Of a DNA stretch of 59,369 bases, positions 1-59,369 are shown one piece after another. The DNA comes from a virus. Taxonomy: Duplodnaviria; Caudoviricetes. The translations under genes were made by a program, and so were the position numbers. The stretch covers positions 1 to 59,369 of the IMG/VR virus record IMGVR_UViG_3300038608_000027; one strand, given 5' to 3'. Numbering within the stretch: position 1 is the first letter of the stretch; every line of letters begins with the position of its first letter. The notes below the pieces were generated by a model. It was given only the letters and a program-made list of their open reading frames with translations. It searched no databases and had not been told where the DNA came from.

Positions 1-107
1 GCCTCAATATCCCCACGTGCCGTTTGTGCTCCCGCTTCTTCTTGTCCCCATCTCGTATCCAATGCCGAAAGATAAGGGTTAATTTCTAAATCAGCGTACT
101 GTCCGGC
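1..107. repeat. Terminal direct repeat (circular assembly overlap), left copy
   Basis: Bases 1-107 are identical to 59263-59369, and an ORF reads through the junction. Confidence 0.97.
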
Positions 108-620
108 CTGCCTTAGTAATTCATCTTCCGAAGGCATATTATAGGCCGAAGGTTGAGCCATTAAATCTCTAAGCATTTGCTCATAAGGAAAACCGTATTG
201 ACCCATCCCCTGGTCTTGTTGACCCCTTCCACCAAGAGAGGTATCAGCCGCACCTTGTGGATATGGGCTTGCTCCGCTTGGCGTAGCTGTTTTATTTAAC
301 CATGATTTAATATAAGAAGGGTCAATATAGGCCGTCCCTCCTACGTTTCTGTATGCACTAGGTGCTATAGTACCTGTCCGTCCTTGCCCGGACACATTAA
401 TGTTTCTAGTGCCCGGACTATAGCCTACATCATAGCCTGCACCGGAAAGAGTGCTGCGTATTGGAACATAACCTTTGGGTGCGGTTGCAGTAGTAGTCCT
501 TGGTGCGGTAGTAGTCTTTGGTGCGACATAAGGCTGCGTCAGTGGTATTCCTGCTGCTCTTTTTCTTTTTACTTCGGCTTGATAAGCGGCTTCTGTAAGT
601 CCATACGGGATAATAACCAA
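1..620 (-). CDS. 5' part of a junction-spanning putative ejection/internal virion protein (~351 aa, continues at 58827..59262)
   Basis: Open frame from TTG 620 (or ATT 614) after GAAAGGGG: (L)VIIPYGLTEAAYQAEVKRKRAAGIPLTQ...YLSALDTRWGQEE. It is in frame with ORF 58827..59324, is Q/A/G-rich and precedes the SLT ejection gene. Not in the ORF track. Confidence 0.8.
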   Translation of the reverse strand, partial: MVIIPYGLTEAAYQAEVKRKRAAGIPLTQPYVAPKTTTAPRTTTATAPKGYVPIRSTLSGAGYDVGYSPGTRNINVSGQGRTGTIAPSAYRNVGGTAYIDPSYIKSWLNKTATPSGASPYPQGAADTSLGGRGQQDQGMGQYGFPYEQMLRDLMAQPSAYNMPSEDELLRQAGQYADLEINPYLSALDTRWGQEEAGAQTARGDIE

Positions 621-714
621 CCCCTTTCAATTATTTTTTCGCTACCCCCTTTTTTTTGTTTTCGATTAACGTATAATATATATACATAACAAAAATTTAA
701 AGGAGGTATGTTTC

Positions 715-1395
715 ATGCGAAAGTTTTATATTCTAGTGTGCGTTGTGGTACTCCTTATCAGTTTAATCTCAATGGCTTGTGCTATGGAAAAAGTATTGTC
801 CCCTTTTGTAACTGCTACGGCAATTAGTCCAAATCAGGTTGACCTAAGTTGGAATCCTGCCCTTGGTGAAATTACAGGTTATGATATTACTAGAAGCACA
901 CTTGATTATCCCAATTTTTTTCAGTCTGTCGGTAGAGTTGCGGCCAATGTTTACAACTACTCGGATACATCTGCAAACCCTAATACATCCTATTATTACA
1001 CCGTTTGGCCTTATGGCGGTATTGAGGAAAATTATTTGATAGAGCCGCAAAAAACCTTGGTCAAAACGCCGGCCGAAATTATTCCGAATCAAATTATTCA
1101 AGAACCAACTACCCCAACACCGGAAACCACAACCACCACCCAAGAACCAACTACCCCAACACCGGAAGTCGCAACCGCTATTCAAAAACCAACTACGGAA
1201 TCATCTAAAATAAGTATCCTGCAAATTGGTAATAAAAAACTATACACAAACGGCAGTTCAATTACTTTAGACGTCGCCCCAAAGATTGAGGATGGCAGAA
1301 CGCTTGTACCTCTTCGAGCCATTTCGGAAGCTCTGGGAGCACAAGTTACATGGAGTGAAAGCACACAAACAATAATTATCAGGCGGCAGGATTAA
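715..1395 (+). CDS. Secreted/surface protein: signal peptide, fibronectin type III domain, PT-rich linker, copper-amine-oxidase N-terminal (stalk) domain; moron-like
   Basis: Hydrophobic N-terminus. FN3 pattern VDLSWNP...GYDITRS...YSDT...YYYTV. C-terminal APKIEDGRTLVPLRAISEALGAQVTW. AAGGAGGT RBS. Lies opposite to the structural operon. Confidence 0.85.
   Translation: MRKFYILVCVVVLLISLISMACAMEKVLSPFVTATAISPNQVDLSWNPALGEITGYDITRSTLDYPNFFQSVGRVAANVYNYSDTSANPNTSYYYTVWPYGGIEENYLIEPQKTLVKTPAEIIPNQIIQEPTTPTPETTTTTQEPTTPTPEVATAIQKPTTESSKISILQIGNKKLYTNGSSITLDVAPKIEDGRTLVPLRAISEALGAQVTWSESTQTIIIRRQD
1099..1167 (+). repeat. Two 27-nt direct repeats in the PT linker
   Basis: caagaaccaactaccccaacaccggaa at 1099 and 1141 (QEPTTPTPE x2). 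Confidence 0.85.
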
Positions 1396-4300
1396 ACCCC
1401 TGCCCCTTTTATTTTCACTTTAACACTCTTATAAACCGGTTCTTTTTGTTCTCTTACAACAACTTCCAATGCTTCTTTTTTTGCTACTTTAGCTTCGCCT
1501 TTCTTAAAAACTCCCTTTTCCTCGTCGAAGCTGTAATCAGGTTTGAGTTGTTTAACTTCTTTTTGTATTGTTTTAAACTTAGTTGCTCTATAAGGAACAA
1601 TTTCCCCTTCTTCGTTTAAGTTATATTTAGTTATCACTTCCGGTACTTGTACGGTTATTTCTGCCGGAGTATCCTTACATTTATCGTGTATAGGAATACA
1701 CATAGTGTCTAATTCTTCGTGTATTGTGTGGACATAAAGCGTTAGAATATCCCCGGAAGCAAAAGGTTGGTTACATATAGGACAACTTTTCTCACTAAAA
1801 CAAATATCTCCTGTTTGAAAATTCATTGCACGAACCTTGAACCACCGGTAATTTGAATCTCCAACCTCCCCCGTCTGGTCGGTTTTAGGAGTCAAACTAC
1901 TACCTATCCGGTTTGACCCTATAGTCACCCCATATCCTGCCGCTCCATTTAAATAGACGGCATTTTGTGCCGCTTTAATACCTATTTCTGCCCCTAAATC
2001 GCCTATTGTTCCTTGTAATGCACCTGCTAGAGTATAAAATTTTTGGCATACATCTATGCCGTCATTAACTAATTCCCATTGAAGGGTATTATTATATACA
2101 GCTTTTAGTGTATTAGGAGCTTCTAGGGTTATATAATCTCCGGTAGTTTGTGTTCCAGTACGTATTTTAGAAGCGTATATCTCCCCACTGGTCAACAACA
2201 GCCCAAACTGCCGTATGGTGGGTTTCAAAGTACCATACATAGTCATCAGGCAAGTAGTCCACTCATCTACGTTTAAAGGTAAACCGGTATTATATTTCGC
2301 CTGATATTCGGATATAGTTTGGGCTTTATTCATCACTGCAAAGTTAGAAATAATACCGTTAGCCTGCTCTGTACCATTACTGCCTATATACATATTGGCC
2401 GGTAGTGCACCTACAGGCTCAACATACGCCGTGTCGCTCCCTTGTTGCACACCATTACAAGCCAGTTGCATAACAGAGCCATTGCCGGATAACATAATAG
2501 AATAATCGTTACCCGGAGTTATAAAATTATTCCCGGAAGATATGTTATAAATAGTACCATTTGTGCATGATCGACCATAAAGCTCTCCGAACCAACCTGT
2601 ACCTAACATATAATAATTATTTGCGTCAATATTAATCATCCAAAGACAATTATTGACGTTTCCAACATTCATCACGCTAGTAGGTCTAAAAGTAGTTTCT
2701 ACTGTCCAGTTGCTTTTGGTAAATACATTTGCCGTAGGAGCAGTCATTACTTCGTTATTACGAGTAGCGTTGTATCCGGGAAAAGTTAAGGCATAAGGCT
2801 TCTGAATTAGTGTTATTTCTGCCAGGTCAATATATCCTGCGTCGTTGCCGTCATGGTCAAAACGAACGTGTTGATTTGTACCGGTTATATCCGCTGTGGT
2901 AGTGAACGTAGCGTAAATAGTTTGCCAGGCTAATGTAGGCGACCAAGAACCGCCAGGGAAAAAGCTTCCGTTTAACTGTATAAGTGTACCTGTGTTGCTC
3001 AGTATAAAAGCATCTAGTTTTCCTGCCCCAACAGTACCTCTAACTTTAAAACGCAAAGTGTATTTCGTAGAAGGGGATAAAGCGAATAAAGCTGACTGAT
3101 AGAAACCTTCTGTTGCTCCGCTGTTAGCTAACCTCATAGTGGTTAATGCCGCACCATCTTGCGCACCTTGAGAAGTTGCGGACATACCAGCGTCGCCGGA
3201 AATAGTCCAACCTGTAGGCCAATCAGCTACAATATTAGTGCAACCTTCCTCCATCATCACACCAGGACTGGCGTATTTAACGGTGAAGTCCCATACCTGA
3301 AAGGCCGTTGCAGAACTATTCCTAAAACCAACACCACCACCAGTAAAGGTAGTATCTGTAATAGAAATAACCTTTACACCATCAAACCACGCCTCTAAAC
3401 GACTGCCGTGTAAAGTAAATTTAATTTGTTTAGACGTACCTCTTGGCCAAGTTACATTTGCAGAAACAAGAGATGTAAACGTTCCGCCTACACGTTTATA
3501 AATACATAAATTTTCATTCGGAGCTATACCACTATCATCTCTAAGAGCCAGCATGTAATAATTATTGTTATCCTGGTATCGAGCAATAATACCCCCATCG
3601 TATGCCTGATTTGAGTTGATTACTATCTCGCAATTCTGTAACAACAAGTCGTCCTTGATTAAAGTTGCCTGTGTCCCGCCCGTACCCGTTAACATTCCTC
3701 CACTAACAGCCCACGTTGCGGCAGTATCTCCACCGCTGGTATACTTGGTCAACTGGTCAGTATCAAATAAGTCCTGCCATATAAACTTGGGCAAGGCAGT
3801 ATATTCATATCGGGGAATACCAGAGGCAACTGCATTTCCGTATAAACCATAAGCGGTTGTTGCTCTGGTAAAGGCTGCCGTTTGAGTAGTCAAGGTTTCG
3901 TAATTACCGAAGTGTCCAGCCAGGCTTCCGTTTTTGTTATAAACCCTAAACCCATCGCCTAGAATTTTAGTGTAATATTTATCCCCTACGATATTGATTA
4001 AACTGGTTAATATGCTTCCAGATATAATTTCATCAGCTATAAAACCGTCGCCCGTACCAAAGGTACGCCAATTCCAGTTACCGCCTGTTTTACTGTTTGC
4101 AATGGCAAATACTCCGCCTAATAACCTAAGTGCCTTAGTAGGATTTTCCGCTAAGTCAGTAATTAAAATACCGTTATTGTCGGTTATAGTAACACACCCG
4201 GCCCCGGCGTTTATCAGGTTAAGGGACGTCTCAATAGCCCCCAGTAGTTTAGAAGTAAGAAATTTACCTTCAGCAGTAATGTTATTGGCACGATCCCATA

Positions 4301-4484
4301 TATCCGCCACGTTTGGAAGATCAGCCACCTTTGTACCGGTAGCCGTCTTAACGTAACCTTGGAGGAGAGAAACATATCTTTCGATTTCGTTAAAGTTACG
4401 CTGGATGGCCATAGCCATACTTTCCGGGTCTGTGTAGTCTATTCTCTTATATGGTAGTTGTAAAATATCTTGCTCTCTAGCCAT
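1392..4484 (-). CDS. Tail fibre / receptor-binding protein with lectin-like (ConA/LamG, CBM-like) domains
   Basis: 1030 aa, G/T/S/N-rich. WRTFGTGDGFIAD motif resembles Firmicute phage tail proteins. Cys/His-rich C-terminal segment. Follows the nozzle gene. Confidence 0.75.
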   Translation of the reverse strand: MAREQDILQLPYKRIDYTDPESMAMAIQRNFNEIERYVSLLQGYVKTATGTKVADLPNVADIWDRANNITAEGKFLTSKLLGAIETSLNLINAGAGCVTITDNNGILITDLAENPTKALRLLGGVFAIANSKTGGNWNWRTFGTGDGFIADEIISGSILTSLINIVGDKYYTKILGDGFRVYNKNGSLAGHFGNYETLTTQTAAFTRATTAYGLYGNAVASGIPRYEYTALPKFIWQDLFDTDQLTKYTSGGDTAATWAVSGGMLTGTGGTQATLIKDDLLLQNCEIVINSNQAYDGGIIARYQDNNNYYMLALRDDSGIAPNENLCIYKRVGGTFTSLVSANVTWPRGTSKQIKFTLHGSRLEAWFDGVKVISITDTTFTGGGVGFRNSSATAFQVWDFTVKYASPGVMMEEGCTNIVADWPTGWTISGDAGMSATSQGAQDGAALTTMRLANSGATEGFYQSALFALSPSTKYTLRFKVRGTVGAGKLDAFILSNTGTLIQLNGSFFPGGSWSPTLAWQTIYATFTTTADITGTNQHVRFDHDGNDAGYIDLAEITLIQKPYALTFPGYNATRNNEVMTAPTANVFTKSNWTVETTFRPTSVMNVGNVNNCLWMINIDANNYYMLGTGWFGELYGRSCTNGTIYNISSGNNFITPGNDYSIMLSGNGSVMQLACNGVQQGSDTAYVEPVGALPANMYIGSNGTEQANGIISNFAVMNKAQTISEYQAKYNTGLPLNVDEWTTCLMTMYGTLKPTIRQFGLLLTSGEIYASKIRTGTQTTGDYITLEAPNTLKAVYNNTLQWELVNDGIDVCQKFYTLAGALQGTIGDLGAEIGIKAAQNAVYLNGAAGYGVTIGSNRIGSSLTPKTDQTGEVGDSNYRWFKVRAMNFQTGDICFSEKSCPICNQPFASGDILTLYVHTIHEELDTMCIPIHDKCKDTPAEITVQVPEVITKYNLNEEGEIVPYRATKFKTIQKEVKQLKPDYSFDEEKGVFKKGEAKVAKKEALEVVVREQKEPVYKSVKVKIKGAGV

Positions 4485-6310
4485 TATTTCACCCGCTTCG
4501 GCTTGTAATATATCGAAAATCCACTTACCGCACTTCTGGTGGATATTTCATTATCAGTAAGTCTAACTTGAATTTTCCTAAACTTTTCACTGGCCTTAAA
4601 ACGTCTTTCATTCTTCCAGTCTTTTTTCTCATCAGGTGTAACCCAGGGACCGCCGTCAATTCTATATTCGACTTTCGGTAACACACATAGAATAAAACCG
4701 TCCCCGTATATATTAAACGCCTCTTGAGTTGTGCCTACGTCTTTGCCATGCACTAACAACCTTATATTGGCTGCACCGGTAACGGTTGATAAATAAACCT
4801 CAACCAACGTCCATTCGCTTGCCTTTAAAGTAACAAACTTATCATCCGAATATGTTCCTGCCGTTTGATTCCATAGCCGGACATTGACAACCTTATCCGC
4901 TGTACCACACAACCAAACTGTACCTTTAATTATTGAAGCACTGCCCGTAAAGGAAGGCTCATTAACGTAAAAACCTTCGCAGGCGGCATTAGTCCCCGGA
5001 CAAGCACATTTCAAAGAGTAACTACCGTAAACATATTTAGTCCCGTCCTTGGTCAACGTAGTACCGTTATACACGGTAAATCCGGTCGTGTCCGTCTCTA
5101 CGCTGTACTGGTTGGTTGTCAGAATATTAACCGGTACGTCAGTAACGAATAATTTTTTAACTTTCTTAATCAAGTCTCCTGACTTAGCGTCAAATTCCTT
5201 GCTTATCAGATAAGAGGAAATTGTTGCCGTCCGGTCAAGATAACCATCATCAATTTTTATAATATAACCGTCATTTGCACTCCCAATGTACGGTAAAACA
5301 CTTGTCCCATCGTTATAGGTAGCAAAGCAAGCGGCATTTATTCCGCTATATTTCCACCAACTTTTAGTTTTTAGGTCATATATAAGTACAACGTTATTAT
5401 AACTGCTCCCAGTACCAGGCAAAGCTACCCATAATTTATAGTCCCAGTACCAAATACAAGCTTTGGCCAATACCGAAGGAGTAGGGTTTATTTGGTTTTT
5501 CCAAAATAACGGTATTTTATTGTCAATCAGATTATTTGCTGTAATTCCATTCCATTTTATTACCCCGTCCTCGTTAATATAGTATAGGTACGGATTAACT
5601 TCTACTGCAGCACGTATGCCTACCGCACCATAGTTAGCCTCTACCTTGTCAACTCTAAAATCATCCAATGAACTACCGGACAGGGTATTAATAGAATGTT
5701 TTTTCTTCACTAGTAAATCACGGGCATAAGGACATAGTAAAGTTAACTCATCACCATCGCCCTTGTCAAAGTCCCAAAAATTCACGGCCGGCCACGTCTC
5801 AGGTGCAAAACTATCACTCCATTTAACCGTGTCCACATCGGTTATAACAAACAGTTTTTCTTTATGCAGCACAGGACATTTTCCGGTTACCGGAGCATTG
5901 GCTAAGGCGGATACCGTTGTACCATCATACTTCCAGGGAGCGTCTATGCCGTTAAACCCCACCATATAGTTAACCAATGTCGCCATCATCACCGGCGCAC
6001 TGGTATTTAAACCTGTTTTTATCGAAGTCCAGCCAGCCCCATCACGTTTATAAACTACCCCATTTGCAACGGCTATAAACTTTCGGTATTCCAGATTATC
6101 ACCGTAATAAAACGAATGTAGTCCTTGTATTGCCCCGCCTAAACTATCGCCGGACAATACAACCTGCCCGTTGCGTTTTTCCAAAAGACCTAGCTGGTTA
6201 ATGGTACAGTTTTGGACATCTACGCAAGCATTGTCCGGTATCAAGTTGGCCTCAACTACATCCACCATACCGCCGGAAAAGTCCTGTACCTGCCAGGAAG
6301 GAAGTTTCAT
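4484..6310 (-). CDS. Tail tubular/nozzle protein (P22 gp10 / T7 gp12-like) with an internal CBM-like insertion
   Basis: N-terminal DFSGGM...NCTINQLGLLEKRNG, beta-propeller-like body (VKWSD..PETWP), and position after the adaptor. Confidence 0.7.
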   Translation of the reverse strand: MKLPSWQVQDFSGGMVDVVEANLIPDNACVDVQNCTINQLGLLEKRNGQVVLSGDSLGGAIQGLHSFYYGDNLEYRKFIAVANGVVYKRDGAGWTSIKTGLNTSAPVMMATLVNYMVGFNGIDAPWKYDGTTVSALANAPVTGKCPVLHKEKLFVITDVDTVKWSDSFAPETWPAVNFWDFDKGDGDELTLLCPYARDLLVKKKHSINTLSGSSLDDFRVDKVEANYGAVGIRAAVEVNPYLYYINEDGVIKWNGITANNLIDNKIPLFWKNQINPTPSVLAKACIWYWDYKLWVALPGTGSSYNNVVLIYDLKTKSWWKYSGINAACFATYNDGTSVLPYIGSANDGYIIKIDDGYLDRTATISSYLISKEFDAKSGDLIKKVKKLFVTDVPVNILTTNQYSVETDTTGFTVYNGTTLTKDGTKYVYGSYSLKCACPGTNAACEGFYVNEPSFTGSASIIKGTVWLCGTADKVVNVRLWNQTAGTYSDDKFVTLKASEWTLVEVYLSTVTGAANIRLLVHGKDVGTTQEAFNIYGDGFILCVLPKVEYRIDGGPWVTPDEKKDWKNERRFKASEKFRKIQVRLTDNEISTRSAVSGFSIYYKPKRVK

Positions 6311-6314
6311 TTAT

Positions 6315-7166
6315 TCACCAGCTTTCGACCACTTGCAAAGCAGTATTATTTAATTCCGCTTCGTCAAGGATATAGGCAATATTATGCTCACATTCAGCCA
6401 TCCATCGGGCGGCATCTGCGTCATCGCTATCATCTTTGCTCCTGTATCTCGAAGCAATAAAGGCTGCAATTGGATACATATAAGCGTCAAGAATTGTTAA
6501 ACTCTCACTTACAGAGGTTACAGCCGGATATACGGTATAAACTAAAACATAAATATTCCCGTCTTCAAACCTAATCTTGCGGTTGCGAATAGTATAGTTA
6601 CTATATTCGCTGTCGGTAGAATCATCCGTCGGAACGGCCTGGTTTGCGTCGGCCACGATACCATTGTCATCTAACGTCGAAGTAGTTTTATTATCACCAA
6701 TAAGACCAATAACATGGGAAGTACTTCCGCAAGTTGTACGATAAACATTATATCCCGTAGCACCTGTTAAATCGCTCCAATTCAGTGAATTATAATTAGA
6801 GCTGCTTAACACCGCATTTCCGGTTGTAACAGTAACTTCCGTACAGGCCAGGCTTTCACCGTTATAGTTTAGCGCACTTACTCGATAACCATAAGTAACG
6901 GCCCCGCTGCTGCCAGCAATAGTTATCGCTAAATCTTCAGGAGAGCCAATACTTTTAGATACACCAACAACACGCCAAAAATCGGAAGGAAGACTGTACC
7001 ATTTATTAGCCGTAGCGTCATACTCAGTAACATCTTCCGCCCATGCGTGAGAGCCTATTTTGTTTTGCAGACATTCTTTCCCCCATAACAAAGCGTCAGC
7101 ATCTTCAATATCTTCGTCAATCAATGATTCTGCTAAAGCCTTAGCCTGTGCAATTGTAAAAGACAT
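6315..7166 (-). CDS. Head-tail adaptor protein with an FN3/Ig-like insertion
   Basis: Adaptor-like flanks (YSLPSDF; helical C-terminus) around YGYRVSALNYNGES...LNWSDLTGATGYNVYRT; synteny. Confidence 0.6.
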   Translation of the reverse strand: MSFTIAQAKALAESLIDEDIEDADALLWGKECLQNKIGSHAWAEDVTEYDATANKWYSLPSDFWRVVGVSKSIGSPEDLAITIAGSSGAVTYGYRVSALNYNGESLACTEVTVTTGNAVLSSSNYNSLNWSDLTGATGYNVYRTTCGSTSHVIGLIGDNKTTSTLDDNGIVADANQAVPTDDSTDSEYSNYTIRNRKIRFEDGNIYVLVYTVYPAVTSVSESLTILDAYMYPIAAFIASRYRSKDDSDDADAARWMAECEHNIAYILDEAELNNTALQVVESW

Positions 7167-7173
7167 AGTTGAG

Positions 7174-7533
7174 TCAAACCCCCTCTGTTAGCGATAAAAC
7201 TCCAGTTGTGCTGCCTGAAACAATAGCATATATAGCCCCGGTATTAAGGTTTCCAAGAGCAGGCGACATTTCATATCTATTACCATTAACACTGGTGGGA
7301 TTTAAACTAATACCTTCATTAACTACGGCAGCAGCACCAATTTTAAAATAAATTACCCCGGTACTATTGTTAATCACCAGGGCATACTTTCGATTTGTAT
7401 TGGCCGCAAGAGCAATATAACTCGAAGAAGAAGCAGTTAAAACAGAATGTGTTACTGTGGTTAAAATCCCTGTTGGAGCTTCCTCCCACCGTTTATTTGC
7501 ATTGTCCCACAAACATAAATTAGCTAAAGCCAT
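7174..7533 (-). CDS. Small beta-rich virion protein
   Basis: LAANTNRKYALVINNS pattern; lies in the structural operon. Confidence 0.5.
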   Translation of the reverse strand: MALANLCLWDNANKRWEEAPTGILTTVTHSVLTASSSSYIALAANTNRKYALVINNSTGVIYFKIGAAAVVNEGISLNPTSVNGNRYEMSPALGNLNTGAIYAIVSGSTTGVLSLTEGV

Positions 7534-8456
7534 TATTCCACCACCTTCTTTTTTTCCGGTTCTATTCCATCAAGGGCCCAACACCTTTGATAATATTCAG
7601 ATTGTTCAATAGCCCCCAATATCTTATTTTCGAAGTCCCTTAATTCCCAATCCTTCGCAACCAGTTTTTGCCTTTCAGCCTTCACCTGAGTAAAAGTTTC
7701 TTCGGGTTTTTCATAAGTAATCTTATTGATAATAACGTAAAGCCTATTCTCATGATCCCGTAATTCCAAATCCTTATTAAAAAGCATTTGCCTTTCAGAC
7801 TTCACCTGGTTAAGCATAGCTGTATGCTCATTCTTTCTTGCTTCATAGATTAAAGCCATTGGAGATACCTCCTCATAGCCATAATCTCTTTCAGATTTAC
7901 AAAGGTCAGACTCCCACGGAATATAAACTTTTCTTCCCTGCCCTTCGGCAACGCCTATCCAATATTCCACCGAAGGCCGCTCCTTCTCATATTCGCCGTT
8001 TTGTGCCATATTAACGCCGTAAATATGTATCTCCTTAAACTTTTCTTCAATAGCCATAGCAATCATAAAGGAAATACTATTCGTCCAGTAACGACGGTAT
8101 TTGGTGCTTAATTTCTTAATTGGAAATTCAATAGAGCAAGGAATATCGGCAAACTTCTTTTGCATATAAATAGGGATATTGCACTTTTGAAGCCATTCCA
8201 AATGCCGAGGATTGCGATAAGACGCACATTCAAAATCCTTGCGACTGTGTATCTCAAACCACCTATGAGCTAGAGGCATAAAGAAATATGCTTCATTAAG
8301 TCCCCAAATCTCAAAGTCAGGATCGTTAAACGGAGTTTTGTTCCATGTACCGGCAAATCCTACTATAGCTACTTTTTTACGTTTTTCTTCAGGCCCTAAA
8401 GGTATAGTTTTGGTAATAATTTGCTTTTGAAGTTGTTCTTGTTCGTTCTCGCCCAT
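7533..8456 (-). CDS. Putative Maf/sialyltransferase-fold glycosyltransferase with a duplicated C-terminal coiled coil
   Basis: KKVAIVG...EIWGLN and TNSISFMIAMAIEEKFKEIHIYGVNM resemble GT29/GT42/Maf motifs. QVKxERQxLxxKDxELRDxENxx occurs twice. Confidence 0.55.
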   Translation of the reverse strand: MGENEQEQLQKQIITKTIPLGPEEKRKKVAIVGFAGTWNKTPFNDPDFEIWGLNEAYFFMPLAHRWFEIHSRKDFECASYRNPRHLEWLQKCNIPIYMQKKFADIPCSIEFPIKKLSTKYRRYWTNSISFMIAMAIEEKFKEIHIYGVNMAQNGEYEKERPSVEYWIGVAEGQGRKVYIPWESDLCKSERDYGYEEVSPMALIYEARKNEHTAMLNQVKSERQMLFNKDLELRDHENRLYVIINKITYEKPEETFTQVKAERQKLVAKDWELRDFENKILGAIEQSEYYQRCWALDGIEPEKKKVVE

Positions 8457-8477
8457 ATTGTACCTCCCTTGAAAGTT

Positions 8478-8507
8478 AAGAGGGGGTTTTGACGCCCCCC
8501 TCTTTTT
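8478..8507 (-). terminator. Possible intrinsic terminator hairpin
   Basis: aagaggggg...ccccctctt stem at the end of the 148-aa gene; weak U-tract on the minus strand. Confidence 0.45.
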
Positions 8508-8952
8508 AATTCGTAGACTTAGACAATACCTGCCATTGTGTGCTGCTTAAACCCAATAGACTAATAGTTTGACAAGGCCCTGTTAAAGATATTTGGTTTG
8601 TAGCACCAAATAATATGGTGTTAGTTGCTCCGGCAACAGTAAAAGGCCCTGAAGAAGAGGTTGATATTGTATATATAATTTTTCTTACACCAGCTACTGG
8701 TGCTGTTATTGTATAGGCTGTTGGGGTGGTAGTTGCAGGAATAGAAGTTACGCCGTAATTGGTAAACGCCGCCGAAGTCGTGCCAGCTTCAATGGCATAA
8801 AATCCAGTCAGATAATTTATTTCCGTTGCTGTAGCAGTTATAGCTGTGCCTTGTTGATATAATGCTCCCTGGCTTGAAGCAATAGGTATGCCACCGGTTG
8901 TACCCGCTTTTAAACCTCCGCCTGCTGTCCAAGTATCGTATGTGTAACCCAT
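8506..8952 (-). CDS. Head fibre/decoration-like protein, ~30% Ser+Thr
   Basis: AITATATEINYL motif; 44 of 148 residues are S/T; immediately follows the capsid gene. Confidence 0.55.
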   Translation of the reverse strand: MGYTYDTWTAGGGLKAGTTGGIPIASSQGALYQQGTAITATATEINYLTGFYAIEAGTTSAAFTNYGVTSIPATTTPTAYTITAPVAGVRKIIYTISTSSSGPFTVAGATNTILFGATNQISLTGPCQTISLLGLSSTQWQVLSKSTN

Positions 8953-8971
8953 AAAATCACTTCCTTCTTTG

Positions 8972-9009
8972 AGAAATAGAGAAGGACAGAAGTTATCCCG
9001 TCCTTCTCC
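8972..9009 (-). terminator. Hairpin/terminator downstream of the major capsid gene
   Basis: gagaaggacgg-ataact-tctgtccttctc followed by tattt on the minus strand. Confidence 0.55.
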
Positions 9010-9101
9010 TCTTAGTTAGACATCCATTTAAAACTAACTTGACTACAACTATGTCAAGAGGGTTTTAAAAGTTGCTTTGACGCTAATGTTATCATGAATG
9101 G

Positions 9102-10007
9102 TTAACTTGGATTATTTCCGTAAACGAAAAATGGAGTTAAAAAGCCCCACGACCAGCGGCCAATGCACCTATACTTGCTGACTTCTGTATCAAAATCCAC
9201 CTCATCAGCAAAATCTGGTTTTCTACGGTCAAACCAGATTAACTCTTCTTTCATTCGCGCGTTATCACAAAGAAACCAGGCATTACTGTCGGTTAAGAAT
9301 TGACATTCAATTACATTCAAATGTCCCTTCCAAACGTTAACGCCGTGGTCAGTGGTAGCCGGCTCTTCATCCGTCTCGGCAATTACCATTGCTGTTTTCC
9401 TTAAAGCAGGTGGTACAAGCAATGTATCCGGGGTTGTTAAAAGAGGATTACCTTTATCATCCACCCATGCCAACATAGCAGTCCTAGTTAATTCCACATT
9501 ATCAATCGTTAACGCATATGTTCCGCTATTGCTCCAGGTTGTAGAACTACCAGGCATTATCGGATGGGTTGTGCTGCATAAAGGTTTGCCATCTGCACCC
9601 AGATAACTTGCACCTGTATTCCATGCCCCGTTAAATACGCTCATAGCGTGCGATTGTCTTGTAAAGTATACTGTGCGAGCCAATTTGCGTATTCTCTGTT
9701 TTATCTGCGCATATTGATCATCGTCCAGTAATTCTCTTTCAACTTGCACGCCTTTGCTATACTTCTTATGAGTGAAAGTTGGCTTGAACCCTTTGCTGAA
9801 GTCTTCATAACTGACTTTAGCACCAGACGCCTGCCACTCTTCCATTAATCCCAATTCGCCTATTTCTTGAAAGAACTCCTGTGCTTTAGTAGAACCTTCA
9901 ACTTGAAATAGTAGAGGGATATAGTCTTTCTGTTGTTTCATATGTTTGTCAAATATCGATCTTAGTCCGGGAAGTAATAATTCCCCCCAATTATCAGAGA
10001 TTATCAA
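9102..10007 (-). CDS. Major capsid protein (Mu gpT-like, HK97 fold)
   Basis: LLPGLRSIF, HKKYSKGVQVERELLDDDQY, GADGKPLCSTTHP, LLVPPAL, LTDSNAWFL; 301 aa. Confidence 0.9.
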   Translation of the reverse strand: MIISDNWGELLLPGLRSIFDKHMKQQKDYIPLLFQVEGSTKAQEFFQEIGELGLMEEWQASGAKVSYEDFSKGFKPTFTHKKYSKGVQVERELLDDDQYAQIKQRIRKLARTVYFTRQSHAMSVFNGAWNTGASYLGADGKPLCSTTHPIMPGSSTTWSNSGTYALTIDNVELTRTAMLAWVDDKGNPLLTTPDTLLVPPALRKTAMVIAETDEEPATTDHGVNVWKGHLNVIECQFLTDSNAWFLCDNARMKEELIWFDRRKPDFADEVDFDTEVSKYRCIGRWSWGFLTPFFVYGNNPS

Positions 10008-10027
10008 TTGTTGTCCCCCCTAAATAC

Positions 10028-10056
10028 AAAACCCCTCTATTTTTTAGAAGGGTTTT
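10028..10056 (-). terminator. Hairpin just upstream of the capsid RBS (terminator/attenuator or mRNA stabiliser)
   Basis: aaaacccttcta-aaaaa-tagaggggtttt followed by gtattt. Confidence 0.4.
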
Positions 10057-10095
10057 GGTTTATTTTTATTTAGTTTTGATTTGCTTTCCTACAAC

Positions 10096-10806
10096 CTACG
10101 TTGTGAAACCATTCAGCCAGTGCCTGCGAATAACCACATCCATGGTCAATTCGGCAGGGTTAAGTGCAACAACGGTTAACGGGCCGATTGCAGATGTTGT
10201 TACAGCATCAGCGTCAATAGTATTTGCATCCTTCAAGTCAACACCTATTGTACCTACGTTTATCGGACAACCGGTAGAACCTAACAGGATGAAATTGGTT
10301 GCAGTTGTTGGTTGTGCACCTACCGGATCAATAAAGGTAAGCGTACCTGAACTAGATGAGGCTGTAATTGTTCTTATCGCTTTGCTTCCCGGCCCCTCAT
10401 ATAGATAAACCAGGCATCCTACCAATGCACTTGCTGTCATCGAGCCATAATAAGTAGAGTAAATTGTAGTTGTGGTGTTTAATGATGTACTTGCAGAACA
10501 AGCATAATCGCCGTGATCAGCGAATGAACAACGATAAACATTAAACGGATTTGCATGTACTTTACCGAACGTCTTTGCAGTCGAAGGGTTGGTTGTAGCT
10601 GTAAATGTTTCTGCCATAACTCCTACAACGTTATTTGCATTAGCAGCAGCATAGGTAATTTTGTTATTAGTAAAGACAACCATATCTCCTGCAGCAAGAG
10701 TAGTTGCGGGAGTTAATTCATATTCCACCGGATTGTTCGTTACGCAAGGCATCAGATTACCCACTAATTCAAATCCATTAGTGGTTCTAGTTGCGGATAG
10801 TGCCAT
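10096..10806 (-). CDS. Capsid cement/decoration protein with a Ser/Thr-rich insertion
   Basis: Lies between scaffold and capsid genes; AAGDMVVF...VVGVMAE pattern; strongly T/S/A-rich. Confidence 0.6.
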   Translation of the reverse strand: MALSATRTTNGFELVGNLMPCVTNNPVEYELTPATTLAAGDMVVFTNNKITYAAANANNVVGVMAETFTATTNPSTAKTFGKVHANPFNVYRCSFADHGDYACSASTSLNTTTTIYSTYYGSMTASALVGCLVYLYEGPGSKAIRTITASSSSGTLTFIDPVGAQPTTATNFILLGSTGCPINVGTIGVDLKDANTIDADAVTTSAIGPLTVVALNPAELTMDVVIRRHWLNGFTT

Positions 10807-10820
10807 TTAAAATCACCTCT

Positions 10821-11717
10821 TTATTTTTTTCGTTTAGGCATATGGGAAGAATATTCTTTTTCAGAAATACCCAACGCCCTGGCCATCTTTCTTTGTTCTC
10901 TGGTTAATGATACCGAATCATCCTTTCCAGGAAGTCCGGCTGACTCTACCGCTATCCTTTTTCTGCTGTCAATATTCTTAAGTGTCTTTTGCTCCGTAAC
11001 AGCTTTAACAATATCTTGTATTTCACCGGAAATTACTTTCTTACCCAGAACATAATTAGCAGCAGTTTCAAAATCAACTTTTTCGCCGTTTTGCGCTATC
11101 TCGTCAATTTCTTCCACATACTTGGCTACTAAAGGATTTTTGCTAATATAGGATGATTTTTGCTGTGAATACATAATCATTCCGCTTACTCGCTCTTCTT
11201 GTTTTCGACGTGCTTCCTGCTCTTGCTGCAACTGTAACCTGGTAATCTCGTTTTTCACAGATTCATGTGCAAAAGCTTTGGCAAGCGCATCATCGTATCC
11301 AGCATTAGTAAGCGATTGATATGATTGGTTAAACATTTGCTGCGTGTATTTATCCCATTCAGCAAACTGCTGTTTGTTAAGTTCAGTCTGGGTTAATTGT
11401 TGCTGATCAGCCCTTATTCTTTCAATTTCCTTTTCAAACTGCTTACTTTGACGGGCCAACCGTCCTTCAATCAGTTCATCAAGATCTTCCTGTGTAGCAG
11501 GCAGATTTGACTTAGCAGGCGGTACTACCGGTTCTGTTTCTTCTGTTGGTTCTGATTCTGTATCGTCATCATCGTCAACCATAACAACACCTTCTAAATC
11601 ATCTTCATTCGGGTCATCATCGTCTGAAGTATCTACAAAAGAACCGCCGCCGCCGGTGTTTCCTTCAGCAAACATTGGATAACGGTATAGTGCTTTGTCT
11701 AACAAACTAAGGTTCAT
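10821..11717 (-). CDS. Capsid scaffolding protein
   Basis: MFAEG start motif, acidic N-terminus, coiled coil, C-terminal LTREQRKMARALGISEKEY. Confidence 0.8.
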   Translation of the reverse strand: MNLSLLDKALYRYPMFAEGNTGGGGSFVDTSDDDDPNEDDLEGVVMVDDDDDTESEPTEETEPVVPPAKSNLPATQEDLDELIEGRLARQSKQFEKEIERIRADQQQLTQTELNKQQFAEWDKYTQQMFNQSYQSLTNAGYDDALAKAFAHESVKNEITRLQLQQEQEARRKQEERVSGMIMYSQQKSSYISKNPLVAKYVEEIDEIAQNGEKVDFETAANYVLGKKVISGEIQDIVKAVTEQKTLKNIDSRKRIAVESAGLPGKDDSVSLTREQRKMARALGISEKEYSSHMPKRKK

Positions 11718-11828
11718 AAAAACCTCCCGTTTTAAGCCCGTCGGCTATATATTCCGTGCTGTTTTACGTCTCAGCACGTTTCGACGCTCCACGCACAGTT
11801 TAATGCCTTGAGCGAGTTTTGGGCGTGA
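11718..11828 (-). promoter_or_regulatory. Structured 5' leader of the scaffold gene (three tandem hairpin/pseudoknot units)
   Basis: Loops ggcattaaac, gacgtaaaac and ggcttaaac. Stem cgtgctg/cagcacg. The last unit overlaps the GGGAGG RBS. Confidence 0.55.
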
Positions 11829-11842
11829 AATTATAGTTAGTA

Positions 11843-12088
11843 TTAACCTAACGCTTTCCAAAATTGTTTTGCTTGTTTCTTATATTTTTTTGCTCCTCTT
11901 ATCGGTTCTTCATAAGCCTTTTCTAGAGATTCAACTCCTTTTTTAACTCCTTTCTTTGCAGCTTCAGCACCTTGAGCAATTCCCCGGTAAACAAAATTAC
12001 TTCCAATTGCTCCCCTTATTTTTTGTTCTCTTGTAAGATTTGGTTTAGTTTTTGGTGTTTTTGACGACCATAAAATTCCCATTATCAC
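11843..12088 (-). CDS. Small basic hypothetical protein
   Basis: Lys-rich ORF in the head operon. Confidence 0.55.
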   Translation of the reverse strand: MIMGILWSSKTPKTKPNLTREQKIRGAIGSNFVYRGIAQGAEAAKKGVKKGVESLEKAYEEPIRGAKKYKKQAKQFWKALG

Positions 12089-12234
12089 TTAACCCCTTTC
12101 TTCTTTTTCGCCTTTTTAGGCAATTTCTTCTTTCCAGTTTCTTTTTCCCACTCAGCTACTTTGTCCTTAGAGATTTCCCCTCTCTCGGCCATGGCGTAGA
12201 ATTTTTTACGCTGCGCTTGACTTTTGAAGGGCAT
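12085..12234 (-). CDS. Small basic phage protein (MPFKSQAQR type), 49 aa
   Basis: MPFKSQAQRKKFYAMAERGEISKDKVAEWEKETGKKKLPKKAKKKKGVK; its ATG overlaps the portal stop. Not in the ORF track. Confidence 0.75.
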   Translation of the reverse strand: MPFKSQAQRKKFYAMAERGEISKDKVAEWEKETGKKKLPKKAKKKKGVK

Positions 12235-14219
12235 CAACCACCACCTCCTGCCTGCCCCTGCTGCTCCGCTTGTATTAATTCCTGTATTGCCGCCACTACT
12301 TGATCTTCAGGCAGAGACGCTAGATAATTTTGTGTTTGCGGGTCAAGTTGTTCCAAATAAGCAATTAATTCTTCATTAGGATCTATTTGCTCTTGCCCTT
12401 CTTGTAATTGCCCCTCCTGTTGCTGTGGTTGCTGTTCTTGTTGTTGTAACTGTTGCTGTTGTGCAAGGGCTTCCTGTTCTTGCTGTTTCATACGCCGCAT
12501 AATTTCTTCTATTGGAGGAAATTTACCAGTTTTAATAACATGTAAATAAGTCTCAACATCAATAATTTTTGCAATAACAAGCTCTTTAGCCATTTCCATC
12601 TGGAAGAATTTGTCTGATGGTATAACGCTTGTCGTTTTACAATAACAATCAAATTCAGGAAAATAAACTTCATTTTTCTTCTTAAAGTCAACCTGCTTCT
12701 CTTCTTCTAAATCGTCAGGATTAAAACCAAGTTGCTTATAAGGAGATACCTGCCCGTTTGAATAGTTATAAACTTTCATCATGTCTTCTTTAGAGTAAAC
12801 GCCATATTCATAATTGCTTTCCTTGTCAACTATACGGAATTTACGACGTTCAGTGTAATATTTCTCAATTAACCGGTTACAAAACATTCCTGCTTCTTCA
12901 TAAGCAGAGCTTATTGTCAGTTCTTTTATGCGAAGTCTTACTTGCGCTCGTTCTGCAAGCTCGGCTATGGCCTTATATGCCGTTACACTTCCCGGAGTAC
13001 GTCCTTGACTAATGTCATACCTTCCTATAATGGCTTCCATACGTTTTTCCAGACGTCCCATTTCGTTAAGCAAAGTACCAGGTACGTTCTGGCCGAATAT
13101 TCTTTTAATGCCGGTAATGTCTTTAACTGGAAACCACATTCCGGGAAGTGTGCCCTTAGTCCGTATAAGGGTTCTTTGTTTTTCTGTTAAAGCTGCCTCG
13201 TTATACCATGTTTGTCCAATAGCGTTATGCAAATGGCCTTCAAGGATAATTTCAGCCGTCTTATTTAAGATGATTTGCGGGTTCTTAAGGAAATATGCCT
13301 CTCCATAACCCCAAATAGTATTTTCTCTCGGATAACATGTCTTTAAGACAAAAGGAAACGTAACAGTTTCCTCCGGATCGAAGTAAATATAATTGGTATG
13401 TTTCAGATAAACACCCTGATCTTCACCTGCCCACCATATAACGTGCAGTCCATTCCCCTGGCTCTTTTCTCCTTTGTCAAGTATTAAGGGTTCGCCTTTA
13501 TACCATGTTTCAATAATCGGAACCATTTCATCGGTATTGCCGGAATAGGACTCACCTTCGGAATCCTCTTGTTCATTATCAAGCAAATCTTCTTCATCGA
13601 TTATTTCTTGCTGAATTACATTAGCTTTTTCAGGATAACGCTGTTCAATCGATTCCATAGTAGTCCAGACAATTTTGTGACAACGATTACCCTCGTTTAT
13701 GTCTTCCCTGCATCTGCCATCAGGAATAAAGCATAGAGGATGTAACGCTTTCCATCGTATATCTCCTTCCCACCGATTAGGGCCTCTACCACCACGCCAC
13801 TCTGGGTCCCAATAAACATGTTTTATTAATATGCCGTACAGAAAATACCAGCGAAGCATTTTAACGCGCTCGGTTACAATATGATTCTTATAGAAAATAT
13901 ACTTCTTGAGATGTGTCATTAGGATAGCTTCTTTATCGTCTCCTGATTCAACTGGAATATCTATTAATTCGACATCTTGAGCAAATTCCGAAGCAATACC
14001 TTCCACCAAAGAGAAGGTAACGTTTTCAACGCTGTTAGGGCGGTTTAGCTGCTGATCGGCTGTACGTAAAGCGTTTCCGTCCGTACCAACTAAATCCCAA
14101 TGATCGCCTTTATAAAGTTTCCACATCTCTTTCATTTCGTCTATGAAAAATCTTTTACAATTCTTATCGTTGTCATACCATTGCCTTACCTTCATCATCG
14201 TTTCGTCAATGCTTGCCAC
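12234..14219 (-). CDS. Portal protein (P22-like, long)
   Basis: LYKGDHW, DISQGRTPGSVTAYKAIAELAE, Q-rich C-terminus. Likely start is GTG 14219 after GAGGTG. Confidence 0.85.
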   Translation of the reverse strand: MASIDETMMKVRQWYDNDKNCKRFFIDEMKEMWKLYKGDHWDLVGTDGNALRTADQQLNRPNSVENVTFSLVEGIASEFAQDVELIDIPVESGDDKEAILMTHLKKYIFYKNHIVTERVKMLRWYFLYGILIKHVYWDPEWRGGRGPNRWEGDIRWKALHPLCFIPDGRCREDINEGNRCHKIVWTTMESIEQRYPEKANVIQQEIIDEEDLLDNEQEDSEGESYSGNTDEMVPIIETWYKGEPLILDKGEKSQGNGLHVIWWAGEDQGVYLKHTNYIYFDPEETVTFPFVLKTCYPRENTIWGYGEAYFLKNPQIILNKTAEIILEGHLHNAIGQTWYNEAALTEKQRTLIRTKGTLPGMWFPVKDITGIKRIFGQNVPGTLLNEMGRLEKRMEAIIGRYDISQGRTPGSVTAYKAIAELAERAQVRLRIKELTISSAYEEAGMFCNRLIEKYYTERRKFRIVDKESNYEYGVYSKEDMMKVYNYSNGQVSPYKQLGFNPDDLEEEKQVDFKKKNEVYFPEFDCYCKTTSVIPSDKFFQMEMAKELVIAKIIDVETYLHVIKTGKFPPIEEIMRRMKQQEQEALAQQQQLQQQEQQPQQQEGQLQEGQEQIDPNEELIAYLEQLDPQTQNYLASLPEDQVVAAIQELIQAEQQGQAGGGG

Positions 14220-14245
14220 AAAATCACCTCTCTCTTTCGGGAAAT

Positions 14246-14305
14246 AAAAAAAGGGGCAAACAAAAACCAATACCGTATTAAACGGTACTCGTTTCTGTCT
14301 GCCCC
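14246..14305 (-). terminator. Long intrinsic terminator/attenuator immediately upstream of portal
   Basis: ggggcagacagaaac...taccgt-ttaat-acggta...gtttttgtttgcccc followed by T7. Confidence 0.7.
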
Positions 14306-14340
14306 AGGTTCTCCTTGCGGGCTACTTATTCAATTGAAAA

Positions 14341-14490
14341 TTAGTCTAATTTGACTTCTTTCATTGCATATCTAACCATTTTCGGTTTACCATTTTTTAT
14401 AACAATCTCAATAGTTCCCCATCCAATTTCATTAATAAGTTTTTTTAATCCGGCAAATTCATCTTCCTTTTGTTTATCTTCCAACGGCAC
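14341..14490 (-). CDS. DUF2292/YezD-like small protein, 49 aa
   Basis: MPLEDKQKEDEFAGLKKLINEIGWGTIEIVIKNGKPKMVRYAMKEVKLD fits the family pattern (IxxG-x-I-x-I-x-I-xxG). Not in the ORF track. Confidence 0.65.
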   Translation of the reverse strand: MPLEDKQKEDEFAGLKKLINEIGWGTIEIVIKNGKPKMVRYAMKEVKLD

Positions 14491-14497
14491 TGTTGGT

Positions 14498-14824
14498 TCA
14501 CCTGCCTATTTTGATATTTTCTACAATAAAATCTTCTCCCTCAATCCTACCGTCCACAAACAAGCGATAACGCCTATGTTTCTGTTTTAAATACTCAAGT
14601 TCCTTCGGACATTGTGCCAAGGGTAAAGAGAAGGGTTTTTCAACTTCCTGTTCTTGCTTCGATATTATCGTTTTATGTTTGCTAGGTACGTCCTCCATCA
14701 ACTTACTTCTTATAGATTGCTTATTGACACATTCTTTACAATGACCGTGAAAATATATAGGATCGTCAAATTCATTTATATTTTTGCCGCAACCTGGACA
14801 AATATCTTCCTTGTAGCTTATCAA
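14498..14824 (-). CDS. Hypothetical protein with Zn-finger-like Cys motifs
   Basis: CPGC...HCKEC. Confidence 0.55.
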   Translation of the reverse strand: MISYKEDICPGCGKNINEFDDPIYFHGHCKECVNKQSIRSKLMEDVPSKHKTIISKQEQEVEKPFSLPLAQCPKELEYLKQKHRRYRLFVDGRIEGEDFIVENIKIGR

Positions 14825-15024
14825 GTATAGAACCCCCTATTCTTCAGCATTTCCATGTCTCTTTTGTCTGCTGGCGTTTCTTCTTTGGGGTCATCGTCTG
14901 ATTCACCTTCCAACCATTCTTTTATCGTTTCTTCTGTCGGTTGTTCGCCCACGCTAGTTATGATACGAGGCTTTGTCTTGTCGCAAAAAATTTCAATGAT
15001 AATCCTACATGTAGGTTTTTCCAT
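14821..15024 (-). CDS. Hypothetical protein
   Basis: AGGAGG RBS; tightly packed between neighbours. Confidence 0.6.
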   Translation of the reverse strand: MEKPTCRIIIEIFCDKTKPRIITSVGEQPTEETIKEWLEGESDDDPKEETPADKRDMEMLKNRGFYT

Positions 15025-15048
15025 AAAATACGTGTCCTCCTTTCTTTT

Positions 15049-16662
15049 TTAGCAATAACCATAAAAGGTAGTATCCCTATCATTGTCATCATCGTCATCG
15101 TCAGGATAATAAGTATCAAAATTCTGTTTGCCTGGTCTGGTTTTAGCGTTTGCGCCTACTAAGAACGTTTCACCTTCAAATATATTGGGTCGAGACATAC
15201 AGAAATATCTGTCTGTATCGGCCGAATGGGATTCGTTATTAGCAATATCTTCTGGATTAGTTTTCTTCTGTCTTAATCCTGGATAAACCCTTATTGTATT
15301 AGGACAATTCCAGGTAAACCGCAACCCGGCTATTGTTTCCCCTTGCTCTGTTTTAAACGGTGACAGCCATTGGTGAAGCCTACGCCAACCATTAGACAAA
15401 TCGTTATCTGCTCTGGTCATATAAATTCCATACCTGGCGAATACCTCTGCTGTACTTTCTCCTGAACCAGACTGTTTATTCCAGCAGGAAGGATCGGCCA
15501 CAACAGAAACTATATATTCGGGATTGCCTCTTGTGTCAACTGACATTTGCATTATCTCTTTTGCCTGCAAATTATCGGGTACAGCACGAGGGTAATATTC
15601 CCTGTAAGCAACTATATACCCTTCAGGAAACACCGCATACCATTTAAAACAAGCATTACTAGAATATCCTGCGTCATAAGCACCATGTATCTGACAACGT
15701 GATGGTGGATACCATGCAGGATCAGCTATAACATGAACTTCCTCATCCCATTCAGGGAAGAACGCCCCTTCGCCAACAGTAAAAGCGTCCTGCCATTTTT
15801 CAGGATATTGACTTCTCCAGGTATTAGGCAATAATTTCTTAGTAGCTTCGTACCATTCTTTAGTACGTCTTGGGTCTGACCACACATCCAGGAATATAGG
15901 AGTAAATATGCCCTCATTAGTCATAGCATTATTAAATATTTCTTCAAACAATGTCCCTGCCCTGCCTGTCGAAATACCTAAAACCTGTCCTGAAAAATCC
16001 GGGCGGTTCATAGTAGGAAATGCACCTGTCCAAATCTCATAAGCATATTCATGCAACGCCCATTCATCAAGCATAACCAAATTAGCCGTAAATGAATGTG
16101 CCGTATCGGGAGAGGCCGGTAAAGTCAAAAACCTACTAGGTTCACCTTCTGGCCGGTAAATTATAATCTCGTGAGCATCTGAGTTCCAATAGACACATTG
16201 TTCATTCGGCAACACGTCCTTCTTATGTTTTATGATATAAAAAGGCAGGTGTTTTAACATCACCTGCATACGATTACCTAGCTCTATTGCGTCAGGATCA
16301 TCACGTTTGCTTATAGCAATAGCCATAAACCCCGGACGAAATAACATACACCAAAGTATATAGGTTAAACTTAACCAGGTTAACCCTAGTTGTCTAGCCT
16401 TCAACACAACTAAAAACTTACCTTTTAGATATTTTCTTAAGACTTCTTCCTGCTTCGGCCAAAGATTGAATGGCGTCATTCCTGTTGGCGAAGTTTTGTC
16501 TTCTATATGAACATACCATTTTATAAAGTAGAAGATGTCTTTCTCACAAGTAGTAAGTGCTTCCGCAATAAGCCGTTTAAGTTTCTCTTCTTTTAGTTTC
16601 CTCTCTTTTGTTTTACGTGGCGGTCTCTTCACTTGTGCTTGTGCTCGCTGTTTCCAGGCCAC
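15049..16662 (-). CDS. terL: Terminase large subunit
   Basis: Walker A LKARQLGLTW, Walker B VMLDE, coupling motif IST, RNase H-like nuclease domain (YDAG, ADPS, HSADTDRY). Confidence 0.93.
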   Translation of the reverse strand: MAWKQRAQAQVKRPPRKTKERKLKEEKLKRLIAEALTTCEKDIFYFIKWYVHIEDKTSPTGMTPFNLWPKQEEVLRKYLKGKFLVVLKARQLGLTWLSLTYILWCMLFRPGFMAIAISKRDDPDAIELGNRMQVMLKHLPFYIIKHKKDVLPNEQCVYWNSDAHEIIIYRPEGEPSRFLTLPASPDTAHSFTANLVMLDEWALHEYAYEIWTGAFPTMNRPDFSGQVLGISTGRAGTLFEEIFNNAMTNEGIFTPIFLDVWSDPRRTKEWYEATKKLLPNTWRSQYPEKWQDAFTVGEGAFFPEWDEEVHVIADPAWYPPSRCQIHGAYDAGYSSNACFKWYAVFPEGYIVAYREYYPRAVPDNLQAKEIMQMSVDTRGNPEYIVSVVADPSCWNKQSGSGESTAEVFARYGIYMTRADNDLSNGWRRLHQWLSPFKTEQGETIAGLRFTWNCPNTIRVYPGLRQKKTNPEDIANNESHSADTDRYFCMSRPNIFEGETFLVGANAKTRPGKQNFDTYYPDDDDDDNDRDTTFYGYC

Positions 16663-17723
16663 GTTTCACCACAACCTTTTCTGTGTTCGTTCATTATTTC
16701 GTAAAATTCCGCTTCCTCAAGTCCTGTTATTTCCAGGAAATAATCCAAAGCTTTTGGCCTAACAGGATCGTATTGCTTAACTAATTCAAACGCCTCTTCC
16801 CTTGTTAACTTACCATTCAAAATATCACCGCAGGCATGGTCGGTTGCCCTGCCAAACCCACGCTTTAGATATTTTGCATAATCGTGGACACCAGGCATAA
16901 TACATTCAACGGATTTATATCGTTTATAAGTACCTTCAACATCGCACTCCTGCCATCCAAATTTACGTTTAATCAACTCAACCTGTCTTTCAGTATCCCA
17001 TTTAATATAATCACCTAAATGGATACCTACAATTCCAACCTTCTTGTATTCCTCTAAAGAAGGGTAATTAAAAGGAAACAAGTCTTTGGCGGTTATATCT
17101 TTACATAACATTTCCCCATTGCCGCATTTTTGGCTTATTTTCATGAAATAATCATAATCATATTTGATTGGATTATCATAACTAGCCTTGTAATACTCAG
17201 AAGCAGACTCACCCCACACAATTAAGGGTATATTCCATTTAACGGCTACTTGCATAGGGAACGCCCCTACCCCTGCATGACACGTCCAGCAAGCATCTCC
17301 TATCTTAATAAGGCTTTGTTTAGCTAATTTATTAACTAGCTCCCTATTAGGAGTAAACATAATATGGTCAATGTTTAATTTCTCTAATGTATTCCATAAG
17401 TTAAATTTACCTGTTTCACTAAACCAATTATGAGAAAAGGTTACTGCTAACGGCTTTAACCCGTAAAGTTCCTTAACAACGTAAAGTTGATAGGTAGAAT
17501 CTTTACCGCCGCTAATAGGTACAAGGCAATCGTAGTTATCACCTGACCTACTTTTGTATTCCTCAAATATTTTCGCTAATTGCTTTTTTCTTTCCACCCA
17601 ATTAATCTTTTGTTTTTGTTCATAAGATTGACATGCCTGACATATTCCGTTCTCGTTAAATGTTATTCCCTCCGCAGTTTCCGGCATAACACATTTTGTA
17701 CAGTAACGAAGTTCTCTATTCAT
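16629..17723 (-). CDS. N-acetyl sugar amidotransferase (PseA/PtmG/WbuX family)
   Basis: YCTKCVMP, YDCLVPISGGKDS PP-loop, CWTCH, WGE, KYLKRGFGRATD. Confidence 0.9.
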   Translation of the reverse strand: MNRELRYCTKCVMPETAEGITFNENGICQACQSYEQKQKINWVERKKQLAKIFEEYKSRSGDNYDCLVPISGGKDSTYQLYVVKELYGLKPLAVTFSHNWFSETGKFNLWNTLEKLNIDHIMFTPNRELVNKLAKQSLIKIGDACWTCHAGVGAFPMQVAVKWNIPLIVWGESASEYYKASYDNPIKYDYDYFMKISQKCGNGEMLCKDITAKDLFPFNYPSLEEYKKVGIVGIHLGDYIKWDTERQVELIKRKFGWQECDVEGTYKRYKSVECIMPGVHDYAKYLKRGFGRATDHACGDILNGKLTREEAFELVKQYDPVRPKALDYFLEITGLEEAEFYEIMNEHRKGCGETWPGNSEHKHK

Positions 17724-18277
17724 TTTTCAACACTCTCCGTTTTTTTTAGTAAACCAAATTCAATAACATCAACATATTCACCGTTCTTGAAGAGTGCTTG
17801 CCTCCGGTTACCTTCTTCTTTGAAGCCCAGAGCTATCGCTAATTTTTTCATAGCGACATTACCTTCCATTGTACCGCAAGCTATACGATTAAGATTAAGT
17901 GTCTTAAATCCATGTTCAATAAGCAATTGATATGCTTCAGTTGCGTAACCTTTTCCCCAAAACTCTTTTTCACCGATAATAATTGATATATCTGCTGTTC
18001 TATTTATAAGGTTAATATTTTGCAGAGCTATGTTACCTATATGAGTATCTTTTGCTTTGTCGGCTTTTTTAACAATTATAGCTAGGATAATATTATCTTT
18101 TGTATTGTTAGCAAAGGTAATATAATCTTCCGCTTGTTTATGTGTATAAGGAAAAACAAGATGTCCATTATATTTACAAACTTCGGGATCGTTTAACCAG
18201 TTAGGATAACCCCCAAGAAGGTCATCAAATTCTAATGGCCGAAGATAACAGATTTTTCCGTTTAGGAACTTAGACAT
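17720..18277 (-). CDS. GNAT N-acetyltransferase (RimJ/PseH-like)
   Basis: IGEKEFWGKGYATEA acetyl-CoA motif; LGFKEEG. Confidence 0.9.
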   Translation of the reverse strand: MSKFLNGKICYLRPLEFDDLLGGYPNWLNDPEVCKYNGHLVFPYTHKQAEDYITFANNTKDNIILAIIVKKADKAKDTHIGNIALQNINLINRTADISIIIGEKEFWGKGYATEAYQLLIEHGFKTLNLNRIACGTMEGNVAMKKLAIALGFKEEGNRRQALFKNGEYVDVIEFGLLKKTESVEK

Positions 18278-18881
18278 AGACAGTACCAGCTTTTACAAAA
18301 TAATCTTCTCCTACAACAGCACCTTGTGTTATAGTTGCATTTGCACCTATGAAAGCCCTGTCCCCTATCTTCACACCACCACAAATAACTGCTCCAGGAC
18401 TAACCTGTACATGATTACCTATTTCACTATCATGTTCGATAATAGCTCCAGAATTAATAACCACATTCTGTTTTATGGTTACCCCTGTTCCTATAATTGC
18501 TCCCGGAAAAATAACCGTACCACCTAATATATTGTTTTCACTACTATTTATAATTGCCTGAGGAGAAATTATTGAAGGGAAAACAAATCCCATATCTTGA
18601 TAATGCTCAAACACCTCTTCTCTCTTTTTGTTATCAAAACCCGCAAACCCTAAAACAGCATATTTTAAAGGCGACCACGGCGGCTGGGAATTAGTAGTTG
18701 CCCAAATTTGAGAATCATCACCTAAATACGGAATACCTAGCTTACTTAACCTGTTATTTGGGTTAACGTCAGTAACACCTATTATTTCATAACAATCGCT
18801 AACAATATTCGCCACCATAACAGCATGTCCGCCCCCACCAGCAATTATGATGTTGGGTTTAGCCTTTTTATTGTTTGGCAT
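18270..18881 (-). CDS. NeuD/PglD-family sugar acetyltransferase (left-handed beta-helix)
   Basis: GGGGHA, hexapeptide repeats, IIEHD motif. Confidence 0.9.
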   Translation of the reverse strand: MPNNKKAKPNIIIAGGGGHAVMVANIVSDCYEIIGVTDVNPNNRLSKLGIPYLGDDSQIWATTNSQPPWSPLKYAVLGFAGFDNKKREEVFEHYQDMGFVFPSIISPQAIINSSENNILGGTVIFPGAIIGTGVTIKQNVVINSGAIIEHDSEIGNHVQVSPGAVICGGVKIGDRAFIGANATITQGAVVGEDYFVKAGTVYV

Positions 18882-19918
18882 ACTTCAATTATTTCCTCCT
18901 TTTCCAAAGTTGTTGAACTTGGCAAACATATCCCTTTATTCCAGATATGTTCTGCATTAATTCCTTTAGTGAAATTATAATTTCTATATGCTTCCTGCTG
19001 TGAAAATGGTTTAAATACTGGCCTGGCTTGTACTCCTTCATCTAGTAAACCTTCTATGACCTCCCTTCTGTTACCCTCAACTAATACGCAAGTTAACCAC
19101 CAATTACTTTGACAATCTTCTTGTTCCTTTTGAAAAATATATTGTGGCAATTCTTGCCGGTATAGATGGTTTATTCTCTTTTTCTTTTCTATAAATTCTT
19201 TTCTTCTTTGTAATTGGGCAATTCCTAAAGCTGCTTGCAAATTCGACATTCGATAATTGTAACCTATTTCCTCATGGTCATATTCTAGCTGCCCTGGCTG
19301 CCTTCCCTGGTTTATTAATATTCTGGCCTTTGCTATTAACTCTTTATTGTTACTAGCAATTGCACCTCCACTTCCGGTAGTTATTATTTTATTGCCGTTA
19401 AAACTGTAAACAGCAATATTCCCTTTCCTTTTATATTTTGCACCTAAGGCTTCGCAGGCATCTTCAATAACAAATAATTTGTGAATATTAGCTAACTCCA
19501 TTATTTCTTCCATGCTAGAAGGATTTCCATAAAGATGAACAGGAATTATAGCTTTTGTACGTTTTGTTATAGCCTTCTCTATACTTGCCAGGTTGATTGT
19601 CCAAGTGTCATAGTCTACATCAACAACTACCGGCTTGGCCCCTGTATAAATTACCGCATTAACCGTGGCAACAAAGGATAAATCCGGTACAATTACTTCA
19701 TCTTCCCTACCAATCCCTAATAACATTAGAGCTAAATGTAATCCTGAAGTACCACTGTTAACGGCAACTACATGCTTAAAACCAACACATTCAGCAAGTC
19801 TTTTCTCAAAATCCTCTATAAAACGGCCAGTAGAAACGTACCCCTCATGAACTGCCATTGAAATATATCGTTTTTCACGTTCGCCAATATTAGGAATAGA
19901 TAATGGGATCACCGGCAA
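18845..19918 (-). CDS. legC: LegC-like PLP aminotransferase (DegT/DnrJ family)
   Basis: IPLSIPN, NSGTSGLHLAL, EDACEALG, SFNGNKIITTGSGG, GYNYRMSN; directly after legB. Confidence 0.8.
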   Translation of the reverse strand: MPVIPLSIPNIGEREKRYISMAVHEGYVSTGRFIEDFEKRLAECVGFKHVVAVNSGTSGLHLALMLLGIGREDEVIVPDLSFVATVNAVIYTGAKPVVVDVDYDTWTINLASIEKAITKRTKAIIPVHLYGNPSSMEEIMELANIHKLFVIEDACEALGAKYKRKGNIAVYSFNGNKIITTGSGGAIASNNKELIAKARILINQGRQPGQLEYDHEEIGYNYRMSNLQAALGIAQLQRRKEFIEKKKRINHLYRQELPQYIFQKEQEDCQSNWWLTCVLVEGNRREVIEGLLDEGVQARPVFKPFSQQEAYRNYNFTKGINAEHIWNKGICLPSSTTLEKEEIIEVCQTIKRLNPTS

Positions 19919-20874
19919 AAACCTTCCTTAAAAAGATACAGATTTTCTTTAAGCCAAGATATAGTTTCCTTCAAACCTTCCTCTAAAGTGTACTTCGGCT
20001 TCCAACCAGTTAATTCCCTCATCTTAGTGCCATCACAACATAACCTTTCAACTTCGCTGTTTTGTGGTCTTATTCTTTCTTTGGATTGGCAGCTAAGAAA
20101 TTCTTTATTAGTTAATTTAGCAATCATTTCAGCTAAAGAAACAATACTTATTTCTTCTTCACTTCCTATGTTAATTATTTCACCAATACATTTTTCGTTA
20201 AATCCTATTTTTATAATTCCCCTGACTGTATCAGCAATATAATTAAAGTTTCTTGTTGGTGCTAAATTTCCTAAACTCAATCCCTTGCCTTTTAATAATT
20301 GAGTAATTATAGATGGTATTACCGCTCTTGTACTTTGTCTTGGGCCATAAACATTAAAAGGTCGTGCAATAACGACGGGTAAATTAAATGACCGGTAATA
20401 ACTCAATGCCAATTGATCAGCAGCAATTTTTGTAGCTGCATAAGGTGATTGTGCGTTTAAAGGATGTTTTTCGTCTATAGGTATGTATTGTGCCGTTCCG
20501 TAAACTTCTGAAGTAGAAGTATGTATAACCATTGCACCTTTTCTATAAGCAGCTTCACATACGTTATAAGTACCCTCTAAATTAGTTTTAATATAAGCTA
20601 AGGGAGAAACATAAGAATAAGGTATACTGATTAAAGCAGCAAGATGAAAAACCTTTTCTACATCCTTAACTGCTTTTGATACAGTATCAATGTCTCGAAT
20701 ATCACCTGGACAAAACTCAATTTCTTTCTTTAAATCACTATAATCAAGCCAGCCATACCGGTTTTGCGAATTATAATGTATAAAGGCTTTGACGTTATGA
20801 CCTTGTCTAATTAATTGTTCAGTTAAATGCGAACCTATAAAACCTCCTGCTCCGGTAACTAATATTTTAGACAT
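19909..20874 (-). CDS. legB: LegB-like NAD-dependent NDP-GlcNAc 4,6-dehydratase
   Basis: GAGGFIGSHL, HLAALISIPYSY, TSTSEVYGTAQY, SPYAATK, RPQNSEVERL. Confidence 0.85.
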   Translation of the reverse strand: MSKILVTGAGGFIGSHLTEQLIRQGHNVKAFIHYNSQNRYGWLDYSDLKKEIEFCPGDIRDIDTVSKAVKDVEKVFHLAALISIPYSYVSPLAYIKTNLEGTYNVCEAAYRKGAMVIHTSTSEVYGTAQYIPIDEKHPLNAQSPYAATKIAADQLALSYYRSFNLPVVIARPFNVYGPRQSTRAVIPSIITQLLKGKGLSLGNLAPTRNFNYIADTVRGIIKIGFNEKCIGEIINIGSEEEISIVSLAEMIAKLTNKEFLSCQSKERIRPQNSEVERLCCDGTKMRELTGWKPKYTLEEGLKETISWLKENLYLFKEGFCR

Positions 20875-21702
20875 CTAATCCTTCCTTAGCAGATATTCTG
20901 CATAATTAAAATCATTATTTGTGTCAATATCTATTGACCTTTCCGCCGGCATTATATAAGGATATGTCTTGTCCGTATAATACACCCGCTGGTTTTTTAA
21001 TATATCATACCGGAAAATATATATTGCTCCATTAGGAATATAAAGCTGTTCTTCTTCTTGACGGTTTTTTAAGTTTTTTTCATCACCAAAATACTCCCGC
21101 AAAATTCCGTTTTCGTCAATACGCTTATACCATGAAATCGGTTGAGGCGCACAGGTTACGGAAATAACACTATCGGCTTTTTTTGCCTTAAATAAAACTA
21201 TAGCATTATCTATATCCTCAGCTACCCTAAAAGGTGAAGTAGGTAGTAATGCTGTGAACACTCCCTCCGCCTTAGAGGCGGGGGCTTTCAGGCAATAGCC
21301 AGAGACTGTGTTCCCAGTCTCAAATGTATTGTTAGTAATATAATCTTCCGCTTGTTTATGTGTATAAGGAAAAATAAATTCGCTTTTCTTGTTGACAGTC
21401 TCCATCACATGAAGATAAGTATTAATTATTTTTGAATCATCTCGCGCTAGTTCAACAGGACGTATAAGCACTTCCGCACCGTATGTTTTGGCAACTTCAG
21501 CTATTTCTTCACTGTCAGTTGAACAAATTATTTTGTTAACAAAAAAAGATTTTTTAGCAGCCTCGATAGTATAAGCAATTAAAGGTTTGCCATTTAACAA
21601 CTTAATGTTCTTTCCAGGCACTCCTTTTGATCCGCCCCGGGCGGGTATTATCGCCAGTATTTTAATTCCCCCTTTAAAACTTAAAACCCATCTTTCAACC
21701 AC
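20875..21702 (-). CDS. neuA: CMP-nonulosonate synthetase (NeuA/LegF family) carrying a ~39-aa in-frame insertion; true start may be a few codons downstream
   Basis: IIPARGGSKGVPGKNI, STDSEEI, LLPTSPFR, PNGAIY, SIDIDT. Confidence 0.88.
   Translation of the reverse strand: MVERWVLSFKGGIKILAIIPARGGSKGVPGKNIKLLNGKPLIAYTIEAAKKSFFVNKIICSTDSEEIAEVAKTYGAEVLIRPVELARDDSKIINTYLHVMETVNKKSEFIFPYTHKQAEDYITNNTFETGNTVSGYCLKAPASKAEGVFTALLPTSPFRVAEDIDNAIVLFKAKKADSVISVTCAPQPISWYKRIDENGILREYFGDEKNLKNRQEEEQLYIPNGAIYIFRYDILKNQRVYYTDKTYPYIMPAERSIDIDTNNDFNYAEYLLRKD
21254..21334 (-). mobile_element. 81-nt IS200/IS605 right-end-like palindromic element, copy 1 (in frame in neuA)
   Basis: Follows TTAC and ends in TTCAC. 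Two hairpins (gagactg/cagtctc and ccgcc/ggcgg). 78/81 identical to 23347..23427. Confidence 0.75.
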
Positions 21703-22712
21703 GCCAACACGATCTCCCTTTCAGTTTCCTGGCAAACCGGACACTGGTCTTGATCGTACCCTAATCTTCTAAACAGAGGAAGTTTGAAAATGGGTACAAC
21801 ATAGCCTCGTTTACACCCAAATATTTTATCATCAACCCTTGACTCGCCTTCAGTATAAGCATACCGATAAAATGAATGTTTACAGTCATCTCTTACATTT
21901 ACAGGAAAATGTATGGCAAGTTCTCTAACCCTTCTAAGTATCCCATCTAGTTTTTTTAATTGTTCTCTGGCAATAGCCGCTTGCAGCTCGGTCATCCGCA
22001 TATTCATTCCAACGAGAGTATCTTGTCTATATAATACTTGATACATATCGCCAACAACTGCTTCTGCATGGTTCATTAAAAGACGTAACTTGTGAGAAAG
22101 AAGAAAATCATCAGTAATTACAATTCCACCCTCCCCGCAAGTTAAATGTTTGTGATAATTTAAAGAATAAACCCCAATATCTCCTAATGTTCCGGCATAT
22201 TTTCCTTTATAAGTAGCTCCAATAGCCTGAGCAGCATCTTCAATAACATAAAGATTATGTTTTTTTGCAATAGCATTTATAGCCTCAGCGTCATACGGTT
22301 GTCCAAATAAATCCACTACGATAATAGCCTTCGTTTTATCAGTTATCTTTTCTTCTGTTTTTGCAGGATCAATACAATAATAATCAGGTTCAATATCTAC
22401 GAACACTGGTTTGCAGCCAAAATGTAAAGGCATTGAAGCACTGCAGCTCATACTATAAGGTGTAACTATACATTCATCTCCTGGCTTTAATCCAATAGCT
22501 GCACAGGCAAGCCAAAGGCCGCTCGTTGCACTGTTGCAGGCAACAGCATTTCCTGCATTAAAATATTTACACCATTCGTTTTCTAAGTCCTTAATTTCCT
22601 GTCCACCGTAAAAACCCGGTTCTCCCGATACATAATTTCCTACATAACCTGAAAGAATACCCTTCTCTAATACTCTTAAAACTGCCTCCTTCTCTTCTTT
22701 GCCAATGGCCAT
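21681..22712 (-). CDS. DegT/DnrJ/EryC1/StrS PLP aminotransferase (second copy)
   Basis: NSATSGL, EDAAQAIGA, SLNYHKHLTCGEGG, GMNMRMTELQAA. Confidence 0.9.
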   Translation of the reverse strand: MAIGKEEKEAVLRVLEKGILSGYVGNYVSGEPGFYGGQEIKDLENEWCKYFNAGNAVACNSATSGLWLACAAIGLKPGDECIVTPYSMSCSASMPLHFGCKPVFVDIEPDYYCIDPAKTEEKITDKTKAIIVVDLFGQPYDAEAINAIAKKHNLYVIEDAAQAIGATYKGKYAGTLGDIGVYSLNYHKHLTCGEGGIVITDDFLLSHKLRLLMNHAEAVVGDMYQVLYRQDTLVGMNMRMTELQAAIAREQLKKLDGILRRVRELAIHFPVNVRDDCKHSFYRYAYTEGESRVDDKIFGCKRGYVVPIFKLPLFRRLGYDQDQCPVCQETEREIVLAWLKDGF

Positions 22713-22748
22713 AAAATGCCCCCGTTCCTTTCGTAATCCTTTATGTTC

Positions 22749-23645
22749 CTAAAACCTGTAACATGTCTCCAAAGCACTTAATGCGTCAATTCCACTACAC
22801 TTTAAATCCTGCTGTCCCTTCAAAAACATATACATATTATCTACAACATTCCATGAATCATTATCACGATAATCCCAAACAGGTTGGTCTCCTACCATTT
22901 CCTCCCGCCAATGGTACTTTTCAAAGAATAGTTCAATCTGCCATACCCTATAATCTACTTTCACTTCTGTTACCTTAATGTCGGCTGCTAAATCAATAAG
23001 ATTATCCAGTCCAAACATCCAGTCTAAGAAAGAGGAAAAGTGCGAACCAGTGTGGATCAACCCTCTGTTATACTTCGCGCTGATATGAATAAGTTTTCCA
23101 TACTCACCATTCTTATATTTTTGTTTTATATTTTCATAATATGGTTGATAATTTCTAGTATAATTTACAGCCAAAGGTATACCTACATCTTTATACAATT
23201 TTACTATTTCCGTTGCCTGCCGTAAATCTTCACAAATTGGTTTTTCCACTATTACAAGCCTTAATGGATACTGGGCTAATTTTTTTAAAGGTTCATAATG
23301 AGCATTATCATTAGTAGCTACAACTGCAACGTCAATATTTTCTTTCGTGAACACTCCCTCCGCCTTAGAGGCGGGGGCTTCTAGGCAATAGCCAGAGACT
23401 GTGTTCCCAGTCTCAAATGTATTGTTCGTAAATGCCTCTCCGATTGAATGGTATGGAATACCACCCCAAATAGATTGAGCTTTTTTTGCCCTCTCATAAT
23501 CAATATCTACAAAACCGGCTAATTTAAATCCAAAGTGTTTAGTTAGAGCATGAGCAAAAGAAATATATTTATATTCTTTTCCACTTCCTGGCGCATCAGC
23601 CAAACAACCTTGGTTGCCACAACCCACGATTAATCCCTTATACAT
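22749..23645 (-). CDS. Gfo/Idh/MocA oxidoreductase carrying a 27-aa in-frame insertion
   Basis: IVGCGNQG, VEKP, VNYTR, GLIHTGSH. Confidence 0.85.
   Translation of the reverse strand: MYKGLIVGCGNQGCLADAPGSGKEYKYISFAHALTKHFGFKLAGFVDIDYERAKKAQSIWGGIPYHSIGEAFTNNTFETGNTVSGYCLEAPASKAEGVFTKENIDVAVVATNDNAHYEPLKKLAQYPLRLVIVEKPICEDLRQATEIVKLYKDVGIPLAVNYTRNYQPYYENIKQKYKNGEYGKLIHISAKYNRGLIHTGSHFSSFLDWMFGLDNLIDLAADIKVTEVKVDYRVWQIELFFEKYHWREEMVGDQPVWDYRDNDSWNVVDNMYMFLKGQQDLKCSGIDALSALETCYRF
23347..23427 (-). mobile_element. 81-nt IS200/IS605 right-end-like palindromic element, copy 2 (in frame in the oxidoreductase)
   Basis: gcattTAC|element ending TTCAC|gaaagaa; removing it restores EAFTKENIDV. Confidence 0.75.
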
Positions 23646-24657
23646 TTGTCAACTCCCTTGCAATTTCGTAATCTCTTAAATTACCAATGTCCAGCCAATA
23701 ATCCTTTAAAGGAAACATACTCACACGTCTTGCTATTTTGTTTATTAATGCTGGCAAACTATAGGCCTTACCCTTAGGTATTAACTTTAAACATTCTGTG
23801 TTTAAAACATATATCCCTGCATTAATCTGGTGAGTAAAAATAGGTTTTTCATTTATGGTTAATACGTTGTGGCGTTCATTTCTTTCTATCACCCCAAAAG
23901 GTACTTGATATGTATATTCATAAGTACATACTGTCGCTATATTGTTTTCTTTTCCATGAAAATCTAACAACGAACCAAAATCAACTTTCGTTATAAGGTC
24001 ACTATTCATCACAATTACCGGAAGATCACTTTTAATAGGCAGGTATGCCAATGCCCCCGCCGTTCCCAGTGGTTCTTTTTCGTCAATATAATTTATGGTT
24101 ATCCCCCGTTGACTGCCGTTACCAAAATAATCTTTCAACTGATTGGCTAAATAATGAACACAGAAATAAAAATCATGAAATCCTTGACTTATAAAATCTT
24201 CCAGTATGTATTGGAGAAAAGGTTTATCTCCAACCATAAGCATTGGTTTAGGCGCCTTATCTGTCAATGGCCTTAATCTTTTTCCGTATCCCCCTGCCAT
24301 TAAAACAACTTGGTTATCTTTCATACAAAAATCTACATCGTCCATAAGAATAACATCTAACAGTTTTCCTTGAGGGTCAATAACCGGCAGACAGCGAAGT
24401 TTTTGCGCCTTCATATAGGCTAAAGCCTTCTGTTCACCCTCACCATCCCATGCTTTAAAATCATGATTAATTATTTTCTCAATGCTCGTATCTAATGAAA
24501 CACCATCTATAACAGCTCTTCGTACATCGCCATCGGTTAAAATACCGACAAGCTTGTCCTGATGATCAACAATACATATAATACCTTCGCCAGTTGTATT
24601 TAATGCTTTAAGGGCTTCCCGGACAGTTATATTTTCTAATACGGCAAGTTTATGCAA
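23638..24657 (-). CDS. CBS-domain sugar-phosphate nucleotidyltransferase (PtmE/LegX-like)
   Basis: CBS domain GILTDGDVRR; MAGGYGKRLRPLT..PKPM; EPLGTAG; YWLDIG. Confidence 0.9.
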   Translation of the reverse strand: MHKLAVLENITVREALKALNTTGEGIICIVDHQDKLVGILTDGDVRRAVIDGVSLDTSIEKIINHDFKAWDGEGEQKALAYMKAQKLRCLPVIDPQGKLLDVILMDDVDFCMKDNQVVLMAGGYGKRLRPLTDKAPKPMLMVGDKPFLQYILEDFISQGFHDFYFCVHYLANQLKDYFGNGSQRGITINYIDEKEPLGTAGALAYLPIKSDLPVIVMNSDLITKVDFGSLLDFHGKENNIATVCTYEYTYQVPFGVIERNERHNVLTINEKPIFTHQINAGIYVLNTECLKLIPKGKAYSLPALINKIARRVSMFPLKDYWLDIGNLRDYEIARELTNV

Positions 24658-25693
24658 AGTCTTCCACCCCTAGTAATTCATCCTCTTTTATATCCCTTAA
24701 CGCTGTTTTGCCAACCACTGCCATAATAAACCCAGGTTCTAAACCAGTACCAGGCCGTTTGCAAGTCAAGTCCTCTTCCTTAATTACCTTGCCTTGAGGA
24801 ATACCACAAGCCGCCACTATGCTACGACGCATAGTTAATCTATTAGCTAATTCGTTATCTTTCAATCTACGAATACCATCGCTTAAGGAGAGATTAATTG
24901 TTCTAACAGAAGAAACCATTTGCCGCATTTCTTCCGGTGCTATAGATACAGCGCTGTCTAAGCTAAAAACCTCTTCTTCTGAACAGAAATGTTTTTCAAT
25001 AACTGCTGCTCCTAAAGCTGCCGCTCCTATTGCACCTAATGAACCCTTAGTATGATCCGAATAACCTACCGGATAAGAATAATTTTGCGCAAGCGTTTGT
25101 ATATAACGAAGATTTACCGTGCTATAAGGATTAGGGTAATCAGACACACAATGCAGTAAAATTATTTGTTTATTTCCCGTATTTTCAATAGTTTCCACCG
25201 CAAGCCATATTTCTTCTTCTGTCGCCATACCAGTTGACAGCATAATAGGTAAACCTTTATTTGCAGCGTAAGCAAGCAAGGGATAATTGTTTATATCCAT
25301 TGAAGCAATTTTAATATAAGGAGCACATAAAACATCTGCTAAAAAATCAACGTTTTCTTTAGAAAATACGGAAGCAGTGAAGTCAATTTTAATTTTATCG
25401 CAATAGGATTTTAGTTCTTTAAAACCATAAGCACGCAAACAATGTTCATTTAACTCTGTTTCCGTAATGCCTAATTCCGCAATAGCTTGTTTAGAGAATA
25501 AACTCCTCGGTGTCCACATCTGTACCTTTACAGCATCACATCCGCACTTAGCGGCTTTATATGCCAGAAATTTAGCTAAATCCAAACTTCCTAAATGATT
25601 ACTGCCAATTTCTGCCACAACATAAGGGAATTTATACATAGCAATTTCACGATTGCCGATTAAAATGGACATTTCTTTAGTCCCTCCCACCAC
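24650..25693 (-). CDS. neuB: Nonulosonic acid synthase (NeuB/LegI/PseI family) with C-terminal SAF domain
   Basis: AEIGSNH, KIASMD, LSTGMA, LHCVSDYP, GYSDHT, IEKHF, KRPGTG. Confidence 0.92.
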   Translation of the reverse strand: MVGGTKEMSILIGNREIAMYKFPYVVAEIGSNHLGSLDLAKFLAYKAAKCGCDAVKVQMWTPRSLFSKQAIAELGITETELNEHCLRAYGFKELKSYCDKIKIDFTASVFSKENVDFLADVLCAPYIKIASMDINNYPLLAYAANKGLPIMLSTGMATEEEIWLAVETIENTGNKQIILLHCVSDYPNPYSTVNLRYIQTLAQNYSYPVGYSDHTKGSLGAIGAAALGAAVIEKHFCSEEEVFSLDSAVSIAPEEMRQMVSSVRTINLSLSDGIRRLKDNELANRLTMRRSIVAACGIPQGKVIKEEDLTCKRPGTGLEPGFIMAVVGKTALRDIKEDELLGVEDFA

Positions 25694-26403
25694 ATTGAAT
25701 TTTTAATGGCAGGGTTAAGATAACCTCGATTTCGATCGTTCCGACGGTAAAAAGTAGCAGTATCATTTGTATAAACCGCCTTATTACCTGCCTGTAGCAC
25801 TAAGGTAAAAAAACTCCAATCAAAAACAAGCTTAAAATCAGGAATTTTATTTAAAAGTTCTTCATCGTAAACACTTACGGCAATAGCCGTATTTGACATA
25901 CCCAGACAATTCTTATCTCTTATAAAATCTTCCCCTATTATTTCCCCGTTTTTCAACCTGTCGGCAAACATGAACTTAGGTTGGATTAATCCTTCTGTAT
26001 CGAAAAACACAATTTCGTTAAAGACTACTTTATTCTCTGCGAGTAATGTTTTCGATGTTTTAATGCGGTCTCCTGCCATATAATCATCAGAATCCGTCAG
26101 AATTAATGCCTCGTATCCTTCCTCTTTCGCCCAGGCTAAGCCTGCTTTACGGTTTCGAGCAATAGTACCGTTAACTTGTTTAATTTTAACGTCAAATCGA
26201 TTAGGTGAAAAAAGGACTTTACATAGTACCTCTCCCCCTTTTTTTTCCGTGATTTGCTTCGCAAATAGTTCTTTAATATTCGCCTGGTCATTTACAATTA
26301 GAAAATCGAAGTCTTTATCAAGCTGTTGGTTTAAAGACGTTAGCAAATCATTAAAGTAAATCTCTACTCCAGGGTACGTAAAGGTCAAAACGGCCGTTCG
26401 CAT
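25660..26403 (-). CDS. GT2/GT-A fold glycosyltransferase-like protein
   Basis: SLNQQ..DFDFLIVND, LTDSDD (DxD), FDW, FYRR. Confidence 0.75.
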   Translation of the reverse strand: MRTAVLTFTYPGVEIYFNDLLTSLNQQLDKDFDFLIVNDQANIKELFAKQITEKKGGEVLCKVLFSPNRFDVKIKQVNGTIARNRKAGLAWAKEEGYEALILTDSDDYMAGDRIKTSKTLLAENKVVFNEIVFFDTEGLIQPKFMFADRLKNGEIIGEDFIRDKNCLGMSNTAIAVSVYDEELLNKIPDFKLVFDWSFFTLVLQAGNKAVYTNDTATFYRRNDRNRGYLNPAIKNSMWWEGLKKCPF

Positions 26404-26418
26404 AATTAGGTTCTCCTT

Positions 26419-26565
26419 TCAGCCTGTTGTTTTTGGCACATGATATACTGGAAATTCTTTTTCTTTCGCCTTTTCCCCCTCCTCATGACACTTTACTTCG
26501 ATAGTAATATACCCAAACGGCATGATTTTAAACTTAACATTACTTTTTGTCTGTACTTCTTTCAT
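26419..26565 (-). CDS. Small hypothetical protein, 48 aa
   Basis: AAAGGAGG RBS; MKEVQTKSNVKFKIMPFGYITIEVKCHEEG... Confidence 0.5.
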   Translation of the reverse strand: MKEVQTKSNVKFKIMPFGYITIEVKCHEEGEKAKEKEFPVYHVPKTTG

Positions 26566-26585
26566 GACTTAACCTCCTTTCAATA

Positions 26586-26614
26586 TTGACATTATACTCA
26601 TAATATGATATTAT
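26586..26614 (+). promoter_or_regulatory. SigmaA-type promoter of the recombinase, overlapping a palindrome (possible recombinase site)
   Basis: TTGACA-17-TATTAT; the spacer contains attat-actc-ataat. Confidence 0.65.
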
Positions 26615-26646
26615 ATATTTAGTAAAATATAAAGGAGGTATGTTTT

Positions 26647-27198
26647 ATGGAATTAGTACACCCGATTAGAGACAGAAAAAAAATTAAGGCAATGAAAAAG
26701 GCCCTTTTAGAAGGCCCGCAAGGTTGTCGCAATCATCTGCTATTTGTTTTAGGTATTAACTCTGGCTTGCGAATTAGCGACTTATTATCCCTTACCTTTA
26801 ACGACATCATTAACGGAAATGGTGTTAAAAGCAATATAAAAATGAGGGAAAACAAAACAGGAAAATTGAAAGACTTTCCATTGAGCAAAGTTTGTATTGA
26901 CGCAATCAATACTTACGTTACAAATAATCCTTACTCTGCTTTAAGTGATTTACTATTTCCTATCAGCCGTACCAGAGCATGGCAAATCATAAAGCAAGCG
27001 GCTATTAATGTAGGTATTGAGGAAAGAATAGGCACTCACAGTCTAAGAAAAACATTCGGCTATCATGCGTTTAAAGCCGGTGCAGACATCACTAGGATAC
27101 AGAAGCTGCTAAATCACTCAAGTCCAGGGATAACACTAGCGTACATAGGCATTACCAAAGATGAGTTGGATGGCATATATTTGAATTTGAATCTGTAG
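26647..27198 (+). CDS. Small tyrosine recombinase (catalytic domain only)
   Basis: GINSGLRISDLL, EKTGK-like motif, HSLRKTF, LNHSS, TLAYIG; 183 aa with no arm/core-binding N-domain. Confidence 0.92.
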   Translation: MELVHPIRDRKKIKAMKKALLEGPQGCRNHLLFVLGINSGLRISDLLSLTFNDIINGNGVKSNIKMRENKTGKLKDFPLSKVCIDAINTYVTNNPYSALSDLLFPISRTRAWQIIKQAAINVGIEERIGTHSLRKTFGYHAFKAGADITRIQKLLNHSSPGITLAYIGITKDELDGIYLNLNL

Positions 27199-27285
27199 TA
27201 CCGTATTTTTTTGTGGGAATTTTTATCGCATATATAAAGGGTTGGGGGGTGGTTTTGAACCCCCCGGCCTCTGGCTTGCTAGTTG

Positions 27286-27945
27286 TCAGCAATTAGTTTC
27301 CAGTGGTTCTTCCGCCGGCTGCTGTTCTTTGTCAACTTTCTTTTCCGTGTTGGTGTACTCCTCCTTCACCCATTCAGGCAGCACTTTGTCAAGCTGCTTT
27401 CTGAATATCAGATACAAGTTCAACGGAATCCGGTTGCTGCTAAAGAAATAGATTGGGTTTATATAGAATTGCGTTTCCTTCTTCCCCTCAACTTCCACAT
27501 ACACCCGGGCCAATATTCCCAAGTAAATCATTTTCCGTATAAAAACGCCGGTCTGGTACGGTTTTAAATCGATTATCTTTCTAATCTGCTCCATACTATA
27601 AGGCTTAATGCTGCCGTTTCCACGGTAACCAAGCATGTTTGTATTCGCCCATATTTTCTTTGCCAGAATTGTTAATTTACCAATCTCGGCATGTGTCAAT
27701 TCTTTCGGGAATGGCACATCAAGGAATGACTTGGTAAATGATTTCCTCGCCCAAAAAAGATAGCCTTTTTCTTCGTGAAAAGCAGCCGCTATGTGTTGGA
27801 CTTTGCACGAATGAACCTGCCCGGTTGCATCATCAACAATGCGTGTTTCTTTTATCACTTCTTCAACCACCCCTTCAGTATTTATTAAGTTTATCAAGTT
27901 GGTTTTAGGGCTATATTTTAAGCCGGTTTTCGATGCAAAAACCAA
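27286..27945 (-). CDS. RepL-like winged-helix replication/maintenance protein
   Basis: HTH-like segment followed by QFYINPIYFF, resembling Firmicute RepL. Confidence 0.5.
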   Translation of the reverse strand: MVFASKTGLKYSPKTNLINLINTEGVVEEVIKETRIVDDATGQVHSCKVQHIAAAFHEEKGYLFWARKSFTKSFLDVPFPKELTHAEIGKLTILAKKIWANTNMLGYRGNGSIKPYSMEQIRKIIDLKPYQTGVFIRKMIYLGILARVYVEVEGKKETQFYINPIYFFSSNRIPLNLYLIFRKQLDKVLPEWVKEEYTNTEKKVDKEQQPAEEPLETNC

Positions 27946-28291
27946 CGTGTTATTCTAGCCTTAACCCTTAGGGATTCTAAGCCTCATGGCGATCTGGCTA
28001 TGTAAAGATACCATAGTATGTACTATCTATCTTTACATGATTAGCCCATCGTTTGAAAGAGAAGTTGATGATTTTCAGCGGCCCCATCCGCCGGTAACTG
28101 GCGACCTAGGGGTAGTTAGTTTAAGGAAAGGTACATGTATACACAGTATCTCTAACCCCCTTGGGATACCCGTTTTGTCCCCTCCCCCCCTCTTCACTAG
28201 GGAAAGGGGAAGGGTAGTAAGCGAAAGGAGGACACTTACTACCCTAGTCAGGAGGCAAGATCTATTTCACTCAATGCTATTGAGTGAAGCA

Positions 28292-28768
28292 TCAACAAGG
28301 CAGTGTTTCCGTGCTCTGCCTACGTTTTTCGTATTCGGAAAGCATAACATCTAGCTGCGTATCAGGAATACCGTCGTAGGAAGCAGTGAAACTCCCCTGA
28401 AGTTCCTGCACGTCTCTCCAACCGTAGTTTTTCAGCGCAAAAATAGCTCCGGCAGTGTTGAATCGGCTGGTGAGCATGATAGTTTCCGCGTAGTTCTCGC
28501 AGTAGGACTTCAGCTTTTTGATCGTCTGCGAGAACTGGTGATCAGGAGCATGGTCATCATAATCCCCTGTTTCGTATTCTATCAGTCGCTCTCTCCACAC
28601 GCCTAGGTGTATACACAGGCCCGTGATCAGTATCGGCTCACCCTTTTCCTGGCACATAGACACATACTCCATGCCCTTCCGGTACAGTTCTGCCGCCGAC
28701 GTGAACGTTCTAGGCCTGCCAGCCACCTTTTTTTCTTTTTCCGCCTTCGGCACGAAGTTTTTCGCCAT
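28292..28768 (-). CDS. terS: Terminase small subunit (P22 gp3-like)
   Basis: AGRPRTFTS, ITGLCIHLG, GAIFALKNYGWRD; likely start MAKNF. Confidence 0.85.
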   Translation of the reverse strand: MAKNFVPKAEKEKKVAGRPRTFTSAAELYRKGMEYVSMCQEKGEPILITGLCIHLGVWRERLIEYETGDYDDHAPDHQFSQTIKKLKSYCENYAETIMLTSRFNTAGAIFALKNYGWRDVQELQGSFTASYDGIPDTQLDVMLSEYEKRRQSTETLPC

Positions 28769-28863
28769 AACTACACCCCTCACATAATAATAATATAACA
28801 TACCTTCCTCCTACAGCCGCTTCCCTTTTGCGCCGCTTTTCACCCACAAACATAAGTTCGGAA

Positions 28864-28892
28864 TTGACAAGCAAGCGTGCATGTGCTATGCT
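28864..28892 (+). promoter_or_regulatory. SigmaA-type promoter for the plus-strand small-gene cluster
   Basis: TTGACA-17-TATGCT with an extended -10 TG. Confidence 0.75.
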
Positions 28893-28946
28893 TGAAAAAA
28901 CAGCCTCGCCGGCGGGCTAAAGCCGGCAGAAAGTGAGGAAGATAAA

Positions 28947-29168
28947 ATGAAGAACCGAGTATTTTTACGAAACCCTATAGTAGGCCAGGAAATTCTGGTC
29001 TTGGCAAAAGAAAAAACCTTTTCAAGACTGTACAAGAGGGCAAAAGTGGTTGAAATTATGGAGGAAAACGAGGACTATGTGAAAATAAGATATGAATGCA
29101 AAAACGGAGACGTCGAAACCTTCTCCGTTTCGAAAAGGGGGGATAAAAATTTTCTGGTAGCAGTTTGA
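28947..29168 (+). CDS. Hypothetical protein
   Basis: Follows the promoter and leader repeat 1. Confidence 0.7.
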   Translation: MKNRVFLRNPIVGQEILVLAKEKTFSRLYKRAKVVEIMEENEDYVKIRYECKNGDVETFSVSKRGDKNFLVAV

Positions 29169-29233
29169 AAACTCCGCCAGGAAAACAGCCTTGCCGGGGG
29201 CATTGTACCCGGCAGAAAAGGAGGAAAAAAAAA

Positions 29234-29545
29234 ATGAAGTTTCAAAGTCACACAAGAGAGGATTTGAGAGAGAATCTGGAAGAGAACCCGGTACTGAAAA
29301 TATGGGAACTGACTACTCCAACTGGGAGGGAGGATGATGTCCTCCTGGGCGAAAACAGAAAAGAAGTTATGTTTGACCTCTCCAACCATCACGGTTGGGG
29401 AGAGGTAGAGGAGGTGGACGGAGAGTATGTCTCAAAGTCCACCATAGACTTCACATACTGGAAAATGCAGCGAAACGGCTTGCCGGTCGGGTGGAAACTT
29501 CGGGAGGTAGAGCTGGAAGAAATTGCCCGTGAGATGGAAGACTAG
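29234..29545 (+). CDS. Hypothetical acidic protein (start MKFQSHT)
   Basis: AGGAGG RBS after leader repeat 2. Confidence 0.7.
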   Translation: MKFQSHTREDLRENLEENPVLKIWELTTPTGREDDVLLGENRKEVMFDLSNHHGWGEVEEVDGEYVSKSTIDFTYWKMQRNGLPVGWKLREVELEEIAREMED

Positions 29546-29608
29546 CCCGCCAGAAATTAGCCAGCCGGGGGCTTTGTACCCGGCAGAAAGGGAAGGAGGA
29601 GCGGATTA

Positions 29609-29752
29609 ATGCAAGTATCTTTATCAACTAGGATATCGCTCGATACCTATCGGGCACTTGTAAAACATTGCAAGAACTTTAAGTTGTCGCAAGCGAAGGT
29701 TGTCGAGCTTGCGTTAAAAGAATATCTTGAAAGAGAAAAAAGGGAAAAGTAA
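29609..29752 (+). CDS. Ribbon-helix-helix (CopG/Arc-like) regulator, 47 aa
   Basis: MQVSLSTRISLDTYRALVKHCKNFKLSQAKVVELALKEYLE; follows leader repeat 3. Not in the ORF track. Confidence 0.7.
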   Translation: MQVSLSTRISLDTYRALVKHCKNFKLSQAKVVELALKEYLEREKREK

Positions 29753-29786
29753 AGACTTAGGCATTCGAAGAAGGAGGTGAATTTAT

Positions 29787-29912
29787 ATGAGTAGCTTAGA
29801 AAAAATTATTCTAGTAGTATGCGCAGTGACTTTTTTAGACTGGTTTAAAACATGGCTTAAAACACGGCAGAACACGGCAAAACATGGCCAAACTGAAGAG
29901 ATAGACAAGTAG
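29787..29912 (+). CDS. Small peptide with hydrophobic N-terminus, 41 aa
   Basis: AAGGAGGTG RBS; MSSLEKIILVVCAVTFLDWFKTW... Confidence 0.5.
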   Translation: MSSLEKIILVVCAVTFLDWFKTWLKTRQNTAKHGQTEEIDK

Positions 29913-29973
29913 CATAGGCTAAGTACCATGTCATTAATTTAGAAGGGCTTAGAAAAGTAAGGAGGGAAATTTT

Positions 29974-30441
29974 ATGCACCGTCGTTGGATTTTGTTAATT
30001 ATTTTGTTGTTGCTTTTTTTAGTTTTTGTTTTTCGGTGGGAGGAGGGACCAAAAGAAATAAGAAAAGACTCTGATGGAAACGCCACAATAATTTACAAAT
30101 ATGACAGGTGGAGTGGTTGTAACTGGGCAAAAATTTATTTCCCTACCTCTACTGGAATAATAGTCAAAGAAGTAGTGGCAAATAATCCTTATTTTAATAA
30201 GGATCGTAGTAAGAAGCAACTTAGAATAAGAAACCGTCTTACCCTGGCGTGGGGAATAGTTTTCGTTACGGTTATGTTTTTGACCGTCAAAGGGTTTCTT
30301 AATATCTCAAAAGGTGAAAAAAAGAAAGGAGAAACGGCAATTCCCATACCGGATAAATCAGGCAGTCCCCCTACTCTAGTTTCCAAAAAAATTGGAAAGA
30401 TTAAATTAAAAAGATACCTGTTTCTTATAAAGCAACCTTAA
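29974..30441 (+). CDS. Membrane protein with two transmembrane segments (possible exclusion/immunity moron)
   Basis: WILLIILLLLFLVFVF and LTLAWGIVFVTVMFL; YKYDRWSG. Confidence 0.65.
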   Translation: MHRRWILLIILLLLFLVFVFRWEEGPKEIRKDSDGNATIIYKYDRWSGCNWAKIYFPTSTGIIVKEVVANNPYFNKDRSKKQLRIRNRLTLAWGIVFVTVMFLTVKGFLNISKGEKKKGETAIPIPDKSGSPPTLVSKKIGKIKLKRYLFLIKQP

Positions 30442-30458
30442 CAGCTAAAGGGAGGTGG

Positions 30459-30493
30459 AAAAAAGCCGCTGGACTACCGAACCGGCGGCTTTT
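30459..30493. terminator. Bidirectional intrinsic terminator between convergent units
   Basis: aaaaaagccgctgg...ccggcggctttt. Confidence 0.8.
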
Positions 30494-30497
30494 AATT

Positions 30498-31025
30498 TCA
30501 AATTTTCTCAGCCACCCGTATAAGGTAATCCTTTTCTATAGCATCTAATGAGATCATCCGGCATAGTTTTGCTTCCGCATTATACCGTATGTCATTGCTA
30601 TGACTAAGCCCATATTTGACCGTATCTGCTACTTGCTGAGTAGTGAGATTCTTAAAATAAAACAATTCCACTACATTTTTTTCTCTTGGCCTTAAACTGC
30701 TTATCGCATTATTTATCTTCTCTACCAGAGTTTCATAAACAACCGTCTCTTCTATGATATGCGTCTGCTCTTCACTAAATAAATCCTGTCCTAGTTTTCT
30801 GAAATTCAATGCGGCCCATACTGTTTTATCGGCGGTTATATTTGTTTGTACTGCACTCTTAGTAGTATCATAGGGCCGCAGTACTAAGCTTTCGATAGCC
30901 TCATTATCTATATCTTCTTTATGCAACAATAATAATCTTTGCATATCACATCTCGCATTTTTTGCCATAGCAACGAGAGTATGATAATTTTTAAGCAAAA
31001 ATATTAATTGAAAGTGTGTGATCAC
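30498..31025 (-). CDS. Sigma-70 region 4 / ArpU-like transcription activator
   Basis: AISSLRPREKNVVELFYFKNLTTQQVA; located at the end of the early/middle operon. Confidence 0.75.
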   Translation of the reverse strand: MITHFQLIFLLKNYHTLVAMAKNARCDMQRLLLLHKEDIDNEAIESLVLRPYDTTKSAVQTNITADKTVWAALNFRKLGQDLFSEEQTHIIEETVVYETLVEKINNAISSLRPREKNVVELFYFKNLTTQQVADTVKYGLSHSNDIRYNAEAKLCRMISLDAIEKDYLIRVAEKI

Positions 31026-31052
31026 AGTGACTGCTCCTTTCTTTTTAGGCGT

Positions 31053-31433
31053 CTAGTCTGTGTGATTCGGGCAGGAAATAACAGTGCCCAATTGAATAGT
31101 TTTGTACTCATCCTTTACTTCTGTATATTTTATCACCGCTCCCGGTACTTCTTTCTCCGGCCAGCAGCAGGCACCCCAGGGGACAGCCAAGGAACATGTC
31201 CAGCACAGGGAAGTGGAGGTTCTACGATCTATTTTTTTACGCTTGTAGATGCTTCCATCCTTTTGGTTTATTGGGATATTGTTCACTTCAGCTAGTCTAC
31301 CCACTGTATCCCTTGCCATTTTTAAGATTTTTGCTTTTTTTGATAAGCTTAGATCACTTCTAGATACTACTCCCACGAAGTTCTCAGGTAGTTTTTTTCT
31401 TGGCATTACCATCGGCTTCAACCTCCTTTTCAA
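31053..31433 (-). CDS. Hypothetical protein with a Cys cluster
   Basis: CWTC...CCW...SCP. Confidence 0.55.
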   Translation of the reverse strand: MKRRLKPMVMPRKKLPENFVGVVSRSDLSLSKKAKILKMARDTVGRLAEVNNIPINQKDGSIYKRKKIDRRTSTSLCWTCSLAVPWGACCWPEKEVPGAVIKYTEVKDEYKTIQLGTVISCPNHTD

Positions 31434-31525
31434 TTATAGCAAAGTGATCTGGTGAACTCTTTTCGAGACTGCTTTTTTTTCTTCTTGTTTTGGCTCAGGT
31501 TCTACGATCCGGTTTAAGTATTCAT

Positions 31526-32766
31526 AGCGATTGTCGTTGGAGACCCCCGGATTCATCCGGGGGAGGAAAACGACTTCCTCCTTTCTTTATTTGACAATTT
31601 GTTTTTAATATGATAATATATGAATATGAAATTAACACGCACTATTAAAATCAAACTAAATATTCCTGTTGACGAAATTAAACCAACGCTGGAAGCATAT
31701 ACCGACGCTTTTAACTATGTCTGTCAAACAGGTTGGCAAGATAAAGACCTTAATGGTGTTTCTTTGCACCATAAAACGTATCGAATTACGAGAGTTTACC
31801 TCCCTTCACAGCTTGCCGTTTCTGCCAGAATGAAGGCTACAGAAACGCTTAAATCTATTAAGAAGAAACAAAAAGCAACTTGTCCACGAAGCAAACTTTG
31901 CTCCATCAGGTACGACGCAAGAAGTTATAATATCTGGTTTAACAGAAACGAAATTTCCCTTTTGACTGTTAATGGCAGAAAGAAATTCTTGATAATTATT
32001 CCAGAGTATTTCAAACAATATCTTAATTGGAGACGTACTTCTGCCGATTTGTTCCTGAGAAGAAACGGCATATTTTTGCATATAATTTTTGAAAAAGAAA
32101 TTTCTGATATTAATCCTTCCGGCCAGATTATTGGTGTTGATAGAGGAATTAACAAAATAGCCGTAACCTCTAACAATCATTTTTTTAATGGTGGACAAAT
32201 TAAAAATGTTTCTAGGCGTTATGAGAAATTGAGAAGTGCTTTGCAATCTTGCGGTAGTAAGTCGGCTAAAAGACACCTTCGTGAAATTTCTAAGAAGGAG
32301 AACCGTTTCAGAGCCGATGTTAACCACCGCATTACAAAGCAAATAATTAATTCTCTTTCCCCAGGAACTACAATTATTCTTGAAGATTTGAAGTCTATTA
32401 GACAAACTTCCCGGCTTCGTAAAAAGCAACGTAAGCAACTGCATAAATGGAATTTCTTTCAGTTTCAACAATTTCTTACTTACAAAGCCGAAGCCAAAAG
32501 AATACGGGTAGAATATGTTGATAGCCGGTATACTTCGCAAAAGTGTTCCGTCTGTGGCTATACTTCCCGTTCTAATAGACAACATCAATCTGTCTTCAAG
32601 TGTAAACATTGTGGTTTCTCCCTTAATGCAGATTTAAACGCCTCTAGAAATATCCGTCAAAATTACCTGGACGCTATATGCCATCCGGGTAGGGCTGCCG
32701 TCAACCAGCCTATCGTATCAGCTTCGGCTAGTTACAAGCCTCCGACTTCAGTCGGGGGTAGTTGAC
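31526..32766 (+). mobile_element. Non-autonomous IS200/IS605-family (IS1341-like) element, tnpB only
   Basis: Left hairpin cccccggat-tc-atccggggg ~18 nt after TTCAT. Right hairpin ccgact-tc-agtcgg ending in TTGAC. No tnpA. The left boundary is inferred. Confidence 0.8.
31620..32765 (+). CDS. tnpB: RNA-guided endonuclease TnpB
   Basis: RuvC I IGVDRG, RuvC II ILEDL, Zn finger TSQKCSVCG...CKHCG, RuvC III NADLNASRNI. Confidence 0.95.
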   Translation: MNMKLTRTIKIKLNIPVDEIKPTLEAYTDAFNYVCQTGWQDKDLNGVSLHHKTYRITRVYLPSQLAVSARMKATETLKSIKKKQKATCPRSKLCSIRYDARSYNIWFNRNEISLLTVNGRKKFLIIIPEYFKQYLNWRRTSADLFLRRNGIFLHIIFEKEISDINPSGQIIGVDRGINKIAVTSNNHFFNGGQIKNVSRRYEKLRSALQSCGSKSAKRHLREISKKENRFRADVNHRITKQIINSLSPGTTIILEDLKSIRQTSRLRKKQRKQLHKWNFFQFQQFLTYKAEAKRIRVEYVDSRYTSQKCSVCGYTSRSNRQHQSVFKCKHCGFSLNADLNASRNIRQNYLDAICHPGRAAVNQPIVSASASYKPPTSVGGS

Positions 32767-33071
32767 CAACCTATATTGCCGTATTCTTTTTCCAATAGAT
32801 CTTTAATACCCCGCGCCAGAACATACATCCCGCCGTGACTCTCGATCTGCCGCTGAAATTCTTTTTGCGCATCGCTTTGACGGCCGCCGGGCCTTTTTAC
32901 CTCGATCCAGACATGCCGGCCGTCTTTGATCGCGTACAGATCGGCAATCCCTGGATGGCAGCCTAAAGTTTGAAAAATATTCACTACGTACCAGCCGTGC
33001 CAGCGCAAGAAGTCACGGATTACGGCCTTAACTTCAGATTCCCTGACTACCTGCACTTCTTTTTTTCGCAT
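32748..33071 (-). CDS. VRR-NUC domain nuclease (3' end abuts the IS right end)
   Basis: GIADL...WIEVKRPGGRQSDAQ. Confidence 0.9.
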   Translation of the reverse strand: MRKKEVQVVRESEVKAVIRDFLRWHGWYVVNIFQTLGCHPGIADLYAIKDGRHVWIEVKRPGGRQSDAQKEFQRQIESHGGMYVLARGIKDLLEKEYGNIGWSTTPD

Positions 33072-33219
33072 CCTTTTCTCCCTTCCATCCTGCCGACAGG
33101 CGGTACTTCCTCCTAATCTGCTCCGCCTGCTCCGGCGGCAGCGGCGGCCCGTACTTCTGGATTATTGCCAGCCGCTCTTCTTCGGAAAGCCAGTAGGTGA
33201 CTACATTATTTCTCGGCAT
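33034..33219 (-). CDS. Hypothetical protein
   Basis: VVTYWLSEEER...KYGPP; overlaps neighbouring genes. Confidence 0.6.
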   Translation of the reverse strand: MPRNNVVTYWLSEEERLAIIQKYGPPLPPEQAEQIRRKYRLSAGWKGEKDAKKRSAGSQGI

Positions 33220-33424
33220 TTATCACCCTCGCAATCCATTCAAACCAAATCTGCTTCTCGTAGCACTGCACCAGACACGGCCATATCTTCAATTTCTCTA
33301 CCAGGTACCCCTGCTTCGCCAGCTTCTCCCACACCATTTCCGCCGCCGTATCGGGATCGGGAGCTGTTATGCGGCTTTGGAGATATATATTATCCATCGT
33401 CATCAGCAGCCTCCTTTTTTCCAT
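33206..33424 (-). CDS. Hypothetical protein
   Basis: Tightly packed ORF in the operon. Confidence 0.55.
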   Translation of the reverse strand: MEKRRLLMTMDNIYLQSRITAPDPDTAAEMVWEKLAKQGYLVEKLKIWPCLVQCYEKQIWFEWIARVINAEK

Positions 33425-33612
33425 GTGAAATATCCGTGAACATTAAGTAAGGTATACACTCCAAACAAAACCATCTGCGCATAGTCTTTACGTCCTAGTG
33501 CCAAAGCAATCCAGAACAAATTCCCTGTACTCCAGACCACAAATCCTATGCGCTTCTGATAGTTGATTAAAATATTCCCGGTTAAAGATAAACCTACTGC
33601 GAACCAACTCAT
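33403..33612 (-). CDS. PnuC-like small membrane protein
   Basis: Three TM segments; GFVVWSTGNLFWI...NVHGYFTWK. Confidence 0.6.
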   Translation of the reverse strand: MSWFAVGLSLTGNILINYQKRIGFVVWSTGNLFWIALALGRKDYAQMVLFGVYTLLNVHGYFTWKKGGC

Positions 33613-34414
33613 TTTTCCTCCTTTTCTTTCTGCAGCCAGGCGACTAACTTATCTGTCTCCCTTTTAATTACAGATAAACTATTTATCATAATAGGCGGCA
33701 CTGTTGTCTCTAATATTTCATGCAAGCCTTCAATTAAATTATAATATGTGTTTATTCCGTATTGCCGTAAGACTTCCTCAATGGCTTTAGTTTTTCACGA
33801 TCCCTATCTGTATTTTTTAATTCTGTATTTGCTTTAAGTAGTTGTTCATTTAATTCGTAAATCTCTTTTGCCATTTTACTTTTTACCATATAGCCTAATT
33901 GTCTTTTATTTTCCTTGTCCACTAACCATGCTTCAATATAGTCTCTTGTGGTACTGAAAAAAGGATGTTTTTGTACTTTATCGCGTGAAATTATGAGATA
34001 ATAAAGCATTTCCCAGGATATTTCTATATCCCGAAACAATGCTTTTCTTTTGGTAAATATACAATCTTTTTCAGGATTGTAATAAATTAATCCTACATCT
34101 TCCGGTAGTTCTTCAAGTTTTACCAGATTCATAGGACATGCAAAGTAAAAACGATGGCAATATTGACGATAACCAGGCCATTTTTCATCTCTAAGAAAAT
34201 CTTGGCGACTAATTTTTACCTCGTATCCTGTAATACAAGGCTTCGTCCATGACTTTTTAAACGCTACGGCATCTAGACGTAAAAGATTATGGCTAGACCA
34301 TGTAGGTCCGTTTTTCACTTCGAGATAAAAGGCATCTTTATGTAAATGTCGCTTATTAATTTGCCTTAAAATCAAATCTGTGCGTGGTTGACAGTCCTTG
34401 GTTTTAGTCTCCAC
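33609..34414 (-). CDS. MmcB-like PD-(D/E)XK protein with an apparent -1 frameshift near 33787
   Basis: RLDAV...GYEVKISRQDF..DEKW..Y..YCHRFYF. The ORF stops at 33752, but the -1 frame continues KAIEEVLRQYG...EKEEK to a stop overlapping the next ATG. Confidence 0.65.
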
Positions 34415-34443
34415 TAATTGCCCTCCTTCTTTTCTGATGTTTC

Positions 34444-35154
34444 TTAAACGTCACAAATTAAACATGGTTCTTCTTCCGGTTCCGGCCACAAGTCAAGTTG
34501 CGCTTTATCTGCTCTCCGTAAATTTTCTAGCGTAAACCTTTGATTCCAGCCTACGGAATGCTTATGTGTCGCAAGATTTTGTTTTTCCCACTCAACCGCT
34601 ACTTCATATAAAGTCGGATGATGTTTTGAAAGATTTAGCCAATCGCTTTTCCTTTGAAAAAAGCAACAAAAACAGGAAACATTAGAACGCCATTCATACA
34701 CTGGACAAAGTAAATCATATTTGATACAAATCTTCTTTACATCTCTTTTAGCAAGACCTGCATCTGCGAGGGGATATGTGAAATTTAGCCCTCCTCTTGC
34801 TCCTTTTTTGTATCTTCTTGGCTCGTCTGCTCTTATCCCTATACAGACTTCATCAGCTTTCATTTGTACATGATATTTATCCATTGGTCTTTGTTTTAAT
34901 TCGCCTGTACACCACCTTATCCGGGGACCAGGTATCATATATCCGTAATGCACAAAATGCTGAAAAAAACTACCATTATTTACTACAGTAAGCTCTTTTC
35001 CTACTTTTTGCGCAAGTCTAGGAAGCAGCCAATACACTTCCGGCAGCTCAGCCCCCGTATCGCTAAACACCATTTCAAATTCCTCTCCCCGTTCCCAAAG
35101 AAGCAACGCCATAGCTGTACTGTCAGCCCCGCCTGAAACACATACATATTTCAT
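34444..35154 (-). CDS. PAPS reductase-family (PP-loop) protein
   Basis: VSGGADS, SDTGAELPE, RWCTGELK, GIRADE, SCFCCF. Confidence 0.88.
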   Translation of the reverse strand: MKYVCVSGGADSTAMALLLWERGEEFEMVFSDTGAELPEVYWLLPRLAQKVGKELTVVNNGSFFQHFVHYGYMIPGPRIRWCTGELKQRPMDKYHVQMKADEVCIGIRADEPRRYKKGARGGLNFTYPLADAGLAKRDVKKICIKYDLLCPVYEWRSNVSCFCCFFQRKSDWLNLSKHHPTLYEVAVEWEKQNLATHKHSVGWNQRFTLENLRRADKAQLDLWPEPEEEPCLICDV

Positions 35155-35330
35155 TTATTTATTCCCCTCCAGTTTTTAAAGTTTGTTGTTTAATTTAAAC
35201 TAGCCCTCCTTTCGTTTTTAAGCCACTTTTAATTAGCAGTTAGTACTTTCGTACCGGGGCGGTGCTTAAGTCTTCGTTTTGGCCGTGTTTTGTGCGTGTT
35301 TTAGGCCTTTGACTTCCGGTGATCTTTCTT

Positions 35331-35717
35331 TTATTCTATTTCTTTATGGGGAGTGTTCACTGCCGGCCTCTTCATTTGTAAAAATCGCAGTAACTGTTCA
35401 CTGTTAATTTTATTGCCGTCCAAAAACATTCCACCATCATTAGGATTTGTGTTTTCAAATACCAATACGTGGAAACCAAAAAATTTAGGATGGAATTTAC
35501 CACACCAAGACAATATTTCAAATATCTTTTTTTGATAAAATTTAGGTTGCTGTCCATATCGTTTTTCCTCAATAAACATCCATTGACCTGTCTTATGATT
35601 TTGCCAAACATAATCAACGTTTGTAGTAATATAGCCATGACTGCTATCAATTTCCTTTTGTTCTCGTAGCCACAAACCGAATTCTGTTGAATGAGTATCT
35701 CTACGCTTTTGTGTCAT
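35331..35717 (-). CDS. Hypothetical protein, possible PD-(D/E)XK fold
   Basis: NVDY...FIEEK...YQ. Confidence 0.55.
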   Translation of the reverse strand: MTQKRRDTHSTEFGLWLREQKEIDSSHGYITTNVDYVWQNHKTGQWMFIEEKRYGQQPKFYQKKIFEILSWCGKFHPKFFGFHVLVFENTNPNDGGMFLDGNKINSEQLLRFLQMKRPAVNTPHKEIE

Positions 35718-36982
35718 TTCAGTCTCCTTCTCCAGACGGCAAGGTCGCGGTATAGACTAAGACAGATTTTTTTATCCTTTGCAACTTCAACCATCTGTGC
35801 ATTGTATTGCTGTGTTGAATATGGCAAGATATAACGTGCCTCTATGTCATAGGTATCCGATAGCATAGTATTTATCTTGAAGATATGATCTTCCCAGGCA
35901 AGGTTGTTTTTGTATTGCGTAGGCTGTATCACAAACGCAACCTTATTAGTCTTCTTAATTTTGATTTCATCCAGTAAATGCTCAATACTGCTGTAAAATT
36001 TCTGTAAATCCATATTACCTAAATCGTCTGGGCTGTCGGAGTAAGCACCTTCGGCTTGTTTCCAGTAAGGTGGGTCTAAAAATACCATATGCGGTTTTGG
36101 CATACCATTAGGTAGTCCGTCTTTTATATCATGTTGCTGAATATCTTTTTCGCGCCCCGGCTTTACGATTCTATCCGTGCAGTAATAACGCCGCAGCATT
36201 TCCTTACAGGCATCTACCGTTGTTCCGCCGCCTGCGAATGGATCAAAAACAATATCCCAAGGCTCGGTATGGTAATAAAGTAGCGACTTCATGAAGTAAA
36301 GCGGGAAGCTGCCAAAGTGAGAGGTTGTTGAGTTATCCTGCTTTTGCAAGCTCCAGATGTTGTAAAGCGGTGGTGAAAAATCTTTACAACTTTCTCCGCG
36401 CGCGGAATTTTTTGTTAGAATTTTGCTTACGGCTTGTTGTGTAACACCAAATATTTCGGCAATCATTTCCTGCGTATATTGCGCGTGTAAATACATATCA
36501 AGGATCATCTTCTCTTGTTCCTCTTTTTCTTGTTTACGCTGTCTCTCGGTAGCTGCAAAAACAACTGTTTTTGATAGCCCTAACGCCTCCATTATCTGCT
36601 CTATGTTGAAACCTTTAAAATATAAACGTTGGATGTTTCTTCTATTCTCCTCAGCAGATGTGCGTAAACCGTGTTTTGTATTTGACGCATAAGACGCCAA
36701 CTCAATATAATCCCTGTTTGTTGTTTCGTGTATAAGTATTTGCATTTCGGCGTCCACTCCATAGACGCGCTGAAATGCTTTCCATCGGTGATACCCGTCG
36801 ATTAACGTGTAATCGGCTGCCACCTCCACTAATTTTTCACCAGCCATAATCTGGTCAATATTTGATTCATACTCCGTGATGAGTGCTTGGTTTGGATCAA
36901 ACCTTGCGTAGATTTCTGAATCAAACATGATCTCTGAGGCCTTAATTATGCCTTTTCGTTTTTCAACTTTTTCAATTATCAT
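35714..36982 (-). CDS. ParB-like / HTH / DNA methyltransferase fusion
   Basis: LIDGYHRWKA (ParB), TQEMIAEIFGVTQQAVS (HTH), FDPFAGGGT and FLDPPYW (amino-MTase). Confidence 0.85.
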   Translation of the reverse strand: MIIEKVEKRKGIIKASEIMFDSEIYARFDPNQALITEYESNIDQIMAGEKLVEVAADYTLIDGYHRWKAFQRVYGVDAEMQILIHETTNRDYIELASYASNTKHGLRTSAEENRRNIQRLYFKGFNIEQIMEALGLSKTVVFAATERQRKQEKEEQEKMILDMYLHAQYTQEMIAEIFGVTQQAVSKILTKNSARGESCKDFSPPLYNIWSLQKQDNSTTSHFGSFPLYFMKSLLYYHTEPWDIVFDPFAGGGTTVDACKEMLRRYYCTDRIVKPGREKDIQQHDIKDGLPNGMPKPHMVFLDPPYWKQAEGAYSDSPDDLGNMDLQKFYSSIEHLLDEIKIKKTNKVAFVIQPTQYKNNLAWEDHIFKINTMLSDTYDIEARYILPYSTQQYNAQMVEVAKDKKICLSLYRDLAVWRRRLK

Positions 36983-36984
36983 TG

Positions 36985-37452
36985 TTATATCCCTTCTTCT
37001 TGTAATATTATCTCGTCAAACCATTCGCCCCACAATTGATATTTTTGATACTTTAAATGCAGTGCTTCTTCAATGTTGATAGGCACATTAGAATATACAC
37101 CTACTATGCGCAGCATAATAGGACTGTACATTTGTAACTGTGATAGACGTTTTTCCACGTTATCTGCCCTGCCTATTTTAACTGGCCCACCATTTATGGG
37201 CTGAATAAAATATACGTTCGTCAGTTTGTCTCCTTGTTTAGCTTGTTGGTCGTATTCTCTTTGTAAGTTGAATAAGTGTAGCGAAACACTGTCGTTGGGT
37301 ATAAATACGCCTTCTTCTATTAAGCCTGCTGGCCATTGTTTTAGCGGCTCTGGACACACGTCCGGCGCAATAAAGCCTATTCTTACATCCACTTGATTAG
37401 CCTCAAATCTTGGATATAAATCGTCTCGGAAAACTATATCATTTGTTTTCAC
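36985..37452 (-). CDS. GIY-YIG (T5orf172-like) nuclease with a ParB-like N-terminal stub
   Basis: VYFIQ...VKIGRA..VEKRLSQLQ...EEALH...GEWF. Confidence 0.8.
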   Translation of the reverse strand: MKTNDIVFRDDLYPRFEANQVDVRIGFIAPDVCPEPLKQWPAGLIEEGVFIPNDSVSLHLFNLQREYDQQAKQGDKLTNVYFIQPINGGPVKIGRADNVEKRLSQLQMYSPIMLRIVGVYSNVPINIEEALHLKYQKYQLWGEWFDEIILQEEGI

Positions 37453-37860
37453 TTAGAATTTCTCCTTTTTCCGTGATATTTTTTACTACAATCTGGACAC
37501 ACTTGAGAATTTCCTGAATGAATTACTGTATTTCTTTCATTCACTTCCGCCCTTCTTTTCTCCCTTTACTAGATACTTCTCTAGTGTTTTTTGGGCAATT
37601 TCCTGGAGTTCCTGTATAGAAATAACGTCTTCTAAATCTTCGGCCAGATATTTTTTATCTGGGTCTATCTTTATCGCGGTCTTTTTCTCGTGGATGAAAT
37701 TCTTCAACCGGCGAAGTTTCGTCCAAGTCCAAATTACTTCACCTTCTCTTTAGTATTTTGTATTTGCCAAAAATTACAATTTTGACACCTCCAGTATCTT
37801 CTTCCGCGAAAATTGTAATCATCCTTTCTTTTAAAACTGGAAATTCTCCTGGAAAAATTT

Positions 37861-38178
37861 GACCGCAACCCTAAGCGCAACTGGACTGTGGATAACTTGT
37901 GGATAAGTCCCGTCAGGCCTACTCCTGCATGGGCGCAACCGGTTGCGCTCCTAAAACCCGTCAGCCCTACTCCTGCAACGAGCGCAACCGCAATTCTCTA
38001 TATATATATATATATAAATACAAACAGTCATTTTGGTTTGTATTTGTATTTAATATATAAAACTCTCTCAAGGGTTAAAACATGTTTTTAACAAAAACCG
38101 GTTGCGCCTAAGGGAGAGTAAGGCTTAACCCTATAGCGCAACCAAACGCAACCCAAACGCAACCGTATAGTTGCGCTT
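37861..38178. other. Putative replication origin: DnaA boxes, (G)CGCAAC iterons, AT-rich core
   Basis: TGTGGATAA at 37887 and 37898; ~10 CGCAAC/GTTGCG motifs; two cccgtcag(g/c)cctactcctgca repeats; (TA)n tract at ~37999-38016; directly downstream of the helicase. Confidence 0.8.
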
Positions 38179-38199
38179 TTCCACTCATTCCCATTATTG

Positions 38200-39447
38200 T
38201 CAATAGACTTCGTCGTCAAAGCGCATCCCCCATTTATCTCCTATTTTCACGAAGTGCTTGTCTTTATGTTTACTTAGAACCGCTCTGGCATTACCAGGAC
38301 TTAGATCAAACTCTTCCGCTATTTCCTTAATCGTTTTAGACCCGTTCATTAGAAGAAAATTTTTAATACGCTGATATACATCAATGTGTTTTTCAAAATC
38401 TTCATATCCTGATACATCCATAATATCTTGCTTTGAAATTTTCACTCCTTTATCAAAAGATATTTTTAAACTTTTAGGTAAAAGTAATTTCCCAAGGTTA
38501 TTCTTCTTGTGCAGTAACAGCAGGTCAAAAGCATTATCTCCCGCGTCCTGCTGTTTTTTCAATTCAAATATACTTCTGGCCATATTTGTAAAATATACAC
38601 TTCCAAAAGGAGTTGTTTTTTTATCTCCCAGGTTTTTAGCCGTGTGAGTAATCAACAAGCTTGTTACGTTCAACTGTCGCAGGGCACTGAAAAAATTAAT
38701 AGCCGTTGCTGCTTCTAGCAGGTTTCCTTTTGCGGTAGATGCTCCAATACTGTCTAGAATTACAAAATCAACATTGTTTTCGACGATAATCTCTTGTATG
38801 TTGCCTACATCATCAATCAAAGGCAGTGAGCACTGGCGATACAGAACAGATAATCTTTCCTCTGTATTCCAACCGTTACCTATGTTCTCAAGCCTATGTG
38901 CTATATCCGAATCATCGCTTTCGTAATCCAGATATAAAGGCACTGCCTTTTGAGGATTCATACCTAAAGGATTTCCTTTAATCTCATATTTACAAATTAA
39001 GGCTAAAGTTAGTGCCAGGTATGATTTAAAAGTACCCCCCTCGCCATATAGAACCGTTGGCTTACCCTTAACTAAAAACGGCTCTAGGAGATATTCAATT
39101 TCATTGTTTTGCGTATTACGTTCTACAAGAATAGCAGGAGTACCTTTTCGGTACTCCGCTATCGCTATAACAGACATTTGCTCGATAATTTTAAGCCAAT
39201 CAGCACTACCCCATTGGGCTTCTAAGGATTTAATTAACTCTTTTTTTGTCCTGGAAGATATTAGGTTTAATTGGGTTTGGTGAATATGTTTAACAACCCC
39301 GTTCAGGTTACCTTTTATAAGCAACTCTGCGGTAATTCTACCGTCGGAGTGTTCTCGTATTCGGGATACGAAAATATAAATACCTTCTGCCTCCCAATAA
39401 AATTCTTGTTTATCTGAAGATAGCTTTTTATGAGCAGGTAGGGACAT
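38200..39447 (-). CDS. RecA-like AAA_25 helicase/replication protein with C-terminal wHTH
   Basis: YGEGGTFKS, LYLDYE, VILDS, ITHTAK, FGSVYF..ARS. Confidence 0.85.
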   Translation of the reverse strand: MSLPAHKKLSSDKQEFYWEAEGIYIFVSRIREHSDGRITAELLIKGNLNGVVKHIHQTQLNLISSRTKKELIKSLEAQWGSADWLKIIEQMSVIAIAEYRKGTPAILVERNTQNNEIEYLLEPFLVKGKPTVLYGEGGTFKSYLALTLALICKYEIKGNPLGMNPQKAVPLYLDYESDDSDIAHRLENIGNGWNTEERLSVLYRQCSLPLIDDVGNIQEIIVENNVDFVILDSIGASTAKGNLLEAATAINFFSALRQLNVTSLLITHTAKNLGDKKTTPFGSVYFTNMARSIFELKKQQDAGDNAFDLLLLHKKNNLGKLLLPKSLKISFDKGVKISKQDIMDVSGYEDFEKHIDVYQRIKNFLLMNGSKTIKEIAEEFDLSPGNARAVLSKHKDKHFVKIGDKWGMRFDDEVY

Positions 39448-39762
39448 TTAAAGATCAAATCCTTTGTTTTGAATGTTTAGTTTCCTGGTTGGTTGATTGG
39501 TTGGCATAATATTAATTTCTTTTCTTGCCTCTTTTGTTTGCTGGTAACTTAATTGAAAGCTTTTCCACTCATTCAGTAAGTTTTTTAACACGATATGGTT
39601 TTCTTTTAGTTCACGTAAAATTTCCGACAGTATCCCTATTTCTGAATTACCCTTTTCGCCAGAATTTCTTGGCGTCAGGCCAATATCATTGTAGTAATCT
39701 AGCCAGGCCGGCGAACAAGGAAAGTCAATAAAGTCTTCGTAGTCTTTGGCCATGTGAATCAT
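39448..39762 (-). CDS. Hypothetical protein
   Basis: ORF with RBS abutting the helicase. Confidence 0.55.
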   Translation of the reverse strand: MIHMAKDYEDFIDFPCSPAWLDYYNDIGLTPRNSGEKGNSEIGILSEILRELKENHIVLKNLLNEWKSFQLSYQQTKEARKEINIMPTNQPTRKLNIQNKGFDL

Positions 39763-39773
39763 CTCCTTTTGTT

Positions 39774-40256
39774 TTAAATTTCGTCTACCATTACTTCACC
39801 TAGAATGTTTACGGCTTCTTTGTAGGCTTCAAACGCTTCGTATTCGTTGGTGTAAAGCCCTAAATATTTAAGGACGCCGTTAATATAAATTTTAGCCACC
39901 CATTTATTCCCTCCCTTATGCCAATAAACACCAGGGTAAACAGACGACTTTTTTTCATGACGGTTTTGCAGATTTTGCCGATTAGTTACAATTCTTAAAT
40001 TTACTTTTTGATTGTCAAGTCCTTCACCGCTTATATGGTCAGTATCACCTGGCTTATCAATAATACCTAAAATTTGTCTGTGCATGAGAACAAATGTGGG
40101 ATACCCATTTTCCCTTTCAAGTTTAGTCGAATTTCGTGTAGCGTAAAAAATATTATGTTTTTTATTTGCGCACCATCTGTACCTATTTATTTCCTCATAA
40201 TCCTCATCATCCACCAACGCTACTTTCCCCTGAGTCAACTGTATCTTTTTCACCAA
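39774..40256 (-). CDS. HNH-AP2 homing endonuclease-like protein
   Basis: LTQGKVALVDDED, MHRQI, DHISGEGLDN..NLR, SSVYPGVYW..KWVAKI..YLG. Confidence 0.88.
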   Translation of the reverse strand: MVKKIQLTQGKVALVDDEDYEEINRYRWCANKKHNIFYATRNSTKLERENGYPTFVLMHRQILGIIDKPGDTDHISGEGLDNQKVNLRIVTNRQNLQNRHEKKSSVYPGVYWHKGGNKWVAKIYINGVLKYLGLYTNEYEAFEAYKEAVNILGEVMVDEI

Positions 40257-42604
40257 ACCTCAATCTCCTCTCCATTGATATTTTCTTCTAATTCAAATAA
40301 TATCGGTTGCGAATTTTCTCTCTCGATTTGTTGCAAATTTTTGACTGCCTGTTTCCAATAACTATGTTTCAACTCGATACCTATATGCCGGCGACCAGTT
40401 TTGATTGCAATATAGCCGGTTGATCCAATCCCATCGAAAGGATCGAGCACAATATCGCCTTTGTTTGTCCAAAGTTGTATTGCCCTTTCAATTACCTGAA
40501 GTTGTAAAGGACAAATATGACGCTCGTCTTCCTGTTCTCGTGCCGATTCTTTTTGAAGAGTATTTGATTGATTAATGTCCATCCATACGGGACTTGCGTA
40601 GCGTCGCCATACGTGATGCGAATAAACCGGATCAGTTTTAGACATTGATACTGTTCTGTGTTTACGGCTGTCTTTAAGCGTTGGTTCTACTTTTGGAGCT
40701 TTTGGTTCGTTTTCGCCCACGAACCCATTAAAGCCATTAGGATGAGATATCGGCTCAAAGTTTTCTCCAGGTTTACGGACAGTAATAAGATAATCAGGTA
40801 AACCTTGCCGACACATAGCCGAATCTTTTATTATTTGTTTATGCATTAATCCTAGTGCTTTTGTTCTTGTAGCTTCAATTAAAGGATCTTTCCAAATCAC
40901 TACTCTGGAATGATATATAAAGCCCTCATTTTGAAACAATCTTAATATATCACCCGGAAAATCCTTGAGGCCAATATATCCGTCCCGTTCCTTCATAGCC
41001 GGAATATCCATACAATGAAAGGATAATAATCTCCCCGGCATTATTACTCGGTATAGTTCTTTTACTAAAAATCTAAAATGATCCATAAATTCCTTTTCCT
41101 CCCGACAATTCCCCATATCTCTGTTACTATTTGAGTATGTATATAAACTTGCAAATGGAGGACTAAAGATTGAATAATGAATTGAATTATCTGAAATGTT
41201 TTTAATAACATCTACACAATCACCTAGATGAATTTCCCAATTAGTACCCTTAGCAACATCAGTAGCGTATTCAGATATTTCACGCGAAGTCCTTTTAATA
41301 TTTTTCTTAGTGATTTCTTGAGTTGCGCTTATCATCCCTTGTATCATCTCCTTAAATTCTTTTTCTTTACGTTTAACGTTTTCTACAATAGCACCTTCGG
41401 ACTCGGAAACCACTATATAAACATCAACGGGCTTTTTCTGTCCGAATCGCCAACATCGCCGAATGGCTTGAAACCATGATTCAAAAGAGTGATCTAACCC
41501 ACAGAAAATCTGCTTAGAGCAGTGTTGCCAATTCATACCATGTCCAGAAATACTTGCCTTACTAATCAGTTTTTGAAACTTATTCTCGCTAAAATCTAAT
41601 AAAGATTGCTCCTTATATTCAGACGAATGACTTCCTCTAATTTCAACAGCCCCATCTACGATTTTACTAAGCAATTCTGATTCATCATTTAGATAACACC
41701 AAATAATACACGGCTCATCGAGTGAATTTGCTATCTTTGCGCAAGCATTCACTCGATCGGTTAAACTGTTTCTTTTAGCCTTCCTTTGATCGTTTAATGT
41801 CAATGCCTCCACCGCAAAAAGAGATCCCTCCGGTGGTTTATCAACTTTAACCGTAACTTGTTGTATATTAAGCGGTGGTAAGTTAAAACCATTATTGTCA
41901 TAACCTAAATCGGATGGATTTTCCATCATCACTGCCCAGGAAGCAACCCATTCCCAAAATTCATTTTTCGAGTGGCCTTTTAATCTCCATTGACTTGTCC
42001 TACCACCATCATGGACAAAAAACATAGATAGCATTTCGCGGTAGCTCATCACACCTAAAAATTCGGCATGATTACCCAATTCCATGTAATCATTTGGAGC
42101 TGGTGTAGCAGTACAAGCCAATTTATAAGGAGTATTACCGAAAGATTCGATAATGGCGTTACGGGTTTGAGAATTGAAAGATTTCAGTATTCCCGACTCG
42201 TCAAGCACAACACCAATAAATTTATTAGTATCAAATAAATGGATTCTTTCGTAGTTTGTAATGTTTATTCCAGGTTTTACGTCTTGTTGGTTGCGACAAA
42301 GATGAACTTCAATTCCGAACTTCCTGCCTTCTCTAACTGTTTGATGGCTGACAGCTAGAGGAGCAAGGATAATAATATTTCCTCCGGTATGTTGTTGAAC
42401 GTGTTTACTCCACTCCAGGCTTTGAAAAGTTTTCCCCAATCCAGTTCCCTCAAACAAAGCAGCCTTTCCTTTCCGTAATGCCCAAAGTGTAACGTCTCTT
42501 TGGAAGGGAAACAGCTTACTATTAATCTGCTCCTTCGGTATATCAAATCCAGTGGGATTAGTTGTTATACGTTTTGTTTCAAGAAAATTATTGTAATCCA
42601 TCAT
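40250..42604 (-). CDS. SNF2-like helicase fused to an N4/N6 DNA methyltransferase
   Basis: GTGLGKT, LDES, TATPAPN, QAIRRCWRFGQ; FSPPF and VLDPFDGIGS. Confidence 0.9.
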   Translation of the reverse strand: MMDYNNFLETKRITTNPTGFDIPKEQINSKLFPFQRDVTLWALRKGKAALFEGTGLGKTFQSLEWSKHVQQHTGGNIIILAPLAVSHQTVREGRKFGIEVHLCRNQQDVKPGINITNYERIHLFDTNKFIGVVLDESGILKSFNSQTRNAIIESFGNTPYKLACTATPAPNDYMELGNHAEFLGVMSYREMLSMFFVHDGGRTSQWRLKGHSKNEFWEWVASWAVMMENPSDLGYDNNGFNLPPLNIQQVTVKVDKPPEGSLFAVEALTLNDQRKAKRNSLTDRVNACAKIANSLDEPCIIWCYLNDESELLSKIVDGAVEIRGSHSSEYKEQSLLDFSENKFQKLISKASISGHGMNWQHCSKQIFCGLDHSFESWFQAIRRCWRFGQKKPVDVYIVVSESEGAIVENVKRKEKEFKEMIQGMISATQEITKKNIKRTSREISEYATDVAKGTNWEIHLGDCVDVIKNISDNSIHYSIFSPPFASLYTYSNSNRDMGNCREEKEFMDHFRFLVKELYRVIMPGRLLSFHCMDIPAMKERDGYIGLKDFPGDILRLFQNEGFIYHSRVVIWKDPLIEATRTKALGLMHKQIIKDSAMCRQGLPDYLITVRKPGENFEPISHPNGFNGFVGENEPKAPKVEPTLKDSRKHRTVSMSKTDPVYSHHVWRRYASPVWMDINQSNTLQKESAREQEDERHICPLQLQVIERAIQLWTNKGDIVLDPFDGIGSTGYIAIKTGRRHIGIELKHSYWKQAVKNLQQIERENSQPILFELEENINGEEIEVW

Positions 42605-42707
42605 TTACCTCCTTTGTATTACTTCGCCAACCAAGGGTACTCGGTTTTTAAGCAGGTGACGAAAGGGCAAAAGCCTTCAAACCAAACGTCTTTAGTGGGA
42701 ATTTCAC

Positions 42708-43406
42708 TCATGCTACATAAACTTCCTTTCCAGTTAACTTTTGTATCTGCACTTTTGCCTCTTTTTTATCCAAATTACCTTCTGAGCCATGCAGCAAATA
42801 AATCTTTTCCACCTTACTCAAGTCATTCGCTCGTAGAAAATCCAGTGCTGTTTGCAAGCTCATGTGTGAGTGTATAATTCTATTTTTTAGTTCAACCGCC
42901 AGCGTCCCGTTGGTCACGTTTTCATTAATAATATTTGCGTCATAGTTACATCCTAGCAAAATATGTGTTAATCCGGTAAACCTATATTTGCAATAAACTG
43001 TATCGGTAAGAAAAAGGACTTTATATCCTTGTTGGCATAACAGAAAACCCAGGCATGGAACATCGTGTACAGCGTCAAACGGAAGAATAGTCCACGATCC
43101 TATCTGTATCTGTTTTAAAGCTTCCACGATGTGCACTCTGTGGCCGGTTAAGCCTAGGGCCTCAATAGTATCGGAACTCATATAGCAGTCTATTCCAGCT
43201 TTAAGTAAAGCTGGTACTGCCTTACAATGATCTTTGTGGATATGGCTCACAAGACAGGCAGACAGACTTGATGTTTTAAAATCAAGTTTCTGCTGTATCT
43301 TCTTAAAAGGTATCCCGCACTCCAAAAGAAGAGGACTGCTACCGGCGGCAGTCATCCGGTAGCAGTTACCATTTGAACCATTCGCAAGTATTTCTATGTC
43401 TAGCAT
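42708..43406 (-). CDS. Metallo-beta-lactamase-fold hydrolase (nuclease)
   Basis: GSNGNCY, SHIHKDH, HD, TDT, NY, HMS, LH. Confidence 0.9.
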   Translation of the reverse strand: MLDIEILANGSNGNCYRMTAAGSSPLLLECGIPFKKIQQKLDFKTSSLSACLVSHIHKDHCKAVPALLKAGIDCYMSSDTIEALGLTGHRVHIVEALKQIQIGSWTILPFDAVHDVPCLGFLLCQQGYKVLFLTDTVYCKYRFTGLTHILLGCNYDANIINENVTNGTLAVELKNRIIHSHMSLQTALDFLRANDLSKVEKIYLLHGSEGNLDKKEAKVQIQKLTGKEVYVA

Positions 43407-43498
43407 ATATTCAACCTCACATACCTAATCTAATTCTTCCCTTCTCAGTGAAGAAATTTCATAATTTCACCTCTTTTTTTGAAATTCTAGCAATCTCC

Positions 43499-44641
43499 CT
43501 AAAACGGGCATCCATCATCTGTTTCTTTTACGGTATCTGTCACAGAATTAGCTTCTGCTGTATACATTTCTTCCGCCTTTAAAAGCAGTTTTTTAATTCT
43601 TTTGTTGATTGCCGGCCATGCTTTATCATCTATTTCTTTCACAGAATTAACCTTATATCCTTCGTAAAGAATATTTTTGATGATATCTTTGAATTTTTCT
43701 AAGTTATATTCTTTTTGATCAGCATAGGCCTTTATTTTTTCAATAACCTGGTTTTTCTCCGGTTTGTCCTTTTGTGTTTCCATTTTATTTGTTTCTAGTA
43801 TTTCTGGCTCATCAATTACCTTCACGTCAATAAATTCTTGATTAGCATTTTCTGCTATATCCTGCTCCACTTCAATTTCTTCTGAACGATGGACTGATTT
43901 TAATAAAATAGCATCGTTACTAGAGTTAATTATAGGTTTACAGAGTTTGTTAATTACTGTCCTCTTGCACATTTCGGCCGTAAATTTTCCATGTGTACTC
44001 TCTTCTTTAACGTTCCCCTTTTCGTCTATAGGCTTGATTTTGCTTTGCTTCCAGGACTGTTTAATTTGCTCCATAGTCATAATTTCCGTTGTTCGGATAC
44101 TACCATCCTGATTAATAACCATAGCATAAGCAGCCTTTATTTTTTTCTTGTCCACATTTTCAAGCTGTTGCTCATGCTCTGTTATAATCTTATTACCTCT
44201 TTCTATGCGATACTTCAGTGTATCGTCTTCGTAAACCACTTCAGCCACAATATCCGCAATGGTCGGGTCTACCGTTTTTGCCACTACCATTGTTCCAAAG
44301 TAACTTTTCGTACATGTTAATCGGTTTCCATAGGGAATAAAGTAACATTGGTCTTTAACAGGATTTAGTCCTTGGATTAACATGTCGTACAGGGTATTAT
44401 AGATAGATATTTTAGTACAGCTTGACAAGACAGGTTTTTCATTATGAAAGGTTTCTTGCAAGATCAGCCATGCGCTTTGTAATGCATTTGATACCGAATA
44501 ATTCACCGGTAAATTTAATTTATCGCGGTTCATGTTCACGTCTAAGGCCACCGAATCAACAGTCTCCTTTTTAATTGTCGCTAAATTAGCAGATAAACTG
44601 GTACTATCCATCACTCGCATTTGTTGTTTTTGTTCGGGCAT
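43499..44641 (-). CDS. recT: RecT-family ssDNA annealing protein
   Basis: QGLNPVKDQCYFIPYG, SYFG, EMCKRTVINK. Confidence 0.9.
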   Translation of the reverse strand: MPEQKQQMRVMDSTSLSANLATIKKETVDSVALDVNMNRDKLNLPVNYSVSNALQSAWLILQETFHNEKPVLSSCTKISIYNTLYDMLIQGLNPVKDQCYFIPYGNRLTCTKSYFGTMVVAKTVDPTIADIVAEVVYEDDTLKYRIERGNKIITEHEQQLENVDKKKIKAAYAMVINQDGSIRTTEIMTMEQIKQSWKQSKIKPIDEKGNVKEESTHGKFTAEMCKRTVINKLCKPIINSSNDAILLKSVHRSEEIEVEQDIAENANQEFIDVKVIDEPEILETNKMETQKDKPEKNQVIEKIKAYADQKEYNLEKFKDIIKNILYEGYKVNSVKEIDDKAWPAINKRIKKLLLKAEEMYTAEANSVTDTVKETDDGCPF

Positions 44642-44656
44642 TAATTATTTCCTCCT

Positions 44657-44857
44657 TCACTTTTCAGCAGTTTTCTCCGTAACTTCTTTGTCGGTTTCTA
44701 GTTTTGTAATACGCTTTTGCAACTCAAAAAAAGCGTTCCACAATTTATCATTTTCTTTCACTGCGCATTCCAGTAAATACACTTTGTCTTCCATGTTTTC
44801 TAAAAAAATTCCGATACGCTTGCTTGTACCACCTATCACTTCACTTAAACTTTCCAT
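44657..44857 (-). CDS. Small coiled-coil protein sharing a 99-nt segment with 47768..47866
   Basis: EDKVYLLECAVKENDKLWNAFFELQKRITKLET. Confidence 0.55.
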   Translation of the reverse strand: MESLSEVIGGTSKRIGIFLENMEDKVYLLECAVKENDKLWNAFFELQKRITKLETDKEVTEKTAEK

Positions 44858-45079
44858 TAAATCACATCCTTTTTGATCTGCGTTTCCAGCCAGTTCCCGT
44901 ATGCTTTCACTACATTACCCAGGCCCAGAACAGTACTCCAATTATCAGTGATGCCATAGTATACATAAGTACCACCAGAGGAATGCATTTCCAGGGATTC
45001 CACCGCATCCGGGGCTTCAGCGCCTGCCGGATGGCCTCGTCATTCACCTTCATTTCCTAAACACCCCCTCTAATTCAGC

Positions 45080-45183
45080 CGTTGCAGCCATTATGATTGC
45101 CCGCCTGCGCAACCGGCGGCAACTATCCGGAAATTCCGGATAGTTCAAAAAGTTGCAGCCATTGCTCGCCTGCGCAACTGGCG
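45080..45183. repeat. Perfect 25-nt palindrome flanked by imperfect direct repeats
   Basis: aactatccggaa-a-ttccggatagtt (45121-45145) between two gttgcagccatt...cgcctgcgcaac copies. Confidence 0.8.
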
Positions 45184-45193
45184 TAGCGGCCTA

Positions 45194-47167
45194 TTATGTG
45201 CCGTTTTCAATTTCAACGCGTAATTTCGTATCTTTTTTTGATACATATAAGTTTATGATCTGGTTTTTCACCTCCGGTATTTCAACTGTGGACTCTCTGT
45301 TATCGCACCAGATAGGCGGGTAAAAATTGTAATTTTCGCAAAGCACAGAAATAATATCAAGTCCGACCTGAATCCTTCCCGCCGAGTTCATGCTTCCAAA
45401 GGGCACCCCGTTCAGCGTTACATCGCAGCACTCCGAAATTCCAGAATTAATTTGATTCTCAAAAAGGCGAAATTCCGCTAATTTAAATCGACTGTTGATT
45501 TTTTCCTCCAGCATCCGAACCTTGATCCGGATAAATTCCTCTGTGAGACGGAGTTCACCTTCAAGTTTTTCAAACTCGGCAGCCATCACCCTTTCTTGCT
45601 GCTTCAATTCGTCTATTCGTACCTGCCCTTTCTCCTGACGGTCCACGCTGTCCAACATATCTTTCAGTGCGCTGATTTCGTTTTCAAGCAGGCCTATTTC
45701 AGCTTCGACTACTATTACCTGTCCTTCTCTTTCGCCGGTTGCAAGTTCAGAAATCTGTTTTTCTAAAGACTCCTTTTTGTTCGTAATCGCCTGCAACGCC
45801 CTGATATATTCAGGGTCTTCGCTGGTGGGTGGGTTGTTTATTTGCTCCTGCAAAACACCGGCATCTGCTTGTGCGTCCGCAATAAACTTCTTTAGCCCGG
45901 TGGCTTCTCTTTCCAACTTTTCGTTTGAAGACTGTAGCCCCTCGACTGCAAGCCGACGCTTCTTGCCTTCAGCCGATATTTTCTCAAGCTCTTCGGCTTT
46001 CCCCAAGTTAAAAGCCGCTACTGCATTCTCACACGCCTGTGCAAGGTTCTCTTCCGGTAAATCCTGTCCGCAAGCAGGGCAAACAGATTCCGGGCTATAT
46101 TCAATTTGCCGGCTGTTTACGGTGTACCATTCCTCCCGCAGTCTCGTGATACTTGTTTCGTTTTCATCTATCCCTGCTTGGTTCTGTGCTAGAGCGAAAC
46201 TCGTTTGTCTTAGTTCGGACGACCACTTGTCTATATTGACATAAAGAGCCTGTAGATCCGCACGCAAAGCCTGTATTTTGCTTTCCTGCGCCAGGCGATA
46301 TTTGTTTCGGATGTATAACAACCCGGCTTCCGCTTCGCGCAAAGCTTTAGTTTTCTCGGCCACCTGTCCGCCAGCCTGAATACGAACAACCTCCTGGTTC
46401 TTTTCGGTGAGTCTGGTTTTTAATACGGTTATTTTGTTTGCAACCTCGCTGGGGAACACCCCGGAAACGTCTGGCAGGCTTCGAAAAACTTCATCGATAC
46501 GTATCGGAATTTTTTCTAATTCCTGGTTGATTTCCGTTCGCCTGCCCATAATAACCTTACGATGGTCTTCTAGTTTCCGGTTTTTTAGAATAGCGGGAAG
46601 TTTTGCTAATGAAGAGTCGGAAGTGATAACGTCCTCGTCGGAAATATCGCCGCAGATGGAAAAAAGAATTTCACGGCGTTTCTGCCAGTGTAGTTGAGTG
46701 TTGAAAAAAAGCGGATTGGTGAGGAGTTTGAATATGTTCTCATCACATAGTCCGGCAATGCGGGATGCATACTCGGTTTTCTTCACAGGGACACCGTCAA
46801 TAAAGTATTCCGTGGTATGCCCGGTAAATACTTCCTTCGCTGAACCACGCTTTTTTTGCCACATTTCAGCATAGGACTTCTTAATCGTCACAACACTATC
46901 GCCGGCAGGTACAAGATCTGCTTCAACAGAATGTTCCAGGCCGTGCAAAGGTTGCCCGGTTGCGTCCAATGTTTTTATCTCGAAGTCAGCCTTTCCTTGG
47001 CTGTCCTTGTTGAACAGTAGCCAAAGAAACGCATCGTAAAGCGTAGTCTTAAACGTAGCGTTATCTCCATAGATATTACAGTTATTGCCTTGAACATCCA
47101 GAACAAAGGAGCGGCAACCCTTGAAATTTTTGAGAGACAGTTTCAGAAGACGCATATCAAACCACAT
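45194..47167 (-). CDS. SMC/Rad50-like AAA ATPase (recombination module)
   Basis: LKNFKG, GDNATFKTT, coiled coil with CPACGQ hook, MNSAG, IWCDNRES. Confidence 0.88.
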   Translation of the reverse strand: MWFDMRLLKLSLKNFKGCRSFVLDVQGNNCNIYGDNATFKTTLYDAFLWLLFNKDSQGKADFEIKTLDATGQPLHGLEHSVEADLVPAGDSVVTIKKSYAEMWQKKRGSAKEVFTGHTTEYFIDGVPVKKTEYASRIAGLCDENIFKLLTNPLFFNTQLHWQKRREILFSICGDISDEDVITSDSSLAKLPAILKNRKLEDHRKVIMGRRTEINQELEKIPIRIDEVFRSLPDVSGVFPSEVANKITVLKTRLTEKNQEVVRIQAGGQVAEKTKALREAEAGLLYIRNKYRLAQESKIQALRADLQALYVNIDKWSSELRQTSFALAQNQAGIDENETSITRLREEWYTVNSRQIEYSPESVCPACGQDLPEENLAQACENAVAAFNLGKAEELEKISAEGKKRRLAVEGLQSSNEKLEREATGLKKFIADAQADAGVLQEQINNPPTSEDPEYIRALQAITNKKESLEKQISELATGEREGQVIVVEAEIGLLENEISALKDMLDSVDRQEKGQVRIDELKQQERVMAAEFEKLEGELRLTEEFIRIKVRMLEEKINSRFKLAEFRLFENQINSGISECCDVTLNGVPFGSMNSAGRIQVGLDIISVLCENYNFYPPIWCDNRESTVEIPEVKNQIINLYVSKKDTKLRVEIENGT

Positions 47168-47198
47168 CCTTTCTAAAGTTTGTACTTCCTCCTTAAAA

Positions 47199-47735
47199 CT
47201 ACCATTCTACTTTTTTTAACGGTGTTCCCTGATTTAAATATTGGGGAGAAAAATATTCTGGTTCTTTGAAACATCCAATTATTCCCTTCTCTCCACCGTC
47301 ATTGTCCAAAAATGTGAGTGTTTTAAGTGACGAATGAGGAGAACAATAAAAGGTTATCCTGTACCATTCCTTTATCATGGATAGGAAAACACGGTTAACA
47401 AACACAAACTTGTTACTTCCTTTCTTTTCGTCAAAATAGGCAAATACGGCTAATTCAGGAACCTCCTGGTATCCATCATATACCAAATTGGTATACTCAG
47501 TAGGAATTTGTTTTTCACCTCCAATTTCAACAAAATCCTGAAGAATCTTATCTTTCGCTTGTTCAGTGAGGTTTAAATCATAGGGATAGTTTTCTAGTTC
47601 TGGAATCAGATGGTTAGTAAAAACAGATACCCAAATATGAACGTTTCCAATATAGGTACATTCTCCACCATTAAATTTGAAACACTTTTCCTTGTCTTTT
47701 TTAAAGATTTTTAACAGGTGTTTCTGGTTTAACAT
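47199..47735 (-). CDS. Hypothetical protein
   Basis: 178-aa ORF with GGAGG RBS. Confidence 0.65.
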   Translation of the reverse strand: MLNQKHLLKIFKKDKEKCFKFNGGECTYIGNVHIWVSVFTNHLIPELENYPYDLNLTEQAKDKILQDFVEIGGEKQIPTEYTNLVYDGYQEVPELAVFAYFDEKKGSNKFVFVNRVFLSMIKEWYRITFYCSPHSSLKTLTFLDNDGGEKGIIGCFKEPEYFSPQYLNQGTPLKKVEW

Positions 47736-47812
47736 TTTCCCCTCCTTTACTTGTCCGCATGTAAATTGGTTTCTAGTTTTGTAATACGCTTTTGCAACTC
47801 AAAAAAAGCGTA

Positions 47813-48073
47813 TTACAATTTATCGTTTTCTTTCACTGCGCATTCCAGTAAATACACTTTGTCTTCAACTTCTTCTAGAACAATTTCGACATCATCTATC
47901 CTTCTATTTAAACTTTCCATTTTTTGAGTTAAATCCGTCGCAGTTATGTCGTTTTTGGTATTATGCAGTTGTGCGTATGTCCTGTTAAACGCTGTGAAAA
48001 AATCTTCAACTGTTTTTGGGTCAACGCCTTCCTCAAACAATGCTTGAACCTCGTCTTTGGTTAATTTTTTCAA
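47813..48073 (-). CDS. Coiled-coil protein, apparently truncated by a TAA within the duplicated segment
   Basis: Ends KENDKL*; the frame continues YAFFELQKRITKLET as in the paralogue. Confidence 0.55.
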   Translation of the reverse strand: MKKLTKDEVQALFEEGVDPKTVEDFFTAFNRTYAQLHNTKNDITATDLTQKMESLNRRIDDVEIVLEEVEDKVYLLECAVKENDKL

Positions 48074-48093
48074 GTTTTTTCCCCTCCTTTATC

Positions 48094-48477
48094 CTAGGCT
48101 TCGACTTCGAAATTCCATCGACTTGGTTTCCCGTACATGAGTGCTCCATTACGGGATTCTACGTACTGCCTCAGAATTTCCCGGCTTTCTTCCGGAGTAC
48201 TCCCCAGGGCCGGCAGATGATATGCAATATACAGTGTACCGTTTCCCCGATTAGTATACTGCGTACCGGTTCCCAGATTGTTGCCCACTGGATACCTGCT
48301 TGGATACCTACAGTTGATGACGCCCTGGAAATGCTCTTCGCCCGGAACATGATAGAACCGGGTAAAAGAATATTCGTTGGTGCGATAGCAAGCTACACAC
48401 GTTTTCATATTCCTTTCCTTCTTTTCCTCACCATCTTCGTTAAGCCGCCTTTGTAAGTAGTTAAGTACTTGTTTCAT
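48094..48477 (-). CDS. Hypothetical protein
   Basis: GGAGG RBS. Confidence 0.5.
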   Translation of the reverse strand: MKQVLNYLQRRLNEDGEEKKERNMKTCVACYRTNEYSFTRFYHVPGEEHFQGVINCRYPSRYPVGNNLGTGTQYTNRGNGTLYIAYHLPALGSTPEESREILRQYVESRNGALMYGKPSRWNFEVEA

Positions 48478-48495
48478 GTTTGGTTCCTCCTTTTC

Positions 48496-48726
48496 CTATC
48501 GTGTAAATTCTGTTGTTACTCCAACCCAATAAAAATTTTGGTTGCCGCAAACAATATCTAATTCATGAAGAGCTTCTGCTTCGGTTTGGTAAGTCCCTAA
48601 TGTGACCCACTCTTCATCTTCGCTATTGCCGATACCACCTTTTAATTTGAAACATCCATCTTGTGGAGTAATGAAAAGAATATTTGCGTTCATTAACATT
48701 TTTTTGTCCTTGCTCCTGATCCACAT
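48496..48726 (-). CDS. Hypothetical MWIRS-type phage protein, paralogue 1
   Basis: MWIRSKDK...LGTY...ALHELDI. Confidence 0.7.
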   Translation of the reverse strand: MWIRSKDKKMLMNANILFITPQDGCFKLKGGIGNSEDEEWVTLGTYQTEAEALHELDIVCGNQNFYWVGVTTEFTR

Positions 48727-49124
48727 TAATTTGTCCTCCTTATAATTCTTTCTAAAACCTCAATCTCATCGTTTATCTGCTTTACCTGTCTGCTTCCCCA
48801 CTATTTTTTTCCACCAATCCCGTACCTGCTCCCACTGGCCGGTAACGGGATTCCGCTTAGAGTCCAACGGATTCCAGTCGCCCATAACCCCGGTTGGCTG
48901 TTTGTCAATAGTTTTTGACATGGTTTTTTCCTCCCTTATTTTTCATAGCGATTCACTAATCAATGTAACATTTGTTCCCATCGAACGCTACCAAATACAT
49001 ATAGTCCATCTCCACTGTGACTATTCCATTTTTGTAACCAACAAACTTTCCCGGGCCGGCCGGCGTGAGAATGTATCCGGCAGTCGGGTCATAATTTTCT
49101 AACATCGTTTTCACCTCCTATTTT

Positions 49125-49322
49125 TTACTTACGTACATATTCAATTCTATCACCATTAGAAAGCACGACCGTTATACCGTATGGATATGCAACTTTTTCG
49201 TAAAACTTCGGTTTTTCGACTGAAACAGGCAATACGTGGCTTTTTTCACAGTCAATTGCCTCTTGGTATTCCTCATATACGCTGTTGCAAAGCTCGCAAC
49301 GGTATGTTACTAGAGTTTTCAT
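49125..49322 (-). CDS. Small C2H2-like Zn-binding protein
   Basis: YRCELC...CEKSH; GGAGGTG RBS before MKTLVT. Confidence 0.65.
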   Translation of the reverse strand: MKTLVTYRCELCNSVYEEYQEAIDCEKSHVLPVSVEKPKFYEKVAYPYGITVVLSNGDRIEYVRK

Positions 49323-49481
49323 ATTTTCACCTCCTTTACAAATTTTTCTATTCGCACTCATCCGGGCAGCACTCAATTTCCTGCACTTCGCCTGCCTCAG
49401 TACCCATCTGGACAGCCGTTTTACCACCACCTTTACAAACCAATCCGGCGGTCAGCCCTATCGCTAATGCCTGAAACTCCC

Positions 49482-49685
49482 TTAATCATCATTGTTCCTC
49501 CTTTTTGTCCTAATATCTAGCTCATGAAGAGCTTTTGATAAAGTGTCATATTCTCCTAATGTGTCAAATGCTTCATAGCTACTGTTACTGAAACCGCTTT
49601 TAATTCTGTAATGTCCATCTTCCTGGATGACGAAAAGAATATTTGGGTTTACCAACATTCTTTTATCCTGGCATCTAATCCACAT
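49482..49685 (-). CDS. Hypothetical MWIR-type phage protein, paralogue 2
   Basis: MWIRCQDK...LGEY...ALHELDI. Confidence 0.7.
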   Translation of the reverse strand: MWIRCQDKRMLVNPNILFVIQEDGHYRIKSGFSNSSYEAFDTLGEYDTLSKALHELDIRTKRRNNDD

Positions 49686-49950
49686 CGTTTTTCCCCTCCT
49701 TAACATAAAAAAGAAGAACCTGCCTCGCCGCAGTACCTGCGGAGGAGGATGGTTCTTCTTTTGCAACTAAATCAATATCCATATTTAAAGCCGCCAGAAC
49801 CTTTTCTAAAGCACCTTCTTTGCCCATTTTGTTCCGACGCTCTATGTCGCGAAGAGTCGGATATGCTACCCCAGAAAGGATACTTAATTCTTTCCGGGTT
49901 AATCCCCTTTCCTTCCTGGCCTTTTTTATCATCTGGCCAATTTCACGCAT
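49675..49950 (-). CDS. XRE-family HTH regulator (Cro-like), first gene of the early operon
   Basis: IKKARKERGLTRKELSILSGVAYPTLRDIER. Confidence 0.88.
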   Translation of the reverse strand: MREIGQMIKKARKERGLTRKELSILSGVAYPTLRDIERRNKMGKEGALEKVLAALNMDIDLVAKEEPSSSAGTAARQVLLFYVKEGKNDVD

Positions 49951-49971
49951 ATTTTAATCACCTCTAATTTA

Positions 49972-50055
49972 GATATTATACGCAAATTGCATACTTGTAA
50001 AACGCCAAATAAATGCATATAGCGTCTAATATTAATAATATGACGCATTATCATA
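49972..50055 (-). promoter_or_regulatory. Early promoter/operator region
   Basis: TATAAT (49975-49980, minus strand) abutting the quasi-palindrome tatgcaa-t-ttgcgta; more ACGCA/ATGCA half-sites upstream. Confidence 0.5.
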
Positions 50056-50098
50056 CATATACTTATTGTTTCACAGTCACGCATTTTTTCACAAAAAC

Positions 50099-50128
50099 AA
50101 AAAAAGCCGTCCCCCTTCAGGAGACGGC
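50099..50128 (-). terminator. Intrinsic terminator ending the late/lysis transcript
   Basis: gccgtctcct-gaa-gggggacggc followed by T7. Confidence 0.8.
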
Positions 50129-50194
50129 CTGTCCCAGCTGAACTACTGTTTGTTTCAATTCCTCACAGGCAGACTAATCTGTCAACACTTTTTC

Positions 50195-50896
50195 TTAAGC
50201 GATGATTCCCAGCCTTTCCAAAATAACAGCCAAAAGCTCCAGCGTTACCGGCTCTGTTTTTTCATGCAGCTGATTAAATTTTGCTTTTTCCGCCAGCTTC
50301 TCAAACGCAGCTTGCGCAGCAGGTACTTGTTCCTCATCTCGAAGATGCACCCCAAGGAAATCCGCTATACCGCCGGCAATCGCACGTGCGCATTTTTCTT
50401 GAAACGATCTAGACTCAAGCAAGGCTTCTTCCGTCGGGTTCGTGATAAATCCGCACTCTATCAGTGCAGCGGGCATATCCGTCAACCTGAGCACGGCAAA
50501 TCCAGCTTCTTTCGTACCCCTATTCCCAAGGCCGGTTTCCGCTACTAATTTGTCTAAGATACCGTCAGCCAGCCGCTTTCCGCCGCCTGCTTGCCAGAAA
50601 TAAAACGCCTCCAGGCCATGTGCCGCAGGATTATTAGCAGCATTACAATGCACGGAGACAAAAACATCAGCGTTGCGTTTATTCGCCGTGTTGGCCCGCT
50701 CATGCGGTTCTACAGACACATCGCCAGGACGAGTATAAACCATATTGCAGCCGGCTTCGCCCAGTATTTTACCAACGGCCTGGACGATTTTCAAAGTTAC
50801 CACTTTTTCTTGAACGCCGGTACCGCCAACCGCTCCAGGATCAGCTCCACCGTGCTAATGGCCGGGATCAAGAACAATAATCTTGAGTCGCGGCAT
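50195..50896 (-). pseudogene. N-acetylmuramoyl-L-alanine amidase (Amidase_3) endolysin with an in-frame TAG at codon 14 (pseudogene or read-through)
   Basis: MPRLKIIVLDPGH*HGGADPGAVG...EK...FVSVHCNA...LIECGF; TAG at 50855-50857. Confidence 0.85.
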
Positions 50897-50964
50897 ATAA
50901 ACCACCCCCTTTTATTCGATGACAGGGATCAAGACAAACTGCTCGCCTTTCCACCATAAAGACA

Positions 50965-51894
50965 TCACCTCCTTGTGAATACAGCCTTTCTTTGATCCCC
51001 GTCCCATACTACCACATATCCGGCCATCTCTGCAATAAACCTGGCCGGTGCCACCATACGGTTTGTCTGTGGGTCAATCATCACGCTTTGATCCACATTA
51101 ACCATCACACCATCAACTACAGCAATGTCCCTGCCTTCCCACAGCTCTATCTTACTTGCCGGCTGGATCTGTGTCGGCAGGTCAACCGTGCTCCACGCTT
51201 CAAACACGAAAGATATTCCAATATCAGAACGCCATGACAAAAGATCATAAGGCAGCCACGCATACCCATTGCTTTTCCATTCCGATCCCCAGGAATTGCG
51301 TATACGCAAGGCCCGCAATTCATCACTCCACCCTGTCGCAGTAATTGCATGTAAGCCTAAAATACGGCCTTCGGGCTCTGCGATAAATTCACCCTCGTTG
51401 GACACAAAGTTCTCGCAGACTAAAACCCCCATCGCTGCCGCACCTTGCTGATAAATCGCTGCCTTTGTTTCATCCAGCGTTTGTATCTTAGCGTAATTAC
51501 TGACTTTAAACCTGGCAGCTTCTTCGTAAACAGCGTTTCCTGCCGCAGTTTGACTGTCGTAGCTAAAGTATTCACTATTTAGCGCCGCGCCCAGGCTTTG
51601 TAATACCTTCATTAACGCTCTGAAGTGCGTCCCTTCTTGTCCAGGCATACCGTCTATTTTTTTGCATTCATCATAAATAAACCGGGCGTTGAATTTATAC
51701 CGTCGGTAAAACGATGTGTTTTCTTGTACTTCTTTCACCCCTACACCTGACCACCCGACGCAGTCGCCTTTGAGCTGCTTGCCCACGGGGTATTCCGTGC
51801 GCAAGAATTGCCGAGGCAGTGCGGGAATGTCCACTTTCGCTGAATATATCCAATCCCGCGGGTCTGGCGGAGACTGGACAAGGCCAAATTGCAT
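50965..51894 (-). CDS. Papain-like (C1A) cysteine peptidase with a C-terminal copper-amine-oxidase-N domain
   Basis: Q..GDCVGWS, GLHAITATGW, IRNSWG; NRMVAPARFIAEMAGYVVVWD. Confidence 0.88.
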   Translation of the reverse strand: MQFGLVQSPPDPRDWIYSAKVDIPALPRQFLRTEYPVGKQLKGDCVGWSGVGVKEVQENTSFYRRYKFNARFIYDECKKIDGMPGQEGTHFRALMKVLQSLGAALNSEYFSYDSQTAAGNAVYEEAARFKVSNYAKIQTLDETKAAIYQQGAAAMGVLVCENFVSNEGEFIAEPEGRILGLHAITATGWSDELRALRIRNSWGSEWKSNGYAWLPYDLLSWRSDIGISFVFEAWSTVDLPTQIQPASKIELWEGRDIAVVDGVMVNVDQSVMIDPQTNRMVAPARFIAEMAGYVVVWDGDQRKAVFTRR

Positions 51895-51896
51895 GC

Positions 51897-52208
51897 TTAA
51901 ACCTCCTTTCGTCTAAAATATTTTTTCGCCTTTGGATCTGCAATCGTCTCATAAGCTCCAGACGCTGCCAGTGCCACCAGGATACCGTTTAAAACGGCTA
52001 ACCCTATGTGCTCGGTAGTAAGCCTTCCCTGCACGAAACAAACGAAGCCTTGCAGCAACCAAGCCCATGCAAGGGTATATAGCCTAACTGCCCAGTCGTC
52101 AAATCGTGCCTTGACAACTCCCTTTGTGAACTGCACTACCAAAGCAACTACCGCAACCATCCCGACAAAAGTAGCTAAATTATCAATTGTGATAAAGTCT
52201 TGTGGCAT
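51897..52208 (-). CDS. Holin-like membrane protein
   Basis: Three TM segments; LATFVGMVAVVALVVQFTK, ALAASGAYE; basic C-terminus. Confidence 0.75.
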   Translation of the reverse strand: MPQDFITIDNLATFVGMVAVVALVVQFTKGVVKARFDDWAVRLYTLAWAWLLQGFVCFVQGRLTTEHIGLAVLNGILVALAASGAYETIADPKAKKYFRRKEV

Positions 52209-52224
52209 TTCTGCTTCACCTCCC

Positions 52225-52470
52225 TCACCTCAAGATGTTGACAATTAAACCTACACAAAGACTACACAAAAAAGCTATAGCAATAGAAACCGCCCATGTT
52301 GGGCGGCTATTAAGCTGGCTGTCAATTTTCTTTTCAATTTTTTCTAGGCGTTCATCAATTTTTTCCAGGGAAGAATTTTGGCGTTTTTCATGGGATTTCA
52401 TCCATCCGTCCATATTGCTTACCTGTGTTTCGGTCATGGCAATTCTTTCAATTTCCGTCAATAAAACCAA
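52225..52470 (-). CDS. XhlA-like coiled-coil/transmembrane lysis accessory protein
   Basis: Coiled coil, then RPTWAV and a C-terminal TM segment. Confidence 0.6.
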   Translation of the reverse strand: MVLLTEIERIAMTETQVSNMDGWMKSHEKRQNSSLEKIDERLEKIEKKIDSQLNSRPTWAVSIAIAFLCSLCVGLIVNILR

Positions 52471-52476
52471 CTCCTT

Positions 52477-55400
52477 CTATGTTGACTTGGCAAATTTAAG
52501 AATATCTACATATTCTTTTTGTTGTTTTCTAGGAACATTCGTTATTGCTCTTTGAATTGGTGTCATCTTCTTTTTCTTTATCTCGTTCACGATTCGTTCA
52601 GGTGTGATATTTAATTCTCTTAACCTGACTGCTTCTTCTTTTAATTCTTTCAATGCCTGGGTTTTTTCTTCTCCAGGCGAAGCAGTCTTATATTTTTTCA
52701 TAGTTTTAATAAAATCATCAATAACTTGTTTTTCCGTTTCCTGTCTCTTTCTTTCCGTATACCCAATAACACTCTTAACGTCTCTTTCGATAGATTCTCT
52801 AATAGGCATAAAGCCCGTTGCCTTGACAGCTCTTTCTTTTGGTTTTAATCTTATTTTTACTCGTTCCCTATTCCAGGGGTCGGTAATTTCTCCTTCGTTA
52901 AAAGCAGCCAAGGCTATATTACCTGGCATTGGCGCTATTGCCCGTATAGTTTCAATCCAGTTACCTTTTGCCGCCATTTGTGCCGTTCTTACAATTGTGC
53001 TAATTGTTGGCCCGGTTATGTCTCTTAATTCTCCAGGGACAAAATCACCTGCACCAATTCGTCTTGATGCATCTATTCCGGCTTTATGACTAATGCCGTA
53101 CATTATTGTTTTCGCTGCAGTTTGTCTTTCTTTGTCTTCTCCTGCCCATTCCATTAAATGCTTTTTAAGCTCCGATTCCAAGTCAATATTAAACAATGAT
53201 TTAACTGTATTTTTCATTGGCTCAACTAAAGGTATTCCATAGTAACCACTAACCAACAACCAGGGCATCCAAAACCTAACATGTTCCATTCCTTTAAGCG
53301 ACGACATAAATTCCAACTCTTTTACAGGAAACTTCTTGAACTGGAATAAAACCTGTCCAACAGGGCCAGTACGTCTGATAAAAGCAGGCGCATCCGCAAT
53401 TCCATACTCAAACTGCGTTCTTTGGATTGTTTCTTTTGCGTATTCAATAGCCTGTTTTCTAGTCTTGCCTTCCGCTAAGGCTTTATAATAGCTTCCTAGA
53501 CCGGTAGTTCTGCGTAAAAATTTTTCAGCAGTTAGGAATAAAACTAAGGTTTTATTAAACCCCTTTCCTATTTGTGCCGCTTTTGAATATCCTGCACCAC
53601 TTTCTAGCCCTAATTGAATATCCACTCCAATTTGTTTCAAAATACCTCTCTCTGCGAGAGACGGTGAAATAGCTTTCTTTATTCCTATTGCCGTCCACTT
53701 TGCACCTAATAAGGCATTTGTATTGAGCAGCTGAGAGGTATTTATTAAAGCTGGTGATAGGTTATAAAGACCTAGTTTGGCAACTGCAACAGCATTTGTA
53801 GTTGCACTAGCTATCTGTAAAGATGGCCTACTCCCTAGATATTTACCAAAGAATTGATTAACCAAAGGAACTTTAGCTATAGAGCTATTTAATAATTCTT
53901 CAACTGCGGTAGGGTTACCATTTACATCATTTATGTATTCTTTGATGTATTTTGCTATACCTTTATATTCTTTATCAAAAGCTCCAAATTGTTTTTCAAA
54001 TCTGGTTATGTTTCTTGCTTTAAATCCATCCAAAGCCGCGTAACGGGAAATCATATTAAAGTAATGCCTATTCACCCAATCAAGATTATTCTCCCAACCA
54101 GGCGTTCCTTTTCGTTGTAGGAAATTACCTACGAAACGGGAACGACCCTTCATGCGAGCCACATTAGATAACAATTCTTTTGCTTCTTCGTGTGAAAGAC
54201 TGAAGGCTTTTGAAACATTTGATTTTAACTTAAAGTAATTCATATCACCAATAACTGCTGCTTGCACATCACCACCGGGAAATTCAAATTGCTTTGGTAC
54301 AATAGTAATTTTTACGCCTTTTTGCCTAGCTAAAGGATTGCTTCTAAGAACTGCTTCTCTTAATGTTTTTGCACTACCAGCAACTTGGCCATTAACAATA
54401 ATAAACCAGTTGTGAAAATAATGAGGAATATAACCTTCCCTATAATTTACAGGCATTTTCCCACGTAATTCCCTTGTTCTACTAGCGATTGAATGGGCAT
54501 GATCATAAGCTAACCTAGTTAGTTGATACGCTTTAATAACAGCATCATTAGCTTCAAAGTTTTGTTTTAGCTCACTTGGATTAAATTTTTTACCCAGCAT
54601 ATCCCCTGTAAGCAAAATCTCATGTAAAGTTTGTTTGTTTGCTATATAGGCTTTCCCTTCATTAAGGATTTTGTCAATAACATTTAGCCGTTTATCAAAG
54701 ATTGATCTTAATCTTTCTTGTATATTTTGTGACATAATTCCATCATCAACCGTCGGTTTTAATTCAGTATATTTTTTTGCTACCTGAGTAGGTGATTTAA
54801 TTTGTGTTATTAATCCCGGATGTCTAGCTGCTTCCGGTTTAATAATGGTAATTTCTTTACTTGGAATACCTAATTTATCTGCTAATTTAGTAGTAGCAAA
54901 TTTTATGCTTTCGACAACTTTTTCCGGTGGTATACCGGAATAAAGCATAGCAGGGCCTTCTGGTGTATCATCTACTTTTAGAATATCCTCTAGCTTATAA
55001 GCCTTAAGTGTTTTCTCTGATGCGGCCGCTTCCTCGGCAATACGCTTTTCTATGTCATCAGTAAATTTCTTTTTAGGAACAGTTTTTGCTTCTAGTACTT
55101 CTTTTGCACTACCGGAAGGTATTTCTTTTATCTCTCCTAAGCCTTCTAACTCCAAAATCTTTTCCCAATCTTCCGGGGTCTTTGTTTTTTCTGAGGTAAC
55201 TTTTTCTGCTTCTAACAGTTTCCGTTTTTCTTGTGCGGCAAGCATTTTTTCTTGAAATTCTTCTTTTGAAACAGGTTTCTTTGGTATTTCTGTTGGTTGC
55301 GTAATTTCTTTTTTACCGGAAGGTACTTCTTTTACCGATTTTGGTTTAACCTTTACCTCTTGAGATACTTTTTCAGTAGGCGGTTTTTCAATTTTAGTCC

Positions 55401-57582
55401 ATCCTTTGTTTATAGGAAATATTTTTCTTCCAGAACCATCCGGCATATTGGTTTTAATAGCTAAACGACCATTTTTATCATAAATGATTTTACCTGTATA
55501 TTCCTCAACTCCTATACCTAACCCTGGCATTGTTTTTGAAACTTTATCCCCATGTTTTAATCCGGTAGCTTTCTCTGCTTCTTTGTTGTATTCCGTTACT
55601 TTATTCTTATATCGTTTAAGTTGCTCCTTATAAATATCATCTGCGATTTTTACTTGTTCAGAAGTCATGTCGTTTTTATATTTGGGTAAATTATTTCTAG
55701 TAACTTGCAATTCCTCATCAGCCATTTTAGCTAATGTTTTTTCAGGCATAACAGTCGCTTTTTCTTTTACCGCTTTTGGTTTTTCCATTTTAGATGGAAC
55801 AATTTTTTCTGCTTCCGCTTTTGGCGGAATATAACCAGGCATAGCCTTCGCCGCCTCCGCCTCCGCCGCGCGCACTACTTTACTACGCCAGGTTTCACCT
55901 TTTTTCAAGACAGCTCTTGAACCAGTGGAGAAAGCCTTTTGATAATGCAAATCCAGTGCTTTTTCTTCTGTTATTGCGGGATTCCAAAACCTTTCTGCTT
56001 CGATAAGGCGTTCCCTGTGAGTTTTAACTTCTTCATCGAGGACGGCTAACTTTTCTGCCCAGGTGTTAAATTTGGGCATTTCTTTTTGAGACATTCCTCC
56101 TATAGTTTTTATTTCACCTTTAATTTCATCTGGAGGTTTTTTAGGTAATTCCGCTTTTGGTTTTTCCATTTTTGGCACTTCCGCAGGCAATGGTTTATAA
56201 GGCTTAATCTTTGAAACAGGTTTTTCTTTTGGAACAGGTACTTCTTTAGCTAATGTTTTTTCAGGTATGACAGCTACTTTTTCTTTTACCTGTTTTGGTT
56301 CAACCTTTACTTTCCACCGAGAAGTAAGTTCTTCTTGTTCTTTTGCTAATTTCGCTAATTTACTACGCCAAGAAGTTTCGCCCTTTTTTAAAACTGTACC
56401 CAAAAAAACTTTTCTATAATGCAAATCCAATGCTTCTTCTTCTGAAATTTTGGGATTGAGAGATCTTGCTTCTGCAATAATTCTTTCTCTATGATTTTTA
56501 ACTTCATCATCAAGAACAGCTAATGTTTTTTTGTAAGAATTAATTTTACCTAGAGATTCTTTAGATAATATCGGTTTTGGTTTAACTATTTTAGATGGAA
56601 CAATAGGTAATTCCGCTTTTGGCACTTCCGCAGGCAATGGCTCGTAAGGTTTAATTACCTGTTTTCCACCGATAGGTATGGACTTGGCCGTCGGCCCCGG
56701 CTTCCAGGCAGCCCTATATTTTTTACCTTCTCCCGGTAGTGCAGGTAACGCTATATTAGGCCGCCTATGTTGCGCAAGAGGAGTAACCGTTTCTGGTATA
56801 GGTAACTCTACCTTTGGCATTTTCATCCTCGCATACGCCGCCATAGCAGCTTTTCCTAATGCCCCTAACGCTACATCACCGACACCAAATAACACTGCGT
56901 CAAGAGCGGCTTGCTTAGCGATTTCTTGAGGTGACTTGTCTTCAAGTGCAGCCAAGCCGCCACCATAAATACCGCCCGAAACAGCTCCGGGCAATGCACT
57001 GCGTCCGAGTTTGGCAGCCAGACCGGTTGCAGCCTTGGGAATTAATCCGGCAGCGTACTTGCCAGCCGTTCCATAGAGGCCACTTATTGGCAGCATCATA
57101 CCGCCTAATTCGCCAGCCGTTTCCCATCCGGCGTATTTTTCTTCGGGAGGCAATGCCAACGGATGCGGTTCTTGATATTGAAGAAATTCCGGCCTTATTT
57201 TGCCTTTTTCAAATGCTTTTTGTTCACTTATTTTCATTATTCTTTCAAGAACAGGAGTTATGCCCGTTGCTTTGCTTACACCAGAAGCTATCGAAGTAAT
57301 TGCTTTTTTAGGTGAAAACGGTTCGGGTCCTGCTGCCCATAATTCAAGGCCGGTTTTTAGCGGCACACGATATTGTGGCCCGGGCATAGCAACATCAATT
57401 GCTTGTTGCCATGCAGGGCGTTGACGTTGCAAAGCTACTTGTTCCTGTTCTCTTTTGGCTCTGGCATCCAATCCTTTATTAGGAGTAGCTTTAGGTTTTG
57501 GCCGTGTAACCGTTAGAGGTTCAGCCTCAAATTTTTGTTTACCTCTTTTTTCTATCCTATCAAGGGTATCCGTATAAGACAT
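52477..57582 (-). CDS. Large ejection/DNA-delivery protein (1701 aa) with internal repeats
   Basis: G/A-rich membrane-like segment, K/P/E-rich repeats, GYIPH and RTQFEYG...LFQFKKF pattern; last of three genes before lysis. Confidence 0.7.
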   Translation of the reverse strand: MSYTDTLDRIEKRGKQKFEAEPLTVTRPKPKATPNKGLDARAKREQEQVALQRQRPAWQQAIDVAMPGPQYRVPLKTGLELWAAGPEPFSPKKAITSIASGVSKATGITPVLERIMKISEQKAFEKGKIRPEFLQYQEPHPLALPPEEKYAGWETAGELGGMMLPISGLYGTAGKYAAGLIPKAATGLAAKLGRSALPGAVSGGIYGGGLAALEDKSPQEIAKQAALDAVLFGVGDVALGALGKAAMAAYARMKMPKVELPIPETVTPLAQHRRPNIALPALPGEGKKYRAAWKPGPTAKSIPIGGKQVIKPYEPLPAEVPKAELPIVPSKIVKPKPILSKESLGKINSYKKTLAVLDDEVKNHRERIIAEARSLNPKISEEEALDLHYRKVFLGTVLKKGETSWRSKLAKLAKEQEELTSRWKVKVEPKQVKEKVAVIPEKTLAKEVPVPKEKPVSKIKPYKPLPAEVPKMEKPKAELPKKPPDEIKGEIKTIGGMSQKEMPKFNTWAEKLAVLDEEVKTHRERLIEAERFWNPAITEEKALDLHYQKAFSTGSRAVLKKGETWRSKVVRAAEAEAAKAMPGYIPPKAEAEKIVPSKMEKPKAVKEKATVMPEKTLAKMADEELQVTRNNLPKYKNDMTSEQVKIADDIYKEQLKRYKNKVTEYNKEAEKATGLKHGDKVSKTMPGLGIGVEEYTGKIIYDKNGRLAIKTNMPDGSGRKIFPINKGWTKIEKPPTEKVSQEVKVKPKSVKEVPSGKKEITQPTEIPKKPVSKEEFQEKMLAAQEKRKLLEAEKVTSEKTKTPEDWEKILELEGLGEIKEIPSGSAKEVLEAKTVPKKKFTDDIEKRIAEEAAASEKTLKAYKLEDILKVDDTPEGPAMLYSGIPPEKVVESIKFATTKLADKLGIPSKEITIIKPEAARHPGLITQIKSPTQVAKKYTELKPTVDDGIMSQNIQERLRSIFDKRLNVIDKILNEGKAYIANKQTLHEILLTGDMLGKKFNPSELKQNFEANDAVIKAYQLTRLAYDHAHSIASRTRELRGKMPVNYREGYIPHYFHNWFIIVNGQVAGSAKTLREAVLRSNPLARQKGVKITIVPKQFEFPGGDVQAAVIGDMNYFKLKSNVSKAFSLSHEEAKELLSNVARMKGRSRFVGNFLQRKGTPGWENNLDWVNRHYFNMISRYAALDGFKARNITRFEKQFGAFDKEYKGIAKYIKEYINDVNGNPTAVEELLNSSIAKVPLVNQFFGKYLGSRPSLQIASATTNAVAVAKLGLYNLSPALINTSQLLNTNALLGAKWTAIGIKKAISPSLAERGILKQIGVDIQLGLESGAGYSKAAQIGKGFNKTLVLFLTAEKFLRRTTGLGSYYKALAEGKTRKQAIEYAKETIQRTQFEYGIADAPAFIRRTGPVGQVLFQFKKFPVKELEFMSSLKGMEHVRFWMPWLLVSGYYGIPLVEPMKNTVKSLFNIDLESELKKHLMEWAGEDKERQTAAKTIMYGISHKAGIDASRRIGAGDFVPGELRDITGPTISTIVRTAQMAAKGNWIETIRAIAPMPGNIALAAFNEGEITDPWNRERVKIRLKPKERAVKATGFMPIRESIERDVKSVIGYTERKRQETEKQVIDDFIKTMKKYKTASPGEEKTQALKELKEEAVRLRELNITPERIVNEIKKKKMTPIQRAITNVPRKQQKEYVDILKFAKST

Positions 57583-57584
57583 AA

Positions 57585-58814
57585 TTACAAGGCCCCCAAT
57601 GCTTCAGTTAATTGATTTATATCTGTATCGTCTAATCCTTTTCTGACTAATGATTCATAAGCAGGTTTTAAATTTGCTTGTCTTGGTGCAGAGAAAAACT
57701 CTTTGGGGGTTTTTCTGGCAACAATGCGTATAAGAGCGTCAACAGCACTTCTTGTATCTACTCCGCTTTCCATAGCGTCCTTGACCCATTCAGGGTCGTT
57801 TAACATTGAATTAACTGCATAATATAAAGGATACTTTCTCTTACCTACCAATTCCTTATAGCGATTTAAACCAGCTTCTAAATAGGTTTTTGTTGCTAAT
57901 TGCTTACGTTCTCCAGCGGTTAAGGCTTTACCGCTGCTTCCGGCGGCAGCTTGTTTTTGTGCACTGGCAGCCAGGTTTGCTATCTGGCTTTGCGCGTCCC
58001 AACTAGGTTGACCGGTTTCAGGATCAATACCGGTTATATCGGCAATAGTTTTTCTTTTGGTTAATGCGTTCAGCATTGCCTGTTGTCTGGCTTCATCCAT
58101 TCTTGTTCTTTGTCCGAAGGTTATGTCCTCTGGACGCTGGCTGCCCTGATAAGCACTAATAGCCTGGGCTAGTAACGGAGCGTCGGCAAAAGCATTATAC
58201 CGTCTCACTTCCTCACCATAGCGGGGTATTCCGCTGGCCGGCCTGGGAGGAGGTGCACTAAGTTTTTGAAGAATATCAACCAGGTTTGCTTGGGCTTGTC
58301 TTGCTCCCTGCTCATATCTGGGTTGGTTGAATTGCTGTGTCAAGGGTTCATTAGCCAGTCTTTTTCTTTTTACTTCTCTGAAGTAGTCTAAATTTGATAA
58401 CATAGGGACGCTATACCCCCTTTTTGGATAATTCGTTGGTTGTTGTTCACGACTGCCGCCACGGGATAATCCCTGGCCTCCAAGGTAGGATTTATATGCT
58501 CCGGTATTATATGCCGTCCACGCTCCCAAGCCCTGGCTTTTATATACCTGAGACGCAGCGTAGGCATTATTATCCGGGTCTTGCAGCCAGTTTACCCAGT
58601 CTTGCCGGTTAGATGATCCTGTCCATTTTTTTAATTTGTCCGCGTGGGACGGCAGGTGAATTTGAAAAAGCCCTACGCTTCCGCCAAGGTTTTTATCGCC
58701 TAATGCTTTAGGGTTGTAATTGCTCTCCGCACCGGCTACGGCCCCTAGAATATTCGCCTGGTTTGCAGGAACGCCATAACCTATTAGCTTTTGGACAATA
58801 TCAGTTACTGCCAC
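57585..58814 (-). CDS. Ejection protein with an N-terminal lytic transglycosylase (SLT-like) domain
   Basis: AGAESNYNPKA...SVGLFQI...DPDNNA...GLGAWTAY. Confidence 0.8.
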   Translation of the reverse strand: MAVTDIVQKLIGYGVPANQANILGAVAGAESNYNPKALGDKNLGGSVGLFQIHLPSHADKLKKWTGSSNRQDWVNWLQDPDNNAYAASQVYKSQGLGAWTAYNTGAYKSYLGGQGLSRGGSREQQPTNYPKRGYSVPMLSNLDYFREVKRKRLANEPLTQQFNQPRYEQGARQAQANLVDILQKLSAPPPRPASGIPRYGEEVRRYNAFADAPLLAQAISAYQGSQRPEDITFGQRTRMDEARQQAMLNALTKRKTIADITGIDPETGQPSWDAQSQIANLAASAQKQAAAGSSGKALTAGERKQLATKTYLEAGLNRYKELVGKRKYPLYYAVNSMLNDPEWVKDAMESGVDTRSAVDALIRIVARKTPKEFFSAPRQANLKPAYESLVRKGLDDTDINQLTEALGAL

Positions 58815-58826
58815 CCAAAGCCCCTC

Positions 58827-59369
58827 CTATCCATACAGTAGTGGGTTTAATAAATCCATCATACCTTGCTGCTGGAATTGATTTGCCCCTAGACCCATAC
58901 CGGCCAGTCCCATCCCTTGACTCCATTTTCTTGCTTGTTCAGCAAGGGCTTGCTGCTGTGCTTGTTGTCTTAAGGCTGCTAATTGGTTGCTTTGCAACAT
59001 ACCTCTTCTTTGCTCATAAGCGCCTCGCTGTCTGCCTATATCCGATTGCGAGGCGGCCAGCATATTAGCTATTGAGGCTAATCTAGCCGCTTTTTCAGCT
59101 TCTTGCTGTTGCTGTTGGGCATAGATAGGCTTCTCTACTTGAGCCGTACGCCAGTCAACCACACCACTACGGCCTGCACCTCTACTTATAGCACTCTCTA
59201 AAGCTGCCCGTCTCGCCTCATCTAACATTTGTTTAGTTCTTTCACCAAGGCCGGCATAAGCTGCCTCAATATCCCCACGTGCCGTTTGTGCTCCCGCTTC
59301 TTCTTGTCCCCATCTCGTATCCAATGCCGAAAGATAAGGGTTAATTTCTAAATCAGCGTACTGTCCGGC
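58827..59369 (-). CDS. 3' part of the junction-spanning ejection protein (continues from 620..1)
   Basis: Q/A-rich helical region, SRGAGRSG motif; in frame across the overlap. Confidence 0.8.
   Translation of the reverse strand, partial: AGQYADLEINPYLSALDTRWGQEEAGAQTARGDIEAAYAGLGERTKQMLDEARRAALESAISRGAGRSGVVDWRTAQVEKPIYAQQQQQEAEKAARLASIANMLAASQSDIGRQRGAYEQRRGMLQSNQLAALRQQAQQQALAEQARKWSQGMGLAGMGLGANQFQQQGMMDLLNPLLYG
59263..59369. repeat. Terminal direct repeat, right copy
   Basis: Identical to 1..107. Confidence 0.97.

Follow-up and report, generated by a model that had tools for sequence, protein, structure and literature searches.

Among transposon families that carry TnpB, IS200/IS605 is the most abundant. 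Terminal-only derivatives of it have been described; Dyall-Smith et al. (PMC3119063) report one of 52 bp that comes from an IS1341-type element and has six insertions specific to particular strains. Meers et al. (PMC10055086) report that TnpA used a TTCAC motif as an alternative boundary, and they conclude that the spacing can vary and that sequence next to the element can be taken along; in their ISGst2 assay, scrambling either end abolished excision. The same paper treats TnpB homing by double-strand break and recombination as established. The element described below is related in kind to the terminal-only PATEs and to the in-frame Rickettsia palindromic elements, both of which are known.

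Two in-frame copies and their host enzymes

The window, that is, the whole stretch of 59,369 nucleotides analyzed, is the record of a complete 59-kb phage. It contains two direct copies of an 81-nt sequence, at 21254-21334 and 23347-23427, that are identical at 78/81 positions and differ at element positions 1, 46, and 47. As a sequence-only reading had reported, both copies follow TTAC directly and end in TTCAC at their 3' end. They lie on the coding (minus) strand of a CTP_transf_3 gene and a GFO_IDH_MocA gene (Table 1). No third copy was found in the record by pattern, BLAST, or covariance model search; the expected number of matches to the 81-mer pattern in shuffled sequence is 0. Neither copy has a target duplication, in agreement with the earlier description, and the ambiguity between flank and element end is only 2 to 3 nt (AC or ACG) and is inconsistent between copies. 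A classical MITE was rejected because terminal inverted repeats and a target duplication are lacking; the only terminal pairing is GAACA/TGTTC (5 nt), in copy 2 only.

The G+C content of the element is 52 to 53%, against 36.6% in the surrounding gene cluster. Three hairpins (A, B, and C) are found in the 81-mer, rather than the two counted before, with RNA fold z-scores of -3.8 and -4.0 for the two copies; the hairpin A loop is GGAACA, and the element ends in GAGTGTTCAC. Of the three top-strand phases, two contain stops and one is open, and the predicted translation of both copies is NNTFETGNTVSGYCL(K/E)APASKAEGVFT. The inserts are absent from 13/13 aligned homologues of each enzyme, and they are modeled as disordered loops in both, with pLDDT values below 50 over the inserts and confident folds in the remainder (mean, 80.1 and 85.7). 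Both the alignment and the modeling had been named as checks beforehand, and both came out as anticipated. The analogy then drawn with Rickettsia palindromic elements holds at the level of outcome, because the inserts are absent from homologues and lie in low-confidence loops. The NeuA Pfam match is split by its insert. A search with the 33-amino-acid peptide against 1.84 billion cluster representatives yielded, besides its own two proteins, 7 short-stretch, multi-place matches in a database clustered at 50% identity, where insert-bearing variants could be hidden; the two matches inspected are tandem-repeat proteins without a comparable insert. No empty-site joint of an excised allele occurs in the Logan unitigs, which drop rare variants, and the public runs listed as containing the record include none of RNA.

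Table 1. Coordinates of the insert copies, their source, and related features in the window
Feature	Position	Strand	Remarks
GNAT (Acetyltransf_3) gene	17720..18277	-	Donor of captured sequence
GNAT source segment	18087..18157	-	39/40-mer, then C, CTTTGC, TAACAATACA, AAAGATAATATT
NeuA-like CMP-nonulosonate synthetase gene (cytidylyltransferase)	20875..21702	-	Host of copy 1
Copy 1, IS-derived core, 71 nt	21254..21324	-	Final tnpB codons and their stop (out of frame), plus hairpins A to C; terminus ...GTGTTCAC
Copy 1, 5' 10 nt, TAACAATACA	21325..21334	-	Identical to GNAT 18101-18110
Exact 39-nt GNAT coding copy in neuA, FPYTHKQAEDYI	21336..21374	-	Source, GNAT 18118-18156; directly 5' of copy 1
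Gfo/Idh/MocA oxidoreductase gene	22749..23645	-	Host of copy 2
AAAGAAAATATT, one base 3' of copy 2	23334..23345	-	11/12 identical to GNAT 18089-18100, directly after TAACAATACA of GNAT
Copy 2, IS-derived core, 71 nt	23347..23417	-	Spacer TAGAAG, ancestral RE type
Copy 2, 5' 10 nt, GAACAATACA	23418..23427	-	9/10 identical to GNAT
TTTAC directly 5' of copy 2	23428..23432	-	Left-flank (TAM-like) motif of the lineage
Resident tnpB-only IS	31526..32766	+	tnpB, 31620-32765; putative boundaries

Right-end core and GNAT-derived flanks

Judged by sequence comparison, the 81-mer is a chimera, consisting of a 71-nt right end (RE) of a TnpB-type (IS1341-like) IS200/IS605 element and of 10 nt at its 5' end from a phage GNAT gene. 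Covariance model scores are 69.4 bits for copy 1 and 76.1 bits for copy 2. Of the loci found with the element's hairpin, 37/47 genome loci and 4/4 viral loci have a tnpB 3' end and RE with which the core is collinear, which bears out the likeness to an IS200/IS605 end proposed earlier. One phase of the element, ...LRLGTQSLAIA followed by a stop, resembles the TnpB tails ...LRLGQQSLASA, also followed by a stop. In an alignment of 34 RE sequences, conservation stops at ...TCAC, exactly where both copies end, so that their common terminus lies at the conserved terminal motif of the lineage. The three hairpins are kept, with covariation, across the TnpB-type lineage; in hairpin C, 7/8 pairs show both-sided changes, 96.2% of cells are paired, and 0/500 shuffles reach the observed value. 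The spacer directly 5' of the hairpin is TGAAAG in copy 1, two substitutions away from that of copy 2. Rfam at gathering thresholds gave no hits, and ARAGORN found no tRNAs. A gene for a TnpB guide RNA (omega/reRNA) was also considered and set aside: the core is the last 71 nt only, the conserved region of the relatives extends upstream through tnpB, no Rfam family matches, and the tail of the resident TnpB and its RE differ.

The left end (LE) of the relatives is laid out as TTAC, about 9 to 13 nt, GGCCAGAARG, a hairpin, and ATGAATGG. TTAC flanks the LE in 16/22 aligned full-length relatives, and TTTAC does so in 8 of those 22, as expected if TTAC is the insertion motif that it had been taken for. 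The 81-mer contains neither an LE hairpin or leader nor a second TnpA-type hairpin, its 5' part being GNAT sequence followed by the tnpB-tail hairpins. It is not the minimal element with both ends that had been supposed, since an LE is missing and the sequence at the 5' end is GNAT coding sequence that was captured. The phage itself has no gene for a Y1 TnpA, whereas one is encoded in 5/5 examined genomes that carry the TnpB-type lineage; with neither that enzyme in the phage nor an LE in the insert, the proposed mobilization by TnpA stays conditional. An autonomous tnpA-plus-tnpB member was considered for one relative with a tnpA nearby, but this tnpA is a neighbor and not part of the unit, because it lies outside the TTAC and LE of that copy.

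The resident tnpB-only IS of the phage belongs to a related but distinct lineage. It follows TTCAT (31521-31525), has an LE hairpin at 31544-31563 and an RE hairpin at 32739-32758, and ends in ...TAGTTGAC. Both of its ends give weak partial covariance model matches and have the same hairpin type as the element; the claim that the ends of the two differ is correct for the sequence, but the hairpin type is common to both. This IS is complete, and it must have moved in trans. In three Chloroflexota genomes, the tnpB tail is kept in 20/24 strong RE copies, the other 4 being divergent, and there are no solo RE copies among the strong RE matches examined there. The nearest relatives have two single-hairpin minis of about 60 nt in one Methanothrix MAG. 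A phage BLAST of the 91-mer gave no further copies, the exact 23-mer of the GC hairpin is absent from viral contigs, and the exact 24-mer is absent from metagenome contigs, where a degenerate 24-mer matches 5 loci only, all on known Methanothrix contigs. Neither a parent IS with the exact RE nor a GNAT::RE donor allele was found in the viral, genome, and metagenome collections.

The GNAT contribution at 18101-18110 is shared by both copies, and in neuA it extends further. The foreign DNA in this gene amounts to 120 nt (21256-21375), made up of the exact 39-nt GNAT copy and 21256-21335. Because the 39-nt copy precedes copy 1, the TTAC beside copy 1 is part of the copied GNAT patch. GNAT homologues have the peptide of this patch natively and NeuA homologues lack it, and the source segment is native to GNAT, 12/12 homologues having the same length and similar residues. 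Removal of 81 nt, which had been thought to restore NeuA, leaves 13 GNAT-derived residues (...QAEDYITALLPT), whereas removal of 120 nt gives ...KKSEFTALLPTSPFR, which fits the (D/N)EF(T/I)ALLPT of the homologues. Both block lengths, 81 and 120 nt, are multiples of three, stop-free, and in frame, with translation predicted.

Today, the GNAT source segment is without the IS core and has CTTTGC between TTAC and TAACAATACA, a stretch that is missing from both copies. The junction AACAATACA/TTTGAGACTGG (a slash marks a joint) is common to both copies, and the GNAT identity is 39 nt longer in neuA. A shared GNAT-RE junction with GNAT flanks of different lengths contradicts the earlier picture of independent insertions of one fixed unit. 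No other gene encoding FPYTHKQAEDYIT was found in viral contigs with a back-translated pattern. On the right side, the neuA flank has no GNAT similarity, and copy 2 is followed by the GNAT-like 12-mer AAAGAAAATATT; sites of this 11/12 type number 4 in 118,738 positions. After removal of the foreign blocks, ATTTAC/ stands at both sites, namely, GGCATTTAC/GAAAG (joint GCATTTAC/GAAAGA) and GAATTTAC/AGCATT. The frequency of TTTAC in the window is 0.0019 per position. The empty neuA site, deduced from homologues, is probably TTTAC/ (or TTTAT/) after removal of the 120 nt.

Possible routes of insertion

In the reading that we favor, and to which we give about an even chance, an RE remnant without LE first stood in a GNAT allele and was moved by a Y1 TnpA of the host to TTTAC sites. 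It builds on what is observed: the core is homologous to an RE and stops at its terminus, the flanks come from GNAT, both sites are ATTTAC, and the inserts sit in frame where they are tolerated. The flank capture reported for ISGst2, the 52-bp terminal-only derivative, the Methanothrix minis, the Y1 TnpA of all 5 examined genomes with the lineage, and the resident IS lend it plausibility. The RE remnant would have landed in the GNAT allele directly after ...AACAATACA. A host-supplied Y1 TnpA would then cut at the genuine RE terminus (TTCAC/) and, the LE being missing, also at upstream TTAC-like motifs in GNAT. Excision would yield units of 81 nt, and perhaps also of 120 nt, with GNAT flank attached, and these would be inserted 3' of ATTTAC (or ATTTAT) in neuA and the oxidoreductase gene. 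The enzymes would stay intact because the unit has one open phase and a length that is a multiple of three and enters at xTT-ACx codons in surface loops; the inserts could therefore persist and are predicted to be translated as disordered loops of 27 to 40 residues. We infer the donor allele, the involvement of TnpA, and the order of events, for which several schemes fit, differing in the first insertion site, in the loss of CTTTGC, and in whether a 120-nt element moved or 81 nt with a co-converted flank. Against the TnpA route stand the lack of an LE, the presence of two copies only, the loss of CTTTGC from both, the lack of solo RE copies in the three Chloroflexota genomes, and the failure to find a donor allele, a parent IS, or a cognate TnpA; moreover, a 120-nt form would have CTTGT/ as its donor-side boundary in GNAT, a motif not of the TTAC type.

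A bolder version, which we consider less likely than not, regards the LE-less RE as a one-ended "pack" element, for which host TnpA would use any TTAC-like motif upstream of the single hairpin as a surrogate left boundary and paste variable pieces of the adjoining coding sequence in frame at TTTAC in other genes. In IS608-type elements, DNA guides sit directly 5' of the hairpin; for the one-ended element, the change from TAGAAG to TGAAAG may retune the motif read by the hairpin.

The main rival is recombination without a transposase, in which a GNAT allele with an in-frame RE remnant served as the template and short patches of it, the remnant with variable GNAT flank, were copied into neuA and the oxidoreductase gene by microhomology-mediated template switching or gene conversion, possibly assisted by RecT, with the TTAC and TTCAC junctions as microhomologies. 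We consider this possible but on the whole unlikely. It would suit the different left GNAT lengths of the two copies and the GNAT-like 12-mer after copy 2; this match at the oxidoreductase right flank would not be predicted by clean peel-and-paste and hints at recombination. GNAT, neuA, and the oxidoreductase gene share a strand and fall inside 5.3 kb, the phage encodes RecT, native neuA was probably ...GAATT(T/C)AC..., a microhomology to the RE end TTCAC, and neither LE nor TnpA is present. However, both recipient sites are ATTTAC, with the left-flank motif of the lineage, and the neuA block stops precisely where the RE does. Chance would also have to account for two separate illegitimate events in nonhomologous genes of one operon, which is asking much, and the donor allele is unobserved for this route as well.

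An RNA-guided break followed by repair appears improbable. A full-length element in GNAT would have produced TnpB and a guide RNA matching its right flank (AAAGATAATATT...); these would have cut the oxidoreductase gene at TTTAC+GAAAGAAAATATT, and repair would have copied the element from the donor. The oxidoreductase site does combine TTTAC with a 12-mer that matches, at 11/12 positions, the bases after AACAATACA in GNAT, but of a guide-RNA scaffold the 71-nt core has no more than the 3' part, the sole phage tnpB belongs to another lineage, and the right flank in neuA does not resemble GNAT. In addition, left-side repair homology is minimal, and the GNAT insertion point (after AATACA) is not TTAC.

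That the insert has a function of its own, as a structured module of the operon mRNA (acting in processing, in stability, or as a decoy fragment of a guide RNA) or as an enzyme-modifying peptide loop, is very unlikely. The fold z-scores, the covariation of three hairpins across the lineage, and the same peptide in two enzymes of one pathway could be so read, but structure inherited from an IS end calls for no new function, the peptide is modeled as disordered, its 7 other matches are to short stretches in several places, the two inspected being tandem-repeat proteins, and no Rfam family matches. A repeat wrongly placed in two genes during assembly is scarcely credible even for a metagenome-derived record whose runs come from one study, probably including the source sample, since Logan unitigs in 4/4 runs bridge all four insert junctions (for instance, 21000-21283, 21304-21364, 21345-23376, and 23397-23700), which bears on the question of read support raised by the sequence-only reading, and since each copy lies in frame between two halves of one gene and the copies differ at 3 positions.

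Implications and comparison with known systems

If TnpA moves an RE-only remnant together with its captured flank, IS200/IS605 elements can transduce fragments of coding sequence and so give rise to new protein loops, and the freedom in choosing a boundary that one laboratory assay revealed would exist in nature as well. The one-ended "pack" element, if true, would give prokaryotes and phages a way to shuffle short stretches of coding sequence among unrelated proteins; if recombination is the right explanation, the locus is an oddity produced by local shuffling within one operon. Transposon debris can persist in phage auxiliary metabolic genes without killing them. This is relevant to annotation, as the split NeuA match illustrates, and to the interpretation of short "novel" loops in viral enzymes.

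In the rolling-circle HUH elements IS91/ISCR and Helitrons, one reliable end carries adjacent sequence to new places. Those elements differ from ours in transposase class and mechanism, and the captured pieces here are 10 to 49 nt only. REP elements, the partners of RAYT Y1 transposases (PMC3333891), are single G+C-rich hairpins akin to IS200/IS605 ends and served by a Y1 HUH enzyme; they are extragenic and highly repeated, with a domesticated RAYT, and none of these features is seen here. The alternative-boundary excision of ISGst2 mini-transposons (PMC10055086) involves the same end motif, TTCAC, picked by TnpA at a nonnative distance with capture of flank. That case is an experimental artifact on the RE side with both ends intact, whereas the capture proposed here would be on the left side, with no LE, in a natural genome.

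Rickettsia palindromic elements (PMC10969869) are likewise short structured repeats in frame in unrelated metabolic genes, with a conserved peptide and apparently compatible folding. They have no sequence relation to our element, measure about 150 bp, occur in many copies per genome, and have no known transposase, whereas the element has two phage copies and a traceable IS200/IS605 origin. The PATEs, terminal-only derivatives of IS1341/TnpB-type elements such as Haloquadratum ISHwa23 (52 bp), are described (PMC3119063) as tiny and gene-less with one subterminal hairpin, and like the element they have no inverted terminal repeats or target duplication and are presumed to be mobilized in trans. 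PATEs are formed when the sequence separating the LE and RE palindromes is deleted, and both termini are retained (PMC3119063); in contrast, the IS part of our element is all RE, including the tnpB stop region, it has no LE terminus, its 5' end is captured from a host gene, and its copies lie inside open reading frames with translation predicted.

Two in-frame copies and their host genes

The window (59,369 bp), a virus record with direct terminal repeats, is complete and carries phage genes for a P22-like portal, RecT, an SLT lysozyme, and DNA methylases. Two direct 81-nt copies, reported by the sequence-only reading in the NeuA and oxidoreductase genes, proved real: they agree at 78 of 81 positions, and the mismatches fall at element positions 1, 46, and 47. 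As that reading also stated, both lie on the coding strand directly after TTAC, end in TTCAC, and translate as NNTFETGNTVSGYCL(K/E)APASKAEGVFT; the two hairpins it counted are three in the fold (RNA z values of −3.8 and −4.0, DNA z values of −5.2 and −3.5 for the two copies). The copies have 52 to 53% G+C, compared with 36.6% in the cluster. Searching the phage genome by pattern, BLAST, and covariance model revealed no further copy. An assembly artefact is ruled out, because all four junctions are bridged by unitigs of four public runs, which come from a single study and probably include the source sample, and each copy lies between the halves of one gene.

Locations of the features discussed
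Feature	Location	Strand	Remark
81-nt copy 1	21254-21334	-	in neuA (20875-21702)
81-nt copy 2	23347-23427	-	in oxidoreductase gene (22749-23645)
120-nt foreign block	21256-21375		in neuA
40-nt node, first place	21335-21374		in neuA
40-nt node, second place	18118-18157		in GNAT gene (17720-18277, -)
Nonulosonic-acid (legionaminic/pseudaminic-type) biosynthesis cluster	17720-26403	-	ten genes: GNAT, PglD-like acetyltransferase, two DegT aminotransferases, dehydratase, NeuA-like cytidylyltransferase, Gfo/Idh/MocA oxidoreductase, CBS-nucleotidyltransferase, NeuB, GT2
Integrase-family gene	26647-27198		adjoins the cluster
Resident tnpB-only IS	31521-32766	+	putative boundaries
Its LE hairpin	31544-31563
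tnpB gene	31620-32765	+
Its RE hairpin	32739-32758
1701-aa ORF	52477-57582	-	no Pfam match
SLT-domain protein	57585-58814		comes after the 1701-aa ORF
Copies with hairpin B tandem duplication	L008, L013, L017, L023, L042, L048, L049		loci in Ktedonobacterales/Chloroflexia MAGs
~250-nt tnpB-less element	L089, L093, L095-L102, L104		about 11 copies, Methanothrix MAG G001

Homologues lack both inserts. NeuA is 35 residues longer at the insert than all 13 aligned homologues, and the oxidoreductase insert, absent in 13/13 homologues, lies within a length-variable loop (the Pfam match takes 130 residues for 103 profile positions). Excising 81 nt, which had been said to restore NeuA, leaves 13 GNAT-derived residues behind; removal of the 120-nt block gives the protein ...KKSEFTALLPTSPFR and the DNA junction GAATTTAC/AGCATTAC, fitting the (D/N)EF(T/I)ALLPT of the homologues. 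Equally good is an alternative in which the native site was GAATTTAT/AGC (encoding EFIALLPT, which one homologue has) and the 120-nt element begins at TTTTCC. The oxidoreductase minus 81 nt reads ...GEAFTKENIDVAVV, with the DNA junction GGCATTTAC/GAAAG. Alignments with PDB relatives extend to either side of the NeuA insert, and the conserved (L)QPTSP(L/F)R strand comes directly after it. The models have mean pLDDT values of 80.1 for NeuA (<50 at residues 108-113, 119-122, and 124-145) and 85.7 for the oxidoreductase (<50 at residues 76-101), and the fold around the insert is confident in both. Of the element's three top-strand phases only one is open, which accounts for the shared reading phase of the two copies.

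The closest NeuA homologue (P0002, 54% identity) lacks the insert; it and a GNAT homologue that is also close (P0147, 59%) are encoded on contigs of 66,196 bp, possibly those of a related phage whose cluster is uninterrupted. Elsewhere in the window, the 1701-aa ORF, given the SLT-domain protein encoded after it, may encode a virion-associated or ejection protein.

Origin of the 81-nt unit

Scanning the collections with hairpin A retrieved 4 viral and 47 prokaryote loci. The 3' ends of tnpB genes account for all four viral loci and for 37 of the 47 genome loci, most of them, judging from record titles, in Ktedonobacterales/Chloroflexia MAGs; the remaining genome loci comprise six without tnpB (one Methanothrix MAG) and four chance matches. 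The TnpB tails read ...DRDxNA(S/A)LNILRLG(Q/L)QSLASA*, and downstream of them come a G+C-rich hairpin and ...GTCAC. The window element aligns collinearly with the tnpB 3' end and the hairpin region behind it, and in one phase it encodes ...LRLGTQSLAIA*, a TnpB C terminus including the stop; neuA and the oxidoreductase gene use another phase. In a 34-sequence alignment, conservation ends exactly at ...TCAC, where both window copies end. Hairpin C shows changes on both sides at 7 of 8 pairs, with 96.2% of cells paired, against 33 to 53% with slid partners, and none of 500 shuffles attained the observed value. The search pattern itself had fixed hairpins A and B; later model matches show compensatory variants of hairpin A. 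The 71-nt core is thus very probably derived from the right end (RE) of a TnpB-type IS. In several full-length copies, hairpin B and the tnpB stop region also form a short tandem duplication (GGCTTCGGCCTAG CCGNAGCCTAG...), located between tnpB and the RE hairpin.

The rest of the unit has another source. Unitig depth revealed a 40-nt node beside copy 1 that recurs in the GNAT gene with 39/40 identity. The GNAT coding strand reads ...TTTTTCC...GATTATATTAC CTTTGC TAACAATACA AAAGATAATATT..., that of neuA ...TTTTTCC...GATTATATTAC TAACAATACA [71-nt core] AGCATTAC..., and that of the oxidoreductase gene ...GGCATTTAC GAACAATACA [core] G AAAGAAAATATT.... All 12 GNAT homologues are equal in length and have similar residues at FPYTHKQAEDYITFANNTKDNIILAI (e.g., FANKTKDALILAI, FANETKDNLILAI), indicating that this peptide is native to GNAT. 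It follows that the 81-mer starts with 10 nt of copied GNAT coding sequence, that neuA holds another 39 nt of it, and that 71 nt are IS-derived. The proposal of a simple minimal IS therefore falls: the left end (LE) is absent, and the 5' 10 nt are GNAT coding sequence. As both copies share the GNAT-core junction and lack CTTTGC, they probably descend from one junction in a GNAT allele; no such allele was found in the phage genome or the collections searched.

Family ends and spread of the copies

Full-length family copies that could be aligned are tnpB-only units. TTAC stands at a fixed place in 16 of 22 rows (TTTAC in eight); the motif is changed by one base in four others (TTAT twice, TTGC, TAAT) and missing from two. 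After this motif come ~9 to 13 nt, GGCCAGAARG, an RE-like hairpin, ATGAATGG, a TTGACA box, and tnpB. The module GGCC(T)AGAA(A/G)G plus hairpin is common to LE and RE, and the sole internal differences between the two window copies lie in the spacer before the hairpin, TAGAAG in copy 2, as in REs, and TGAAAG in copy 1, nearer to LEs; no functional role is claimed. Y1 TnpA is encoded in all five family-bearing genomes examined (1, 3, 5, 40, and 8 matches); a tnpA beside one family copy was rejected as part of the unit, lying outside its LE. The nearest REs (loop GGAACG, end GAGCGTTCAC) occur in the Methanothrix MAG, with 19 model matches; the 18 inspected comprise four tnpB tails of another subtype, about 11 ~250-nt tnpB-less elements, one divergent match, and two minis (L105, L106; ~60 nt) with a single hairpin, consisting of left leader, hairpin, and ...GTTCAC. 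The ~250-nt element shares its RE with the window element and has a conserved left part, ..ATCTTTG GGAGTGGAGAGGGCGAAGCGAGAAGACCCCGCC... A 7.1-Mb Chloroflexia MAG (G004) has 99 model matches, mostly ~63 nt at 22 to 25 bits, and the 40 TnpA matches; it seems to harbor large numbers of related short hairpin repeats and of IS200/IS605 elements.

With the blocks removed, both sites carry the family flank motif ATTTAC (or ATTTAT), the frequency of TTTAC in the window being 0.0019 per position. This motif and the true RE terminus at which both blocks end favor TnpA-type peel-and-paste from a GNAT::RE donor, a postulated GNAT allele carrying the RE remnant, in which an upstream TTAC-like motif would serve as surrogate left boundary; we hold the chances of this route to be about even. 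Meers et al. (PMC10055086) report that TnpA picked an alternative boundary at a TTCAC motif, the authors regarding spacing as flexible and flanks as capturable, and also that excision in their ISGst2 assay requires both ends, with DNA guides beside the hairpins reading cognate motifs. Counting against TnpA, the LE is missing, no Y1 TnpA gene was found in the phage genome, donor and parent are unobserved, and the 120-nt form has a poor donor-side motif, CTTGT. Moreover, in the 12-mer 3' of copy 2, 11 bases are identical to GNAT, a level reached at just 4 sites among the 118,738 positions of the window; we cannot account for this by clean transposition. Transposition followed by gene conversion between the copies is quite possible. 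The main rival, transposase-free recombination from the same donor, accounts for the right-flank similarity and the variable GNAT flanks but leaves the ATTTAC sites unexplained, and we consider it less likely.

The resident tnpB-only IS is of a different lineage from the window element. On its left, TTCAT, the TAM given for a Geobacillus TnpB in PMC10055086, lies 18 nt upstream of the LE hairpin; on its right, the RE hairpin precedes TAGTTGAC, which overlaps the tnpB stop.

Comparison with known systems

In the open-access papers searched, we found no account of an RE-only IS200/IS605 remnant with captured coding sequence that is translated inside phage genes. The analogy drawn earlier with Rickettsia palindromic elements (RPEs) holds in outcome, both being tolerated, in-frame palindromic inserts (review, PMC10969869). 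In origin, the closest are terminal-only palindrome-associated transposable elements (PATEs), although the window element does not pass as a PATE at its left end; Dyall-Smith et al. (PMC3119063) report six strain-specific insertions of a terminal-only derivative, 52 bp long, of an IS1341-type element.
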